From the IMG/VR virus record IMGVR_UViG_3300018049_000008: a stretch of 64,000 nucleotides of DNA, one strand, 5' to 3'. This stretch comes from an uncultured virus (IMG/VR IMGVR_UViG_3300018049_000008). Its lineage: Duplodnaviria; Heunggongvirae; Uroviricota; Caudoviricetes. The notes below the pieces were generated by a model that was not told the DNA's origin, did not search any database, and was given only the letters and a program-made list of their open reading frames with translations. Position numbers and translations under genes: made by a program. Shown piece by piece: positions 1 to 64,000 of this stretch. The number at the start of each line of letters is the position of its first letter. The stretch's first letter is position 1.

Positions 1-7
1 GAAGGCA

Positions 8-2758
8 TTACTGTAACTTCTCACGCCAGAATATATTCCAATTTGTTCTGGAATTTTTCTTAACTGGTGCTCGGTCACCGTCACCGTCTTCGTTTGGATT
101 ATCCAAATGCTTAATCATAAATGTCCATGCTGCTCTTGGATTTGGATTACCGTATAACGCCAAACCAGTATAAGTCGGAGCAGTTGAACCTGATAAATCT
201 TCGTCAGCATCCATACCCAAATCAGTGTAACTAAGGGCATTGATCGAGGTCCAGTAATCTTTAGCGACACCTGCATCGGTACCATTTGATGTGATTGTAC
301 CAGCACCACCACCGTCTGTAGTAAATAATCCCAAGTAATCTACCTGCGCCGAACTTCTACCACAAATTGCCAGTGTGCCTGCTGTGCCACTTGTTGCTAC
401 TAATGTACCTGTTCCTGTACCCGCTCCGGTGGCAGTAAAGATAGTGCCCGGATTATTATCTGGTGCTCCAATAGCAGTGAAGTCAGTTGTGCCTCTTGTA
501 ACAATTTGATATTCAGCAGTAGTTGCTGCTGTCGCTGCAATTGCACCAGTAGTATCCACGTCTATCTTCAGAATAAACGCAGTTGCACCAGTAGGTGTTA
601 CGGTGAGTTTTTGCCCTAAATCTAAACTTAGACAATCATCTACATCAATAGTACGAGTCAAACGATCATCATCGATATCTGCTTGACTATTATATAACCA
701 AGCCTCGTTTCTATCTACATACGATATATAATGCCAATCCGCAGGATTATCTACTTGATCTACAGAAGCATACCCAGAAGCACCTGCTGTTTTAATATTT
801 GTGAAAGTTGTTGCAGTGCTAAATGCGTCACTGATTACTTGATCTCCATCAACCTCTCTGATTGCAACAGGTTGTTTATCTGCAAAATAGTGTATGCTGG
901 AACCATAAACTGGATCTGGACCTACTGCAACCACGACTTTGGCTTGTCCGGTGCCATAACGATCATCGGTGCTTGTCCATCCTGTCAAAGGTTGTAGTGC
1001 TCTTGACAACTTTTGGTCACTAAGATTTCTTACAGTACCGTATTGGAAATTGTCCGATAGTTCACTGAAGTTGAATTCCTTTGAACCGTCAATCACAAAT
1101 CTACCAATTTCTATTACGTGGGCTAAATGGTCACCTTCTTCATCAAAAAGAACAGTTGGGGTGCTTGGTTTGCTGTCGTCCCATTCGAACCCTCGCATTA
1201 TACAACCATAGAAAGCACGAATCTCTACAAGAGATGGGTCTCCGGTTTCTATCTCGTGATTATTTAACTGAAAAATAATTGGCTGATACACAGTGTGGTT
1301 TTCATCCCCGTTAGATAAAAACTGTTCGGGAGATAAAGTCATTGCATACTGTGTGCTGCTTTGACTGCTATATGTACCTGATTTTAACAGGGCGGGGAAC
1401 TGGCTGGAACTACCACTTCGAGTTTGTTTAGTTCTCCAATAAGGTTGAAGTTCTGGTTGACCCCATGTTTTTGTCTGTACATCAATACTAATTTGTTGAG
1501 CAGATTTTAATGGATCTGTTGATGCTTCAATGAATACACCAGCACCATAAGCATAAAATTCTGAACTACTACCAGCAGTTCCATAATTAGCCATTGCCCA
1601 ACACACAGGTCTATTGGGATTAGAAATCGGATGACTATTTTGAGTCATTGGACCTTCTTCTGCATTGCCATGAATCATTTCATGACATACAATGCGGTCA
1701 CCTCTATAGAATACACCCCAACGAGTTCTACCTCCTCCTAAGTATTGATAGTCAACCCAATACGTATTTATTTTTGTAACGTCTAATTGCATACCAGAGG
1801 GGTTTGTAGCACCACCAGTACCTAAGAGAGTGTCTTTGTTCCACTCATTTTGAAGTATTTCGTGATTACCCGTTGTACCATTGAATGTATAACGATGAAC
1901 AATTCTTAATGCTGAACCAGCGGCAGGTGTTACTGATACTGGCATACCCATTTGTGTTCTGCCACCTGGTGCTAAGTCCGATCCTTTTATTTGGAAAAAG
2001 TATCCATCTGTTGAATCAAATGCTCCCCAGTTTCGGGCAACATTTTCCTTTCCTGCATCACCACTTCTGGTAGCCATCACGAACAACATACTTGCACCAT
2101 CTTCTGTACTGTGAAACAGGTTTGATGTTTGTGTTACACGATCACCTTGATCTACGCCCACCGCAAGTTTTACACCACGAGTAACAGGATCCCATGTGTT
2201 ACTTACTGCTGAACCACCTTCTCGGGAGTTTACAAATTCGTTAGGTAAATTGCTTTTATTAAAATCATAAGTGGCCAATAGTCTAGCATCGTTAACTTTA
2301 AGTGAACCGAACCCAGTAAGCAGAGGTGGACCCTCCGCAAATGTAACAGGTCCAGAACCAAAACGATCAATGTTCCATCCATATTCCGGATTGTCATATC
2401 CCATAATGTTTTGTGCAGGGATATAAACATCATATGCAGTGTCAACTTGACCAACGTTTACACCGTCAAGCGAGATTAACGAATCGGCTTCCGGAACGTT
2501 GTTTTCCATCTTATTGGTTTGAGAGTAATGTATTGCAAGAATACCAGTGCCATCCTGACGGTCGTACACGCCATGAACGTGAACCATCCCAAATCCAGCA
2601 ACATCATATCTTTCACCTGTTTTCCAGTCGTGATTACCGTATGTTGCTGTTGGAGAATTACCGCCGTTCTTAAATTCAAGTTCCGCAGTGTGTATCATGT
2701 ACACACGGTCGCCAGTGCTCTCCGGTGGTATCCTAGTATATCTCTTTTCCCCTGCCAT
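8..2758 (-). CDS. Large putative virion structural protein (916 aa) with a lectin/concanavalin-like central region
   Basis: Long G/T/D/N-rich ORF in the late operon. Central WGAFDSTDGYFFQ...QNEWNKDTLLGTG..NPSG..LD.TK...YW.DYQYLG.G motif of a phage beta-sandwich family, and a YQIVTRGTTDFTAIGA..N..GTIFTATG module. GGAG RBS upstream; stop overlaps the next ATG (TAATG at 6-10). Confidence 0.6.
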   Translation of the reverse strand: MAGEKRYTRIPPESTGDRVYMIHTAELEFKNGGNSPTATYGNHDWKTGERYDVAGFGMVHVHGVYDRQDGTGILAIHYSQTNKMENNVPEADSLISLDGVNVGQVDTAYDVYIPAQNIMGYDNPEYGWNIDRFGSGPVTFAEGPPLLTGFGSLKVNDARLLATYDFNKSNLPNEFVNSREGGSAVSNTWDPVTRGVKLAVGVDQGDRVTQTSNLFHSTEDGASMLFVMATRSGDAGKENVARNWGAFDSTDGYFFQIKGSDLAPGGRTQMGMPVSVTPAAGSALRIVHRYTFNGTTGNHEILQNEWNKDTLLGTGGATNPSGMQLDVTKINTYWVDYQYLGGGRTRWGVFYRGDRIVCHEMIHGNAEEGPMTQNSHPISNPNRPVCWAMANYGTAGSSSEFYAYGAGVFIEASTDPLKSAQQISIDVQTKTWGQPELQPYWRTKQTRSGSSSQFPALLKSGTYSSQSSTQYAMTLSPEQFLSNGDENHTVYQPIIFQLNNHEIETGDPSLVEIRAFYGCIMRGFEWDDSKPSTPTVLFDEEGDHLAHVIEIGRFVIDGSKEFNFSELSDNFQYGTVRNLSDQKLSRALQPLTGWTSTDDRYGTGQAKVVVAVGPDPVYGSSIHYFADKQPVAIREVDGDQVISDAFSTATTFTNIKTAGASGYASVDQVDNPADWHYISYVDRNEAWLYNSQADIDDDRLTRTIDVDDCLSLDLGQKLTVTPTGATAFILKIDVDTTGAIAATAATTAEYQIVTRGTTDFTAIGAPDNNPGTIFTATGAGTGTGTLVATSGTAGTLAICGRSSAQVDYLGLFTTDGGGAGTITSNGTDAGVAKDYWTSINALSYTDLGMDADEDLSGSTAPTYTGLALYGNPNPRAAWTFMIKHLDNPNEDGDGDRAPVKKNSRTNWNIFWREKLQ

Positions 2759-2761
2759 TTA

Positions 2762-3307
2762 TTACTCCACTACTTTTGTGACTCGAACATGTGGCGTAAC
2801 ATTTTCTCTCGCTTGATCTATATCTGATGAACCAGAATTTTGAGCCAGCTGTTCTTTTATTTTTTGATCAATCACATCTTGTGTGATCTCTACTTTTTGA
2901 ACCGGTTTACGTTTTATAAGTTTAGTTATAATTCTACCCGTATCATCTTTAGCTACACCCCATTCTCGAGCATAGTTTTCCCAAGTCATAATACCGTCTA
3001 AAAACTGTGCTTCAATAGATTCAACAATAGCATTACCTTGATCATCAAAATCAGGATCGGCACCAACTTTTTCTGCCATTTGTTTTTGAGCACAAATCAT
3101 TTCTACCGCAGGTAGATTTCTAATTGCATGAATAACTTTGTATTCACCTTGTACAATTACTACATCCCAAATTTCTGGAAAATCTGCCCAATGAAATCCT
3201 TTTTCATCTAGCATTGGTTGTAAAGTTTCAACAACTTCAGGAAAAACCGGAGGCTTTCCGTTTTTCATTTTATAGGCAGTATTTCTAATTTCGTATCTCG
3301 TAAACAT
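2762..3307 (-). CDS. Hypothetical protein (181 aa) with two internal W-x-(D/N)-(F/Y)-x3-W-x-V motifs
   Basis: ORF with GAGG RBS, packed between neighbours on the coding strand; HWADFPEIWDV and TWENYAREWGV repeats. Confidence 0.7.
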   Translation of the reverse strand: MFTRYEIRNTAYKMKNGKPPVFPEVVETLQPMLDEKGFHWADFPEIWDVVIVQGEYKVIHAIRNLPAVEMICAQKQMAEKVGADPDFDDQGNAIVESIEAQFLDGIMTWENYAREWGVAKDDTGRIITKLIKRKPVQKVEITQDVIDQKIKEQLAQNSGSSDIDQARENVTPHVRVTKVVE

Positions 3308-3324
3308 TATAATTCCTCAGAAAT

Positions 3325-3343
3325 GGGGGACGAAATGTCCCCC
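3325..3343 (-). terminator. GC-rich hairpin, probable intrinsic terminator or processing stem
   Basis: Minus strand GGGGGAC-ATTTC-GTCCCCC followed by ATTTCT, just after the stop of 3360..5429. Confidence 0.55.
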
Positions 3344-3359
3344 GTCACATAGTTATTTA

Positions 3360-5429
3360 TTATACACTGCCAGGATCGTAGTTTCTCTCGAGTGGAGCAA
3401 CTAACGATACTGTTAAGTCACCTCGTTGAATAACCTGATCATCAACTTTTACATATTGCGCCGTATCTAGACCGATAGCAACAACAACAATCGGTGCATC
3501 TGTTGCAGCAGTAGAAGCACCTCGTTGAATATTCGAATCATATGCGAAGTTAAAGGTTTCAGTAGCTTGTGTAATATTACCTGCAATATCAGCGTTACCA
3601 TTATCTTTTACAAGCAATGCATCCTTCGTACCGAAATCACGACCAGTATTATCGCCCGGTGCATCATCGTTCAAGAAGAATACACGGAAGATACCATCGC
3701 CATCATTAACAAGGTTTGAGTTAAAACTCAATGTCAATGTAGAAACGAATGGGAATGTCAAGTTCTGGAATTCAGCAGGTGATGCTAGAGATGTACCACT
3801 TACTGTGCCAGATTCTACCGTTGTGGATGATTGATCATATGTAAATGTATTCGCATCGGGAACTGTTGTAATTTCATAATTACCAGTAAATGCATCTCCA
3901 GCTGAAGTTACATTAGTAATAGTAATATAATCACCATTTGCAAAACCATGATCTGCCGTAGTATCAACAGTAACTTGACCATTTGCTACACGACCAATAA
4001 CTGAAATTACAGCTGAATCATTTTCTTCAGATCCATAACCCCAGAAATGCAATCTGTTCTGGTCAGCATCTGCATAATCAGTAATATATACACCTTCGAA
4101 GTCTTGTGATCCGGGTACGTCAGCTTGACCAAGAGTATACAGATCGTCACCAATAAATCGTGCCTTCAATGGTGTAATATCACCACGACGAACACCTGTT
4201 TGTGAAGTATTGGTATTAATGTCACTTGTCTTCTTCAGCTGAGCCTGAATCCACGTGTAGATTGTTTCAGCAGAAGGATTTGGCGTAATATTATTTGCGA
4301 CATCGGCATCAATATTTACGGTGAAGTAAGCTTCTGGAACTGATACACCAGTTGTATCAAATGTATCATTGAATCCAGTTTGCTGCGTATTATCTGCAGT
4401 ATTTGCCCAAGACATTGACATATTATTGAAATATGTACCGGAAACATTACCAGAAGTTTCGTCTGCATTAGCGTTAGTTTCTGTAAATGTAAATGTAGTC
4501 GCGCCTGTAGTTGTAATAGCATTGTTTGTACTATTAAAGTTAGTAGTACCTGTTACGTCTACATAATCACCATTTGCAAGACCGTGATTTCCTCCAGTTG
4601 TTACTGTAACTGTGCCGTTAGAGCTGTTACCAGTAATATTAGAAAGAGCAATATCATCACCAGATGCTGCAGCCTGTGATGCAGTAATCTTAACGTCGGA
4701 TGAATTCACAAGTGGGAAACGATATGCTTGATACGTAACACCGTCTGCAGCACCAATATCTTCCAAGTCCGTTTGTGAATACGTCTTACCAAATGTACGT
4801 ACAAACACTTCGAGGAAAGAAGATAAATTACTATCTGGTGTACCATCAGCGTTCGTATCAGTATAAAATTGAATCGCCTGATTTACACGACCTTCTAGAA
4901 GAAAATCTGTAGGAGCAGTCGTCGTATCATTAACTTGACGATAATAAACTTGGTCATTTGAGTCCAATTCGCCCAGTGTGATAACGTTTACCCAGCGCTC
5001 TGAGTCGTTAGTACCGGGACCTTGATTGACAGCCCAGCCACCAGTACGAATTAAATAAGGGGTAGTTACACCTGTACCATCATCGCCAGTACCAGAAGTA
5101 ACTGTATCTTCCAATTTCCAACCATTCGTAAATTCAAACTGTTCGTCCGTAATTGGAGTCATTGGAAATGGGAATTTGATCAGATTAGCATCAGCCTTCC
5201 ATCGATCTTTGAGGAATGAATAAAGACACTTAAGTGTCAAACCTGCTTCTTTCATATCATTTGACGCATCAATAGCTACCTGAATTGTACGCTCAGAACC
5301 TAACGTACCTGCAGGTGTAGTATCGATGAAAATTTCTGACGTCGCAGCACGTGTCTCCGTCGTCAATTTCACTGTAGCAGATAGTGCATCGGGATCAGTG
5401 ATTACTTCACTGGGAACGAATACTGCCAT
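3360..5429 (-). CDS. Putative virion structural protein (689 aa) with two small beta-barrel modules (TVTVTT..HG..GD.V.I type)
   Basis: T/D/N/G-rich ORF with AGGAG RBS and a TATAAATA late promoter upstream; C-terminus RNYDPGSV. Confidence 0.7.
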   Translation of the reverse strand: MAVFVPSEVITDPDALSATVKLTTETRAATSEIFIDTTPAGTLGSERTIQVAIDASNDMKEAGLTLKCLYSFLKDRWKADANLIKFPFPMTPITDEQFEFTNGWKLEDTVTSGTGDDGTGVTTPYLIRTGGWAVNQGPGTNDSERWVNVITLGELDSNDQVYYRQVNDTTTAPTDFLLEGRVNQAIQFYTDTNADGTPDSNLSSFLEVFVRTFGKTYSQTDLEDIGAADGVTYQAYRFPLVNSSDVKITASQAAASGDDIALSNITGNSSNGTVTVTTGGNHGLANGDYVDVTGTTNFNSTNNAITTTGATTFTFTETNANADETSGNVSGTYFNNMSMSWANTADNTQQTGFNDTFDTTGVSVPEAYFTVNIDADVANNITPNPSAETIYTWIQAQLKKTSDINTNTSQTGVRRGDITPLKARFIGDDLYTLGQADVPGSQDFEGVYITDYADADQNRLHFWGYGSEENDSAVISVIGRVANGQVTVDTTADHGFANGDYITITNVTSAGDAFTGNYEITTVPDANTFTYDQSSTTVESGTVSGTSLASPAEFQNLTFPFVSTLTLSFNSNLVNDGDGIFRVFFLNDDAPGDNTGRDFGTKDALLVKDNGNADIAGNITQATETFNFAYDSNIQRGASTAATDAPIVVVAIGLDTAQYVKVDDQVIQRGDLTVSLVAPLERNYDPGSV

Positions 5430-5467
5430 TGTGGTTTTCTCCTATTAAGAGGGGTTATTGTTCTAGT

Positions 5468-5475
5468 TATTTATA
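5468..5475 (-). promoter_or_regulatory. T4-type late promoter TATAAATA
   Basis: Exact TATAAATA on the minus strand in the intergenic gap, about 40 nt upstream of the ATG at 5429. Confidence 0.8.
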
Positions 5476-5477
5476 CT

Positions 5478-7874
5478 CTAAACACTTCCAGCATCGTATT
5501 GCCTATCAGCAATTTGATTAACTTGCAAAGTTGAATTGGTAGATACTAAAGTAGTTTCTAATCTTTGATATTGATATTCAAGTGAATGTGCTACTACATA
5601 TATATCTGTATCAGATGTATATACATACGTATATTTAATATCATATAGTCCTGTTGTCGCATCAGGATGCGAACCAGCCACAGCTGTGAACGCAGTATCA
5701 TATGAAGCTGTATTACCAACTGATTCAACACCACCTAATGGAGACAGAGCTGGATCTGTGAACAATCTAACTTCGGTATCTTCATGCAAATTACTAATTA
5801 TAAATTCTACAACTGTTGGTGAATTGAATAATGCGCCACTATCAGAAGTAAAGAAATCTACTTCTGTTGCTAGCAAACCGCGTATATAGACGCCTTCAGT
5901 TTTTGTAACATTTCGTTTAGTTGATAACTCATTATTTTCTTTAAACACCATATGAGTGTGTTCAGTGCCATTAAACTCCATCACTGATGCTGTATAAGTA
6001 TTAGAAGTTTGGGTATCAAGTGCTGCGAATTGATAATCGTAAATTGCTCTAATATCAGTATTTGATGCTGCAGTAGGATCATACTCCCATGTATATTCTT
6101 GATATAAAGAAGCAGTATCTGTCGTAGCTGTAAAACCAGTACCTGTCAATGATTCGTTATCACCAAATTCAGTACCATTCCAGTTTTCAACTAACACAAA
6201 TCCACTCGTAACATCAGAAATAAATGTAGTATCAAAGAATTCTACCACATCTCCAGTTGCACCACCACCTGCGGTTAATGTCGTTCCAGCTGATGGCAAA
6301 GTACCAGAGCCACCATCATATGCTAGTAATTTCATTGGTTGTGTATCAGTTTCACCGGCGCCGTGTCGAGTAATCACCGCGCCGCTTCCTTCTGATTCAG
6401 CGGTGGCTTGAGTTGCCTGTGTTATTTCTGGATCAGCAACAGAGGTAAAAGAAAAATCCCAACCTTCATTTCTACCTACTGGGCTCAGCAATCCTGTATC
6501 TAATGGTATATCACCGTACTCATATATTTTTACAGCATAATTATTAAAGTTTTGTGTATTTACAGTGGTGCCTGACGTATACGTATATGTATTAGCAGTG
6601 ATAGAAGAGTTAGCAACACCATCTGTACCAAAAACCTGAGGACTGCCGATTTGGCCGTCTGTTTGCAGAGCTTCATATCTTCTATATCGAGCATCTACTG
6701 GAGACTGATTGATATCTTGTACTGATAGATTTAATCTAAGTGCTCTATCAATAGACGATGTAGTACTTAATGCTCTAAATACATCTCCACCATTTGATAC
6801 TAAATTTAAATCAGGTGGGTTACTACTATATAGACAATCAATTGCAGTAATACCGACTGCAGAGCTTGTATCATTAAAATTTCCAACACAGTTAATAAAT
6901 TTACAATTTCTTAGTGTAGCACCGCCACCAAATGGAAATGCTAATCCACTTAATGTGTTAAAGATAACATTTTCAAACGGTCCTGTACTACCACCACCAA
7001 AGTTATCCATTGTTTCCACTGAAGATGTTGTATTATCTGAACCTGTAATACTAACATCTTTTATATCAAATCCAGCACCACTTAAAGACAAGCTATTTGT
7101 CAAATTTGCAATAAACACATTCTCAAATTCACTATATTCTGTAGGAACAACTACAGTATCACCAGTATATACGATACTATTTAAATCTGCTACGGGTGCA
7201 ATCAAGGAAGTATTATAGATTTGCATTGAACATGTATTAGCCATTTCAAATGCGTTTTCGCCGTCAGATGCACTGAGAAATAGTATTGTACCACCTGATA
7301 CTGGTGTATCTGCAACTTTAAATCCACTTTGAAAACGTGATCGTTGGCCAATAATAAGACCAGTACCTGCTGCGCCAGCATCATTAATTTCAAATAATTC
7401 TGAATCAAGTACGGCTAACCAAGGAAAAGTGCCGGCTGCGGGTTGAGCGGTAGGATCACCAATTAATAAATTTCTACCGGCTTCAAATACTCCGGTTCGA
7501 GTTCGATATGTATAACCTGTTGCGGTTGATACATCTTCGGCTCTGTAACAAAATTGAATTTCGTCGTTTTGTGCAGGTTCTTCACCCGAAGCAAATGCTT
7601 CTGATACTGTTAAAATTCGAGTTGTGCCAGTTCCTGCAGTATCAGCTGTAACGCGTCTAGTAACTTCTGTACTTGTGTGTGGCCTAATACATACCAATCT
7701 ACCAACATATGTAGAACCCGGACCAAAAGTTCCAGCTCCGATATCACCGTTGTTTAGGTTTGCAAAAGTATCAGATACGACAAATTCAAATGTAGTTGTC
7801 GCTTGTGTTTGAGCAGGAGCAGTATCATTTGCAGCAGACGAATCGACAACAATTGGGTTTCCTCCGATAGCCAT
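5478..7874 (-). CDS. Putative virion structural / spike-like protein (798 aa), probable beta-helix region
   Basis: T/S/G/N-rich; central F.NV.F / LRNCKFINC periodicity suggests a parallel beta-helix; C-terminus RQYDAGSV; TAATG-coupled to the upstream ORF. Confidence 0.6.
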   Translation of the reverse strand: MAIGGNPIVVDSSAANDTAPAQTQATTTFEFVVSDTFANLNNGDIGAGTFGPGSTYVGRLVCIRPHTSTEVTRRVTADTAGTGTTRILTVSEAFASGEEPAQNDEIQFCYRAEDVSTATGYTYRTRTGVFEAGRNLLIGDPTAQPAAGTFPWLAVLDSELFEINDAGAAGTGLIIGQRSRFQSGFKVADTPVSGGTILFLSASDGENAFEMANTCSMQIYNTSLIAPVADLNSIVYTGDTVVVPTEYSEFENVFIANLTNSLSLSGAGFDIKDVSITGSDNTTSSVETMDNFGGGSTGPFENVIFNTLSGLAFPFGGGATLRNCKFINCVGNFNDTSSAVGITAIDCLYSSNPPDLNLVSNGGDVFRALSTTSSIDRALRLNLSVQDINQSPVDARYRRYEALQTDGQIGSPQVFGTDGVANSSITANTYTYTSGTTVNTQNFNNYAVKIYEYGDIPLDTGLLSPVGRNEGWDFSFTSVADPEITQATQATAESEGSGAVITRHGAGETDTQPMKLLAYDGGSGTLPSAGTTLTAGGGATGDVVEFFDTTFISDVTSGFVLVENWNGTEFGDNESLTGTGFTATTDTASLYQEYTWEYDPTAASNTDIRAIYDYQFAALDTQTSNTYTASVMEFNGTEHTHMVFKENNELSTKRNVTKTEGVYIRGLLATEVDFFTSDSGALFNSPTVVEFIISNLHEDTEVRLFTDPALSPLGGVESVGNTASYDTAFTAVAGSHPDATTGLYDIKYTYVYTSDTDIYVVAHSLEYQYQRLETTLVSTNSTLQVNQIADRQYDAGSV

Positions 7875-8260
7875 TAGACACTACACCTTACTAAAAATCC
7901 ATTTGCTATAAAAGTATTTTCAGATGAAATAACATCTGTAACTATTTTATTTTTTTCAATTTCCCATGATTGTACAACTTTACTACCAGAATTTAGCGTA
8001 TCTCCAATAACAATGTCTGTTGCTAATTTCCATCCATCGTCAGTGTATATTTCTTGTGTAGTTCCATACTGATGTAATGTGTCATCAGTATAATAAAAAA
8101 TAATTTGATCTGCTAGTTTTACAGTATTACCAGTGACAGTTGCTTCTACATCTGCTAATGTATCATAGTTTTTTGTTTTAATGACATCACCGATTGAAAT
8201 GCTAGCGATTTCTTTTTGTGTATCGTCATTGAGAGTTGTTAAACAATTTGGATTACACAT
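7874..8260 (-). CDS. Stand-alone degenerate Hint (intein-like) domain protein (128 aa)
   Basis: K.I..I.IGD.I, IYT..GW..A.DI.IGD.L and NTFIANGFLV blocks align with Hint blocks A, B and G and with the Hint at 44804-45232; catalytic residues are absent. Confidence 0.7.
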   Translation of the reverse strand: MCNPNCLTTLNDDTQKEIASISIGDVIKTKNYDTLADVEATVTGNTVKLADQIIFYYTDDTLHQYGTTQEIYTDDGWKLATDIVIGDTLNSGSKVVQSWEIEKNKIVTDVISSENTFIANGFLVRCSV

Positions 8261-9414
8261 TAGTTGTACTCGTACGTTGCTCGATTGTCCCAGATAAGTT
8301 CTGTATTGGCAGTATTATTTGCCCATATGATTTCAATATCATCGCCTATTTCATAGACTCTTTTAATTCTCCATACCGCCGCATCACGAGCAGAGCCCGG
8401 TGCTGCTTCACCGATATAAGTGAAATCACCTTCTTGATCAACTAATTTATCGTATTGCACTTCTAATGCCGTCCCAATATTTAATTCTAATCTGTCTATA
8501 ATAGCGCTAAATGATTCTGATACAAATTTCTTTATACTTGCATCAAATATTAAAATAGCATCGCCTTCGACTTCATGTCTCTTTTGAAACTGAACGTCAT
8601 CCATCTGTAGGATATTTACCGAACCACCACCAGCAGATGACGCCCATTTATTAGAAATTTGTGTATCAATAAATTTCTTATGCTTCTCAATAGTATCAGA
8701 TACTTCTTTTGTAAGTTTTGCTTTAAACTCAGTTAGATCTTGTAATTGAGTAGCATCTAATTGCTCTTGTAAATTCTTTTGTTGTGTATCTAAATAATTT
8801 TTAGCATCATCAAATAAAGTATTGATTTGTTCTTTTATTTGTTCGTGATCTGCGTCTTGGCCATCTTTGCCATCCTTGCCCGGCGGACCTTGTTCTCCCG
8901 AATCGCCTTTATCGCCTTTTTCTCCTTGAGGTCCGATCGGTCCTGCAATTCCTGTAGCGCCAGTTGGGCCGACGTCACCCTTTTCACCTTTTTCTCCCTG
9001 AGCGCCGCGTTGTCCATCTGCTCCGCGTTCTCCTTGCGGACCTTGCGGACCTTGCTCACCAATTGGACCAATCTCTCCTTGAATCCCTTGTGGTCCTTGT
9101 GGGCCCTGTTCTCCTTGAATGCCTTGTAAGCCAGTTTCGCCCCGCTCACCAGCTGGTCCAATTTCTCCGGTTTCTCCTTGTATTCCTTGCTCACCAGTTT
9201 CTCCTTTTTCTCCACGAGGTCCGGGTAGACCTTGTGGGCCCATCGGACCGGTTTTTCCAGTTAGGCCTTGTGGGCCTTGTTCTCCATCAAGACCCATAGG
9301 GCCGCGGGTTTGAACTTCTTCTAATACATCGAAGATTTTATCTTCTAATTTTTTTGCTTCCTTCTTCGCTGTAGCGATAGCGAATGAGGTTACAATCGGA
9401 TCAATATTATTCAT
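8260..9414 (-). CDS. Collagen-like triple-helix fibre protein (384 aa)
   Basis: 50 uninterrupted Gly-X-Y triplets (GPM...GQD), then a coiled coil and a C-terminal YIGEA.PG....A.WRIKR...W..R..Y.Y domain. Confidence 0.9.
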   Translation of the reverse strand: MNNIDPIVTSFAIATAKKEAKKLEDKIFDVLEEVQTRGPMGLDGEQGPQGLTGKTGPMGPQGLPGPRGEKGETGEQGIQGETGEIGPAGERGETGLQGIQGEQGPQGPQGIQGEIGPIGEQGPQGPQGERGADGQRGAQGEKGEKGDVGPTGATGIAGPIGPQGEKGDKGDSGEQGPPGKDGKDGQDADHEQIKEQINTLFDDAKNYLDTQQKNLQEQLDATQLQDLTEFKAKLTKEVSDTIEKHKKFIDTQISNKWASSAGGGSVNILQMDDVQFQKRHEVEGDAILIFDASIKKFVSESFSAIIDRLELNIGTALEVQYDKLVDQEGDFTYIGEAAPGSARDAAVWRIKRVYEIGDDIEIIWANNTANTELIWDNRATYEYN

Positions 9415-11113
9415 CGTTTAGATATCGTGTCATACTTTCAATCAAGTTTACCTGAAGTTCGTTATACTCCTCTTTCTTTTCTGGTTTTTCTTCTTGTTCT
9501 TTTGAATCATCAGGAACTAACTTATATGTAGGAGCCGGCGGTGCTGGTTCTTCTTCTGGCTCATCTTCCATCTCTTCTTCAGGTTCATTATATCGTAGAT
9601 CTGTTGTTTCAGCTTTAATTTGCTCATCAAGATCTTTTATTTCTTCTTCTGATTGTTGCAATACATATCGACGAATATATTCATGAGAATAATATTTACC
9701 AACATATTCTTCCATCTCTCGCAATAGACCAATGCGATCGCGATTCATTTCTAGTGATTTTAATTCTTCGAAATAGTTATCGACAGCAAAGTCAAAATTA
9801 ATTTCATCTTTCCATTCTTCCCACTCTTCTGGCAAACAAATCTGCTTTAGGATAAGTTGTCTCTCGAGAAGTTTCAGAAATAATTCTGAGAACTTTTGTC
9901 GAAGACGTAGGATAAACTTACTGAACTTAACTTCGTCTCTGGTAATCTCTGTGGCTCTTCCAAGACTATATGTAGATTCTGGCTGTAATCGAGAAATAGG
10001 TACATTGAGCGCACGATATAAATTAGTTTGAAAATATTGTACGTCTTCAATATCTCCTAGATTAGCACCGCCTGGCAATGTAGTAATCTCTGTACCTTTA
10101 CCACCTTCTCTTCGTGGTAACCAGAAATCTTCTAGCATTGTCATGAATTTACGATCGTCTTTAATTTCGCCAGTTGCAGAATCATAAACTACTTTATTTT
10201 TGAACTTAGTCATGATATCAGACAAGTATTGTTCTGCTTTAGCTTTTGGCAGACCGCCTACATCAACATAGAAAATTCGACGTTCAGGCGCACGAGAAAT
10301 ACGATATACTACTAACGAATCTTCCATAGATCGCAGTTGATTAAGAGGTCGTATAGCTTTTTGTAACCAAGAGAGAATAAGTTTGTTATCTAAGCTTTGA
10401 TATCCACTGGTGTTATATACGATAGAATCTTTAGAAATTTTAATTCCTTCAGCATTTGCTGCAGGACTACTAGATCCGTACGAACTCATTGATGAACCGG
10501 TTATAGATCCAGTTCTCTTTAAAAATCCTGATGGACTGTACATATAGTATTCGTTAACAATTTTTTCAATTGTAACACCAGTCTTTGGATCTTTTTCTTT
10601 TTTAACTTCTCTTACTTTTTTGATATTGCGGGGATCAATATATCTTACTTCTAGAATACCTCGAGCCGGTTTCTTTTCATCTACAAGTATATGATAGTAT
10701 AAGCGACCATCAATATACCAACGACGAAACAATTCATAACTCAAACGATTAAATTCTAGAAGTTTTAATACTTCATCAAATTCTTCTTGAATTGATTTTT
10801 TAATTGATTCTTGTGTATCTAAATTGTCAAGGACAATACTAACTGTTTCTTCGTCTGAATCTTCGACAATAGCTTCATTACAGATTTCTTGAATTGCCAT
10901 GTCGAGAATAGGGTCAAACGAAATGGCACGATATTTGTTTACTAATTCTGCTTCGGTTCTGACTGAACCATCGAGATCGACATAAGTGCCATATACGCCG
11001 CCGGCGGCAACGGTTAATGCACCATCTTCGTTTGACGGAGGTACGAAGGAGACAAGCTTTTCTTTTTGCTTCTCTTCTTTCTTGCGGTTTATCTCAAATC
11101 CAAACAGTTCCAT
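9407..11113 (-). CDS. gp20: Portal protein (T4 gp20 family)
   Basis: LFGFEI, FRRWYIDGRLYYH, YIDPRNIKKVRE, EDSLVVYRISRAPERRIFYVDVG, MLEDFWLPRREGGKGTEITTLPG motifs. Confidence 0.98.
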   Translation of the reverse strand: MELFGFEINRKKEEKQKEKLVSFVPPSNEDGALTVAAGGVYGTYVDLDGSVRTEAELVNKYRAISFDPILDMAIQEICNEAIVEDSDEETVSIVLDNLDTQESIKKSIQEEFDEVLKLLEFNRLSYELFRRWYIDGRLYYHILVDEKKPARGILEVRYIDPRNIKKVREVKKEKDPKTGVTIEKIVNEYYMYSPSGFLKRTGSITGSSMSSYGSSSPAANAEGIKISKDSIVYNTSGYQSLDNKLILSWLQKAIRPLNQLRSMEDSLVVYRISRAPERRIFYVDVGGLPKAKAEQYLSDIMTKFKNKVVYDSATGEIKDDRKFMTMLEDFWLPRREGGKGTEITTLPGGANLGDIEDVQYFQTNLYRALNVPISRLQPESTYSLGRATEITRDEVKFSKFILRLRQKFSELFLKLLERQLILKQICLPEEWEEWKDEINFDFAVDNYFEELKSLEMNRDRIGLLREMEEYVGKYYSHEYIRRYVLQQSEEEIKDLDEQIKAETTDLRYNEPEEEMEDEPEEEPAPPAPTYKLVPDDSKEQEEKPEKKEEYNELQVNLIESMTRYLNDE

Positions 11114-11135
11114 TCATAACGCTCCGATAAAAATA

Positions 11136-11167
11136 AGGGGGACTATAAGATTATTTATAATCCCCCT
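11136..11167 (-). terminator. Intrinsic terminator after gp19 with an embedded late promoter (TATAAATA 11152-11159)
   Basis: Minus strand AGGGGGATTATAA-ATAATC-TTATAGTCCCCCT followed by TATTTTT. Confidence 0.75.
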
Positions 11168-11193
11168 CAACCCACTTTTAGAACTGGATGAAA

Positions 11194-11700
11194 TTAGCTG
11201 CCAGCAGCCATCTCATCAAAGGCCCAAGTTACAGTATAAGTACCAATCGTATCAGTTGTATTCCAATCCAATTCTATAGTACCTACATCTGTAGGCCAAC
11301 AATCTACTAGTTTGTATGTGCGCTTGACATCACCTGTCTTTCCATACAATTTGATTTCAAGATCTGATTTATAATCTTCAGGACCACCAAATGTTCGAAC
11401 ACCTGATGTAGGATCGTTGATTTGATCTGCCCATTGCTCGAGTGAATTTCGGACTGCAAAATCTTCTTCGAGCATGAGAGTTGTTGTCCATTCAGCATAC
11501 GTTCTGTCACCAGCAATCTTAACTTTACGGCCAAAGTAAGGAACTTCGATTACACCGTGGGTGGCAGCAGGTACCTGTGAAGACATACAAAGAAATCTAA
11601 ACTGTTCAGGAAACGATGTAGCAACAACTTCAAAGAGGGCGGGACGATAACCGCCCGCCTCTATTGCGCCTGATTTAAAGTCTTGTAAGCTAAAAGCCAT
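11194..11700 (-). CDS. gp19: Tail tube protein (T4 gp19 family)
   Basis: RPALFEV, IEVPYFGRKVKIAGDRTYAEWT, WPTDVGTIELDW motifs; lies between the sheath and portal genes. Confidence 0.97.
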   Translation of the reverse strand: MAFSLQDFKSGAIEAGGYRPALFEVVATSFPEQFRFLCMSSQVPAATHGVIEVPYFGRKVKIAGDRTYAEWTTTLMLEEDFAVRNSLEQWADQINDPTSGVRTFGGPEDYKSDLEIKLYGKTGDVKRTYKLVDCWPTDVGTIELDWNTTDTIGTYTVTWAFDEMAAGS

Positions 11701-11736
11701 TTGTTATTCTCCTTTAATTTAGCTTTGTTCTATTTA

Positions 11737-14259
11737 TTAGAAATTTCCAATAACTTCGGAGAATTCTACACCTGTTCGCACTGCGACAAAGTTCAACTGG
11801 ATAAAGTTGATGCTTCGAGCAGGTTTGATGTAGATGTCACCAACGAACTCGTTGCGATCGATGACTTCACCTGTGTTGTTTGTCTCGTCACATACGACTA
11901 CAAAGTCTGTTACACCTCGGCGGCCTTTAACATCTCGTAAGAAAGGTGTTACAAGATTAACAAAGCTAGCGCGTGTGAATTCGTCATTGAACTCAAACAA
12001 TGTAAACTTAGCAGCTGTAGCAATTGCTTTCTCAAGAACAATGAAGAGTCGTCGTACGTTGATACGATCGAACGCTGAAGGCTTAGCCAACAGAGTCTTA
12101 TCACCGAACATTACGATACCTTGACCTGGGAAGTTAACAATTGGATTAATACCGTTCTTGTAAAGAATATCGCGCTCAGCTTGCTTCGGATTCCAAGCGA
12201 GCTTAACAATATTCTTAATTTGGCCACGATTGAAACCTGCAGGTGACCACCATGCATCACGCAATTCATCTGTATATGCTGCTAGACCGGCGATGTCACC
12301 ATTAATAGGTACCCATCGATATACGTCGTTATACTTGTCATACATGTACTTATAACCTGAGTCGAGTACAGCGTATGAAGATGATCGGCAGCTGTTTCTA
12401 AATTGAACAACATCTTCTGTGATATCGGATGAATTACCAACAACATCATCCTTGTCAGGTGAGATGAATACAACACAATCCTTACGTCGTTCGCCAATGT
12501 TGTCAATCAAGTAATTACCAAGCTGTGCACCGTTTGATGCACCTCGAGACTTACCAGTCAACACCAATGAGATGTCAATGTCTTCAGCTGATCGATATAC
12601 GTCATAAGCTCGTAATACATCACCTAGAGCACATGTAGTTTCAGTACCGACGTCTCGGCCACCAATAAATGAGTAAGTAGCAGGTCCAGTATTAGTTGAT
12701 GATTGAACAAGTAACGCTGATGCTGATGTTGCATTTGTATCATCATTTGCCCACCAAACATAACCTGAAGATTGATTAATCACATCTTTGTAGTATATAT
12801 TATTACCTTGTTCACCTTTAGCGTCAGTTGCGCGAGAAAGACCACTATACACTTCAAGTACTGTGTTAGGAATTCCAGAAATCTTACCATCTTCGTCAAT
12901 TACAACAACATGAACTTCGTCATTTGCTGCTGTATTACCTTGAGATGCAACATAAGCTGATTGAGTAGGTGCACCTTCAACTAAATCCCAATACTGCCAA
13001 TATCGTTCAATGGTTGCAGCTGCAGAAACCGAAGAGGCGACGCTAATATTTTCTGTAGTAGTAAGAGCTTGAGCAAATTCGATTTCAGCTTCTCCAGCAG
13101 AAACAGCTCCAATTGATGTAATTTCAAGATACTGAACACCAATTGTTGTATTACCAACTTTAATTTGATCTCCTACGGAAAGATTAGACGTAACATTTGT
13201 TACATCGCCATCAACCGCTGAAGTAATCGTACCAGTATTTGCTCCAACATTAATAGCAAGCGTAGTTACTTGTCCAGCCGCGATTTCTACATCAGAGCTA
13301 AATGCCGTGTTCGAATCGCAGACAGAAATTTTTAGTGAATTGCCTATGAGACCGGGATATTTTGCAACCCAGCGTGCTGCGTCATCAAAACCTGCCAGTG
13401 CATCTGTATATGAATCATCGTTTTTAACAATGTGTGAAGCAGCAACAGATGATGTAGCACCATCAAATGCTACGGAGTTGAATGAATAGCTAGCGTCATG
13501 AAATTCTAATGTAGCTGCACCGGTGGCGCCTGACCATGTTTGACCAGTCATAGTTACTCGAGTATCACCGGATCGAGTAAGAACCAATGATCCAGAACCT
13601 GTACCATCGCCAGTCGATACCAAAGGAATAGCTGATCCACCCTGAGTTAGTGACAGACCAAATTGGTTTCCTACCGAGTTAACAATAAAGTAAGTAGTTA
13701 AGTTATCAAAACCTTGTGGCAATGTACCATCAGTGCTTAGCGTTACTGCTTCGCCATTCAATACATTAGATAATGTACCAGTAAAAAGACCTGTAGGTAC
13801 GTCACCGTCGTGAATAGCTGTAACATCATTAAATGTATCAAATGCGTCTGTAGTATCAACAGTAATTGCTGCCTCTGAAACTGATCCGTCAATAGCAGCT
13901 ACTACTAGGCCGGTTTCCAGTTCACTAACAGTACCATCGATTACAAAATAGTCTGTACCACTTTGAGCGTACGCTGACGTTAGAATATCACTTCCAAATG
14001 AGTGATGAGCTCGTGAAACATAAAGACGATTAGAATAAGATAGGAAGCTAGCAGCGGTCATCCATGTTTCATAATTATCGCTATTAGGCTTACCATAAAC
14101 TTGTGCTAATTCATCTTCGCTTACAACGAGCGAAGGCTTATCTACCGGTCCCCACTGAAAAACACCACCAATGGCGGCGTCAGTTGTGGCTACGGCAGGG
14201 ATTACAGTCGTCAAATCGATCTCTGTAACATTAACGCCTGGGCTTAATTGAAAAGGCAT
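11737..14259 (-). CDS. gp18: Tail sheath protein (T4 gp18 family), enlarged to 840 aa
   Basis: LSPGVNVTEIDLT, FQWGP, AKYPG, WWSPAGFNRG, GDKTLL..PSAFDRINVRRLF, YIKPARSINFIQLNFVAVRTGVEF. Confidence 0.98.
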   Translation of the reverse strand: MPFQLSPGVNVTEIDLTTVIPAVATTDAAIGGVFQWGPVDKPSLVVSEDELAQVYGKPNSDNYETWMTAASFLSYSNRLYVSRAHHSFGSDILTSAYAQSGTDYFVIDGTVSELETGLVVAAIDGSVSEAAITVDTTDAFDTFNDVTAIHDGDVPTGLFTGTLSNVLNGEAVTLSTDGTLPQGFDNLTTYFIVNSVGNQFGLSLTQGGSAIPLVSTGDGTGSGSLVLTRSGDTRVTMTGQTWSGATGAATLEFHDASYSFNSVAFDGATSSVAASHIVKNDDSYTDALAGFDDAARWVAKYPGLIGNSLKISVCDSNTAFSSDVEIAAGQVTTLAINVGANTGTITSAVDGDVTNVTSNLSVGDQIKVGNTTIGVQYLEITSIGAVSAGEAEIEFAQALTTTENISVASSVSAAATIERYWQYWDLVEGAPTQSAYVASQGNTAANDEVHVVVIDEDGKISGIPNTVLEVYSGLSRATDAKGEQGNNIYYKDVINQSSGYVWWANDDTNATSASALLVQSSTNTGPATYSFIGGRDVGTETTCALGDVLRAYDVYRSAEDIDISLVLTGKSRGASNGAQLGNYLIDNIGERRKDCVVFISPDKDDVVGNSSDITEDVVQFRNSCRSSSYAVLDSGYKYMYDKYNDVYRWVPINGDIAGLAAYTDELRDAWWSPAGFNRGQIKNIVKLAWNPKQAERDILYKNGINPIVNFPGQGIVMFGDKTLLAKPSAFDRINVRRLFIVLEKAIATAAKFTLFEFNDEFTRASFVNLVTPFLRDVKGRRGVTDFVVVCDETNNTGEVIDRNEFVGDIYIKPARSINFIQLNFVAVRTGVEFSEVIGNF

Positions 14260-14304
14260 GTTGTGTTTCTCCCTGTAAATTGATTATAATGTATTTCGTA
14301 GTTT

Positions 14305-14312
14305 TATTTATA
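14305..14312 (-). promoter_or_regulatory. T4-type late promoter TATAAATA upstream of gp18
   Basis: Exact consensus in the gp17-gp18 intergenic region. Confidence 0.85.
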
Positions 14313-14329
14313 ACAAAGCACATTTCAAA

Positions 14330-15985
14330 CTACATTAGCCAACTATAGTCATCTCCACCTCTGGCAGTCTTTACTTGAGATTCTTGCTCGTGTACGTCTT
14401 GCCCGTCGTCAATGATACCGAATGGAACCAGCTCACTAAAGACTTTTTCTTCATTCATTTCTTTGAGATTGATAACCGTATTTATATCAGTCAATTCTTT
14501 AAAGAATTTCTGGTTTGACAACCAACCAAAGAGAACTAAACACATCACTAAATCGTCGTGATTGCCCGGTTCTGCTTCCCATGATGTACCTTTTTGACTA
14601 AATGTCGAAAATTCACGTATTGTTTCGAAATCATTAATTATAATTTGATTTTGTTCTACTAATAATTTTATCATTGAACAACCAACAGATTTTACAGATT
14701 TAGTAGTACGTATACCTTTATCTGCTCTTCCGCTGAATCCTGCTACACCTGATAATAGACGTTTTCCTTCACGTCCATTATTTTCAGTGAGTAACATATT
14801 TTCGTATTCATATTCTTCGAAAAGAATAGAAGCTACCTGTTCTCCAATATCATTGACTTCAACCAATATATTGGCTTCATTGTAATACTTTGCCGCGCTA
14901 TGCACAGCTGCAGCATAATCTATAGGTGTGATCATATTATTACGATATGTTCCAACCTGTCTGTACGGCATCTCTGATATATCAACGACCTGAAAGGCAG
15001 AATAGTCTAATCCTTTACCTCTACTGACGTCAACAACTATCACATAGTTGCCTTCTTGCATCGGTTCTTCATATATGTTTATACCACCGACTTCTTTAAT
15101 AGCTTCTCTATATACAAGTTGCTTTAATTTCCATCCCGATATGAGTGTACCCGATGAACCTAGGAATTCACATTCCATTTCCTGCGCGAACTTTTCTGTA
15201 TCAAAGTCCATCGCAGCGAGTGTTTCTTCTCTCCATTTTTCATCACGGCCCGGGACGTCATGCCACATAACCTGCACGAACTCGTAACCATTTTTGCCTG
15301 CTTTGGCACCTTCACATGTTTTATAGAAGTGATTTAATCCATTTGGTGTGGATGTAAGAAGGATTTTAGTACTAGTTCCGGATGAGATTGTTGGAAATAC
15401 TGAGGCAAAGAATTCGTCCCAATTCTCCACGAAAGCTGTCTCATCAATGTATAGGAAGGATACGGATTTGCCTCGAATAGCAGAAGAAGAAGTAGCAGCC
15501 GCAATGATTTTGGATCCGTTTTCAAATTCTACTGATCCTTTGTTCCATTCGATGACTCCTTGTTGAAGCCATTTCGGTAACGCTTCATACGCAGTTTTAA
15601 TTCTGTCCAATATTTCCCTAGCTGCATCTCCTTTGTTAGCGAGGAGAGCCACGAGCTTATGGTCGTTAAACAATATGTAATGAAGTATAAGACATACAGC
15701 AGTAGTAGTTTTACCTGCCTGCCGTGACGTAACAACACAGACTCTTCTATTATTGGTGGTTTTTTTAATGATTTCTTTTTGATAGTCATAGCAATTTATC
15801 GGAATCAATCCATGATCAACATGTACAATTTGTATATATTTTTCTGAGAAGTATATTGGATCTTTAGCACACTTCACAAACTCTTGGACCATATCTTCGG
15901 TCCATTCAATTGTAACACCCTTGCGCTTAAGATTTACATTACCGAGATAAGATCGATAATCTATAATATCTTGAATTTCACTCAT
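14330..15985 (-). CDS. gp17: Terminase large subunit (T4 gp17 family)
   Basis: YLGNVNLKR, Walker A SRQAGKTT, Walker B LYIDE, STPNG, nuclease VDVSRG.G.DYSAF and HDDLVM. Confidence 0.98.
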   Translation of the reverse strand: MSEIQDIIDYRSYLGNVNLKRKGVTIEWTEDMVQEFVKCAKDPIYFSEKYIQIVHVDHGLIPINCYDYQKEIIKKTTNNRRVCVVTSRQAGKTTTAVCLILHYILFNDHKLVALLANKGDAAREILDRIKTAYEALPKWLQQGVIEWNKGSVEFENGSKIIAAATSSSAIRGKSVSFLYIDETAFVENWDEFFASVFPTISSGTSTKILLTSTPNGLNHFYKTCEGAKAGKNGYEFVQVMWHDVPGRDEKWREETLAAMDFDTEKFAQEMECEFLGSSGTLISGWKLKQLVYREAIKEVGGINIYEEPMQEGNYVIVVDVSRGKGLDYSAFQVVDISEMPYRQVGTYRNNMITPIDYAAAVHSAAKYYNEANILVEVNDIGEQVASILFEEYEYENMLLTENNGREGKRLLSGVAGFSGRADKGIRTTKSVKSVGCSMIKLLVEQNQIIINDFETIREFSTFSQKGTSWEAEPGNHDDLVMCLVLFGWLSNQKFFKELTDINTVINLKEMNEEKVFSELVPFGIIDDGQDVHEQESQVKTARGGDDYSWLM

Positions 15986-16400
15986 TTTCTTTATTTAATA
16001 ACTTCAGCAAATCACTCGTACTACCTACATACAAGTTATTATTAACAGTATCTGGTTTTTCTGGTTTCTCGCCTGTAAGTTTTTGTTTCTTTTCATGCAT
16101 GGCTAGCAGATCATTATTCATATCACCCATTGTTTTGATCATATTAGCTAAGACTTCATATGCTCTGGGGTGTTGAGACTGATCTGCTACTGCAAGCAAT
16201 TCGTCGATTGCACCATGACCTTTTTCGATAAGATCATAAAAATTCTGACGAACATATTTTGTATCGTTCTCGATTTCTTTATCTGTTTCGAGACTTGGAC
16301 GATAAGTTGTAGGTAGTTTTTCTTCTTGTTCGATGAGTTGTCCACTATTCATATTCAAAACATCATTCAATATATCATGCTTCATATCTTTATCCTTCAT
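15978..16400 (-). CDS. gp16: Terminase small subunit (T4 gp16 family)
   Basis: HPRAYEVLA and NNNLYVGSTSDLLKLL motifs; immediately upstream of gp17. Confidence 0.93.
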   Translation of the reverse strand: MKDKDMKHDILNDVLNMNSGQLIEQEEKLPTTYRPSLETDKEIENDTKYVRQNFYDLIEKGHGAIDELLAVADQSQHPRAYEVLANMIKTMGDMNNDLLAMHEKKQKLTGEKPEKPDTVNNNLYVGSTSDLLKLLNKENE

Positions 16401-17487
16401 CAGGGAATGGACCTATATTCACTTCTGCAACACCATAAGTAGATTCAGAATCAATAGCTGCCGTATTTGCTATCGATACTAAGTCAGGTGCAGATATTGT
16501 TACGGTAGGTGTTTCAGTGTATCCAGAGCCACCATCAGTAATTACTATTCTATCTATATTATATCCATTACCCATTACGGCCGTTGCAGTAGCATTACCA
16601 TCAATAGTAATAGTTGCTGGTGTGTCACTATATCCATAACCAATATTAGTAAGTACAATTTCTGTTACACTCCCACTACTAATCACGGCAACAGCTGTAG
16701 CAGTTTCGGCATTAATATCTGAGAAAACAGTAGGAGAATTATTAGCTAATATGGCAGGTTCAGCGAGTAAACGTGAAGCTACTTCAACATTGTTAATTGA
16801 TTGATCTATATCATCATACAATGATGAATCAAATATTTGTGTATTAGATAATTTAATTACATCACTTTTATATTCTGGACCATAGAAATAACCTTTCATT
16901 GTAAAATCGAGTGTCCATATCAAGGCGCGGCGATCTTCAAAAGAACCTTCATATACATCATCTTGACTTGTTCCAGTTAAAACAAGTGGTATATCCAATT
17001 TAACTTCAGGAGTTTCAGTTAGTAATACTGTTGATGTCCATTCAGGTGTAAAGTATGGAAGTATTTGTTCAATAATTCTAGTACCATCTGTCGTGTTCTT
17101 TACAAAAATGGACAAACTAAATTGAATATCATAGGGAACTGGATTATAGATTGAGACACGACGGTCGCCATCACCATCAATATCTTCAATCTTAAATTTA
17201 TTTCGGGTAGGCAATTTTCGTTCAGGTGCATAATTAAAACCTGTAATTTCGAAACCCATGCGAGGCAATACAACTGAAAATGGCTGTTGTAATGGATCAC
17301 GATTCGATTCTATTCCTTCTATCCTCGCGAGAAACTTTTCTCGAGGTCCATATGCAAGAGGAACTTTAATGACCTGTTTTACGTTGCCATTCTCGTCTTC
17401 GCGATTAATATAAACATCATTGAATAATGTACCAAATAAGATAACATATCTACGCAGAGTATCGTGATAAAAAGTACGTCCAAACAT
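16390..17487 (-). CDS. gp15: Tail sheath stabiliser / terminator (T4 gp15 family) with a C-terminal G(S/Y)GY repeat extension
   Basis: FYH..LRRYVILFGTLFN, VPLAYGP.EKFLAR, LPRMGFE, IIEQILPYF.P, RR..IWTLDFT.K.Y.YGP. Confidence 0.95.
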   Translation of the reverse strand: MFGRTFYHDTLRRYVILFGTLFNDVYINREDENGNVKQVIKVPLAYGPREKFLARIEGIESNRDPLQQPFSVVLPRMGFEITGFNYAPERKLPTRNKFKIEDIDGDGDRRVSIYNPVPYDIQFSLSIFVKNTTDGTRIIEQILPYFTPEWTSTVLLTETPEVKLDIPLVLTGTSQDDVYEGSFEDRRALIWTLDFTMKGYFYGPEYKSDVIKLSNTQIFDSSLYDDIDQSINNVEVASRLLAEPAILANNSPTVFSDINAETATAVAVISSGSVTEIVLTNIGYGYSDTPATITIDGNATATAVMGNGYNIDRIVITDGGSGYTETPTVTISAPDLVSIANTAAIDSESTYGVAEVNIGPFPDEG

Positions 17488-18218
17488 TAGTATCTACCGC
17501 CTTCACTGAATGGATCTCGTTCCGTAAAATCAATGAATGAATTAGCACTTACTTGGAATGAACTATTGTCTGCATACGGATCATCAGGATTCCAGTTGCT
17601 ATCTAATCCTACTGGTCGACCTGTATCAGGATCAATAATAATATTATTGTTAGCATCGTATGTAAGACCATCCAGTTCGTCTGCAGATAATGAATGAATG
17701 ATTTCGAGATTATCTACATATGGTAAACCTGTATTCAAATCTTCATTGCTGTATTCGAACAATTCACACCTGATATCAAACATTTGTAGTGCACCATTTT
17801 GATAGAATACCGGCTCATGTTCAACAAACTTGATTTGATATACTTTATTAGTTAATGGCATAAAAATAAGATCACCTTCAAATGGCCGATCATTATCTTC
17901 GAAGTCTCCAACGGTTTCTTGATATACTTTTCTAGCAACAGTAAATGTAATCTCGTCTCGAATCTGAATATTGAATTTAGATAAGAAATCACCTTCACCT
18001 TCGAATCCTTCAACATTTTTGATATACATTTCGATTTGATATGAATCATTGTATGTTGATAACGGATCTTCGTTTAGGATATCATCTTTGGCTACTATTG
18101 TACGTGGACAATACCATAGATCATGGCCATAAATTTTAATAGACTCGATAACAAGGTCTTCAATTAGACTTTGTTCAGATGTACTATTAAAATTATTGAA
18201 GTATAAATTGGTTGCCAC
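17487..18218 (-). CDS. gp14: Neck protein (T4 gp14 family); likely start GTG at 18218 (MATNLYF)
   Basis: EQ.LIEDLVIESIKIYG, GFEGEGDFLSKF, RPFEGDLI, CELFEYS.E, IDFTERDPF; AGGA RBS spaced for the GTG at 18218. Confidence 0.95.
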   Translation of the reverse strand: MATNLYFNNFNSTSEQSLIEDLVIESIKIYGHDLWYCPRTIVAKDDILNEDPLSTYNDSYQIEMYIKNVEGFEGEGDFLSKFNIQIRDEITFTVARKVYQETVGDFEDNDRPFEGDLIFMPLTNKVYQIKFVEHEPVFYQNGALQMFDIRCELFEYSNEDLNTGLPYVDNLEIIHSLSADELDGLTYDANNNIIIDPDTGRPVGLDSNWNPDDPYADNSSFQVSANSFIDFTERDPFSEGGRY

Positions 18219-18261
18219 TGTGTACAAATCCTATTTTTTGAGTATAATAGAGCTATGCTCT

Positions 18262-19005
18262 TTATCCAATCATATCCATTACAGGCAAGCTGTAATTGTT
18301 AATCATCTCTTCTTCTAGTTTAGAGATCTCAGTCTGAGCATCATCATATATTTGTCTACCATTAAAAGTTACACCACCTGGAAGTTGTAGTCCTTCGAAC
18401 TTAGTAAGATTTGTACCCCATTGTCTTTTAATAAGTTGTGATGTATAATACTGTAACCATCGGTCTGACCATACATCCGTGTATGTAGCAGGATCAACAA
18501 TTTCATATGCTTCCAATATAAGATATTCATTTACTCTTAAATCTTGTTTTGTTTCGTCTATATGTAAACGATTACGATGACGATTATATCTTATTTGTGG
18601 TTTACCAACAAGTATTTCTTGAACCATCGCGAGATGTTCCATTGTCATATAATAATCTATAAGAGCAATGTTAGTAAGAGTGTATAGATCGTTTAATGCG
18701 ATTTGATATCGAATATTAAATATATCTCCTGATGAAGTACCAAGTGCACCCATCGGAAACAACCGTACGGCGCCGATAATATTCTCGGGCAGATCTACAT
18801 ATCCATCATCTTTAATTTGTTGAGTAACTAAAATTTTATAGTAGATTTTTTCTGTGCCGTCGAAATGATAATCCCAGAAAAAACGTAGAGCTTGATCGAT
18901 TCTATCTTCGACCTGCTCGTCTGCTACATTAATTTCGATGACGGGCTTGCCTAGTGATCTTAGACAATACTCTTTAAACTCGTCTCGTGTGGATGGAACT
19001 GCCAT
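18262..19005 (-). CDS. gp13: Neck protein (T4 gp13 family)
   Basis: YCLRSLGKPVIEINV..EQVEDRID.AL, YHFDG, KRQWG.NL.KF.G.QLPGGVT.NG. Confidence 0.97.
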   Translation of the reverse strand: MAVPSTRDEFKEYCLRSLGKPVIEINVADEQVEDRIDQALRFFWDYHFDGTEKIYYKILVTQQIKDDGYVDLPENIIGAVRLFPMGALGTSSGDIFNIRYQIALNDLYTLTNIALIDYYMTMEHLAMVQEILVGKPQIRYNRHRNRLHIDETKQDLRVNEYLILEAYEIVDPATYTDVWSDRWLQYYTSQLIKRQWGTNLTKFEGLQLPGGVTFNGRQIYDDAQTEISKLEEEMINNYSLPVMDMIG

Positions 19006-19039
19006 CGAATGTGCTCCGTTTTAGCTTTAATAAATTTAT

Positions 19040-22000
19040 TTATGCTACTGTTATTTTCTTAATGTATTCTTTTTCTTTATATGTAACAATTTGATCTTCG
19101 TCAGATAAACTAGTAGTAATAGTAGATTCGCCCGTATCTGTTACACGAACTAGCTGAGCAAAGTCTGTTATTCTTGCACCTAGACCATATACTGACGGCC
19201 CTGTCGTAGCTTGTAATGCAATATTATACGACTTAAGACCTTGGCCTACGACTGCATTATCAATTCCAGCGTTTACTAGATTGCCTGAACCGTTTTCAGT
19301 ATTTACTTCTCTTTCACCAATACCAGATACCGATGAATTTGTAATACCGGCAAAACCTTGACCTCGAACTTCAACTTCACCATTACCGTTAACAACACTG
19401 TTTTCTATTCCACCGACTGCAACAACAGATTTAACTTCTCTAATTACATTACCCACAACTTGCGAGTAAAGTGTAGGAGCATCATCAGCGGTCTTGGTTA
19501 TTTCTCTTTCACCAATACCATTTACTTGTGATATCTCTGATTGAGATACACCATCCGTAAGATTAATAGTTCTCTCACCAATACCACTTGTTTCAGGAGG
19601 AGTAGTTGCAACAACAGCACTACTGTATGTTGTAATGATACGTTCACCGGGTGATGATACAATAGGTACAGTGGACGGCGTTAAATTACCACTTGTAGAA
19701 ACAATTTGTCTTTCACCAATACCAGAAGTAGATCCAGTATTAACAGGAATATTATCGGCTGTTTGCGTAATTTGTCTTTCGCCAATACTATTGACGACGG
19801 CATTATCAGCAACCAAGCTTCCGGAAGTCTCATCTATTTGTCTTTCACCGACACTGTTGACCGATGCATCTTCTGCTTGTGATATTCCAGAAGTAATTAC
19901 AATTTGTCGTTCACCAACACCAGATACAGAACTATCAGTAATACCTAAAACACCAGTCGCTGATGTTTCAATTATACCTGTACCACTTATTGAACCAGTG
20001 TTAACAGGTAGATTATCAGCTGTCTGTACAATAGTTCTTTCGACAATACCTACTAAGCTAGCATCTGTAGCTACAGCTGTGCCAACATATAGTGTGATAG
20101 TACGTTCACCCGGTGATGATACACTTGGTGTTGTAGTCGGAGCAAGTGCTCCTGATGTAGATGTAATACTACGTAAACCTATACCAGAAGTTGATCCATT
20201 ATTAATGCCTAAAATACCAGCTGTACTTTCTATTTGTCTTTCACCGACACCTGATAATGTATGATTACTCTTAGCTGGTAAATTATCAGCGGTTTGTGTA
20301 ATCTGACGTTCACTAATACCTGATACAGAAGCAGAATTAACAGGAATATTATCAGCTGTTTGTACAATAGTTCTTTCACCGATCGCACTAACACTAGCAT
20401 CACTTGCTTGCGCAAGATTTCCGGAAGTTTGATCTATCTGTCTTTCACCAATATCACTTGAAACAGAAGCATTGCTTGCTTGTAAACTGGTAGACGTAGA
20501 AACAATTTGTCGTTCACCGATACCAGATGTAGAACCAAGTGTTGATGCTGTTAATTGACCAGAACCAACTTTACCGGAAATACCAATACCAGTTGTAGAA
20601 CCAGTATTCGTTGGTAGATTATCGGCCGTTTGTACAACGGTTCTTTCACCAATAGCATTTACACTTGATATATCATATCCTGTGATATCTGCTGTCTGAT
20701 TGATTTGTCGTTCACCGGTACCTGATGTAGATCCAGTTGCAAATCCAGAAAGGTCTGCAGTTTGGGTAATCTGTCTTTCACCGGTACCTGATAGAGTATG
20801 ATTACTCTTAGCTGGTAAGTTATCTGCTGTTTGAATAATTTGTCTTTCGACGATACCTACAAGCGTATGATCACTCTTAGCTGGAAGATTATCAGCAGTC
20901 TGTGTAATCTGACGTTCACCGACACCATCAAGCTCCGGAGGTGTTGTGGCCACAACCGCAGAACTATAAGTTGTAATGATACGTTCGCCGGGTGATGATA
21001 CGACTGGTATAGTTGATGGTGTTAGCGAACCATCAGTAGTCACAACAGTTCTTAAACCAGTACCAGATGCAGAACTATTAGCAATACCTAAAATACCAAC
21101 AGCTAATGTTTCAATTGTACCTGTACCAGTTGTAGAACCTGTATTAGTAGGTAAGTTATCAGCTGTCTGTACAATAGTTCTTAAGCCGGTGCCAGATGTT
21201 GATCCTTCTGCAAAACCAGAAAGATCTGCGGTTTGAGTAATTGTACGTTCACCAACAGATGATATAGAACCGGTTACTACTTGATAGCCATCTAAACCTG
21301 AATTAGTTATTATTTGTCGTTCACCAATACCAGTTGTAGAACCTGTATTAATAGGAATATTGTCAGACGTTTGTAATATAGTTCGTAAACCAGTGCCTGC
21401 CGTAGATCCTGTTGCAAATCCTGATAGATCAGCTGTTTGAGTAATTGTTCTTAGACCAGTTCCTACGAGTGTATGATTACTCTTAGCTGGAAGATTGTCT
21501 GCTGTTTGAGTTACAGTACGTAAACCAGTGCCTGATGTAGATCCATCCTGAGCAACAACAGCTGAACTATAAGTTGTAATAGTTCTTTCACCGGGACTTG
21601 ATACAGAAGGTCCAGTTGATGCTAACAAAGAACCTGATGTTGATTTAATAGTACGTAAACCAATACCAGAAGTTGAACCAGCGGCAAATCCTGATAGATC
21701 AGCAGTCTGTGTTATAGTTCTTAGGCCAGATCCTACGAGTGTATGATCGCTCTTAGCTGGTAAGTTGTCAGCGGTCTGCGTAATCTGTCTCTCACCAATA
21801 CCAACCGTAGATCCATCTTGAGCAACGACAGCAGAACTATAAGTCGTAATAATACGTTCGCCAGGGCTTGATATTACCGGGCCGGTAGAAGCTTCCAAAG
21901 AACCTGACGTTGATTTAATAGTACGTAAGCCAGTACCAGAAGTTGAACCAGCGGTAAATCCTGATAGATCAGCAGTTTGTGTTATTTGTCTCTCACCAAT

Positions 22001-23356
22001 GCCGGACGATTCAGAATTAGCTATACCTAAAATGCCGACTTTAACGTCTTTACCTGCAAGACCGACGCCCGAAGTAGAACCAGTATTTGTCGGTAAATTA
22101 TCGGCTGTTTGCGTAATCTGCCTTTCAGCAATACCGACTAAACTTGCGTTACCAGCCTGAGCCAAAGAGCCAGAAGTTTGATCTATTTGTCTTTCACCAA
22201 CACCAGTAGTAGATCCATTTTGCGCAACAACCGCTGTGCTATAGGATACTACAGTACGCTCACCGGGTGACGATACTGAGCCAACTGTAGATGCCGTTAG
22301 TGAACCAGAAGTAGAAACTATTTGCCGTTCGCCGATACCTACAAGTGTATGATTACTTTTCGCTGGTAAATTATCGGCAGTCTGAGTAATTGTGCGTTCA
22401 CTGACGCCAGATAAACTAGCATTACCAACTTGCGCCAAAGAACCAGACGTTTGATCTATCTGACGTTCACCAATACCAGAAACAGATCCATTGGTAATAC
22501 CTAAGACACCAGCAGTTCTTTTAACCTGTCTTTCACCAATACCCGATGAACTGGCATCACCAGCTTGAGCTAAAGAACCTGAGGTTTGATCGATTTGCCG
22601 TTCACCTACACCTGAAGTAGATCCATTGGCAATACCTAAGACACCAGCAGTCCGTTTAACTTGTCTTTCACCTACACCTGAAGTAGATCCATTGGCAATA
22701 CCTAAGACACCAGCAGTCCGTTTAACTTGTCTTTCAACAATACCTGATGTTGATCCGCTAGCAATACCTAAGATACCAGCAGTTCTTTTAACCTGTCTTT
22801 CACCGACACCAGATGTAGATCCATTGGCAATACCTAAGACACCAGCCGTTCGCTTAACTTGTCTTTCACCTACACCAGATGTAGATCCATTAGCTATACC
22901 GCCAACACCAGCTGTTCGTTTAACTTGCCTCTCGCCAGTTGATGATAAACTTGCATTACCAGCTTGAGCTAAAGAACCTGAAGTTTGATCAATTTGCCGT
23001 TCGCCGATACCAGACGATGATGGAGGAGTAGTTGCTACAACAGCGGTACTATATGATACTACACTGCGTTCGCCCGGTGATGATACTGAAGGACCAGTAG
23101 AAGCAGTTAACGAACCTGATGTGGATTTGACTGTGCGTTCGCCAATGCCTGAAGTAGATCCATTGGTAATACCTAAGACACCTGCCGTTCGCTTAACCTG
23201 TCTTTCGCCGACACCTGAAGTGGATGCATTGGTTATGCCAACGAAGCCGTGACCGGCTTCTTCTGATTTTTCTACGTAGCCGTGAGGAGTAACATATAAA
23301 TCGCTACTGGCTGGGGTACCATCGTCGACGTATATAACACGTGTTAAATCACTCAC
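19040..23356 (-). CDS. Very large repeat protein (1438 aa) of about 21-23-aa G(I/V)GERQI / GLRTI units; putative fibre or decoration protein
   Basis: GTG start with GGAG RBS; dozens of S/T/G-rich units ending SG.GER(Q/T)(I/V); located just upstream of the neck genes. Confidence 0.75.
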   Translation of the reverse strand: MSDLTRVIYVDDGTPASSDLYVTPHGYVEKSEEAGHGFVGITNASTSGVGERQVKRTAGVLGITNGSTSGIGERTVKSTSGSLTASTGPSVSSPGERSVVSYSTAVVATTPPSSSGIGERQIDQTSGSLAQAGNASLSSTGERQVKRTAGVGGIANGSTSGVGERQVKRTAGVLGIANGSTSGVGERQVKRTAGILGIASGSTSGIVERQVKRTAGVLGIANGSTSGVGERQVKRTAGVLGIANGSTSGVGERQIDQTSGSLAQAGDASSSGIGERQVKRTAGVLGITNGSVSGIGERQIDQTSGSLAQVGNASLSGVSERTITQTADNLPAKSNHTLVGIGERQIVSTSGSLTASTVGSVSSPGERTVVSYSTAVVAQNGSTTGVGERQIDQTSGSLAQAGNASLVGIAERQITQTADNLPTNTGSTSGVGLAGKDVKVGILGIANSESSGIGERQITQTADLSGFTAGSTSGTGLRTIKSTSGSLEASTGPVISSPGERIITTYSSAVVAQDGSTVGIGERQITQTADNLPAKSDHTLVGSGLRTITQTADLSGFAAGSTSGIGLRTIKSTSGSLLASTGPSVSSPGERTITTYSSAVVAQDGSTSGTGLRTVTQTADNLPAKSNHTLVGTGLRTITQTADLSGFATGSTAGTGLRTILQTSDNIPINTGSTTGIGERQIITNSGLDGYQVVTGSISSVGERTITQTADLSGFAEGSTSGTGLRTIVQTADNLPTNTGSTTGTGTIETLAVGILGIANSSASGTGLRTVVTTDGSLTPSTIPVVSSPGERIITTYSSAVVATTPPELDGVGERQITQTADNLPAKSDHTLVGIVERQIIQTADNLPAKSNHTLSGTGERQITQTADLSGFATGSTSGTGERQINQTADITGYDISSVNAIGERTVVQTADNLPTNTGSTTGIGISGKVGSGQLTASTLGSTSGIGERQIVSTSTSLQASNASVSSDIGERQIDQTSGNLAQASDASVSAIGERTIVQTADNIPVNSASVSGISERQITQTADNLPAKSNHTLSGVGERQIESTAGILGINNGSTSGIGLRSITSTSGALAPTTTPSVSSPGERTITLYVGTAVATDASLVGIVERTIVQTADNLPVNTGSISGTGIIETSATGVLGITDSSVSGVGERQIVITSGISQAEDASVNSVGERQIDETSGSLVADNAVVNSIGERQITQTADNIPVNTGSTSGIGERQIVSTSGNLTPSTVPIVSSPGERIITTYSSAVVATTPPETSGIGERTINLTDGVSQSEISQVNGIGEREITKTADDAPTLYSQVVGNVIREVKSVVAVGGIENSVVNGNGEVEVRGQGFAGITNSSVSGIGEREVNTENGSGNLVNAGIDNAVVGQGLKSYNIALQATTGPSVYGLGARITDFAQLVRVTDTGESTITTSLSDEDQIVTYKEKEYIKKITVA
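22600..22930. repeat. Tandem 63-bp coding repeats (RQVKRTAGVLGIANGSTSGVGE)
   Basis: Near-identical units such as GATCCATTGGCAATACCTAAGACACCAGCAGTCCGTTTAACTTGTCTTTCA recur at 63-nt spacing. Confidence 0.85.
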
Positions 23357-23376
23357 CGATCATCTCCCATGCATAA

Positions 23377-23400
23377 CAAACAGACCCGTAGGTCTGTTTG
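23377..23400 (-). terminator. Hairpin with UNCG-type tetraloop (C-UACG-G), probable terminator or attenuator
   Basis: Perfect 10-bp stem CAAACAGACC-TACG-GGTCTGTTTG followed by TTAT, between the 133-aa and 1438-aa genes. Confidence 0.65.
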
Positions 23401-23457
23401 CTTTTCAGTTTACCATGTGGGTAACTGAATATGTAGTTACCCAAGAGATTCATACTA

Positions 23458-23859
23458 TTAAGCTGGAGCGGTGTAAGTAAGTGAGCTTACTGACAATGTG
23501 TCACCAGAACCAATCGCTGTAGATGACAGCTGAATAGAACCAGTACCAGTGTTATCGTCAGATACATCGCCTTGGAAAACTACTGCTGCGTTCGAATCAC
23601 GAACCTCAAACTTAGTAATTGTTCCTTCGTTACAGTTCGTATTAGCAGTGATGGCGTTAGCCGTGGCTACACCAGCAGGGTTACCACCGCCTGAACCCGA
23701 CGCATCGAAAGCAGGATCACTAAAAGTAAGAGTTGCAACCGTTGCATCTGCAGCGGTCAAGAATACAAGCGTTCCAGCTGAAGCGCCACCGTCAATAAGG
23801 TCGACGACAGTATTAGTGATTGCGTCCCTGGTTGCTGTTGGATGTGTTAATGTCGCCAT
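23458..23859 (-). CDS. Small virion structural protein (133 aa)
   Basis: AGGAG RBS; A/T/G/S-rich; LTFSDPAF...GTIT.F...D......QG.V.........LSST.I..G..V..SS.TY pattern typical of small phage structural beta-proteins; late promoter upstream. Confidence 0.7.
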   Translation of the reverse strand: MATLTHPTATRDAITNTVVDLIDGGASAGTLVFLTAADATVATLTFSDPAFDASGSGGGNPAGVATANAITANTNCNEGTITKFEVRDSNAAVVFQGDVSDDNTGTGSIQLSSTAIGSGDTLSVSSLTYTAPA

Positions 23860-23998
23860 TTAAACTATCTCCTGTTGAGTTTTTTTGCTTTAAATAAAGT
23901 TTAGCTACAGTGCCGTCGGCTTTCTTAACCTCTAGAACACCAGATAAACCAGCGCCTTTTAATTTTTCGGCTAATGTTTTATCTTTACCCGTAGTCAT
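23813..23998 (-). CDS. Small hypothetical protein (61 aa)
   Basis: Late promoter (24011-24018) and GGAG RBS directly upstream; overlaps the next gene by 47 nt. Confidence 0.5.
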   Translation of the reverse strand: MTTGKDKTLAEKLKGAGLSGVLEVKKADGTVAKLYLKQKNSTGDSLNGDINTSNSNQGRNH

Positions 23999-24010
23999 TA
24001 TCTACTCCAT

Positions 24011-24018
24011 TATTTATA
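24011..24018 (-). promoter_or_regulatory. T4-type late promoter TATAAATA
   Basis: Exact consensus in the intergenic gap. Confidence 0.8.
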
Positions 24019-24029
24019 AGAATCAATTT

Positions 24030-24671
24030 TTAACTTGCGTTTCTAATGCTCAGAGAACCCCAATAATAAGTCGTCCCAGCATTATTTATAATACTAATTG
24101 TATAAACATCTATAGCACTGGCACCAGTAGATTCGGGTGGTTCTACATTTTCTGCCCAATATAAAGCTCCAGGCCAAGATGCAGCTCGACTACCTGTATT
24201 ATCTTGTTGATGTATAACAGTAATTGTTTGTGAATATCCTGATGCTGGACCATTAGAAAAACTAAAAGTAGTTGTACCTGCTCCAGCTACATGCCAGAAA
24301 ACTGATCCGGCCGATAAATCTAATGCTGCTGTTGTACCAGATGATGTAATTATTTTTTCTCTAAAAGGTGCACCAGCCTCAATTGTACCACCAAACGGAG
24401 CAAACCGGACGGTGCCATCAGCATCTGCTTCAATTATTGGTACACCAGAACCATCAGCTGCAGCAAAAATTGTACCGCTCAAATCATTTGCAATTGAAAA
24501 TAATTGGCCAGCCGACCCACTAAAATCGAGCGTAGTAGTTGTTCCATCATCTGTTACAGATAATGTAATTGGATCTCCCGATGTTCCGCCGCTTTTAAAT
24601 TCGATCTTTGGATCATTGCTAGCGTTGCCATCATTTGGAGTAATTAATAGATCGCGGTCAGTAGTGGCCAT
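24030..24671 (-). CDS. Tail-fibre-associated protein (213 aa)
   Basis: DRDLLITPN, GSAGQLFSI.NDLSGTIF...D.SG.P.IE...DG motifs of phage fibre proteins; C-terminal YWAE.VEPP...IDVY...GSLSIRNA domain shared with 34931..36109. Confidence 0.7.
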   Translation of the reverse strand: MATTDRDLLITPNDGNASNDPKIEFKSGGTSGDPITLSVTDDGTTTTLDFSGSAGQLFSIANDLSGTIFAAADGSGVPIIEADADGTVRFAPFGGTIEAGAPFREKIITSSGTTAALDLSAGSVFWHVAGAGTTTFSFSNGPASGYSQTITVIHQQDNTGSRAASWPGALYWAENVEPPESTGASAIDVYTISIINNAGTTYYWGSLSIRNAS

Positions 24672-24693
24672 TTAATCTTCCTATGTGTATAGT

Positions 24694-24701
24694 TATTTAT
24701 A
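24694..24701 (-). promoter_or_regulatory. T4-type late promoter TATAAATA
   Basis: Exact consensus overlapping the stop of 24697..26100, 23 nt upstream of the ATG at 24671. Confidence 0.75.
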
Positions 24702-26100
24702 CGCCGTAATTTCCACGAGATGCATTAAAGTTTTGTAGTATTTCTGTGTCTGATAAAACTCTATTATAAAATTTCATAGAAGGTATTTCTCCTTGAAATC
24801 TTTGATTAGGATCAACAGAAGGAGTCGCTGAGTTGCTATCTAATTCTTGACCTACACAAATTCCATTTGCATATGCAATCGAAAAAGTAGATGTTGTTGC
24901 ACGCGTGCCGAGAGAAACCCCATTTATAAAGACTTCTACAGATCCTCCAGATCCTGTTGCTACAAAGTGATAATAGACATCAGTCGTAGGTGTAAAACTC
25001 CACGTAACTTTAGCAGTATTTTCAAATTCTATATTGCCAGTAGTTTGTCTAAAATACCAAAGAAAATTATTTGCTGAACCTGTTTGTAGAAATGTGTCGA
25101 TATCACCACTACTCAATGCTGTTCTTTTTAACCATATATCAATTGTCCATGTACCAGACGAAGCCTGAGCAGAAAGCGCAGATGATTCGATGTCTAAACG
25201 TGACGTACTATTCGTAAAAGAAAATCTTTCTGGTAATTGCAAATCAGTCGTATTTGCAATAGAATATGTCAAATTAGTCTGTGTAATAGCAGCAGGATTA
25301 GGTGCTAAATCAACTATAGATTCTGTATTACTTCTAGTTTGAGTACTAGTTGCTGTCTTAGGTATAACATATTTAGATGGAGTATTACCTACTTCGAGCT
25401 GCCAATTAGCAACTTTTGTTATACCTCTTCCGCCATAATGACCATAATTATATTGGCTCCATGTGGCGTTCAAACCACGATTTGCACCTATTGTAAATAT
25501 ACACCACAATCTTTCCCATGTATGTGTTCTTGTGTTATATTTTTTACCAGTTCCGGAACTATTAGATAATCCATCGTGAAAATTGTTTTGTGTTCCTGTC
25601 GTATTTTGACCATACAATCCACAGTTAGCTGATTTACTCGTATTTGTAGTCCATTGATCCCATGATATAACGTAATTATCACCTAAACCTAAACCACATT
25701 TGGCTGGAGTATTGTAGCTGCCATCTATACCAAAACCAGCATACATCCATGATCCGTCACCAATGTCTCTCATCGTAACGACCGGATAGCCTAATTCTTC
25801 TTCGTATGTCCAAATACCATGATATGTGTTTTTGTAATTTTGTACACCACTATTAATTTTAGATGAAATATTAGAGCCGGCTCTATTGTAAACTTTAATA
25901 GCATCATGATGATTTAGGGCCCATCTGCCGCCTGATACCGTTCCACTATAGCTAGAAAAGGCATCGGACTGCGTCATATTACGATCAGCATTACCGTTTT
26001 CTTCGATATTTGTAGTAGGCGCACCTCGAAAACTTTTATCATTAAACATATCATAATAGAATGTCAATCCATTTGTAACTATACTATTTTTTATAGACAT
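24697..26100 (-). CDS. LamG / concanavalin A-like domain virion protein (467 aa)
   Basis: IVTNGL..YYD...KSF.G N-terminus; YHFVAT....VFING...F.G.I...KFYNRVLS..EILQNFNA.R..YG C-terminal LamG signature. Confidence 0.85.
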   Translation of the reverse strand: MSIKNSIVTNGLTFYYDMFNDKSFRGAPTTNIEENGNADRNMTQSDAFSSYSGTVSGGRWALNHHDAIKVYNRAGSNISSKINSGVQNYKNTYHGIWTYEEELGYPVVTMRDIGDGSWMYAGFGIDGSYNTPAKCGLGLGDNYVISWDQWTTNTSKSANCGLYGQNTTGTQNNFHDGLSNSSGTGKKYNTRTHTWERLWCIFTIGANRGLNATWSQYNYGHYGGRGITKVANWQLEVGNTPSKYVIPKTATSTQTRSNTESIVDLAPNPAAITQTNLTYSIANTTDLQLPERFSFTNSTSRLDIESSALSAQASSGTWTIDIWLKRTALSSGDIDTFLQTGSANNFLWYFRQTTGNIEFENTAKVTWSFTPTTDVYYHFVATGSGGSVEVFINGVSLGTRATTSTFSIAYANGICVGQELDSNSATPSVDPNQRFQGEIPSMKFYNRVLSDTEILQNFNASRGNYGV

Positions 26101-27002
26101 TACATTCTACCTCGAAGAGCGTTGTAAATATCATTTACTTCAGCAGCACTCAATGCTTCTTGCCATATACCAATCCATGCAATATCACCAGTAAAATAAT
26201 TAACAGGTGAGCCACTTTGCGAATCAAAACCGATAGTAATAGGCCAATCATCACATCCATTTCCTACTGAGCCTGTAGCATCAGTTGTAGCTACACCATT
26301 TAAATATTGTTTAAATCTATAATTGCCTACTTTGGTGGTAGCGGTACCTCCTGAAACAAATGTACCGGGATCTGATTGAGCATATGATATAGTACTGGTC
26401 GTTGCACCAGTTAAAGCAAAAGTTCCGTTATAGCCTGAAGGTGATAGACCTGATACGGTAATTCTATCATTTAATGGCCCAGACGCGTTATAAATAAAAT
26501 TACCATTGTGAGTGACATTTAGAGTTGTTGTTCCAGAAGTGTGTGAACCACCAGTCACAGTATAAGTTAATGGTGGTCTTGCAACATAATCAACCACCAT
26601 CGTAACATTAGCCCAACCATTGATAGAATGTGCCTGTGCAGCGGATCCGCCATAAACATATGATCTAAATTCATCACCATCGTACCATATGCCCCACTCT
26701 GGTCCATAGTTGTCGGTAATGATAGGCTTATTTGCAGCGGTATTTAAAGTCGGTCTACATAAAACACTAACAGTAGATTGTCTATTATCAACTCCGAAAC
26801 CATTTGGTGTAGATGGTGTCATCGTACCACTACTTGTACTTCCATTAAAAGTAAAATATCCAGCAGAATTATAAGTTACATTCGCGAGATTGAAGTTATT
26901 ATTATATCCTGATATATCAGTCCATACTGTGCCTGTGCCCGGATAACTTTTTGAGTTACGAGCATCGACAAGACAACGAAGAAATTTTTGTGGAATTGCC
27001 AT
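26100..27002 (-). CDS. LamG / concanavalin A-like domain protein (300 aa) with an inserted beta module
   Basis: DA.N.KSYPGTGT.W.DISG..N, YLNG, F.GDIA...IW..ALSA.EV..IYNA. Confidence 0.85.
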   Translation of the reverse strand: MAIPQKFLRCLVDARNSKSYPGTGTVWTDISGYNNNFNLANVTYNSAGYFTFNGSTSSGTMTPSTPNGFGVDNRQSTVSVLCRPTLNTAANKPIITDNYGPEWGIWYDGDEFRSYVYGGSAAQAHSINGWANVTMVVDYVARPPLTYTVTGGSHTSGTTTLNVTHNGNFIYNASGPLNDRITVSGLSPSGYNGTFALTGATTSTISYAQSDPGTFVSGGTATTKVGNYRFKQYLNGVATTDATGSVGNGCDDWPITIGFDSQSGSPVNYFTGDIAWIGIWQEALSAAEVNDIYNALRGRM

Positions 27003-27691
27003 TAGCTCAGTGTCAAGGACGCTAAATGATGTCCTTGCCTCCCTGTATCATTTGTTGTAACCTGATTACTGGCGTCTAAAGTACCCGGCAATAATATTTT
27101 ATATGACCAATCCATATTATCCAAAGTAACTTTGTTTTCGCCGTCGTAATATTCAGTCCAATCATTTGGAGTAAATGTTGGTATTGGATTTTGAATATAA
27201 GTTGTTTGTTGCCTACCTGTTAAAAAATATAATTTAAGGCGTACTGTATTTGCTGATACTGTAGCTGGAGAATCGGCGGCTATTGTAGAATTTAAAGAGC
27301 TTGGACCATCTGCAAAAGCAGTGTTACCTATTGTCACAGATGATATTGGAGCATTGCCTCTAAAAATATGAATAACACCAGAATAGTAATCGGCTAAGCT
27401 TGAAACAACACTTACTGAACCACTATCACCTGATTGCAAAATTCTATAGAATGTTTGTCCTTCAGGATATTCTGATCCATCTTCATTTGTTACTATACTT
27501 GTCCATCCTGTTGGTGTACTAATGGTAATTGATGAATCCCACCATGCACTAATAATGGCCAAGTCGCCGGCTTGCCATCCAGTAGGAAAGGTAAAAGTCA
27601 TGGTATTTTGTTGAGTACCCTCTCTTTCCATGTCTGAACCAATTTTTCGAAGAGCTCTTAAATTAGAAGTTGTTCCAAATTTTACGGACAT
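27002..27691 (-). CDS. Hypothetical virion-associated protein (229 aa)
   Basis: PTG.QAGDL.I...TPTGWT...FYRI...GD motif typical of phage surface beta-sandwich domains; coupled overlaps on both sides. Confidence 0.6.
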   Translation of the reverse strand: MSVKFGTTSNLRALRKIGSDMEREGTQQNTMTFTFPTGWQAGDLAIISAWWDSSITISTPTGWTSIVTNEDGSEYPEGQTFYRILQSGDSGSVSVVSSLADYYSGVIHIFRGNAPISSVTIGNTAFADGPSSLNSTIAADSPATVSANTVRLKLYFLTGRQQTTYIQNPIPTFTPNDWTEYYDGENKVTLDNMDWSYKILLPGTLDASNQVTTNDTGRQGHHLASLTLS

Positions 27692-27801
27692 CAGTCGTCA
27701 TCCTGATTTACTGCCGTATTCAATCTTTCTAATTCTTCATGACATTCTTGTGAACAACAAATATCTTCGCATTCACAATGACAAATTGCACACTCATTCA
27801 T
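27691..27801 (-). CDS. Unannotated 36-aa Cys-rich peptide MNECAICHCECEDICCSQECHEELERLNTAVNQDDD (putative zinc-binding)
   Basis: Below the ORF-track cutoff. GAGGT RBS; ATG overlaps the end of the upstream gene; TGA overlaps the next ATG (TGATG); fills the gap exactly; CxxC...CSxxC pattern. Confidence 0.7.
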   Translation of the reverse strand: MNECAICHCECEDICCSQECHEELERLNTAVNQDDD

Positions 27802-28669
27802 ATTCCACCTCTAACTTATCGATGTCTTTGCGCTCTGCGAAGATGTGATAGTAACAATTAACTTGATCTACGCTACGAATATGAACTTGATTATTTTCTA
27901 TTTTCTTAACCCATAAATGTTGAGGATGGCCGATCGCAGTTAATTGTACTGTGATTGTTGATTCATCTACAAGGCCTACCCAATAATCTGGCAAGTCGAT
28001 AACTTGTTCTGTAGTTTTACCTCGCACATACACACCAAATTCTGGTCCCTCTAATGATCCATGACGTAATCCCATGCCTTCTTTAGTAGGATGTGGAATG
28101 TCGAATGACTTAGACGTGGCATACAGCGCACCTTGAATACCAACACCGCCCGTGACTTTTAAAGCGCCTGTGCTAGTATTGCTAGACGCAGTTGCATTGG
28201 AAATTGTAGTAACTGCACTAAATGTTTTTGCACCGCTAAACGTCTGTGTAGTCGAAAGATGTGCGGTATCAGCATCCAAATAAGCAGAAGCAATAACACT
28301 ACCTTGCCATGTACCAGATGTTATAGTACCAAGTGTTGCTACGTTGGTTGATCCTGTCCAACCATCGAGACTATCAGGCGTTACTGCTCGAGTAGCATCA
28401 GTACCAGTATTTGTTTCAGCGATGGTGGCTAACTCAACTACGCCGGCATTGGTAGTATTAGCAGTTTCTGCTGTGATTGTAATAGATCCTGCACCATTAG
28501 TAATATCAATACCATTTCCTGGCGTGAGAGTACCAATAGTCGGACTTCTTGCGGCTCCAGTATTACCAATTACTAATTGGCCGTTAGTTGTTGGTAAAAG
28601 AGATGTGAAGTTTGCGTCAAGCTCAGTGTGTGTAAGAGCATCATCATCTGCACGTAGAATGATCGCCAT
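27794..28669 (-). CDS. Short tail-fibre-like protein (291 aa)
   Basis: LTHTELDANF N-terminus; T4 gp34/gp12-type repeat A.TT.AGVVELAT.AET.TGTD.TRAVTP; S.STGAL.V.GGVGI; C-terminal KSFDIPHP...LRHGSLEGPE.GVY.RG domain. Confidence 0.8.
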   Translation of the reverse strand: MAIILRADDDALTHTELDANFTSLLPTTNGQLVIGNTGAARSPTIGTLTPGNGIDITNGAGSITITAETANTTNAGVVELATIAETNTGTDATRAVTPDSLDGWTGSTNVATLGTITSGTWQGSVIASAYLDADTAHLSTTQTFSGAKTFSAVTTISNATASSNTSTGALKVTGGVGIQGALYATSKSFDIPHPTKEGMGLRHGSLEGPEFGVYVRGKTTEQVIDLPDYWVGLVDESTITVQLTAIGHPQHLWVKKIENNQVHIRSVDQVNCYYHIFAERKDIDKLEVEYE

Positions 28670-28672
28670 TTA

Positions 28673-29020
28673 CTAACTCCCTAAAATTGTAACGCTAGGT
28701 TTAATAAACACTTTACCATCCATAATTCTTTCTATATTTGTATTTCCTGATTCGTACATAACAACGTCATATACATATCTCACACTGGTATCGAGTGTAC
28801 TAGTCTGTGTCGAGTTCAAACTCAATTGAATTACACCACCGTTGGCGTCTACAACAGCAGTGCTGAATGAAATAGTGGTAGGATCAGAATAAGTTTTCTT
28901 CATTCCTCCACTAAACAATTTATTATTAATGTCTTTAGCTGCGCCATTTGTGTCAACAATGAATACTTTAATAGTAGCGTCAGCACCTTCGACTATGGTT
29001 AAATCTTCGGTACGGGCCAT
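28673..29020 (-). CDS. Small virion structural protein (115 aa)
   Basis: DL.I..GA....G.I.LSL...QT..L...RYVYDV......R...G.....PSVT pattern common in T4-like late regions; late promoter upstream. Confidence 0.7.
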   Translation of the reverse strand: MARTEDLTIVEGADATIKVFIVDTNGAAKDINNKLFSGGMKKTYSDPTTISFSTAVVDANGGVIQLSLNSTQTSTLDTSVRYVYDVVMYESGNTNIERIMDGKVFIKPSVTILGS

Positions 29021-29045
29021 GAGAGAAACGTCCTCGTTTTACTTT

Positions 29046-29053
29046 TATTTATA
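29046..29053 (-). promoter_or_regulatory. T4-type late promoter TATAAATA
   Basis: Exact consensus in the intergenic gap. Confidence 0.8.
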
Positions 29054-29054
29054 A

Positions 29055-29654
29055 TTATTCGAACCGTACTATATTAAAAGCGATCGAATAACGAGGTTTT
29101 TCTATTTGATTTATTAATACGCCATGTGTCATATGATTAGGAAAAAATAAACATGTGTTTTTTTCGGTGATTGGTTCAAAATGATCGGTTGTTATTAATG
29201 GATTGCATAAATCATCGCCTAATGAGCCATTTTGTAATGCCCATGAATAATCACCTTTTCTAATAAACATAATTTCACCTTGTTCTTGCTCTACATTTCT
29301 TGGATAATAACAACCAGATAAAACACATGTTGGGCCAGGATGAGAATGGTGCATATTGTAACAATGTTGGAAATTAATGTTCATCCATAAATTATCAACT
29401 TTTACATTTACATCAGATTCATAAGCATCTCTACATATTTGATTGGCAGCTTCGTTAATACGACCAATTAAATTATCTATATGTTTATTTTCATTTATAT
29501 TATATTCTCGTTGCCAGCCTCCAATATTTGATAAATCCCTCCCCTCATCTTGACTACAAATATAATCCATAAATTTAACAATTTCTTCAGAATTGACATC
29601 ATCAAAAACCATTTTAAAAATACTATCGACAAATATATCAATTCTTTCAATCAT
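29055..29654 (-). CDS. Putative 2OG-Fe(II) oxygenase, TIGR02466-like (199 aa)
   Basis: SN.GGWQ, W.NIN....YN..H.H, LSG.YY, FFP..M.H.V..N.....RYSIAFN. Confidence 0.85.
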   Translation of the reverse strand: MIERIDIFVDSIFKMVFDDVNSEEIVKFMDYICSQDEGRDLSNIGGWQREYNINENKHIDNLIGRINEAANQICRDAYESDVNVKVDNLWMNINFQHCYNMHHSHPGPTCVLSGCYYPRNVEQEQGEIMFIRKGDYSWALQNGSLGDDLCNPLITTDHFEPITEKNTCLFFPNHMTHGVLINQIEKPRYSIAFNIVRFE

Positions 29655-30520
29655 GGTTTTTCCTGTATGCCGTGTGTAGCATATGGACCTTTTAGAATTA
29701 AAGGTATATTAAAAAACAAAGCTTCGCCAAGTGGTTCAATGCTGTAGTATTGATGAGCAGGAATATAAACAATATCACCTTTGTTTACTGTAATTTCTTG
29801 TTCTATCTCTAATTTATCAAAAAAAACTTGATAATCTCTAACATCCCAATCTTCTGGAAAACTATGATCGCATAATGCAGAACATCTATTTTTATAAACA
29901 ATAATTTTAAATGATTCATCTACACCTAGAAAAAAATTACTCCACGTTTTAGCACATGGTAAATGTTTATCGGCATCTTTTGATGGATGATAATAAGCTT
30001 GAATACAACCACTCGTATGAACAGGTCGTACAGGCCAGACTCCATAATATTCAAGATTACAATAAAATTGGTTTAATAAAAATTGTAACAGTTCATAGAC
30101 ATGATTGTTAAAAATTTCAAATTTATTAATCATCATTGTTTGATTATTTTTTTCAATATATTCTAATGACAATTTACAATAATTAATAAAATCTTGATAT
30201 ATTTCTGATTTTTGATTTTGATCATCAAATTCTACACTATCAGGATTTTTTGTAGTAAGCGGAGTAAATTGAGGATTATTTTTATAATCCTCTAGAATTC
30301 TATTTGTAGTAGATTGAATTTCATCTGTTTGCATCTTAGATAGTGCAGTTACAAAATAATAAGTAAATTGGTCTTCTTTAAATAATATTAATTTTTTAAA
30401 ATCACCAATTGTACCGAGATGACAACACTCTTCTTCTCTTATAAAATTATTTAAAACAATAAGCTTATCATTAAAATAAATTTCTTCAAAATCTTTTTCG
30501 AATTGTTCTTTTGCAAACAT
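29651..30520 (-). CDS. Cupin/JmjC-like protein with degenerate metal ligands (likely start 30520, about 289 aa)
   Basis: C-terminal EITV.KGDIVYIPA..YY.I is JmjC/cupin-like; the TAATG overlap at 30518-30522 marks the likely true start (MFAKEQ). Confidence 0.55.
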   Translation of the reverse strand: MFAKEQFEKDFEEIYFNDKLIVLNNFIREEECCHLGTIGDFKKLILFKEDQFTYYFVTALSKMQTDEIQSTTNRILEDYKNNPQFTPLTTKNPDSVEFDDQNQKSEIYQDFINYCKLSLEYIEKNNQTMMINKFEIFNNHVYELLQFLLNQFYCNLEYYGVWPVRPVHTSGCIQAYYHPSKDADKHLPCAKTWSNFFLGVDESFKIIVYKNRCSALCDHSFPEDWDVRDYQVFFDKLEIEQEITVNKGDIVYIPAHQYYSIEPLGEALFFNIPLILKGPYATHGIQEKP

Positions 30521-31236
30521 TATTGTTTCTCTTCTAATGTATAATTGCTTTTTCGCATGCAATATTTTCTATACCATTGAGCTACACTCGCGAATCCTCG
30601 AGATCTAGCTTCTCGTTTTTCTACCATTGGACCATAAAAACCATTGTATGTTTCTTTCTTAAATGGTATAATATGCACTAAAGGTTCACCGGCTTTGATT
30701 GTAAAACTGCCTTTTTCTTTTGGCTTAAAAATAATATTGAGTGTAGTAAATCTCTCTGAATAATCAACTACGCCAGGGTAAATGTATAACTTCTCTACTA
30801 TATTCGAATGATAATGAGGAGGCATAATTAATAATGAAATATTTTTTGCCTTCACCATCCAAGGGGTTGTTAAATGTAATGGGTTAGCTGCGCAGTTTTG
30901 ATCAGGTATACCTGTAGCTATTTCTTCACTCATAGGACCACATACTTGATTACCTAATGGTTTATGTGATTCATTTCCAGATTTATCTCTAGACATTACA
31001 TATGCCATCGTATTTGGACCATCATTAAATACCTGAATCTCATCCCACGCTGTCAAAATCCATCCTAGATTTTTATAATCTACAATACCGGGGCAATCAT
31101 TAAATTTTTCTTTCCCAAATTTTTCTTTTTGCACGGCTTTATGAGGACAGGCATTAAAGGTTCGCGCTTTTTGAATTGGATGCAATTTATAATATGTGCC
31201 ATCCATATCATAAAATTCTACATTATTTTCAATCAT
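30520..31236 (-). CDS. DUF6065-like protein (238 aa)
   Basis: CPG..DY...GWIL..W, PW, PG.VD, .NI.F......FTIKAGEPLVHIIPF; paralog of the adjacent ORF. Confidence 0.6.
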   Translation of the reverse strand: MIENNVEFYDMDGTYYKLHPIQKARTFNACPHKAVQKEKFGKEKFNDCPGIVDYKNLGWILTAWDEIQVFNDGPNTMAYVMSRDKSGNESHKPLGNQVCGPMSEEIATGIPDQNCAANPLHLTTPWMVKAKNISLLIMPPHYHSNIVEKLYIYPGVVDYSERFTTLNIIFKPKEKGSFTIKAGEPLVHIIPFKKETYNGFYGPMVEKREARSRGFASVAQWYRKYCMRKSNYTLEEKQ

Positions 31237-31937
31237 CTTATTTCACGCAATTCTTTTGTATAAGTTCCTAATCGTGTTCGATTTGCAACATTAAGTTTAT
31301 CTCGCTGTTTGCATTCTTTTTCATTCATAGGTCTAATAATGTGTTTATGCTTTTGTCTTTTAAATGGCACGACATGTACTAATGGCATACCTGCGAGTAG
31401 TGTATCATCAAAATTTGGTTGATGCCAAATTACTGGAAAATTAACTGGACTATGATATTGATCAGTATCAACAACACCACTTAAAACTGTATATGGTAAA
31501 TTCCAGACACTAGGTAGTGGTTGAAATAAACACGACCATCCAGGCGGAGTTTTAATTCCATAATAATTTATAAACTTTAAAGGATCTTGTTTTCCAGTTT
31601 TCCAACCAGTTGATTTAAGTTGACTAAACGAATGTCTTTCAACAAATGGTAAAGTACTATCTTGCATATGTTCTGCAGATAATACACTACAATCGTCATT
31701 AGTAATAACATGAACATCGCCTTGAAGAGGCACAATATAACCAAGCGTCATAGCATCCAACATAGGCAAACATTTTTTTGCCGTGGCACCCGGCATAGTA
31801 TTCGTTCTTTGCTCAGTTTTTAAAGGAATCTTTCTAAACCATTCCGGAATGTGTTTATTTGCAGGTACTGGCTCAGGTAAAACTTCATGCAATTCTGGTT
31901 CAATAATAAATTCAATTTTATCGTTATTAAAAAACAT
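31233..31937 (-). CDS. DUF6065-like protein (234 aa)
   Basis: P.PA...IPEWF, T.KKC.P.LDAMT.GYI, KF.N...IKTPPGWSCLF, SGVVDTD.Y...VNFP, G.PLV..VPFKR. Confidence 0.65.
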   Translation of the reverse strand: MFFNNDKIEFIIEPELHEVLPEPVPANKHIPEWFRKIPLKTEQRTNTMPGATAKKCLPMLDAMTLGYIVPLQGDVHVITNDDCSVLSAEHMQDSTLPFVERHSFSQLKSTGWKTGKQDPLKFINYYGIKTPPGWSCLFQPLPSVWNLPYTVLSGVVDTDQYHSPVNFPVIWHQPNFDDTLLAGMPLVHVVPFKRQKHKHIIRPMNEKECKQRDKLNVANRTRLGTYTKELREIR

Positions 31938-32551
31938 TATATTTGACTATCTCCCCAAACCCAAAACACTAGCGTTTCTCTATTGCCAGATATAAGTGGA
32001 GTAACTTGGTGTAACATATGACTGTCAAAAAACACGACAGCACCTTTCTTCAATTCAATTGGATATAAATGGCCATTTCCATCTAAATCTATAGTTAATT
32101 CACCACCTTCATAGTCTTCAGGATCAGATAGCATAACAATACCAGAAATTCTTCTATCTTTTGGTCTATAGCCTTGTAATAGAACGTCTGTATGTGGATC
32201 ATATTTAGTGCCTGGCCCGTCGTAGATAACATATTGAATATCTTCCATACCTATAATTGGATAAAGAAAATGATCATAGTTAGCTCTGCCAACTAAATGA
32301 CCAATTTTTTCATAGACTATATTTGTATTTTGTTCTCTATGAAGGCTTGCTACTTTGCAATCCCGAACTTTATCTGTAGAATCAGGTACTTTTTTACCTT
32401 CAGATCGTTCAGAATATGTTTCACCAGATTCGAAATTAATAATTTTTTTAAAAAATCTAATTTTATTAATTTCATCTTCATCAAATACATTTTCATAAAC
32501 ACCAAATCGCTGGAGATTATGACCGGGAGTCAACTTCTCAATTTCATGCAT
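31937..32551 (-). CDS. 2OG-Fe(II) oxygenase, prolyl-4-hydroxylase/PKHD-like (204 aa)
   Basis: Y..H.D (HTD), R.IS..V.LSDP.DYEGGEL, F.S...H.VTP...G.R.TLV.W: complete HxD...H triad and the 2OG-binding Arg. Confidence 0.92.
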   Translation of the reverse strand: MHEIEKLTPGHNLQRFGVYENVFDEDEINKIRFFKKIINFESGETYSERSEGKKVPDSTDKVRDCKVASLHREQNTNIVYEKIGHLVGRANYDHFLYPIIGMEDIQYVIYDGPGTKYDPHTDVLLQGYRPKDRRISGIVMLSDPEDYEGGELTIDLDGNGHLYPIELKKGAVVFFDSHMLHQVTPLISGNRETLVFWVWGDSQI

Positions 32552-32566
32552 AATATAATTACCTTG

Positions 32567-34915
32567 TTAACCACTGTATTTTATATTTATATATCCTCTA
32601 TTAGTAGCATTATTATTACCAGCTGGGGAATTACCAACACTTACCGATAAGTCTGTACCATCTATACCATCGACTTCATTTGGATTAGTAATTTGTACAT
32701 ATGTTGCTGTTGCTGCAGCCGTAACATAATTTGTAACATTAGGTGCAGCACCCGGCGCAGTTACACTAACAGGAGTACCATCAGGAGTTGTCCATTGAAC
32801 TGTTGTGTCATCACCAGCAAGCCCGAGTGTAGTTCTTGCTGGATAATTAGTTACACGAGAAGGATAATTAGTAACATTAGTTACCGAATATGCCGGCTGA
32901 TTGCGTGATGGATAATTTGTTACAACTTGGTATGCTGGATTATTTCTAGCAGGATAGTTTGTTACAACAGAATATGCTGGATTATTACGCAATGGATAAT
33001 ATGTTGCAACCGCATATGCTGGATTATTACGCAATGGATAATTTGTTACAACTGAATAAGCCGGCTGATTACGTGATGGATAGTTTGTTACAACAGAATA
33101 AGCCGGATTGTTTCTAACAGGATAGTTTGTTACAACCGAATAAGCTGGATTATTACGCAATGGATAATTTGTTACAACAGAATATGCTGCTTGATTTCTA
33201 GCAGGATAATCTGTTTGATTTTGATATGCCGGATTGTTTCTAACAGGATAGTTTGTTACAACTGAATATGCTGGATTATTACGCAACGGATAGTTTGTTA
33301 CAACCGAATATGCTGGATTATTTCTAACAGGATAATCAGTTTGATTTTGGTATGCTGGATTATTTCTAGCAGGATAATTTGTTACAACAGAATATGCTGC
33401 TTGATTTCTAGCAGGATAATCTGTTTGATTTTGGTATGCTGGATTATTTCTAGCAGGATAATCAGTTTGATTTTGGTATGCTGGATTATTTCTAGCAGGA
33501 TAATCAGTTTGATTTTGGTATGCCGGATTGTTTCTAGCAGGATAGTTTGTTATAACCGAATATGCTGCTTTGTTTCTAGCAGGATAGGTTGTTACAACTG
33601 AATATGCTGCTTGATTTCTAGCAGGATAATCAGTTTGATTTTGGTATGCTGGATTATTTCTAGCAGGATAGTTTGTTGTTTGTGAATAAGCAGCTTTTCC
33701 CGAATATACAACTCGCGACGGGTAATACGCTGTAGCAGTAAATGTTTGATAGGTCGGAAAAAATACCTGCCCGAAAGTATAACCTGAAGAATAAGCTGCT
33801 TGAGTAAAAGAAGTGGTCCTTGCTGGGAAGTTAGCAACATTAGAATAAGCACCCTTTTGCTGTCTGCTAGGGTAATTAGTGATAACACTATAGGCACCTT
33901 TCACCTGTCTACTAGGATAATCTGTTTGATCTTGATAGGCAGCTTTCACCTGTCTACTAGGATAATCGGTTTGATTTTGATAGGCAGCCTTCTGCTGTCT
34001 ACTAGGATAATTAGTGATAACACTATAGGCAGATTTTTGCAGTCTGCCAGGATAATTAGTGATAACACTATAGGCAGCCTTCGCCTGTCTGCTAGGGTAA
34101 TTAGTGATAACACTATAGGCAGCTTTCACCTGTCTACTAGGATAATCCGTTTGATTTTGGTAAGCAGCTTTTTGCTGTCTGCTAGGGTAATTAGTGATAA
34201 CACTATAGGCGGCCTTTTGTTGTCTACTAGGATAATCGGTTTGATTTTGGTAAGCGGCCTTCTGCTGTCTACTAGGGTAATCCGTTTGATTTTGGTAAGC
34301 AGCTTTTTGTTCTCTACTAGGATAATTAGTGATAACACTATAGGCAGCTTTCACCTGTCTGCTAGGATAATCGGTTTGATTTTGGTAAGCAGCTTTTTGT
34401 TCTCTACTAGGGTAATTAGTGATAACACTATAGGCGGCCTTCTGCTGTCTACTAGGATAATTAGTTTGATTTTGGTAAGCAGATTTTTGCAACCGAGAAG
34501 GATAATTGGTTTGATTCTGATAGGCAGCTTTTTGCAACCGAGAAGGATAATTAGTTTGATTTTGGTAAGCAGATTTTTGCAACCGAGAAGGAAAATTGGT
34601 TTGAATCTGATAAGCAGCTTTCTGTAATCTAGAAGGATAGTTTGTTTGATTCTGATAGGCAGCCTTCTGCAATCGTGATGGATAATTAGTAATTGCATTA
34701 GTTTGATAAACTGCTTTAGTTGTACTATATGCTGCTTTTAATGTTGGAGCACTAGCACCACCACCTCTAGCCTCAATCTCAATGATTTGACGACCATAAG
34801 GAATAGAGATAGGAGTAGCATCAGTTGTACCTGACGTTGCTTCTTTATATCTAGTTTCAGAAAAAGTGGCAGCCCACGTTCTATCTAGAAAACTTTTTCC
34901 GCCTCCTATTGGCAT
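32567..34915 (-). CDS. 782-aa Tyr/Pro/Asn-rich repeat protein with two mirror-arranged repeat arms; putative hairpin fibre
   Basis: GAGG RBS; arm 1 has 15-aa units KAAY[QNQT/SVIT](N/D)YPSRxx; arm 2 has 14-aa units PAY[QNQT/SVVT](N/D)YPxRN(N/Q); unique centre and termini. Confidence 0.85.
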   Translation of the reverse strand: MPIGGGKSFLDRTWAATFSETRYKEATSGTTDATPISIPYGRQIIEIEARGGGASAPTLKAAYSTTKAVYQTNAITNYPSRLQKAAYQNQTNYPSRLQKAAYQIQTNFPSRLQKSAYQNQTNYPSRLQKAAYQNQTNYPSRLQKSAYQNQTNYPSRQQKAAYSVITNYPSREQKAAYQNQTDYPSRQVKAAYSVITNYPSREQKAAYQNQTDYPSRQQKAAYQNQTDYPSRQQKAAYSVITNYPSRQQKAAYQNQTDYPSRQVKAAYSVITNYPSRQAKAAYSVITNYPGRLQKSAYSVITNYPSRQQKAAYQNQTDYPSRQVKAAYQDQTDYPSRQVKGAYSVITNYPSRQQKGAYSNVANFPARTTSFTQAAYSSGYTFGQVFFPTYQTFTATAYYPSRVVYSGKAAYSQTTNYPARNNPAYQNQTDYPARNQAAYSVVTTYPARNKAAYSVITNYPARNNPAYQNQTDYPARNNPAYQNQTDYPARNNPAYQNQTDYPARNQAAYSVVTNYPARNNPAYQNQTDYPVRNNPAYSVVTNYPLRNNPAYSVVTNYPVRNNPAYQNQTDYPARNQAAYSVVTNYPLRNNPAYSVVTNYPVRNNPAYSVVTNYPSRNQPAYSVVTNYPLRNNPAYAVATYYPLRNNPAYSVVTNYPARNNPAYQVVTNYPSRNQPAYSVTNVTNYPSRVTNYPARTTLGLAGDDTTVQWTTPDGTPVSVTAPGAAPNVTNYVTAAATATYVQITNPNEVDGIDGTDLSVSVGNSPAGNNNATNRGYINIKYSG
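32584..32591 (-). promoter_or_regulatory. Candidate late promoter TATAAATA for the oxygenase cluster
   Basis: Exact consensus inside the last codons of the 782-aa gene, 33 nt upstream of the ATG at 32551. Confidence 0.5.
32836..33697. repeat. Tandem 42-bp coding repeat array (arm 2)
   Basis: About 18-19 units with a 42-nt period, e.g. GGATTATTTCTAGCAGGATAATCAGTTTGATTTTGGTATGCT. Confidence 0.9.
33857..34687. repeat. Tandem 45-bp coding repeat array (arm 1)
   Basis: About 18 units with a 45-nt period, e.g. CTACTAGGATAATTAGTGATAACACTATAGGCAGC. Confidence 0.9.
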
Positions 34916-34930
34916 ATTACATCCTCTTTA

Positions 34931-36109
34931 TTACTGTGCCCAACCAGCATTTCGAATTGATAATGAACCATATATTTTACCAGCAATTACTACAAAATTA
35001 TATATGTCAATTCCAGATGACGATGGAGGTTCTACTGATTCTGCCCAATATATAGCATCTCCTTCTAGTTCCCCTGGCCACGTAGCTTCTCTTGCGGTGC
35101 CATTGTTATCTATGACTAAAGTAAACGCTGCAGCTTCACCAGCTGCCGTTGGGAAATTTGTAAAATCAACCGAATAGTTAGCATTTGGCGTAAATGTATA
35201 TACCGAACCAGAATTTACGTTTATGTTTACTGAATTTCCTGTTGATGCAGCTACTACAGTTTCCTTAAAATAATCTTCTACTTGAATACGGCGCGCCATG
35301 ATGTCAGTTGTTACATCTAAATCACCACTAATATATGTTTGTGTAGCATTAACTTTTAATCTTTCAGATCCATTTGATACCAATCTTATAGATGCAGTAG
35401 CATCAAATTCTAATTTTGTTGCAACATCGCCGCTATGAGTAATACTACTAAGAATCTCTACATTATCAACACCATCAATTGTGTTATCAGATGCCGAGAG
35501 GTTAGAAAAATGAAGACCGTCGTTATCAAAATATGCCCGTCTTCGATCACCAATAATTATCGATATTTCATCAGCTGATGTGCTTGACCAAGTACCACCA
35601 AAATTAGGATCTGGTACATCATCGTTCGTCAAAGCACCAAAAATAATACCAGTGGCAGTATCATCTTGTGATAGTATCATTGATGTGTTTATAGAATTAA
35701 CACCAATGCCGCCATCAGCTTTTTCTGTATTTGTAGCAAATGTACTAGTAGGACTAACACCTCTTACTTGTATACCATCACCAGCATTAATTGATAGCAT
35801 AGTAGTATTAGCACTTGCTATATTTGCATTGCCAGCTGTAATATCAATTTGATTGTTCGAGAATCCGATCGTGGTATCAGTGTCGCCGACGTGAGTAATA
35901 TTGGTGCCAATATATAAGCCACCTGTAATTTGTGCAGTGCCAACTACATCAAGCGGATATGATGGTGATGAATCGTTTATGCCGACCCGATTGTTTACGG
36001 TATCAACGAATAAGACATTGGTGTCAACTGCTAAATTGGCACCAACCTCCATTGAGCCAGTAACAACTAACCCGTCTAATGTGTCAAATTTTTGTGAGGT
36101 AGCAGTCAT
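34931..36109 (-). CDS. Tail-fibre-like protein (392 aa)
   Basis: NL.VDTN.LFVD..NNRVGIN.SSP...LDV.G and I.H.GDT.T.I.F fibre motifs; C-terminal domain shared with 24030..24671. Confidence 0.8.
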   Translation of the reverse strand: MTATSQKFDTLDGLVVTGSMEVGANLAVDTNVLFVDTVNNRVGINDSSPSYPLDVVGTAQITGGLYIGTNITHVGDTDTTIGFSNNQIDITAGNANIASANTTMLSINAGDGIQVRGVSPTSTFATNTEKADGGIGVNSINTSMILSQDDTATGIIFGALTNDDVPDPNFGGTWSSTSADEISIIIGDRRRAYFDNDGLHFSNLSASDNTIDGVDNVEILSSITHSGDVATKLEFDATASIRLVSNGSERLKVNATQTYISGDLDVTTDIMARRIQVEDYFKETVVAASTGNSVNINVNSGSVYTFTPNANYSVDFTNFPTAAGEAAAFTLVIDNNGTAREATWPGELEGDAIYWAESVEPPSSSGIDIYNFVVIAGKIYGSLSIRNAGWAQ

Positions 36110-36119
36110 TTACTTCTCT

Positions 36120-36533
36120 CTATAATTTGAAAATGCCTGAAGTACTCCACGTAATATCTACGTTAGAACCATCTGGCGTAATCGGAAACCCGTCTATATT
36201 TGTATCAAGCCACGCTACTAATCGTGAAGTAGCAGTGTTAGTAGTATCAATCCAAAATAAAAGTGCTTCTGACTCGGGTGTTGTATTTGCCACACTTTCG
36301 AAAACAACGTCATCTGCATCTAGTACACCATTAGTTACTGTAACATTTGTTAATGTCACTGTAGCTGCCACTCCAACTGACGAATTAAGATCAGCATAAA
36401 ATTCATCTGTAGATCCAAACATAGTTACATCAGAATCTATAAGTGATACTTTTAAATTACCTGCATTGAGAGCAACATCATTACTAGCACTAATCAATGC
36501 TTCTTTGTATTTATCATAGATTACATTTGCCAT
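36120..36533 (-). CDS. Small virion structural protein (137 aa)
   Basis: MAN.IY..YKE.L...LKV.L....DA.DV.F...L.A..D....P..P.G..V.I.W...GIF.L pattern of a phage structural family; TAATG-coupled. Confidence 0.7.
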   Translation of the reverse strand: MANVIYDKYKEALISASNDVALNAGNLKVSLIDSDVTMFGSTDEFYADLNSSVGVAATVTLTNVTVTNGVLDADDVVFESVANTTPESEALLFWIDTTNTATSRLVAWLDTNIDGFPITPDGSNVDITWSTSGIFKL

Positions 36534-39500
36534 TATACACCATTATCCCTTGTTTCAATTTTAAGTACATTAAATCTATGAATATCAGTAGCCGTTGCAG
36601 AGTCGCACGTGGCCATTAAATCGATATGAGTATTATTTGCAGCGAGTTGTGGTACTAAATTAACATCTGCCATACCACTCTCTACTTCACCATATCGAGT
36701 GTAGAAAATCTTTGTATCAGCACCAGTATCAGTTGTTATAACATTGATCTCAACTGCATATCCTTTAGTATCATCGTTGGTAACTTCACCATGAACAAAG
36801 TATTTAAATCCACGAGTTTGCTCGATTGGGAAAGTATCGATAAGCGTTGCTACATTACTAGTTACATCTCCACCTGTACCGGTAAATGCTACGCCATTAG
36901 CTTCAAGCGATGTTACTTCTAGATTGAGAATTGTTGCTGTATTCGACACTTCAAGATCAGTAACATTTGCTAATGCTAAAGTTACTTCTGATGGTAAAGT
37001 AATATTTGTATTGACCGTCAGATTGTCAGCATATAGTATCTTATCTACTGGATTATATAATAAACCAGAATCTGCATATATATCATGATAATCAGCAGTA
37101 TTGGCAGTAAATGCTACTCTAAATTCTTGATCGTCTGTAGAAGTATGAATTTCAACTGTATTTGCTTGAGCTGCAGTACCGGTAATATCGGATGAAATTT
37201 CATCAGGCAAATAATCATCACCAATTGTACCAGCATCAATATTGGATGCATTTAAATTGGTAATCGCAGCGCCATTACCAGTAAATGTAGTTGCATCAAC
37301 GTCGCCGGTAATTGTAGTATTGCCACCGGCAATTATTCCAGTTTGAATTGAGCCTGAATTCATGGCTCCATCTAGATGCAAATCATTCCATTTATTATCA
37401 CTGCTACCAATATTATATGTGGTATTTGCTTCAGGTATTAAATTACTTACAAATTCGGCCACTGCATCAATAGTATCAGTATTAGCATCACCAAGTGTTG
37501 TATTACCTTTTACAGTAAGATTACCATCAGCTACAATATTTGTAGATACATCTAATTGTCCAGTTACTCCTACACCTGTCGACTTTGTGGCTAATTTTGT
37601 AGCACCATTGTGATATAAAGAAACCGCACCACCAGCTACCATATCAACATAATTATTACCGGATGTATCTTCAAGTATCATACCATTAGCTTGAAGATAT
37701 AAATCGCCACCGCCAGTTTCGCGAATTATTGAATTGTTGCCTGTAGCGTCAAAGTAAATTTCTAAATCATCATCAGTACCAAATGTAGCTTTTACACCAT
37801 CATTGAAATTTAGAATATTATTAGTAGCTTCCCAATTTATTTCATCATTTCCACCATTTTGGAATGCTGCATCGCCTTGAACTTTTAATGTATCAGTATT
37901 GGCTTCACCTTCAATATCTACACCAAGATTAGTCGTAGAAACTCGTACTATGTTATTCGCACCTTCGCCTGCGTAGTACAATTGTACACTGCCACCGTCT
38001 GTAGCAGCCATATAATTAGTATCATCTGTGGCTCTTAGTGTTAAATTTGTACCTTCAATAACTAAATTACCACTACCACTTTCTAAGATATGTGAAATCG
38101 AACCGTCGCTATAGATTTCTAGGTCATGATTATCGCCAAATCTAGCTTTTACATCATCGTTAAAATCAAGTACTTTAGTGCCTGCCAACCACTCAAGGTA
38201 AATTGTATCGTCTGTACCTTCAAATTTAGCATTACCTTGAACACGCAACGTATCAGTATTAGCTTCGCCTTCAATGTCGACGCCGTCAGTTCTTATTTCT
38301 AGAATTTGTGTACCGTCGCCATGATGAATAGTAGTATTTGCACCACTCGTAGCTACAAAATAATTTGTTCCATCTGTAGCTGCTAAAATAAGATTATTGG
38401 CCTGAACATTTAAGTCGCCGCCACCGGTTTCTGTAATATAGCTATTAGAACCATCTGTATAAATTTCGAAAATATGGGCATCTGCATAATTAGTACCACC
38501 CATCTCAATCTTTTGATCATTATATGTAACAAAACCTGTTGATGCAATGACTTGACCTGTAACTTCAATACCATTTGTATTTGTTTGAAGCTTTATTGCA
38601 TCATCCCAATATAAAGTGACAGCGCCGCCTACGTCTGCAGTTATAAATTCTTCAGTGCCAGTATGACTTCTAATTGTAATACCATCGCCTTGAATATATA
38701 ATTCACCAGTAATATTCTCAATGTATGAATTATTTGCATCATGATAAACGCTTAAATCTCCACCTGTACCAAATGTAGCGAAGTTATCATCATCGAAGTT
38801 TAGTGTATTGGACGATTTAGTCCAAGTAAGAGTATTAACACTTGTAGAACCTTCGATATCAATACTACCTTCAAACAATGAAGTACTACGGACGCGTAAA
38901 GTTGAAGTATTAGCGAGGTCAGTAATATGAATCTGATTATTGTTTGCAACTAATGCTATAGTATCATCAGGTGAATAAAGTCGAGTACCAGTTCCATCGA
39001 TACCTTCTAGATAGCGAGAATCGTCAGTCGCTCTTAGTACTAAATTTGTACCTTCGATAATAAGGCTACCGGTATTAGCTTCTTCAATATAACTATTAGT
39101 GCCGTCATGATAAATGCTTAGATCTCCGCCATCACCAATTACAATTGGTGAACTGTCTTTTAAATATAATGTATTAGCACTACCATCCCATGACATATTA
39201 TTAGAATCTAATAAAATATCTCCATTAGCATCGGTACCGTCGAAGTTTGCGTCAGTACGAACCCGCAATGTTCCAGTATTAGCTTCGCCAGTAACTTCGA
39301 TACCATAATTATTTGTTTGTAACTTTTGATTGTTATTATGATAGAGAGTTACTTCGCCTGATGTGTTTGCTACGATAAGAGAAGTAACACCGGTATCATC
39401 AGTGACACGGAAATTATCTTGTACACGAACAAATAGATCATTAGCTGTTTCTGTAATTGTTGTATCAGTACCGTCGGTAACAATCGTAAAGTTATGAGCT

Positions 39501-41797
39501 GCAGCGTAGTTCGCGCCACCCATTTCGATTGGTTGGTCGTTGTATGTAACAATACCACCGTTGGCTACCAATTCACCTGTAACTTCAACACCGTGTGTAT
39601 TTGTTTGTAGACGTTCAGAACCTTCGTAGTATAATCTAACTGTGCTATTATCAGCTACATTAGCTGACATGTATAATTCTGCACCGGATTCAGACTTCAA
39701 CTCAAACGTGTCGGTAATCATATTCATGTCTGTGCGAGCACGAATATCCATATTATCGGTGTTAGAGTATGCACGGCCAGCTGCTAGATAGAACATCTCC
39801 CAATCATCGCTATCACCAAGAGTAATCTTAGTTGCATCACGGTAGTTCCATGTATTAGCCGATGCATCCCAATGAACATTATTAGAATCTAATCCACCAG
39901 ATCCATCGAAGTTAGCATCTTCTGTGACTCTTAACGTATCTGTATTTGCTTCACCGTGTATTTCAACGCCGGGTACTTCACCTAATTGTGTTCCTGTTGT
40001 TTCAAGTCTAGCAACACCACCATTATAAAGAACAACTTCACTCGATCCGTCATTATTAGCAGTAATAAAGCTAATAGTGCCAGGCTCGTTAGTAAGATTA
40101 AATCCTTCGTGTACAAAAATATTTAGATCTTTATCACCAGAAACAATAATACCATCAGTTCCATCGGTGTAAATTTGGAAATTATAATCAGCGATGTCTT
40201 CGGCGCCTGTGTATGGATATGTGCCACCCATCAAAATCTTATTATTATCGAAGACTACGACATTGTCTTTTACAATTGTATCACCATCAACAACTATACC
40301 GTGTGTATTTGTCGACAGTCTTACATTGCCTTCGTAGTAAAGTTTAACTGTGCTATTGTCAGCAACATCGGCCGACATATACAATTCGCTACCGAGTTCT
40401 GATTTAATTTCTACAATATCTGAAATGATATTAAGATCGACGCGAGCTCGAATGTCTTGATTGTCCGTATTCGAATAGGCTCGACCGGCAGCAGTATAAA
40501 ACATTTCCCAGTCATCACTGTCACCAAGAGTAATCTTAGTTGCGTCACGATAGTTCCACGTATTTGCTGATGCATCCCAATGTACGTTGTTTGAATTAAG
40601 TCCACCAAATCCATCAAAGTTTGCATCTTCTCTGACTCGAAGTGTTGTTGTATTAGCTTCGCCAAATACTTCTACACCCGGTACTTCACCTAATTGTGTT
40701 CCTGTTGTTTCGAGACGAGCATCACCATTGTTATAAAGAACAACTTCGCTCGAGCCATCGTTATTTGCAGTAATAAAGTTTATCGTACCGGGCTCATTCG
40801 TAAGATTGAATCCTTCGTGCACGAAAATATTTAGATCCTTATCACCTGATACAATAATACCGTCTGTGCCATCAGTATAAATCTGGAAGTTATATGTTGC
40901 AATATCTTGTGTGCCATCATATGGGTATGTTCCACCCATCATGATTCGACCGGTATCAAACATTACGATGTCATCTTTGATAATAGTATCACCATCGACT
41001 ACAACACCATGAGTATTCGTGGAGAGTCTAAGATTTCCTTCGTAATATAGCTTGACTGTGCTGTTATCTGCAACATCAGCTGAGATATAAAGTTCTGAAC
41101 CTATATCTGACTTCAGCTCGAAGTTATCTGTAATAAAGTTGACGTCAGTATTTGCACGAATGTTCATGTTCTCTGTGTTGACATACATTCGACTATCTGC
41201 GTCAACAAATAAGAATTCTGCTTGACCTGTACCGCCTACAACTTCTGAACCCGAATCTTTACCAAAGACTGCACGGACATTATCATTAAAGCTGAGGATA
41301 TTATCAGCATCTTCCCACTTCAACTTTGGATTAACGGCTGTGCCGCCATTGCCTACGAACAAAACATCATGTCGTAGTTCTGTATTGGCTTCTACTTGAA
41401 GACCGTACATTGTATCGACATATACAACGTTACCTTCATCTGTAAATGTAGTATTTGAAACTACGTAAAGTGTATCGGCGCTAATATTATTAGTTGCTGG
41501 ATCCCAGTTGCCGCCCCTTAAACCACCAAAGCTTCCGTTAGCGAAAACATTATCATCTGATCCGTCGTTTCCACCATCATTGAGTACAACCATTGTGTTG
41601 GCAGTAAATTGACCGAAGAGTGTCGCATTACCCCAAGTCATAGAACCACCGGGCAAACTATTTGCAGTCATTGCCTGTGTAGTACCGGGAACTGTGTTAC
41701 CTCGGATGATCAACAACATCTCATTGGTTTTTTGTAACCAATCGCTAAATGAGTCGTTAGCTGGATCTATCTGATCAAAACCTGAAAGTAATGCCAT
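36533..41797 (-). CDS. Long tail-fibre-like protein (1754 aa) with internal tandem duplications
   Basis: N-terminal DSF..W..KTN attachment-like motif; recurring G...DL.IY.DG.NSYI and V.LY......L.T...GV.V.G fibre repeats; 236-aa tandem duplication. Confidence 0.8.
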   Translation of the reverse strand: MALLSGFDQIDPANDSFSDWLQKTNEMLLIIRGNTVPGTTQAMTANSLPGGSMTWGNATLFGQFTANTMVVLNDGGNDGSDDNVFANGSFGGLRGGNWDPATNNISADTLYVVSNTTFTDEGNVVYVDTMYGLQVEANTELRHDVLFVGNGGTAVNPKLKWEDADNILSFNDNVRAVFGKDSGSEVVGGTGQAEFLFVDADSRMYVNTENMNIRANTDVNFITDNFELKSDIGSELYISADVADNSTVKLYYEGNLRLSTNTHGVVVDGDTIIKDDIVMFDTGRIMMGGTYPYDGTQDIATYNFQIYTDGTDGIIVSGDKDLNIFVHEGFNLTNEPGTINFITANNDGSSEVVLYNNGDARLETTGTQLGEVPGVEVFGEANTTTLRVREDANFDGFGGLNSNNVHWDASANTWNYRDATKITLGDSDDWEMFYTAAGRAYSNTDNQDIRARVDLNIISDIVEIKSELGSELYMSADVADNSTVKLYYEGNVRLSTNTHGIVVDGDTIVKDNVVVFDNNKILMGGTYPYTGAEDIADYNFQIYTDGTDGIIVSGDKDLNIFVHEGFNLTNEPGTISFITANNDGSSEVVLYNGGVARLETTGTQLGEVPGVEIHGEANTDTLRVTEDANFDGSGGLDSNNVHWDASANTWNYRDATKITLGDSDDWEMFYLAAGRAYSNTDNMDIRARTDMNMITDTFELKSESGAELYMSANVADNSTVRLYYEGSERLQTNTHGVEVTGELVANGGIVTYNDQPIEMGGANYAAAHNFTIVTDGTDTTITETANDLFVRVQDNFRVTDDTGVTSLIVANTSGEVTLYHNNNQKLQTNNYGIEVTGEANTGTLRVRTDANFDGTDANGDILLDSNNMSWDGSANTLYLKDSSPIVIGDGGDLSIYHDGTNSYIEEANTGSLIIEGTNLVLRATDDSRYLEGIDGTGTRLYSPDDTIALVANNNQIHITDLANTSTLRVRSTSLFEGSIDIEGSTSVNTLTWTKSSNTLNFDDDNFATFGTGGDLSVYHDANNSYIENITGELYIQGDGITIRSHTGTEEFITADVGGAVTLYWDDAIKLQTNTNGIEVTGQVIASTGFVTYNDQKIEMGGTNYADAHIFEIYTDGSNSYITETGGGDLNVQANNLILAATDGTNYFVATSGANTTIHHGDGTQILEIRTDGVDIEGEANTDTLRVQGNAKFEGTDDTIYLEWLAGTKVLDFNDDVKARFGDNHDLEIYSDGSISHILESGSGNLVIEGTNLTLRATDDTNYMAATDGGSVQLYYAGEGANNIVRVSTTNLGVDIEGEANTDTLKVQGDAAFQNGGNDEINWEATNNILNFNDGVKATFGTDDDLEIYFDATGNNSIIRETGGGDLYLQANGMILEDTSGNNYVDMVAGGAVSLYHNGATKLATKSTGVGVTGQLDVSTNIVADGNLTVKGNTTLGDANTDTIDAVAEFVSNLIPEANTTYNIGSSDNKWNDLHLDGAMNSGSIQTGIIAGGNTTITGDVDATTFTGNGAAITNLNASNIDAGTIGDDYLPDEISSDITGTAAQANTVEIHTSTDDQEFRVAFTANTADYHDIYADSGLLYNPVDKILYADNLTVNTNITLPSEVTLALANVTDLEVSNTATILNLEVTSLEANGVAFTGTGGDVTSNVATLIDTFPIEQTRGFKYFVHGEVTNDDTKGYAVEINVITTDTGADTKIFYTRYGEVESGMADVNLVPQLAANNTHIDLMATCDSATATDIHRFNVLKIETRDNGV
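39560..41190. repeat. Intragenic tandem duplication, 708-nt period (about 2.3 copies)
   Basis: TGCATCCCAATG anchor at 39863 and 40571; the translated copies are highly similar (NFQIYTDGTDGIIVSGDKDLNIFVHEGFNLTNEPG occurs twice). Confidence 0.85.
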
Positions 41798-41801
41798 TAC
41801 T

Positions 41802-41987
41802 TTATCCTACTGTTAAATCTTTGATTATTTTTTTTAAATCTGCGATTTCGTTTTCTAACCGTGAAATACGAGCTGACAAATCTACTTCTCTTTTTGCCCG
41901 GCGTCTTGCTAATTTATATTGTTCGAATTCATCGATATTATTATTTATAAACACACCTTCATCAATCTTCACTAAACTTTCTGACAT
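41802..41987 (-). CDS. Small conserved coiled-coil protein (61 aa)
   Basis: IN.N..E..QYK..R.......I..LE.EI..LK..I..L pattern; TAATG-coupled to the upstream structural gene, a usual position in T4-like genomes. Confidence 0.75.
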   Translation of the reverse strand: MSESLVKIDEGVFINNNIDEFEQYKLARRRAKREVDLSARISRLENEIADLKKIIKDLTVG

Positions 41988-44752
41988 TATGCAGAAACTC
42001 CTATAACTCTGTAATCATCAACTTTAGGTGTTAATTTACGATCTTCCGCCAGTAACACAATCTTTATTGCAACAGTATCATAGTTATCATATGATTCACC
42101 TGATACACCAAAGTATCTAACGATATCGTCATTTTCGATATTCTTAAATGCAGTATATGGTGTCGTTAGTGTATCAATTTTTAAACCATCTTGTGCTATA
42201 CTGGTATTTGATACAGGTTCATTCAATGTAATTGATCCAGCATCTGAAGTTTCAACTGAAAATACTCCATAATTATCTGAGAAAATAGGACTATAAATTT
42301 TAATTACGTCGCCTGCTGATACATCTGTACCAGTTCCAGATGTTGTCGTTAAAACTGCACTATCTAATGTAGCCGTATATTCTCCACTCAATGTTGTTGC
42401 AGAAGGTGGATAGAATGGAAATCCGTATTCATATTCTCTATAATCCGTTCTATTCAAAGATGATGAATAATCATCAATAGAAGATAAATTTGTCAATTTG
42501 GTCCAATACTTATCATCGAACGATGCTGGATCATCTGAGTTTAGAATTTTAGCATAAATTTCAATTTCTGTTTGTCGTGGTCTGTATGCATTAATAATAA
42601 CACGTATGTCCTCGGCTCTTTGGCCATCAAACTCTAATTTCTTAGAAATATGTTTAGTAATCGCATTACCATCATTCGTATGTTCGTTAGTCGAATCATT
42701 GTTAATAGCAAATCTATGAGCAACAACCTGTAATTCATCAATTTCAAAAGCTGGTACATTATAGACTTTTGTTTTTTGTCCATTATAAACAAATGATAGA
42801 TTAAGTATAGATGATTTTGAATCGCTTGATGCATTATGCATATTAGTAGATTGATCAACTTCTATTGATTTTGATAGAATTTCAGCAGTATAGTCAACAT
42901 TATTTACTGCGTTCAAATACATATTTGGAGTAGTATCATCTAATTCATATACACCACCGCCAACCGATTCTGCAAATTTGTAATAAGATGTAGCATCGAA
43001 TTCAGTAGGCAAATCACCATTCCAAGCTGTTCTAAAAATAGATACATCAAGAGTATCCATATAATCAATTGTACCTGTAGATCCTGATTGATGACCTATA
43101 ATAGTATCGGCTGCCCAAAAACGTTTAGTATTATCCACATCATATTGTGTAACATTTACTGACGAATCATTCAATCTCATAAATTTAAAATCGAAATCAT
43201 ATACTTCGATTCTTCCAATTACTGTGTTTTTAAAACTACCATTAGTAATTGTTCTTTCACAATATTCTTCTACATATATTTTAGTTGATGACGGTGCAGC
43301 GATACTCGTATCTACTGTAAATATTTGTACAATTGTACTATCTGTACCATCTATTACAACTAACTTATCGCCGTCGTTAACAGATGCCATTCCTGTTCCG
43401 GTAATAACTTTTTGACCTGCTGTAATTGAAATACCAGTAGAATCTGCTGTTTTATCTTTATAAACCCATTCGCCGGGCATCCAATTATCGTCTGTGCCAT
43501 AAACTAATTGTATAAATTCATAGTCTTTGTGTATAAAGTTTACTGATACATCACCGATATTATATTCAGCAATATTTACATCGAATTTTAAATCTAGATT
43601 TGTATCAGGTTGCCAAGGTCGTTCTCTCTTAGCACTTAAGACTGCACCGCGACTAGCAGAAGTACGTGCAGGATAATAATCACCTTGATGTTCTTTTGAT
43701 GATCCACCTGAACGCTGTTCGGATCTATTACCATTTACCAATAATAAATCACCTTTTTGACTGTACCAAAAAATATATTCTTCATCTTCTGGTTGTATAC
43801 AAAGAGCATATGATTTATTGGTGTCAACAGTTACTGGAGAATCGAATTCAAATCTAGTACCTGATGCAGCGAGTGGTGAAGCTTTAGTTTCGTGCCATTC
43901 TGCTCGAGCGACACCGTCTTCAAATCGACCACTGGTATTTGGACTTCCATCTGCATTACATTCCAACAAAATAACGTTAATGCCCGGATTTTTTCGGCCG
44001 CTTCTATTACCTGTTTGGCCAGGCTTTCTTCGTAAATATAAAACTACATCTGTAATATCGACAGTTTTTGATCCACCGACAAGTCTAGAATTAATGAAAA
44101 ACGTTTGATAAAATGCACCAGTTGTTTCGGTTTGTCGTCTTGGTCGATGTTTACCTGTTTTTGGCAGTGTTGCATCTGCAATAATACCCGGAGGTAACGC
44201 GTCATCACCAATATTAGCTTCGTCATCAATTGTACTACTATTATATTGAAACTTTACAGTTTTAATTCTTGAATCAGAATCAGGATTATTAACTTGTGAA
44301 TACTCGATAAGTTTAATTTTTTCCCGACCTTTATCATGACTCTTACTACGCTGCCGATATTGTTTCCACAGTTCGACTGCACTACGTTGACCAGCCGTAG
44401 GAGTACCGACAGTACTAATAGCATCGCCGCCAAAGTTCATTACCGTTAAATCTAATTTACCAGCATCATCAGTTTTTAAATATGTCAGTATGCCTCTATT
44501 GCCAGCCCGGTGTAAATTATTTTTTATAGATTCACCGATAGGTAAAGAGAAATCAGTCACATCTTCAAATTGTTGACCGGGTTTATTATCTAACATTACC
44601 TTATAACGAGTATTAGGTTTTAACCCAGCCGCTTTGATTTTAGTTAAACCACCTGGCACATGATTCAACTCATATTTTTCAGGCAATGAAAAGAAATTAT
44701 CATCTTTTTGCTTTAAAGCTGCTAAATTTCCTATTAATCTTTTACGAGCCAT
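41987..44752 (-). CDS. Virion structural protein (921 aa) corresponding to the C-terminal part of VrlC/DUF4815-type proteins
   Basis: GLKPNTR, QTFFI, T.F.F.SPV, W.....DLKF, YREYEY, and C-terminal AIKIVL......P.V.DYR.I..SA. Confidence 0.7.
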   Translation of the reverse strand: MARKRLIGNLAALKQKDDNFFSLPEKYELNHVPGGLTKIKAAGLKPNTRYKVMLDNKPGQQFEDVTDFSLPIGESIKNNLHRAGNRGILTYLKTDDAGKLDLTVMNFGGDAISTVGTPTAGQRSAVELWKQYRQRSKSHDKGREKIKLIEYSQVNNPDSDSRIKTVKFQYNSSTIDDEANIGDDALPPGIIADATLPKTGKHRPRRQTETTGAFYQTFFINSRLVGGSKTVDITDVVLYLRRKPGQTGNRSGRKNPGINVILLECNADGSPNTSGRFEDGVARAEWHETKASPLAASGTRFEFDSPVTVDTNKSYALCIQPEDEEYIFWYSQKGDLLLVNGNRSEQRSGGSSKEHQGDYYPARTSASRGAVLSAKRERPWQPDTNLDLKFDVNIAEYNIGDVSVNFIHKDYEFIQLVYGTDDNWMPGEWVYKDKTADSTGISITAGQKVITGTGMASVNDGDKLVVIDGTDSTIVQIFTVDTSIAAPSSTKIYVEEYCERTITNGSFKNTVIGRIEVYDFDFKFMRLNDSSVNVTQYDVDNTKRFWAADTIIGHQSGSTGTIDYMDTLDVSIFRTAWNGDLPTEFDATSYYKFAESVGGGVYELDDTTPNMYLNAVNNVDYTAEILSKSIEVDQSTNMHNASSDSKSSILNLSFVYNGQKTKVYNVPAFEIDELQVVAHRFAINNDSTNEHTNDGNAITKHISKKLEFDGQRAEDIRVIINAYRPRQTEIEIYAKILNSDDPASFDDKYWTKLTNLSSIDDYSSSLNRTDYREYEYGFPFYPPSATTLSGEYTATLDSAVLTTTSGTGTDVSAGDVIKIYSPIFSDNYGVFSVETSDAGSITLNEPVSNTSIAQDGLKIDTLTTPYTAFKNIENDDIVRYFGVSGESYDNYDTVAIKIVLLAEDRKLTPKVDDYRVIGVSA

Positions 44753-44764
44753 TATTGTACCTTA

Positions 44765-47700
44765 TTAATGTAGTCTAGTAGTTCTAATATGTCTGGTTAG
44801 TTTATTATGTACAACGACGTTGTCGGCTGTGTAAGTATTATCACCATCAACGTGGAAGTTAAACACTTCAATACTATCATCAAACTTATGAATATTTATT
44901 ACAACTTCAGAAGATGTCATACCAGCATCAGTTAACGTTATAATTGTATCACCAATTTCTAGTTGTGATATTTCCATATCAGGATGCATTTGTGCTGCTT
45001 TAACTGCATCAACTGCTCGCCATCCTTCTGAGGTTAAAATAGGATGATATGCTGTCAATGTTAGTTTATCATTGATAGTAGCCATCGGTCTCAATTCAAC
45101 TGGAATTGGGAACAATTCTACAACATCATTAAACTCGCCATGTTGACCTACAACTTCATCGCCTACGACAATATCTTGAATATTCTTATAAGAGAAATCA
45201 CTCATTAATATTTTCGTATTTGCTACAAAGCATCCATGACCACCATGTGTTGTTTTTGGTGCTGGATCTGGTGTAGCCGGCGTCACCGGATTAGTTGCAA
45301 TCGGAGGAATGCTAGGCGGCACCGAAGGTGATCTATACGGCGGCCTTCTAGTAGGTACCTTATCCGGTATTGGATTAGGTGCTGGCTGTCTTGGCGGCTG
45401 CTTAATCACTTTAGGCGGCACAGGCAAAGGATCCGGCATAGGCGGCGGAACTTTTGGTGGTGCCTTCACCGGAGGTACTACGGGCGGAGGACTTCCCCGA
45501 ATGATTGGTGGCCTAACAACTACCGGAGGTACAGCTGGTTTCACCGGTGGCGCTACTGCAATTGAACAATCCGGATTTGTTGGTGTTGGATTATCACAGC
45601 CATCGTCTTGTTTTGGTGCTGGTCGTACAGGACTCGTACAAACAGGCGGTGGTGGTTTTGGTGCCACATATTTACATACTGGAACATTATTTGGATCTGA
45701 TGTCGACAATTTAATGGCACACTTACCATTTGTTCCTCTTTTACCAGTAAAAACAAATGTATTTAATGTTTTATCAATAGTAGCCGTACAAAATGTTTTT
45801 GCTACTGTGCCAGATGGAGGACACGCAGGTGGAGCAGGAATAACAGGTTCAGGCACTGGTACCGGATTAGGAACAGGTATTACATAACCACATTTAGTTG
45901 AATTAGGAGCCCTATTACCAACTTGAGTACCATAATTGCCATCAGAAACATATGTTACTAATGTTGTACCAATACATTTAGTATAGAGGAATGTGCCTTT
46001 AGCTGATGAAGGTGGTCGTGTATTTCTTTCGGTCGCACCTGTGTCAAAGATTGGATCAGCAACTGTAATTGTAGGATAACAGATTTCATAGTTAAATATT
46101 TCACCACCCTTAATAGCACGTACTGTGATCCATTTTCCTTTTGTATAATCATAAGGAATGGAAATTTTTCCAGCACCTTTAAAACAATTGTAATTAATAG
46201 TGCCCGATGGTGAACCGGTCAAGGTTATAGTTCCGGCTGCAGACAATGCTACAAACCACGGATTATCGGCATATGAAATAGCTGAATTTCTACTATTTTT
46301 AACAGGATATAATTTTTTATAAAGAGCAATTGCATCAGGCGGTGTTACGGCGACTGGTGTTTGTGATGCACTTGACCAAACTATATTTGCATTTTCCAAT
46401 CCACGCGTAGGCTTAGTAGATGATTGAATAATTTCAAATGCAACCTTGCCCCTCGGAATATAAAAAGTAAGATCGATATTTCTAGTTGAATTATCAGTAA
46501 AATCGGGTGCTAAGAAACTAGCTTCTTCCCAAACATTTTGTAGTTTAGACCAACTACCCGTTGAATCTCCTATATTCTTTGTATTTCTATTCGATACAAA
46601 TTGACATGCATCAGTAATGGCAGGTGGCTGTGGCTCAGGAATATATGGTCCATAAGTAGCAAATTTTTGTGATAATAATCTTTTGCGTGAAAATGGAAAA
46701 GTAACTTTATTTCCTGTTCTATATGGTCCTGACTGTGCATCGAGCTTATAATCAATTGTAGATGTACCACGAGCTGGTTGCAATACATATTCATAAATTG
46801 ATGCATTATATTCAGGATTTTGAATATTTGCCAGATCATAGTTTTCAAAATTATCAACAAAGAAACCAAACTTAAATCTTTCAAGTGTAGAATCTACCGA
46901 ACTTGGGATTTTTCTATTCTTAACTGAGTCTTCAAGTTCTGATATATTTTGATTATATTCTAATGCTTCTAGACGTCGCTCTAATTTTGCGATGTCTGAC
47001 ATTGTATAACCTTCATTTTGATCGTCAATTCTGGTAGCTTTGATAGAATATCGATCACCACGATATCCTGAAGTATCGCGTTCGCTGATGACATTTGTGT
47101 ATAGAATTGTAGTTATGTCTGTCGACAATACTTGTGGTAAACTAGGATAGGGAGCAACATCTACCTTATATAAGACAATCGCGTTTGGATCTGATTTATC
47201 TAATTTGTTGGTATCTTGAGCAATATGAAAATCACCATCAATATCGATCATGATCTCATCTGTTCTTCCCTTATATGATCTTATATCGTATATAATATCG
47301 CCCTGCGGCCGTGGGAATTTTAGACCACTGAGACCAGTAAATGCAATTGTTCCACTCGGATCGGTTGATGCTGTTGCATCTGTGGTAGCATCAGCAGCAG
47401 TTTGATCTACAAATGGTCTAAAGTCAAATGCTTCTCGTAAATCATACGTAATGCCTTGTACTGTAATAACAGGAATTTCAAGGTTATGAATATTCGTGCC
47501 AGCTGTGGTCAATGCATCTAAATCTTTTTCATCATCAATAGGATATGAGTCAACAGTTTTTAAGCCGCCGCGGGCAGCTGGTTCCAAATAATCTACTTCG
47601 ACCAAAATCGTTGCTGCTAATGACACAGATGATGTATCATTTTTTCGAAGTGATCCTAAACCCCAATAATTAGCAGTCTGACCCATATCAACAAAGAATT

Positions 47701-50524
47701 CATTTGTAATATCTGTTGCCGCTGTTGTCGTACCATTATATACGGCGCGCAATCTAAAGATACCCGGTATACCTAATGATCTATTTGCTTCTTTTGTAAA
47801 ACCAGCTGCAGTCGTTAATTTGACATATCTTTTTCTTCGTACAGTAAACGCTATTGGTGAAGTATTTTCACTCTTTAAATTATATGTTGCAGTTAGTGCA
47901 TTAGTAATATCTGAACTAAATGTAATACCGAGATCTACAATCAACGAAGAATAAGGTGCCGTAGATGATGCAGTAAATCTATTAATAGGAACATACGCGG
48001 GGAATACGCGCTTTAGTGTGCCAGCTGTAGGATAAGATCCATTTTTAATTACTCTAATTGCATCTTGTCCTACTACTTCAATGATGAGCGAAGTATTTAC
48101 ACCATCTGTAATCCAATCTCCTGCTTGAACATTCGAAGAGAAATTAGGTGTACCTGCTGTTGCAGTTAGAAGAGTATAAGTACCTGAAGTATCAGTAGTA
48201 AACGTCAAACCAGATGCAAAAGTCGAACCTGCAACTAAATCTTGATTAGGTACAAGTATAAGTTCTTTTCTTTCAGCATCTGTAAGATTTCCAATATATG
48301 GAAATATCGTAGAAGCTGCAGCACTGATAGAAATTGTACCAGCAGAACCTACAGTCAAATCATCTGTACTAGTACGATATGTGTATGTAACATTATTAGC
48401 TGCATCACCATCAAGAGTTGTGGCTCGACCAGTATCTACGATTAGACTTTGATTTGTTGATCCATAGATATCTGCTTTTTGTCGATATGATGCTGGTATA
48501 AACTCGCCGTTAGCATCACCAGTTCCTGTGCTCTTTAGTTCACGTAAGGTATATTCACTACCAGATGTCAAAACAACATCTGCAGCACCAAATAATGATC
48601 CAGCAGATGAATATACACTTCGTACATCGCGCTGGAAGTTTTTACCGGATTGCATTGTAATATCAAATAAGTGAAGTCTATATGTTGCCGATGGTGTGCC
48701 CGGTGTTCCATTTTCTAATACAATACTTCTAATTTTAGCAGAACCAACCTGTGTACCCATGCCGGCAGTTCCACTGGCAGGACCATTTGCATCATCTAAC
48801 TTCGATGCAGCAGTACTATATAATTCAATATCATCTGCATTTTTAAAATCAAATACACCAGTTAAATTATTAACAATGATGTAGTTAGCATATTCCATAT
48901 CTCGACCAAGGGCGGTTTCTGATAAAACCTCCAATCCCTTAGGTACTTCTTTAATGAAGTTAGCAATTGTTTTTACTCGATAACCATTAATATATGCATG
49001 ACCGGGATCAATTACATATGTAAAATGTGTATCTGTATTTGCAATATTTTCTGATGATTTAGTGGCCAATCGGAAGGGATCGAGAGTATAGTTACCCGAT
49101 TCTTCATAGGTACGTCGGGCAATCATATCACCTAACTTACCGTATTGTGTCAGTTCATTAATAGCAAAAGGTCGACCATTATTAAATTTAATAATTGGAA
49201 AATATGCAGCATCAGATTCTTCTTCAGCTGATGTTTTAGCAACCAATCTTGGTATTAATTTAAGTCTGTTAGCACCCGGTGCACCTTCGTTTGAAAAACC
49301 TTGTGCATTATCATACAACGTAGAATCTGTAAAAACGTTTACAATCGATTCAGTTGTATCGAAACCAACCGACAAATCTGATGGAGTATTAGAATATTTG
49401 CTGACAATTGCAAATTGAGTATCAACTTTTAGAAAATGACCTTTCTGATAAATTTTACCTTCAGTTACATTAACGCCAAAACCATAACCAATCGGATCAG
49501 TAAACTGTGCAGATGATGCAACTTTAACTCTAGTTACATAATCCTGTGCAGTAAGAGTTAATTGGCCAACCTGAAGTGTAGTTGCAGTTGTAGAATAAAG
49601 AGTTACATATGGTAATATATCATAATCTTTACCACCAGTAGAAATTTCTGCTGATGCAATAGAACCAGTACGAGTTGTAGTAATTTTGCCTGTTGCACCA
49701 GTTCCTCGAATCTTAACAACTTTTACTTCTTGACCGGTTGTTTGACCAATAAGAGTTGTACCTTCTTCCAAATTTTCCCAGAATGTAGCATCTGGCGTTG
49801 GCGCCAAATCAGAATCAACTGGTTTAATACGAAGTAATACAGTATTTTCTTCTTCTAATACTTCTTGTGCAGCGTATGTTTCAACACGAACCGTCGGTGT
49901 GCCACTGTCATCCAATAATACTTCAGATGATCCTAATGATATACCTTCAGATGTACCAGATGTTACGTTTGATACTTCAATTGCAGACAAAATAACTACA
50001 GTATCTGAGTTAGCAAAGCCTGATGACGGGTCGGTAATAATAATATCGTGTAGTCTTTTATCCGCAGAATAAATTTTTAATACTTCGTCTTCTACAAAAC
50101 CATCAATATCGAAATTAGTACCGGAATCAGTATATTCAACATATAGGGTGTTAAGATCAGGATCAGATCCTTCAAAACCTGCAATTGTATGAGTAATTCG
50201 TGCGTTTACTTTGTTTGTTTGCCCCTCAACAAAGTAACCAGTATATCGAGCTACATCAACCGCTGCACCAGATTCTGCATTATCGAGAATCTTAACGTAT
50301 GGCATTGAGTATTTAAATGAGAATTGGCATCCTGATAAAATCGTTCCGGATCTCAATATATGATCACCAAATTCTTCAATCTGGTGTTGCAGCATAGCCT
50401 GCAATTGATTCATCTCACGTACTTGGACTGCCGTTGCTGGCTTAAATAAGATACGATAGTATTCGCTATTTGTATCGTAATCGTCGAAGTAAGGAGAAAC
50501 CGATAAATTTGTAGTAAGGGGCAT
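44765..50524 (-). CDS. Very large virion structural protein (1919 aa), VrlC/DUF4815-like, with a Pro-rich linker and C-terminal Hint domain
   Basis: TNL.VSPYFDDY...YYRILFKP..AVQ.RE.NQLQ, APGA.RLK, ARRTYEESGNY, YTMSDI.KLERR...LEY, RFK.GFFVDNF. Confidence 0.85.
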   Translation of the reverse strand: MPLTTNLSVSPYFDDYDTNSEYYRILFKPATAVQVREMNQLQAMLQHQIEEFGDHILRSGTILSGCQFSFKYSMPYVKILDNAESGAAVDVARYTGYFVEGQTNKVNARITHTIAGFEGSDPDLNTLYVEYTDSGTNFDIDGFVEDEVLKIYSADKRLHDIIITDPSSGFANSDTVVILSAIEVSNVTSGTSEGISLGSSEVLLDDSGTPTVRVETYAAQEVLEEENTVLLRIKPVDSDLAPTPDATFWENLEEGTTLIGQTTGQEVKVVKIRGTGATGKITTTRTGSIASAEISTGGKDYDILPYVTLYSTTATTLQVGQLTLTAQDYVTRVKVASSAQFTDPIGYGFGVNVTEGKIYQKGHFLKVDTQFAIVSKYSNTPSDLSVGFDTTESIVNVFTDSTLYDNAQGFSNEGAPGANRLKLIPRLVAKTSAEEESDAAYFPIIKFNNGRPFAINELTQYGKLGDMIARRTYEESGNYTLDPFRLATKSSENIANTDTHFTYVIDPGHAYINGYRVKTIANFIKEVPKGLEVLSETALGRDMEYANYIIVNNLTGVFDFKNADDIELYSTAASKLDDANGPASGTAGMGTQVGSAKIRSIVLENGTPGTPSATYRLHLFDITMQSGKNFQRDVRSVYSSAGSLFGAADVVLTSGSEYTLRELKSTGTGDANGEFIPASYRQKADIYGSTNQSLIVDTGRATTLDGDAANNVTYTYRTSTDDLTVGSAGTISISAAASTIFPYIGNLTDAERKELILVPNQDLVAGSTFASGLTFTTDTSGTYTLLTATAGTPNFSSNVQAGDWITDGVNTSLIIEVVGQDAIRVIKNGSYPTAGTLKRVFPAYVPINRFTASSTAPYSSLIVDLGITFSSDITNALTATYNLKSENTSPIAFTVRRKRYVKLTTAAGFTKEANRSLGIPGIFRLRAVYNGTTTAATDITNEFFVDMGQTANYWGLGSLRKNDTSSVSLAATILVEVDYLEPAARGGLKTVDSYPIDDEKDLDALTTAGTNIHNLEIPVITVQGITYDLREAFDFRPFVDQTAADATTDATASTDPSGTIAFTGLSGLKFPRPQGDIIYDIRSYKGRTDEIMIDIDGDFHIAQDTNKLDKSDPNAIVLYKVDVAPYPSLPQVLSTDITTILYTNVISERDTSGYRGDRYSIKATRIDDQNEGYTMSDIAKLERRLEALEYNQNISELEDSVKNRKIPSSVDSTLERFKFGFFVDNFENYDLANIQNPEYNASIYEYVLQPARGTSTIDYKLDAQSGPYRTGNKVTFPFSRKRLLSQKFATYGPYIPEPQPPAITDACQFVSNRNTKNIGDSTGSWSKLQNVWEEASFLAPDFTDNSTRNIDLTFYIPRGKVAFEIIQSSTKPTRGLENANIVWSSASQTPVAVTPPDAIALYKKLYPVKNSRNSAISYADNPWFVALSAAGTITLTGSPSGTINYNCFKGAGKISIPYDYTKGKWITVRAIKGGEIFNYEICYPTITVADPIFDTGATERNTRPPSSAKGTFLYTKCIGTTLVTYVSDGNYGTQVGNRAPNSTKCGYVIPVPNPVPVPEPVIPAPPACPPSGTVAKTFCTATIDKTLNTFVFTGKRGTNGKCAIKLSTSDPNNVPVCKYVAPKPPPPVCTSPVRPAPKQDDGCDNPTPTNPDCSIAVAPPVKPAVPPVVVRPPIIRGSPPPVVPPVKAPPKVPPPMPDPLPVPPKVIKQPPRQPAPNPIPDKVPTRRPPYRSPSVPPSIPPIATNPVTPATPDPAPKTTHGGHGCFVANTKILMSDFSYKNIQDIVVGDEVVGQHGEFNDVVELFPIPVELRPMATINDKLTLTAYHPILTSEGWRAVDAVKAAQMHPDMEISQLEIGDTIITLTDAGMTSSEVVINIHKFDDSIEVFNFHVDGDNTYTADNVVVHNKLTRHIRTTRLH
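44804..45232 (-). other. Hint (intein-like) auto-processing domain, 143 aa, C1...HN followed by K
   Basis: Block A CFVANTKILMSD..YKNIQDI.VGD; block B LTAYHPI; block F VFNF.V; block G NTY.A.N.VVHN. Confidence 0.9.
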
Positions 50525-50527
50525 TGA

Positions 50528-52735
50528 TTAAAACTCCAAGATTACTCGAATTTCTTCTGATTGATTCTGTTCTCTGGAAACAGGTATATCATTTTGTATA
50601 TATATGATCGATCCTTCATTTGGATCTAGATCTCCGTATGTGATATCGAAGTTATCACCTGGCACTCGTTCAAAAACTGCACCACTGTTGTCTCCAGTAA
50701 TTTCATTTCCTCCGGATTGAAAATCACCTTCGACTCTTGTTAGATTTATTTGATCGCTTGTCCACGAATGTATAAATCCAGTTGCATCGATGGGAGAAGC
50801 ACCTTGAATTTCAGCAGTATTAAAAGGTACTTGTCTTACTTTTTCATTATATTCTAGTGTATCAGTAGTAGTACCTTGAATTTTTAACATTTGATTGTAA
50901 TCAGCAAAGTTAAATGTTGCAGTACTACTATTAATCCTATTATTTATATCAATACCAGTGACTTCTGCTACGACACGCGATGTTCTACCATATACTAATT
51001 CGCCGACCACAAAATTAGGTTCTACCTTATCACATAAGAACGCAGTAGCACCCGGTGATGCTACAGGTGGATTTGTGTTTGTAATTTTTGCAGTTGCAAC
51101 TGTTTTAGACCTAAAGACTTCAACATTAAAATCAAATCCATCAACAAGAAAAGCGATTTCATCTTTCAATGAAATCGCGGTAGTATTTGAACCCACTGCA
51201 ACTTCTGTCATAAAAACTTGATCAGTATTATCTGCATTCTTTATATAGATCTTATCGCCTGTGTCAAAAAATTCAGCGTAATTATCTTCTAATCCGTCTG
51301 TTCTTTGCACAAATTTTCCATCTTGCAATGTAGTGTTTGCATTAAACGTTCCATTTAATTTTAATGGTATAAATTGTTCGACGTCTTCATCTTCAATAAA
51401 AATACCAGTGGGAGATGTATAATATATTTCAACGTTTGCATACATTGGATCTCTTACGATTCCAAATTGACCAAACGTATTTTCTGTTGCAATCAAACCA
51501 GTTTCGTCTCTATTAAATTTCATGTACATCGCTAGATGTTTAGCACCCAATTCAACTGCAGTATTTGCGCCGTGGCCACCTTGAGGAGAAATAATTGGTC
51601 TAAGTTGTGCAGGTGTAGTTTCAATTAACACACCCGATTGTTCGAGATCTTCATCTGCAGGTGCACCAATTAAGACATCGGCTACTGCGTATGTATATCC
51701 TCTTCCATTTTCTAACATTTCGATTCGATCAATACTATCTGCAGCTGCAGTATTAATCACGGCACGTGCAATGGCTTTTACTGATTCATCACCATTTCCG
51801 GTAATTCTAACTTCTGGTGATAGTTCATATGTAGTAGTATCATCAGGTGCTAGTGTCCATTGCTGTTCGATTTTTACAACAACTCCAACGCCTGTAACAT
51901 ATTTAGATTGTACAACTGATCTATATTCTCCGGAGCCAGTGCCACTCGTAAGATACATCACAGTGTTGGCATAGAAATTTTCTACCTGCGAAGCTTCGCG
52001 AATACGATACCATAGAGTCGGATCAGCAATGCCTGCTCCATCGGCAATCGTGGTTGTAATACGATTAAAATCTTCAGCAATGAATTGACCCGATTTTGAA
52101 TTTCTATAGTTTTTTCCAGTAGATATAACTCTAATTACGTCGATCGATCCCTCACTTGCATTGGCTTCAATAGTAGTATTAGCTGTTACTGGAATATATT
52201 TTTGAGTAGCAAACTTAGAAAAAGTACGCGAATCAATAGAATACATATATTTCCATTGATAACCATCTGTTGTTTCATAATATGCATCGCCTTCTTCATA
52301 TAATTCTGCATCGTACTGTGCATCTTTAAATAATGGCTTGGATGTACTTTGTGCGCCATTGGCATTATAGAGACATTTGTAAACATGCTTATATGCATTC
52401 TCATCAACACATACAAAGAAATTTTTGTCGAGTAGATTAGTTACAGTATCATCATACATTTCATATACTGTACCTGTTTCCCAGTCATAACGAGGAATCA
52501 TAAATTTAATATCATCAAAACTCATTCTTTTACCAATTAACATATTTCGATATGTTTGTATTTGAATTGAATTATAGTTTTGAACAGGCTGATCAACTTC
52601 TTCCTCAGTTGCACCTGCAGCGATATGATCACCGATAAATGCATAATAAACTGTATTTGCAGATTCAGTAACAGACTCGATCAGCTGATCAATTATATGA
52701 GTCTTAAATTCTGATGGTATGAGTGTCTTTGCCAT
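50528..52735 (-). CDS. gp8: Baseplate wedge subunit (T4 gp8 family), extended
   Basis: YY.FIG, IPRYDW..GTVY.MY, VYKCLYN, T.DGY.WKYMY, IISP.GGHG, C-terminal G.IIYI.N..P..R...Q.EEI..ILEF. Confidence 0.9.
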   Translation of the reverse strand: MAKTLIPSEFKTHIIDQLIESVTESANTVYYAFIGDHIAAGATEEEVDQPVQNYNSIQIQTYRNMLIGKRMSFDDIKFMIPRYDWETGTVYEMYDDTVTNLLDKNFFVCVDENAYKHVYKCLYNANGAQSTSKPLFKDAQYDAELYEEGDAYYETTDGYQWKYMYSIDSRTFSKFATQKYIPVTANTTIEANASEGSIDVIRVISTGKNYRNSKSGQFIAEDFNRITTTIADGAGIADPTLWYRIREASQVENFYANTVMYLTSGTGSGEYRSVVQSKYVTGVGVVVKIEQQWTLAPDDTTTYELSPEVRITGNGDESVKAIARAVINTAAADSIDRIEMLENGRGYTYAVADVLIGAPADEDLEQSGVLIETTPAQLRPIISPQGGHGANTAVELGAKHLAMYMKFNRDETGLIATENTFGQFGIVRDPMYANVEIYYTSPTGIFIEDEDVEQFIPLKLNGTFNANTTLQDGKFVQRTDGLEDNYAEFFDTGDKIYIKNADNTDQVFMTEVAVGSNTTAISLKDEIAFLVDGFDFNVEVFRSKTVATAKITNTNPPVASPGATAFLCDKVEPNFVVGELVYGRTSRVVAEVTGIDINNRINSSTATFNFADYNQMLKIQGTTTDTLEYNEKVRQVPFNTAEIQGASPIDATGFIHSWTSDQINLTRVEGDFQSGGNEITGDNSGAVFERVPGDNFDITYGDLDPNEGSIIYIQNDIPVSREQNQSEEIRVILEF

Positions 52736-52761
52736 GACTTATTTTAATCCTAAATTTATAT

Positions 52762-55700
52762 TTATGTCGCCGTATGTGTAAAGAAGGACTGATCATTAAC
52801 AAACATCGGGAATTGCTTAATTGTATATTGAGCCATCGAAGTCGACGTCTGAATATTTAAATTTGATATAGATGTTCCTACATAACCACCAAATGGTTTT
52901 GTGCCGGCAACATGTAACACATCGATCAACGTTTGTTTATATTTATCGAACGGCAAGGCTGTTAATACCTGATAAGAATATTCTTGATAGAAATCATTAT
53001 CAGCTAGATATTTGTCTTCACTTAAAAATGATTTTCGATTTGGATGTACACCCGGAGCTACACCTTGTTTACCAAGGAAACCATAAGCTTGAATAGTTCT
53101 ATCTTCGTCAACAGCCGATTTTAAATTTAAAGTTTCGCCAGGAATCGCAGGTCTATTAGCTTGTTCTGTTAATACGCCTGCAGCATATCTTTTACCAAAG
53201 TAACCAAAACCAGAATCTAATACTTCGATCTCAGTCGCAAAACCACTACCACTAAATGCTCTAGCGTCGACGTCTGCATTTAAACCCGTGCGAGGTTGCA
53301 TTCGCATTTCATCTACAACTTCAATATCAGCTGAGACGTCTGATTGTTCACCAGTAATTGTATCACCAATTCTAAAGTCATCACTTAACCAAACGTGATC
53401 TTCAATATTACCAGTTATGTTACCAGTTGTTTCATCTGCAGCTACAATGGTTGCTGCATATTCGAATGTAAACTCATCTATCTTCGTAGCTACCACATCA
53501 GCAACATTAAAATTGGTTGTATTTGTAATCGAAACTACATCACCATCTTCTATAGTATGTTTAGCAGTAACAGTTACTGTAACAGTACCACTACCACTAT
53601 TACCGGTAATCAAACTAATATTTCTAACATCATCATAATCAGATACTTTAATTCGACGGGCTTTAATTTCACCGGTTGTTGGGTTATGTTCGTATATACG
53701 AGCTTTTGCTTCTGGATTTCCGTTTAGTGTAACAATATTTTCACCGATTCGAAAAGCTTTTACTTGTGGTTCTAACTTATATTTGATATAAAAATCATAT
53801 CGGTCCCAATGATAAAAATCAGGTTCATATACAATAAAGAATGGGTCACGTGAGTATTCTCGACCTTGTGCCGTGGTTACAATCGCCTGTATTGAACCGT
53901 ATTCTTTTTGTAAATTGGTATCAATCGACAAAGCATCTGCAAGTGTAGTATTAGCAAAGTCAACACTGCCTAGTCCATTTTCATTGACATAATCGATTGC
54001 GACTGTCAAATTAGCCGATGCTGAACCACCATGAATAATTTGATTTGCTTCGGTATTAATGACTTCGCCAGATGCCCATTGTGTTAAACCTTGCAATTCA
54101 GATCTTTCATCTATTTGAAATATGGCCGCCTGAGTATATGTAAAGCTATCGTTTTTTGCAGAATGAAAACCAGTGTTCGAACTGTATGTATTTGCAAAAT
54201 CTTTAAATGGAGTCTGATTAACTAAGTCATTACCAAAACTAATAGCACCGGCTTCTACATTTGAAATATCAACAATACTAATTTCAAGCCCATCAGTTTC
54301 GCGATATGATATTCTATTAGTTCGCGGAAAACCTACACTGCGTTTTACATTAGCATATTGTTTTTGACTTCCGTCATCAACAATTGCGTATGTATTTGCT
54401 ACACTATAATAACTATATCTTTGTTCTGCTATATCTTCGTGTTGATATAATACATCACCAGCATTTAAATTTCCGCCAGTATATTCAATTGTAAAAGTAT
54501 CACCCCATGCAATAATATTTGCTTGTGCTTTTACATCTGTGATAGCAGCCGCATTACTATCAATGTTTATTGTCAGATCTGTGTTTGCACCGCCTGTACC
54601 AGCTGAATCTGTCGATGTATAGAATTCTGTGACAGTATTACCGAATAATTCAATATTATTATTCGAATCTAAAATAATATCACCATTCGCATCGATATAA
54701 TCTGCTTCAATATAATTAATTACCATTGTATTAGAAGTAGAGTTTTTTTCTACAATTTTTGCTTCAAATAAAGGTGTTGGATAGGTTGATGGATCATTAT
54801 TCTCATATGCATATATTTTTGTACCAATACTCAATTGGAATGCTGTTTCAGTATTAACAGAATTTGGATCTAAGTCGATAAGAGCCAAGTCTTGTGTAAC
54901 TAATTGAAATTGTCTTTCTAAATCTGTATGATAAAAATAATCTGTGTCTTCAAATGTTATATTATCAAATCTGAATGATCTTTCTGAACCAATAATTTGT
55001 GCTTCGTTAGAATATCCCCAACCACCGTCGATAAGTTTAAATTCTACGATACCTACATAGTCAGTGGTTTGTTTTACGAAGGCTCTTGCTTTCTTTCCTC
55101 GACCATCTACAACATATACCTGTTCACCTACATCAAATCCGCCACTAGAAGTTAAAATCTCAAAGCTTGTAAGTGAGCCATTTATTCGAGCTGTTACATT
55201 ATTATCACCTAAATTTCGAGTGATAACATTTTCTGCTGTTTGAAAATCTCCATTTAAACCAGATAGATATAAAACTTCTATCATTTGCGAGCCTTTTTTT
55301 ACTCGCACTAATCTTTCTACAAAAGCCGTCGCACCGGAGATTGCTCCAAATACTTGCTGTCCTACAAAATTTAAGTTATCTCTATTTGGAATGACTTCAA
55401 GATAGCGTTCATTCTGCCAAGTGTTATCAGATAATTTAAATAGATCATCACCGGGATAATAAACTCGTGCTTCTAATCCATATACGAGTTTGAAGAATAA
55501 ATCAACGGCGCGCTCAGAACCCTTGGCTCGATAAAATTCCAAAGCATTTTTGATGAATAACTGCTTGTTAGTTGCAACGTTAAATTGAATGTTTGCTAGA
55601 TATTTGTTTTTAAATCGTAGAATAAAATCATCGACAGTTTTATCGATGTCTCTAAATTCTGATAATCTTCGTGCACCATACAGAACCTGACCTTCAGTTT

Positions 55701-55818
55701 CCATCCATTCATAATATGCTTTTACAAAAGCAATAAACATTTCGCCTTCTTCCTGATAAAACGCAGGAAATTGATCAGCGACAAGATTGCTTATATTTTT
55801 TGTAAAATCTATAGCCAT
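52762..55818 (-). CDS. Baseplate wedge protein (gp7-like position, 1018 aa)
   Basis: QFP.FY....F..F.KAYYEW.E, FY.AKG....LFF.L.YG, C-terminal D..FYQEYSY...K..LH.AG...FG; lies between gp6 and gp8. Confidence 0.75.
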   Translation of the reverse strand: MAIDFTKNISNLVADQFPAFYQEEGEMFIAFVKAYYEWMETEGQVLYGARRLSEFRDIDKTVDDFILRFKNKYLANIQFNVATNKQLFIKNALEFYRAKGSERAVDLFFKLVYGLEARVYYPGDDLFKLSDNTWQNERYLEVIPNRDNLNFVGQQVFGAISGATAFVERLVRVKKGSQMIEVLYLSGLNGDFQTAENVITRNLGDNNVTARINGSLTSFEILTSSGGFDVGEQVYVVDGRGKKARAFVKQTTDYVGIVEFKLIDGGWGYSNEAQIIGSERSFRFDNITFEDTDYFYHTDLERQFQLVTQDLALIDLDPNSVNTETAFQLSIGTKIYAYENNDPSTYPTPLFEAKIVEKNSTSNTMVINYIEADYIDANGDIILDSNNNIELFGNTVTEFYTSTDSAGTGGANTDLTINIDSNAAAITDVKAQANIIAWGDTFTIEYTGGNLNAGDVLYQHEDIAEQRYSYYSVANTYAIVDDGSQKQYANVKRSVGFPRTNRISYRETDGLEISIVDISNVEAGAISFGNDLVNQTPFKDFANTYSSNTGFHSAKNDSFTYTQAAIFQIDERSELQGLTQWASGEVINTEANQIIHGGSASANLTVAIDYVNENGLGSVDFANTTLADALSIDTNLQKEYGSIQAIVTTAQGREYSRDPFFIVYEPDFYHWDRYDFYIKYKLEPQVKAFRIGENIVTLNGNPEAKARIYEHNPTTGEIKARRIKVSDYDDVRNISLITGNSGSGTVTVTVTAKHTIEDGDVVSITNTTNFNVADVVATKIDEFTFEYAATIVAADETTGNITGNIEDHVWLSDDFRIGDTITGEQSDVSADIEVVDEMRMQPRTGLNADVDARAFSGSGFATEIEVLDSGFGYFGKRYAAGVLTEQANRPAIPGETLNLKSAVDEDRTIQAYGFLGKQGVAPGVHPNRKSFLSEDKYLADNDFYQEYSYQVLTALPFDKYKQTLIDVLHVAGTKPFGGYVGTSISNLNIQTSTSMAQYTIKQFPMFVNDQSFFTHTAT

Positions 55819-57617
55819 TAGATTCGAACCTGTTGCACGTTAACTACAATATCTTCGTCGAGAACACGAAGAATAGATCTCTTCTGTGCTTCGATATCGC
55901 TATCTTTTGGTATAACTGAAATCTTTAAATTACCACCATATACTTGTGATGAAGCAAAGTTTTCAATAATAATTAAACCTTGAGTATAATCTACAGAACC
56001 AATTTTAGCGACTTGTTCATGTTCAATAATATCATCATTATCTGTTACGTTTCTTACAACCCACAAATTGCCTTCACCATCATCTTCTATGAAAGACTCA
56101 TCGCCTTGGAATTGGAATGCTGAACTATAAACAGCTGACAATTGTTTTGAAGCATGCCTACCTCGTTTCTGTCCACGATTATCTTCAATTTGCATAGAAA
56201 AATCTAACGTATAGTTTTGTCTATTCTCATCATATGGAATAAACTTAGTAGCAACAACTGTTGTATCATTACTAATAATGGCAGGTTGTACATCATCGAT
56301 AGCAGCAGTTAATTTACTAAAACGTAATGTTTTACCAAAGCCATTTAAAAATTCATCATTATACTGTTGTACAGCAGAAATAGTAAGACTGCGAATATCG
56401 TCAACATTCAAAGATGTTTGACCAATATCATATTTAACGTTTGTTTTTACACTCACATATGTGTATTCAGGTTTTACAAATATTGGATCGATAGATAGAG
56501 GACTTCTAGGTTTAATGAAATCATAATACTTATCTTTAAAAGTTTGTGGTAATTCATCTGTATTATTTAAATCTACTGCTACAATAACTTTACCAAACTG
56601 TGGTGGTGTAAATTCTTCTCCACCATAGGCGAGTACATCATTTATTTCTGAAAAATTTGCTTTTAATAATGTTGAATAATCACCCGCCGTTACTACACGT
56701 TCTTGAGTTGTAAAGGCGCGCGGCGCATTAAATTTAATTGATGACAGTGATTCCGGAATTGAACCACCTGATGCCTTTGATAATGTTTCGATTTTAGTAA
56801 CTGTAGCCGTTCCAATATCGTCATCTGCTACAAATGTTGCAATACCATTTGGCAATTCACCATTAGATGTTCGATATTCAATTAAAACAATTGAATTGTT
56901 TTTAGGCGGCCGGCCAATTACACCATCCCCAAATAAAATTTCATAAGTATCGTTTTCCATAGCTTGTAAGAAAAATACCGTATCTGTCGAATCAATACCA
57001 AAAAGACTATCTCTAATAGTATAATTAATTACAACAGCACCATTATCTTCAATTACAGTTACGCGAATACTATTAGTATCAACGGTTTTATTTTTAATTA
57101 CATATCTGACTGGACTTAAGTCATTCGAAACATATGAATCACTTACATAATCTCCTTCATGAATAATTACATTAGAAGCGACGAATTCATTATTTACATT
57201 AGTACTAATAGCTTGTACATTTTCTGCTAAAGTAAAAGTAAAATTTCGATTACCTGATGTGCCGGTAAATGTAGTACCTCGAGGTAAAAGAATAGTAGCA
57301 TCATCAGATGAATCGACTAATGTAATATTAACTTCGGCAACGGCAGATCGAAATGATCGAGGGATATAATTCAATTCTTTTACATGCGAAATAATAGAGT
57401 CTTTCAATAATGCTGTATCGAGAAACATTTCGTTACTAATCATATTTAAATAGAAAGCGTTTAAATACGTATTATATGATAACACATCGAGCAGCACATT
57501 AAGATTAGATCCATCGAAATCATAATCTTGAAAAATATCTTGAGACTTCATATAAGTCTTCAAGTTTTCCTTGATCGAATCGAAATCTAATGATGTTAGA
57601 TCGTTACTAGTGGCCAT
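55818..57617 (-). CDS. gp6: Baseplate wedge subunit (T4 gp6 family)
   Basis: LDFD.IK.NLK.Y...F.DYDF.GS...LLDVLSYNTY, Y.PRS, FGDG..G, IKFNAPR.F..QER.VT..DY. Confidence 0.95.
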   Translation of the reverse strand: MATSNDLTSLDFDSIKENLKTYMKSQDIFQDYDFDGSNLNVLLDVLSYNTYLNAFYLNMISNEMFLDTALLKDSIISHVKELNYIPRSFRSAVAEVNITLVDSSDDATILLPRGTTFTGTSGNRNFTFTLAENVQAISTNVNNEFVASNVIIHEGDYVSDSYVSNDLSPVRYVIKNKTVDTNSIRVTVIEDNGAVVINYTIRDSLFGIDSTDTVFFLQAMENDTYEILFGDGVIGRPPKNNSIVLIEYRTSNGELPNGIATFVADDDIGTATVTKIETLSKASGGSIPESLSSIKFNAPRAFTTQERVVTAGDYSTLLKANFSEINDVLAYGGEEFTPPQFGKVIVAVDLNNTDELPQTFKDKYYDFIKPRSPLSIDPIFVKPEYTYVSVKTNVKYDIGQTSLNVDDIRSLTISAVQQYNDEFLNGFGKTLRFSKLTAAIDDVQPAIISNDTTVVATKFIPYDENRQNYTLDFSMQIEDNRGQKRGRHASKQLSAVYSSAFQFQGDESFIEDDGEGNLWVVRNVTDNDDIIEHEQVAKIGSVDYTQGLIIIENFASSQVYGGNLKISVIPKDSDIEAQKRSILRVLDEDIVVNVQQVRI

Positions 57618-57760
57618 TAGCCTTGTCCTCTATATTTTTTATAAGACGCTTTCTTCTTTTTATTCATGGACGACATTTTGATTTTACCTCTACCAATAGA
57701 AGTGCTTTTTGGTGTTCTTTCATGTACGGCTACACCGAAGCCCGCTTTTGTTTTTGCCAT
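57617..57760 (-). CDS. Unannotated 47-aa basic protein MAKTKAGFGVAVHERTPKSTSIGRGKIKMSSMNKKKKASYKKYRGQG
   Basis: Fills the gp25-gp6 gap exactly with TAATG overlaps at both ends; I recognise the K(K/R)YRGQG ending from environmental T4-like phages. Confidence 0.85.
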   Translation of the reverse strand: MAKTKAGFGVAVHERTPKSTSIGRGKIKMSSMNKKKKASYKKYRGQG

Positions 57761-58194
57761 TATCTTACCTTATACAATACTAAATCAATTTCTTGTTGAT
57801 CTTTAGCGCTTACTGTATAAAATATTAATCTTACGTAAACAGCTTGATCTTCTTCCGATGCTTTTACTTTTGTCTCTACTAACTGAACTCGTGGTTCATA
57901 ATTTCGAACCATATATTCAATTTCTTGCGCAATCTCTGATTCAATACGCGGTTCAATTGTTTCAAACAGATATCGTCGTATATTTCCACCATAACGAGGA
58001 TTGCGTAGTCTCTCATATTTATTAGTCAAAATCAAATTGCGCAAAGCCAATTTCACTGCATCAACATTCGTTTTTCTTACGATTTGACCAGTGTTTGGGT
58101 GTGCTCGAAAAGTATGATTAAAATCGGAATAGATATCATCTACCCGACCTGATAATTTATACTCTTCATTTTGTTTTGCTACTCTGACGCCCAT
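57760..58194 (-). CDS. gp25: Baseplate wedge subunit (T4 gp25 family)
   Basis: YSD....F..HP, AVK..LRNLILT..YER...P..G......LFE, NYEPRV. Confidence 0.93.
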   Translation of the reverse strand: MGVRVAKQNEEYKLSGRVDDIYSDFNHTFRAHPNTGQIVRKTNVDAVKLALRNLILTNKYERLRNPRYGGNIRRYLFETIEPRIESEIAQEIEYMVRNYEPRVQLVETKVKASEEDQAVYVRLIFYTVSAKDQQEIDLVLYKVR

Positions 58195-58220
58195 ATAAGT
58201 GTCCTACTTATTTTTCTTAT

Positions 58221-58508
58221 TTATCCGCCTATATTTACATTACCAGAACCAGCACTAATTGCTGGTGTAACGTGTTCAGGTGGAGACTTCGTATGAGTCG
58301 TAACCTTATCACCGACACGCGCTGCTTTTTTACCATTAATGTTTACTGTGCCTGATCCCTCATCTATAACATGGTCAGAAAAACCCGGTTCAACACATGC
58401 ATCACCTTTTCTGGCTGCAGCTTTACCATTTATATTAACGTTACCAGAACCCGCATTGATCTTAGAACCACATGCGATCGCATCATCTTTTCTTGCTGCA
58501 GCTGGCAT
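58221..58508 (-). CDS. PAAR-domain spike tip protein (T4 gp5.4-like)
   Basis: MPAAAR, two GS..VNING..AAR.GD repeats, Cys/His metal ligands. Confidence 0.93.
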   Translation of the reverse strand: MPAAARKDDAIACGSKINAGSGNVNINGKAAARKGDACVEPGFSDHVIDEGSGTVNINGKKAARVGDKVTTHTKSPPEHVTPAISAGSGNVNIGG

Positions 58509-60199
58509 TAGTTGATATCAATCGTTGGTGCGGACATCGTTATAGATGCTCCACTACTAATATTCATAGCACCACCTGAATTCATATCCATAGTACCAGA
58601 CACTGAAATCGTAGCATTGCCTCCAACAGTAATACTACAATTTTGACCAATAGTCACTGTACAGTTATCAGCTATAGCTACCACACAATTTGCACCAACA
58701 GAAACATTCTGATTATTGGCAATTGTAATTATTTGATTATTACCTACGTTTAAATACTGATTATTTGCAACATCTGTTCTATCTTCAAATTCTCCTAATT
58801 GTACTCGCGAGCTTTTACCATATCCAACCCATCTTTGAGAATTGTTTGCAGATGTATATACTGAATTATTAGCAGTATCAATAATCAGATTAAATTCATC
58901 TTCTTTTAATAAGTCTCTTTCACCTTTATGTCCATATCCTATAGCGAGATTAAAATTATTACCCGATGTCCATTCAACATTATTTGCCACATCAACCAGA
59001 TAATTAAATTCATCGATAGGATCACCTGTATCTCTGAATCTACGTTCTGCATCAGGAACATATCCTACTTGCAAAAGATAATTATTACCAGTTGTGACTG
59101 ATGTATTATTAGCTACATCAAAATATGAATTTAATTCAGCAAGACCACCGCCCTCATAATCAGTCTCGCCATTATCATTAATACGATTGCCTGGCCATAC
59201 TTTATGACCTATAGTTACAAATTGTGTGTTGCCAATTTTTATTGATTCGGTATTAGCAACTTCGGTATTATGATCACGTAAAGTAAGTTCGTTCTTATCT
59301 TTAATTACTGTATCAAAAAATGAATCCATTGTCTTTCGATTACGTCGACCATCATATTCATTCTCATCTACACCGCCTGCCGTTTTATAGCTATATCCTA
59401 CTGGGCCATCGAGTGGCCATTCCTTAGAATCATCATCATCGATTGTTGGATTAGTACCCGATGATATTTCTTCATAGCTACCTGATTTATGCCAGATATG
59501 AATTCTTTCTGCACCAATGGTATCATCCAATTCAATGGCATGTCCGGCTTTTGTTGTATAAGTCAAATTATATGGATATTCTGCATTATATGCTGTTACA
59601 AACTCATCAACCGGTGCCAGATCGGTCTCGTTCTCTTTCCATAACGAGCTTATAGAATATGGTTCTTTTGGTAATGTTTGACCAGGCCGCGTTTCCTCAG
59701 CTTCAGGATCGAATAAGAATCCTTTAGCTAAAGCAGCAACATCATAATATGGTTTATCTTCTTCCGGTGGTTTGATTTGCAGCATCTCACCAGTTTGTGG
59801 ATCTGTAGGTGGTTCAGGATATGCAGAGATTTTATGATACGTACCAAAGATGAGTGGAATGTTTCCTTCATGACCATCTAAATAAAAACCAAATGCATAC
59901 GAGCCAACTGCTATACCGGTAGGAGATAAACCAACAGCATCAATCCAATCGGGCACTGGATATTCTTCAAGCTCTACTACTTTTTTCCATGATAAACTGG
60001 CAGATTGAATAGCAGATATTGGATATGCCCACAATAAATCGTCATCTAAAATGCCAAATGTTTTTGTCTTTTTACCTAGTTCACCAGTTTGATCATGAAT
60101 CACTCGAATCTTTACACGGCCCAATGATTCGGGATCTTTAATATCGATGACCCGAGCCATGAACCATTTAAAAGAATCTCCCATAGAATAATATGACAT
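58508..60199 (-). CDS. gp5: Baseplate central spike (T4 gp5-like), no lysozyme domain
   Basis: OB-fold DP..LGRVKIR, L.WA, GF.LDG; YPYN....T..GH.IE.DDT...ERI...H.SG; C-terminal 8-residue beta-helix repeats; followed by PAAR. Confidence 0.9.
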   Translation of the reverse strand: MSYYSMGDSFKWFMARVIDIKDPESLGRVKIRVIHDQTGELGKKTKTFGILDDDLLWAYPISAIQSASLSWKKVVELEEYPVPDWIDAVGLSPTGIAVGSYAFGFYLDGHEGNIPLIFGTYHKISAYPEPPTDPQTGEMLQIKPPEEDKPYYDVAALAKGFLFDPEAEETRPGQTLPKEPYSISSLWKENETDLAPVDEFVTAYNAEYPYNLTYTTKAGHAIELDDTIGAERIHIWHKSGSYEEISSGTNPTIDDDDSKEWPLDGPVGYSYKTAGGVDENEYDGRRNRKTMDSFFDTVIKDKNELTLRDHNTEVANTESIKIGNTQFVTIGHKVWPGNRINDNGETDYEGGGLAELNSYFDVANNTSVTTGNNYLLQVGYVPDAERRFRDTGDPIDEFNYLVDVANNVEWTSGNNFNLAIGYGHKGERDLLKEDEFNLIIDTANNSVYTSANNSQRWVGYGKSSRVQLGEFEDRTDVANNQYLNVGNNQIITIANNQNVSVGANCVVAIADNCTVTIGQNCSITVGGNATISVSGTMDMNSGGAMNISSGASITMSAPTIDIN

Positions 60200-60202
60200 A
60201 AT

Positions 60203-61486
60203 TTACCCCAATGACTTGCTGTATTGATTTGGCTTCGTCACTTCCATTATTAAAAAATGCTCGAAATCAGAATTAGATCTTTTTTCAAGTTGATGTTTTA
60301 AATTTACTACGATATAGTTTTCACTAAAAATTTGAGCTTGTTTCGGTGTCGTAGTTGTGCCTGATATATCTGGTATATTTAATTTAATAACATCACCAAC
60401 CCTTATTCCAGTATCACCATATACTTTTACTCTTACACCATATTGTTGCATACGTTGTATAAACGGTCTCTGATAATGTACATTTTTATTATGTTCCATT
60501 TCAGGACGCAATCCATCTTTTACCATCATTCTTGTAACAGCTGGCAATTCAGTAGTAAATGAATTATAATCTGCGCTATTAAAATCATTCGAATCATCAG
60601 TTTTTTCAAACAAAGCTTGATCCGATGGATTATTATATTCTTGTACTGGCCAATATGTTCCTCGTAAAATATCAAATTCACGAAATTGACATCTCATTGC
60701 GCCATCTTTTACTTTCGTAATAGAAGAACCTTGTTTCATAATTTCATAAGCCAACATATTTCTAGCATTAATTACTTTATCATATTCTGCTGCTCTATTT
60801 GATGTATCATAAAAGAATTCTTTTTGGCTAGCACCACCTTTTCTATCTTTTATTAGTTTTTCAATTGTTTGAAAATGATATCCTTTAGAGTCTTGATAGA
60901 AAACAAATGCCGAAGACTTATTACCTTCAGCTGATACAGCTCTTTCTTTTATTATATCTATCACTTGAAAGGGTCTGACTTTATTGACAACATAATCAAA
61001 TTTTCCTTTTGTACTTTCTGTTGTCATAAGAGATACTTCAGAACCTAAATCCGTATTTAATAGTTCTTGTAATGCTTCATCGTATTTTAAATCTTTATAT
61101 CTACGTGTAAATACTTTAAACGAGTTTTTAAGAAAATCTTTTGTAACACAACGTAATCTGTATGAACGTAAATTCTGTTGTGTGTTAACAGTCAAACCCT
61201 GAATACTTTCGACAAAAAATTCATACGTAAGTGAATCGCGATTAGGTGTTTGCAAAGTAATTTCGACTATTTCTTCTCCACCTAGTGGAAATTCATTCAT
61301 TAGTTCTATACCATCAGCAATATAAATTTCTGCTGTGATAGTATAATTGTCAAGGGATTCGAAAATATCGATCCCAGTGACCTGTGGATAGATGTTTAGT
61401 TTTTTTGATTTATTAAACGAATAAAGCATAACCTCTTTATTCGGAATAATTACATCAGATACATCAAATTCAGAAGGATCAGCCAT
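60203..61486 (-). CDS. Baseplate hub / tail protein (gp27-like)
   Basis: I.IFES, P.GGEE.V, F.FY....G.HF..IE.L, V.G...I.VGDVI.L, Y.V..L.H; lies between gp53 and gp5. Confidence 0.65.
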   Translation of the reverse strand: MADPSEFDVSDVIIPNKEVMLYSFNKSKKLNIYPQVTGIDIFESLDNYTITAEIYIADGIELMNEFPLGGEEIVEITLQTPNRDSLTYEFFVESIQGLTVNTQQNLRSYRLRCVTKDFLKNSFKVFTRRYKDLKYDEALQELLNTDLGSEVSLMTTESTKGKFDYVVNKVRPFQVIDIIKERAVSAEGNKSSAFVFYQDSKGYHFQTIEKLIKDRKGGASQKEFFYDTSNRAAEYDKVINARNMLAYEIMKQGSSITKVKDGAMRCQFREFDILRGTYWPVQEYNNPSDQALFEKTDDSNDFNSADYNSFTTELPAVTRMMVKDGLRPEMEHNKNVHYQRPFIQRMQQYGVRVKVYGDTGIRVGDVIKLNIPDISGTTTTPKQAQIFSENYIVVNLKHQLEKRSNSDFEHFLIMEVTKPNQYSKSLG

Positions 61487-61489
61487 GAT

Positions 61490-62350
61490 TTATTTCAATA
61501 AGTCTGTAAGTTGTTTATTAAGGATAGACGTTGATGCATCTTGCACCAAATATATGTCTCTTCTTCTTTCGTTTATATCAAATTCATAATCATATACACT
61601 ATATTGTGAGTAATATATTTGCTCAACTTCTGGTATTACGTCATATAATTTTTTATATGAATTAGCTTTTAAAGTTATTGACTTTGAACCATCCACTGCA
61701 TTAACAACAAAATCAGATTGTCTGTCCCAATCACCATTGATATGTTGTAACGTTACTATGCCATTTAAAGATCCTGCGACCTGAGCGGTAGCCGTATCAC
61801 TAGATACATATGAACCTACTTCGAATTCATCTTCTTCTCCATCAGCATAGCTAAGAGAAATGATTATATTTGTAGAGGTTAAAAAGTCTTCTCTACTTCT
61901 TTCATAACCTAGAGTCATGCCTAACGCACCTTGTGCCTGTTGCCAGTATTTTTTTCTTTCACCTGGCAATGCATTATATGCTGCGACAGATAATATTGTT
62001 TCGTCGCTTCTCCAATTATTTCTATACGCATATACAGATCTTAAAGCTGTTTCAATTGATCCATATTTTTTTCGAATATTACTATCAAATGTTTGATTAT
62101 CAAGAGGTACGTCGTAATAGGGATCAATGATATCGTTAGCATGCAATAACAACCAATCTAAATCAACATCCCCGTACATATTAAATGAGATGTCTTCTAT
62201 CTTCTCGCCATCTTGCATTGTGTATTGAAAAAAAGCATCAAAATATTTTCTAACAGTAGATTGAAAATCTACGCGTGTTAAGATATCAACTGATGGAATT
62301 CCATTATAGCTGATTAGAGGAAACTTTCTGAAATATTGATTATGTTTCAT
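61490..62350 (-). CDS. gp53: Baseplate wedge subunit (T4 gp53 family)
   Basis: YF..FP.I.Y, Y...DGE..E.IS...YGD....W.LL..N.I.DPY, KKYGS, YDYE...NE..R.I. Confidence 0.9.
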   Translation of the reverse strand: MKHNQYFRKFPLISYNGIPSVDILTRVDFQSTVRKYFDAFFQYTMQDGEKIEDISFNMYGDVDLDWLLLHANDIIDPYYDVPLDNQTFDSNIRKKYGSIETALRSVYAYRNNWRSDETILSVAAYNALPGERKKYWQQAQGALGMTLGYERSREDFLTSTNIIISLSYADGEEDEFEVGSYVSSDTATAQVAGSLNGIVTLQHINGDWDRQSDFVVNAVDGSKSITLKANSYKKLYDVIPEVEQIYYSQYSVYDYEFDINERRRDIYLVQDASTSILNKQLTDLLK

Positions 62351-63618
62351 TATGCGTCGCCTGATGTGTAATTTTCAACTTCTTGGAAAGTCATATTACA
62401 TAAAATTGAAACTGGTTGACCATCTACAAAAAAAGCAGATTGACCTTCGCCTGTATAATTAACGCTAAAAGCACTCACTAAAGCCTTTTTAAATGTACCA
62501 TACATTGCAACGTTGTCACCCTCAATAATAGGTTGAACCATTTTTGGATACTTAAGAAAATTATTTTCTTTCTCGGGCAAAATAAATCTCTTAATCATAG
62601 TCAATGCCTGAGTCAAATCGTTAGCTTCTTGCTCGCTTCTTGGTACAAACTTCCATGACCATTGGAATTGTCGAAGTTCCATGCCTTTAAAAAATACCGT
62701 TGGATGTGGATTAGGAATAGATCCAACAATTTGTCCAGCCAATCCTCCTGCTATATCATTTGCACTTTCTAATGCAGCGAATCCTGCTCGCATCGCGACT
62801 TGACCAGCCGCCGACGTTGCATCATCGCCTGTCAATTCAGATAAACTATTAATGAGTGCACTGCCTGCAGATTTCATTCTTTCCGCACCTTTCTTATTGG
62901 CAGATTCATTAATAGCAGCTTGAGCAACAGAAGAATTCATCACATCTCCCATAATACCAGTATCACGCTCTTGATATTTGACATTAAATGCAAAACTAAG
63001 ATTGTCAGGCAAAGGTAGTGATATAAATTCCGCAGGATTGACTGAGCCAGCTGCAAACGGATCGCCGCGAGTATAAGTAAAGAATTGTAATTTTACATAT
63101 GCAGCCGCTTCTTGTACAAGATCTGCAGGATAAATGACACCGTTATATCTAAAGTCTGAGATACCAGTAAGCGCTTCTTTAGCGTTTTTCATTTTTTCTT
63201 GAGGTGTTTTAAAATTACTGGGTATACGATTATTCCAGTTTGACAAATCAACAGGTAACTTTGGAAATTCTTGAGTCAAAGGTATCTTATTTTGTACACT
63301 ACTTTGTAATGATCCATTCAATAAAGCTTTTGTATTCTTGTTGAAAACGCCTTGAGATTCTAATTTACCAGCAATGTCGGCGCCGATATTCATGGCAGAG
63401 TTTTGAGTTCTGGACAATTTATTTAATGCAGCAGTAGAATCTGATTGTAACTTACCGGCTGTCGTCGATGGACTACCTAAGTCTTTAATGGCATTAATTT
63501 GTGTCTTTTCATTAAAAGATAGTTTACTCGATAATTGCGCAGCACCGGCTCCAACATTTTTTATTTTCGTATTCAGTGCTTTCGTTGCCGCAGATTTTAT
63601 CTTATCGTTTGTAGGCAT
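62350..63618 (-). CDS. gp48: Baseplate tail-tube cap (T4 gp48-like) with an N-terminal extension
   Basis: I.LP.P, NP....FF.G...R.F...WKF.PRS..EA, F.VNY, P......L.FQE. Confidence 0.75.
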   Translation of the reverse strand: MPTNDKIKSAATKALNTKIKNVGAGAAQLSSKLSFNEKTQINAIKDLGSPSTTAGKLQSDSTAALNKLSRTQNSAMNIGADIAGKLESQGVFNKNTKALLNGSLQSSVQNKIPLTQEFPKLPVDLSNWNNRIPSNFKTPQEKMKNAKEALTGISDFRYNGVIYPADLVQEAAAYVKLQFFTYTRGDPFAAGSVNPAEFISLPLPDNLSFAFNVKYQERDTGIMGDVMNSSVAQAAINESANKKGAERMKSAGSALINSLSELTGDDATSAAGQVAMRAGFAALESANDIAGGLAGQIVGSIPNPHPTVFFKGMELRQFQWSWKFVPRSEQEANDLTQALTMIKRFILPEKENNFLKYPKMVQPIIEGDNVAMYGTFKKALVSAFSVNYTGEGQSAFFVDGQPVSILCNMTFQEVENYTSGDA

Positions 63619-63628
63619 TATTTTGTCC

Positions 63629-63636
63629 TATAAATA
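63629..63636 (+). promoter_or_regulatory. T4-type late promoter TATAAATA, 5 nt upstream of the gp4 ATG
   Basis: Exact consensus; no RBS between it and the ATG at 63642. Confidence 0.85.
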
Positions 63637-63641
63637 GTTGT

Positions 63642-64000
63642 ATGAAGACTTATAAGGGCATCTTCAAGCCTCGTAATCCGGTAAAGTATAAAGGAGACGC
63701 TCACAATATTATTTATAGAAGTCGATGGGAACTGGTGTTCATGAAATATTTAGATGACCACCCTGATGTCCATGAGTGGGCAAGTGAAGAACTAATTATT
63801 CCTTATCGATCTCCTATTGATGGTCGTATGCATCGATACTATCCGGATTTTTGGGTGAAAAAGATTAACAGAGAAGGCAAACTTGATGTGGTCGTAGTTG
63901 AAATTAAACCTTTCAAAGAAACCATAGAGCCAACTCCGCAAAAAACTCTCACTAAAAAGTATTTATATGAAGTGAAGACGTGGGGTGTAAATAGTGCGAA
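63642..64000 (+). CDS. gp4: Head completion nuclease (T4 gp4 family), truncated by the window edge
   Basis: Manual translation MKTYKGIFKPRNPVKYKGD..NIIYRS.WE..FMKYLD....V..WASEE..IPYRSP.DG..HRYYPDF...EIKP..ET...YLYEV.TW.VN.A; missing from the ORF track because there is no stop in the window. Confidence 0.93.
   Translation, partial: MKTYKGIFKPRNPVKYKGDAHNIIYRSRWELVFMKYLDDHPDVHEWASEELIIPYRSPIDGRMHRYYPDFWVKKINREGKLDVVVVEIKPFKETIEPTPQKTLTKKYLYEVKTWGVNSA

Follow-up and report, generated by a model that had tools for sequence, protein, structure and literature searches.

Within the 64,000 nt stretch of DNA analysed here (hereafter the window), which derives from an uncultured virus of the Caudoviricetes, we identified a gene whose product consists of 20 repeat units, an aromatic centre and a further 20 units, the two equally numbered arms mirroring one another in unit type, linkers and insertions. 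From these mirror patterns and their counterparts in relatives, the position of the gene and a computationally predicted union of the protein termini, we consider the product a putative structural fibre of a T4-like phage that would fold back upon itself, with both termini making up its base and with a distal tip that varies; we assign this reading a probability of roughly 0.6. A sequence-only reading had earlier proposed a fold-back hairpin, and overall that interpretation is supported, as the arms of its homologues mostly behave as expected. The features concerned are listed in Table 1.

Mirror order of the repeat units

In order to delineate the repeats, the window protein was split with the pattern [YF]P[SAGVL]R, giving 42 anchors with spacings of 15 (19 times), 35, 18, 14 (18 times), 16 and 7 residues. 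Units of both arms share the core xAYxxxT(N/D)YPxR, with a 3 aa linker in arm 1 and a 2 aa linker in arm 2, and the arms measure 306 and 293 aa, respectively. As the period thus differs (15 vs 14 aa), the arms could zip together strictly residue by residue only if each arm 1 unit were to bulge. The half unit AAYSTTK is the mirror partner of the half unit VTNYPAR, and doubled half units are also seen in homologues. Unit 21, the least repetitive stretch of the protein, lies only 1.3 % of the inter-domain length off the midpoint. The protein is rich in Tyr, Thr, Asn and Val and has no His at all, whilst residues 61–694 contain 58 Pro (one to two per 14–15 aa unit) and only six Gly.

Table 1. Coordinates of the repeat gene, its parts and neighbouring genes in the window
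Feature	Position	Strand	Details
Putative fold-back repeat protein, whole ORF	32567..34915	-	ATG start; 782 aa; stop codon 32567-32569
Conserved N-terminal segment, residues 1-60	34736..34915	-	GGK.F.DRTWA.TF ... PYG.Q..E.E.RGG; family alignment
Extra N-half unit AAYSTTK, residues 61-67	34715..34735	-	Anchor splitting
Arm 1, residues 68-366, units 1-20	33818..34714	-	15 aa period
Central unit 21, residues 367-401, aromatic non-repetitive candidate apex	33713..33817	-	TTSFTQAAYSSGYTFGQVFFPTYQTFTATAYYPSR
Arm 2, residues 402-687, units 22-41	32855..33712	-	14 aa period
Extra C-half unit VTNYPAR, residues 688-694	32834..32854	-	Anchor splitting; predicted interface list
Conserved C-terminal domain, residues 695-782	32570..32833	-	G..G.DTTV ... 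DGT ... APG ... G(Y/F)INIKY; family alignment
2OG-Fe(II) oxygenase	31937..32551	-	PF13640, prolyl-hydroxylase-like; directly downstream of repeat gene
Four more cupin/oxygenase-fold genes	29055..31937	-	Two DUF6065-like (phrog_7084), Cupin_8-like, 2OG-FeII_Oxy_5
Upstream syntenic partners	34931..36533	-	392 aa fibre-like protein and 137 aa phrog_644 protein

Four independent mirror features are present in this protein: the unit counts, a complement of unit types, paired linkers and paired insertions. When each unit was typed by regular expression as Q or S (YAVAT and YQVVT being scored as S-like, as in the sequence-only reading), the order from N to C terminus was QQQQQSQSQQSQSSSQQS for units 2–19 and QSSQQQSQSSQSSSSSSS for units 23–40. 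The complementarity of these arms claimed from the letters is real: 17 of 18 mirrored positions pair Q with S, Q never stands opposite Q, and S faces S once (units 7 and 35). Mirror order also beat permuted orders, with P = 3.8e-4 (exact hypergeometric) and with P = 0.021 in the most conservative test, a run-order shuffle whose floor is ∼0.02 (1 in 48 orders). When the highest score over 36 alignments was used (either orientation, same or complement, offsets −4 to 4), P was 9.7e-4 in 200,000 shuffles, and a first-order Markov null gave P = 1.0e-4 in 500,000 simulations. Among 36 circular shifts, the runner-up complement score was 15, in direct order at shift 11.

The rarer linkers are arranged in the same manner. 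QVK linkers precede units 9, 14, 18 and 19, and N(Q/K)A linkers precede units 24, 25, 29 and 34; all four coincide under i ↔ 43−i, exactly opposite as had been noticed, with a chance of 1/3876 unconditionally and of 1/330 within the positions allowed by the Q/S pattern. Similarly, the 2-residue insertions described for the outermost units were verified, units 1 (AVYQTNAITNYPSR) and 41 (PAYSVTNVTNYPSR) having the only 14-residue cores in the protein.

At the DNA level, units of the same type within one arm are 83–100 % identical to their best match (79 % for the atypical unit 40), indicating that the arrays are still duplicating or homogenizing, yet the mirrored order persists. A DNA palindrome as the cause of the mirror was rejected, as only two 16 nt inverted pairs were found, neither of them linking the arms. 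The opposite-strand frames of the ORF encode unrelated peptides.

The order of the array is known from short-read assemblies. Copies of the protein in three other public assemblies (L001, L002 and L003) are 100 % identical, and short-read contigs from two DNA runs covered 30/30 bins of the gene without joints or indels, none of them spanning more than ∼5 units. Logan contigs of four runs agree with the unit order but are too short to span the arrays. Contigs from RNA libraries cover 19/30 bins, which is no proof of transcription.

Arms, centre and termini across the family

The family is tiny, with 18 representatives among 1.84 billion entries. Searches for unit-count variants of the window protein returned 100 % identical copies only, and those for close variants of the L006 and L008 proteins returned self-matches only; a search with P0012 found one relative of 87 % identity, and one with the N-terminal domain of P0002 found three proteins. 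No match was obtained in 185,579 species genomes, nor any credible one in 50,697 phage records, where the sole match was a Ruminococcus phage protein (33 % over 38 % of the query, E = 1e-5). A further member, L020, was found by means of a degenerate DNA pattern of the repeat unit.

Equal and correlated arms were expected of homologues, which mostly conform (L006, P0005, L008 and P0001/P0003), with L020 an imperfect case. The L006 protein (625 aa) has 12 units, a tip and 12 units, and its 25 cores and 24 linkers form a perfect palindrome of lengths: the cores run 12, 19, seven of 12, 28, 17 and 10 residues up to a central 26, then 10, 17, 28, seven of 12, 19 and 12, and the linkers run 4, 4, 5, 4, 5, 5, 5, 5, 4, 5, 5, 5 and are mirrored thereafter (P = 5e-6 for cores and 5.7e-4 for linkers in 200,000 shuffles). 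Moreover, extra C-half units in its N-terminal arm stand opposite extra N-half units in its C-terminal arm, and its xNPAQ linkers stand opposite x(V/T)PDQ linkers in 4/4 pairs. P0005 is likewise palindromic, with 6 + 6 units around an ordinary 5 aa linker in place of a distinct apex. The L008 protein (647 aa) has the terminal domains of the family but an unrelated repeat of 18–19 aa, whose two unit types are mirror-complementary at 10/10 positions (P = 1/120) in arms of 232 and 231 aa, although direct, non-mirrored comparison already gives 8/10 because its arms differ in composition.

By-eye reading of the P0001–P0004 tokens and of the P0003 and L007 linkers showed outer tokens of 12, 4 and 19 mirrored at both ends of P0001 and P0003, and 13 aa HPPSP linkers at mirrored positions in P0003 and the L007 protein; a 4 aa PTGPN extra in the N-terminal arm of P0001–P0003 has no partner. 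The L020 protein can be read either as 9 vs 12 units around its aromatic segment or as 11 vs 11 around a Gly-rich linker, in the latter case with unmatched extras of 16 and 9 aa and 4/10 linker pairs unequal. No clear two-type complement was seen in P0014, P0012, P0019 or P0017. In 7/13 family rows the stretch with least repetition is found within 3.2 % of the inter-domain midpoint, and in the other six it is not central; it is off-centre in P0012, P0019 and P0017. Throughout the family the termini are conserved and the centre is variable, at 0 to ∼54 aa. These lineage-specific mirror features cannot all have been inherited from one ancestor.

It had further been suggested that the two termini close into one anchor domain, and structure prediction supports this in the form of a predicted beta-sandwich made from both terminal segments, with which the AF2 model of P0012 agrees. 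Folded as separate chains, residues 1–81 and 672–782 were predicted to bind with a median ipSAE of 0.74 (0.00 for the best of three controls), the mark for this score being reached by 116/157 solved complexes and 2/215 mismatched pairs, which are rough counts (own alignment used). At least 83 % of contacts were shared between runs, partner pLDDT was at least 80 (81–84 for the C-terminal domain), and the contacts of lowest expected error join residues 46–54 to 774–779, 699–704 and 720–723. The predicted interface includes residues 28–69 and 684–706, with units 1 and 41 outside its confident part; in these models, residues 1–60 contribute predicted strands to the sheet of the C-terminal domain. 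As a profile search of all PDB chains found no sequence at E ≤ 1, and hence no similar solved chain, this result does not reflect a memorized structure.

In the AF2 model of the 267 aa relative P0012, the N-terminal (pLDDT 67–86) and C-terminal (63–86) parts are confident and align as one domain (85–114 residues, spanning model residues ∼12–267) to single-domain jelly rolls. VIA-align scored these matches at Z 5.0–6.3, below 8 and in a range that the tool calls common, and Foldseek of the P0012 model against PDB and BFVD returned nothing at E ≤ 0.001. Full-length AF2 of the window protein from a four-row alignment gave no usable model (mean pLDDT 28.6), and its Atlas model has a pTM of 0.27, with structure matches at TM ≤ 0.21.

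Gene context and the fold-back reading

The repeat gene lies between homologues of gp6/gp7/gp8 and of gp13/gp14/gp15 of the T4-like structural module, and is surrounded by fibre-like genes. A phrog_644 protein such as that encoded upstream is the ‘minor tail subunit’ in Pseudanabaena phage Pam2. An oxygenase of the same family is directly downstream of the repeat gene in 5/5 loci (the window, L006, L007, L008 and L020), and in L006 and L008 the counterparts of the cupin/oxygenase cassette include JmjC_2/Cupin_8. The 2OG-Fe(II) oxygenase is a candidate modifier of the repeat protein, and the cassette might hydroxylate the invariant Pro and/or the Arg or Asn of the YPxR units, which we regard as rather doubtful. 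This oxygenase family occurs in 278 phage records, a collection in which neither protein query found the repeat protein; being common without it, the enzyme provides by adjacency alone only weak evidence for modification. We know of no report on the targets of phage 2OG oxygenase cassettes.

We envisage that the first ∼60 and last ∼90 residues would combine into one beta-sandwich base, presumably anchored to the baseplate or tail at its base end. From a loop of this base the chain would leave as arm 1, turn at the variable aromatic apex, which is the likely host-contacting, exposed end, and return as arm 2. The arms would run antiparallel and in register, unit k opposite unit 42−k, with the N-half of each unit beside the C-half of its partner. 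Packing would be heterotypic, in that the polar Q-type (YQNQT) must face the beta-branched S-type (YSV(I/V)T), which would give each rung of a repetitive rod a defined partner; an insertion or duplication in one arm would then need a counterpart in the other. Contact between the arms, their pairing within one chain, the oligomeric state, the function of the tip and the length of the rod, including the ∼90 nm proposed in the sequence-only reading, are what we infer.

At somewhat less than even odds, such a two-letter heterotypic code may hold in register a beta-type zipper that is very long and would otherwise be degenerate; alternatively, the Q/S order may simply satisfy a packing rule. The letters of the code would be Q vs S in the window protein, YSY vs VTGVF in a sister lineage whose repeat is unrelated, and NPAQ linkers paired with (V/T)PDQ linkers in a third. 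It would constitute a protein analogue of complementary strands that arose more than once within one small family, in which duplications and insertions would be fixed only as mirrored pairs.

Other explanations of the mirror were weighed. An arbitrary Q/S order, with a mirror that is coincidental or stems from duplication history or misassembly, would fit with a pattern recognized post hoc in a single repetitive gene, with outer runs of five Q and seven S units that could be simple tandem expansions, with the value of only 0.021 from the run-order shuffle and with arrays that short-read contigs do not bridge. We nevertheless consider this explanation very improbable indeed, given independent mirror features in this protein (1/330 for the linkers, conditionally) and in three further lineages, the lack of a DNA palindrome linking the arms, and the identity of three assemblies; misassembly, moreover, would randomize the order of units rather than mirror it. 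A linear parallel fibre, for example a trimeric beta-spiral or beta-helix with a central knob, would have arms that do not touch, and its mirror would have to stem from contacts with a symmetric third partner or from some assembly constraint. Parallel trimers do make up most known phage fibres, a 15-residue repeat with a conserved Pro is reminiscent of the adenovirus shaft repeat, and the arms differ in period (15 vs 14 aa). This model is nonetheless quite improbable, as it leaves unexplained the mirror complementarity, the palindromic insertion lengths of L006 and the single domain predicted for the N and C termini.

The mirror pattern is blind to whether pairing takes place within one chain or between the chains of an antiparallel homo-oligomer. 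In the latter, two or more extended chains would lie head to tail about a central dyad, arm 1 of one pairing with arm 2 of another and the N-terminal segment of each completing its neighbour's C-terminal domain, such that a strut or tie with two ends would result instead of a polar fibre. All the mirror statistics would be equally expected, as would the predicted binding between the N and C segments, each folded as a separate chain, and the ordinary linker at the centre of P0005 also suits this arrangement. Phage fibres are, however, polar objects with a single attachment end, and conserved termini combined with a centre that is the most variable part, aromatic or Cys-bearing, better fit an exposed apex; we therefore hold the homo-oligomer to be unlikely and favour a chain folded back on itself.

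Long repetitive fibres face a register problem, since identical units can pair out of step, and this family may have solved it naturally, in a manner evident from sequence alone, namely by heterotypic unit pairs and length-matched insertions across a fold-back. If confirmed, this would be a fibre architecture new to phage adhesion devices and a clear case in which two repeat arrays are forced to expand together (6+6, 10+10, 12+12 and 20+20 in relatives). The variable part, which probably contacts the host, would also lie mid-gene and not at the C terminus, a point of relevance when receptor-binding proteins are annotated in metagenomes. Additionally, the arrangement would offer a principle by which register-specific, beta-rich nanofibres could be designed to a programmable length, and a testable link from phage 2OG oxygenase cassettes to a structural substrate rich in Pro, Arg and Asn.

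Comparison with known systems

The P0012 base aligns to jelly rolls of the TNF/C1q type, including 4-1BBL, APRIL, C1q, the collagen VIII NC1 domain and Bdellovibrio fibre tips (Z 5–6, 85–114 residues), with no sequence relation. Weak fold matches of the base also include PRD1 P5 (1yq8, Z 5.4). A resemblance to PF21722 (Gly_rich_2, the phage minor tail glycine-rich domain) is a lead only: language-model look-alikes (Atlas) of the whole window protein and of P0012 belong to viral clusters with PF21722 at scores of 0.79 and 0.86, respectively, both below the bar of 0.9, and on visual comparison ..IP.G....E.E.RGG.. is similar to the beginning of Gly_rich_2 in mycobacteriophage NiebruSaylor gp57 and ..G.INIKY to its end. 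Membership of PF21722 was not borne out, as hmmscan of 17 family members or fragments gave no Pfam match at E ≤ 10, the nearest virus record (G001) contained no matches and hhalign against NiebruSaylor gp57 gave a probability of 0.15 %.

A collagen-like tail fibre was likewise rejected, Gly not occurring at every third residue. The triple beta-spiral of adenovirus, reovirus and PRD1 shafts shares with the window protein a repeat of ∼15 residues, a conserved Pro/Gly turn and a place in viral fibres, but it is a one-way parallel trimer and predicts no mirror between chain halves.

An analogue in plan only is provided by SMC, Rad50 and MukB proteins and by colicin Ia, in which N and C termini form a head, a long antiparallel intramolecular arm extends from it and the apex is functional: it is a receptor-binding domain in colicin Ia and a hinge or zinc hook in the others. 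In these proteins, too, irregularities of one arm are matched in the other. They are, however, alpha-helical coiled coils, not virion proteins, and have no homology to the window protein, in whose arms a Pro every 14–15 residues and a composition rich in Tyr, Thr, Asn and Val exclude long helices.

The assertion that no described phage fibre has this architecture stands in part: the chain of the receptor-binding needle of T4 gp37 reportedly also runs out and back, but gp37 lacks repeat units and a unit code. The needle, the tip with which this long tail fibre protein binds its receptor, corresponds to PDB entry 2XGF. Our full-text literature search turned up neither the family or its motifs nor a fold-back fibre made of repeat units. 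Nor was a relation to gp37 found, with no sequence match in PDB at E ≤ 1 and no match to a gp37 family of Pfam, PHROGs or NCBIfam. The arms of gp37 comprise ∼50 residues, compared with ∼300 in the window protein; in gp37 only one end of a long fibre folds back, whereas here it would be the whole protein; and the gp37 core is held by iron that His-x-His motifs coordinate along the needle, whereas the window protein has no His. The needle measures ∼150 × 25 Å (PMC3004832). What the two share is a chain that, in the window protein putatively, travels out to a distal host-binding head and back again, bringing its flanking segments together proximally, in both cases in a T4-like phage.

Genomic setting and layout of the repeat protein

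The window represents a T4-like structural module in which gp48-, gp5-, gp25-, gp6-, gp7- and gp8-like genes follow one another along the - strand, then genes for giant fibre-like proteins, a 137-aa phrog_644 protein, a 392-aa fibre-like protein and the repeat protein itself. These are succeeded by five genes of cupin or oxygenase fold, further fibre-like genes and gp13- to gp20-like genes; in S-PM2 the gp8-gp13 slot is occupied by genes annotated 'virion structural protein'. The gp6 of the window is < 40 % identical to its counterparts in Caulobacter Cr30 and Sinorhizobium phiM12, the closest phages in culture. At all five loci inspected, the phrog_644-like, fibre-like and repeat protein genes are followed immediately by a PF13640 2OG-Fe(II) oxygenase gene, after which JmjC_2/Cupin_8, 2OG-FeII_Oxy_5 and DUF6065 genes lie nearby.

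The ORF at 32567..34915 (-) specifies a product of 782 aa, with 93 Tyr, 68 Pro and neither His nor Cys. Splitting it at [YF]P[SAGVL]R gave 42 anchors with spacings of 15 aa (19 times), 35, 18, 14 (18 times), 16 and 7 aa, and Tandem Repeats Finder reported arrays of 45- and 42-nt periods in the gene.

Segments of the repeat protein and positions of the oxygenase cassette in the window and at four loci encoding relatives (L006, L007, L008 and L020)
Feature	Position	Remarks
Conserved N-terminal segment	residues 1-60	
Half unit AAYSTTK	residues 61-67	
Arm 1, units 1-20	residues 68-366	12-aa core xAYxxxT(N/D)YPxR + 3-aa linker
Unique aromatic unit 21	residues 367-401	
Arm 2, units 22-41	residues 402-687	core as in arm 1, 2-aa linker
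Half unit VTNYPAR	residues 688-694	
Conserved C-terminal domain	residues 695-782	
Oxygenase cassette	window 29055-32551 (-)	
Oxygenase cassette	L006 9922-14866	
Oxygenase cassette	L007 9686-13860	
Oxygenase cassette	L008 9988-12599	
Oxygenase cassette	L020 3955-5177	

The cassette of four or five genes is conserved, and its families are PF13640 (prolyl-hydroxylase-like), DUF6065-like, JmjC_2/Cupin_8 and 2OG-FeII_Oxy_5; in the YPxR units, the invariant Pro, Arg and Asn/Asp could conceivably be hydroxylated. The oxygenase family is also represented in 278 records of a phage collection where no search found the repeat protein. Directly downstream of the cassette lie a 115-aa protein (28673-29020 (-)) matching 'L-shaped tail fiber protein assembly' (phrog_3304) and an adjoining 291-aa tail-collar-fibre-like protein (27794-28669 (-)), which may form a fibre chaperone pair. 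The phrog_644 protein (36120-36533 (-)) is invariably encoded two genes ahead of the repeat protein; its relatives occur in 153 phage records, 109 of them mycobacteriophages, among minor tail genes, and that of Pseudanabaena phage Pam2 is annotated 'minor tail subunit'. Elsewhere, a 1919-aa DUF4815 protein (E = 6.9e-42; 44765-50524 (-)) in the baseplate module carries near its C-terminus a Hint/Vint-type autoprocessing domain (residues 1764-1845), possibly an intein-like or self-cleaving element of this giant structural protein. A collagen-like tail fibre protein of 384 aa (8260-9414 (-)), for which many PHROG tail-fibre matches were obtained, is encoded just after the portal gene on the - strand and coincides with the strongest AT skew of the window (-0.237, 8001-10000).

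At least 11 DNA runs with the label salt marsh metagenome contain the stretch. RNA-library contigs under the same label cover parts of 32400-35100 (two runs, each with 19 of 30 bins), which hints at a phage active in situ, although DNA carry-over may also explain them.

Mirrored order of the two arms

In order to examine the pattern claimed by the sequence-only reading, units were typed by regular expression as Q (YQNQT-like) or S (YSV(I/V)T-like), giving QQQQQSQSQQSQSSSQQS for units 2-19 and QSSQQQSQSSQSSSSSSS for units 23-40. Read from the centre outward, the two strings complement each other at 17 of 18 positions, exactly as claimed: Q faces S, Q:Q is absent and S:S occurs once. The exact probability is 3.8e-4, or 9.7e-4 for the best of the 36 alignments permitted and 1.0e-4 under a Markov null; shuffling the order of runs gave 0.021, which is near the lowest value that we calculate this test can yield (1 in 48 orders). 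Among 36 circular shifts the runner-up scored 15. The accompanying linker match also held, in that the four arm-1 QVK linkers exactly face the four arm-2 N(Q/K)A linkers (chance 1/3876, or 1/330 given the Q/S pattern), as did the paired insertions, units 1 and 41 being the sole 14-residue cores of the protein.

As no DNA inverted repeat joining the two arms was found, the mirror belongs to the protein and not to a nucleic-acid palindrome. An identical gene is found in three further public assemblies, and short-read contigs from two DNA runs agree with it without joints or indels, albeit without bridging the arrays. Units of the same type share 83-100 % DNA identity with their best match in their own arm (79 % for the atypical unit 40). 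The arrays are thus still undergoing duplication or homogenisation while the mirrored order persists, which argues for selection. The mirror observation is confirmed, and it extends to relatives.

Arm symmetry among relatives

The family is very small, with 18 representatives (E ≤ 1e-3) among 1.84 billion proteins, none found in 185,579 species genomes and no credible match in 50,697 phage records. All members share an N-terminal GGK.F.DRTWA.TF...PYG.Q..E.E.RGG and a C-terminal ...G(Y/F)INIKYD. The region between differs greatly, such that unequal or uncorrelated arms, named beforehand as grounds for refutation, could be sought in homologues. In the L006 protein (625 aa, 45 % identity), 12 units precede and 12 follow a 26-aa aromatic centre. 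Its 25 core lengths form a perfect palindrome, reached in 5e-6 of 200,000 shuffles, as do its 24 linker lengths (5.7e-4 of 200,000); core lengths of 28, 17 and 10 aa in one half have their counterparts, 10, 17 and 28 aa, in the other, and xNPAQ linkers lie opposite x(V/T)PDQ linkers in four of four pairs. Its N arm has extra C-half units and its C arm extra N-half units, as antiparallel apposition predicts. P0005 (352 aa) is palindromic with 6 + 6 units and no distinct apex. The L008 protein (647 aa) combines the family termini with an unrelated 18-19-aa repeat of two unit types, mirror-complementary at 10 of 10 positions (P = 1/120). As its arms are unlike in composition, the direct order already gives 8 of 10; the two arms measure 232 and 231 aa around a Cys-containing centre of 54 aa.

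By eye, P0001 and P0003/L007 carry tokens 12,4,19 at both ends, and P0003 has 13-aa HPPSP linkers at mirrored positions, yet in both the N arm holds 4 additional aa that have no partner. The L020 protein (556 aa) is the clearest departure from mirror symmetry, with 9 versus 12 cores around an aromatic segment or, alternatively, 11 versus 11 around a Gly-rich 13-aa linker with extras of 16 and 9 aa unmatched. The least repetitive stretch lies ≤ 3.2 % from the inter-domain midpoint in 7 of 13 rows, and off it in P0005, P0003, P0004, P0012, P0019 and P0017. From these sequences, unit parity is the rule in the family and exact residue parity not absolute.

Tips also vary. The apex motif of P0003 (..YTVLVYGDKGGYRTR.., residues ~232-262; L007 8001-9686) recurs inserted within its own C-terminal domain (..YRTIIVYGEKSGYRVQ.., ~475-500), so the base, too, seems to display a module resembling the tip. 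The apex regions of L008 (8001-9944) and P0017 each hold one Cys pair, absent from the window protein, pointing to tip loops closed by disulfides in some lineages.

Predicted base domain and fold-back model

Residues 1-81 and 672-782 were folded against each other with ESMFold2 and the family alignment. The median ipSAE was 0.74 (runs 0.74, 0.72 and 0.79), and the top of three controls gave 0.00; the mark passed is one that 116 of 157 solved complexes reach, as do 2 of 215 mismatched pairs, counts that are only rough as our own alignment was supplied. At least 83 % of contacts were common between runs, with partner pLDDT of at least 80. Strand 46-54 is predicted to pair with 774-779, 699-704 and 720-723, and the confident interface takes in residues 28-69 and 684-706, hence both half units. 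Since the family has no sequence counterpart among solved chains, this result does not go back to a known complex that the predictor had learned. An AF2 model of the homologue P0012 (267 aa; 22-row alignment) has confident N and C parts (pLDDT 67-86 and 63-86) and a disordered middle; taken together, the two parts align as a single domain, at Z 5-6 and with 85-114 residues covered, to jelly-roll sandwiches (TNF/C1q-like, PRD1 P5, Bdellovibrio fibre tips), a similarity too weak for naming a family, and Foldseek found no fold match for the model at E ≤ 0.001. One lead, a remote relationship between the base and PF21722, a glycine-rich phage domain, gained no support from three profile tests. Structure prediction supports the idea that both termini close into one domain.

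The simplest model covering all mirror features would have two arms apposed antiparallel and in register, the termini united in a single base domain and the variable centre placed distally. Under a heterotypic rule each rung would have a defined partner, explaining why insertions are fixed in pairs. The partner arm probably lies in the same chain, a hairpin being favoured by the conservation of both ends and the hypervariability of the centre. Oligomeric state, rise per unit, host binding by the apex and the role of the code (setting register versus packing only) are matters that we infer, and the 90 nm length proposed earlier stands as an upper bound for fully extended strands.

Full-text literature searches found neither the family nor a fibre of this kind described. 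The earlier claim that no phage fibre of this architecture had been described nevertheless needs qualifying, since for folding back as such the T4 gp37 needle is a precedent. It has no sequence relation to the repeat protein, which lacks the His/iron motif of gp37, whereas gp37 lacks a repeat-unit code. SMC/Rad50 and colicin Ia are similar in topology, but the arms here cannot be helical. Sequence and structure prediction together support the fold-back interpretation, and point to a phage fibre that, like the gp37 needle, folds back on itself, with an unusual and testable pairing code.
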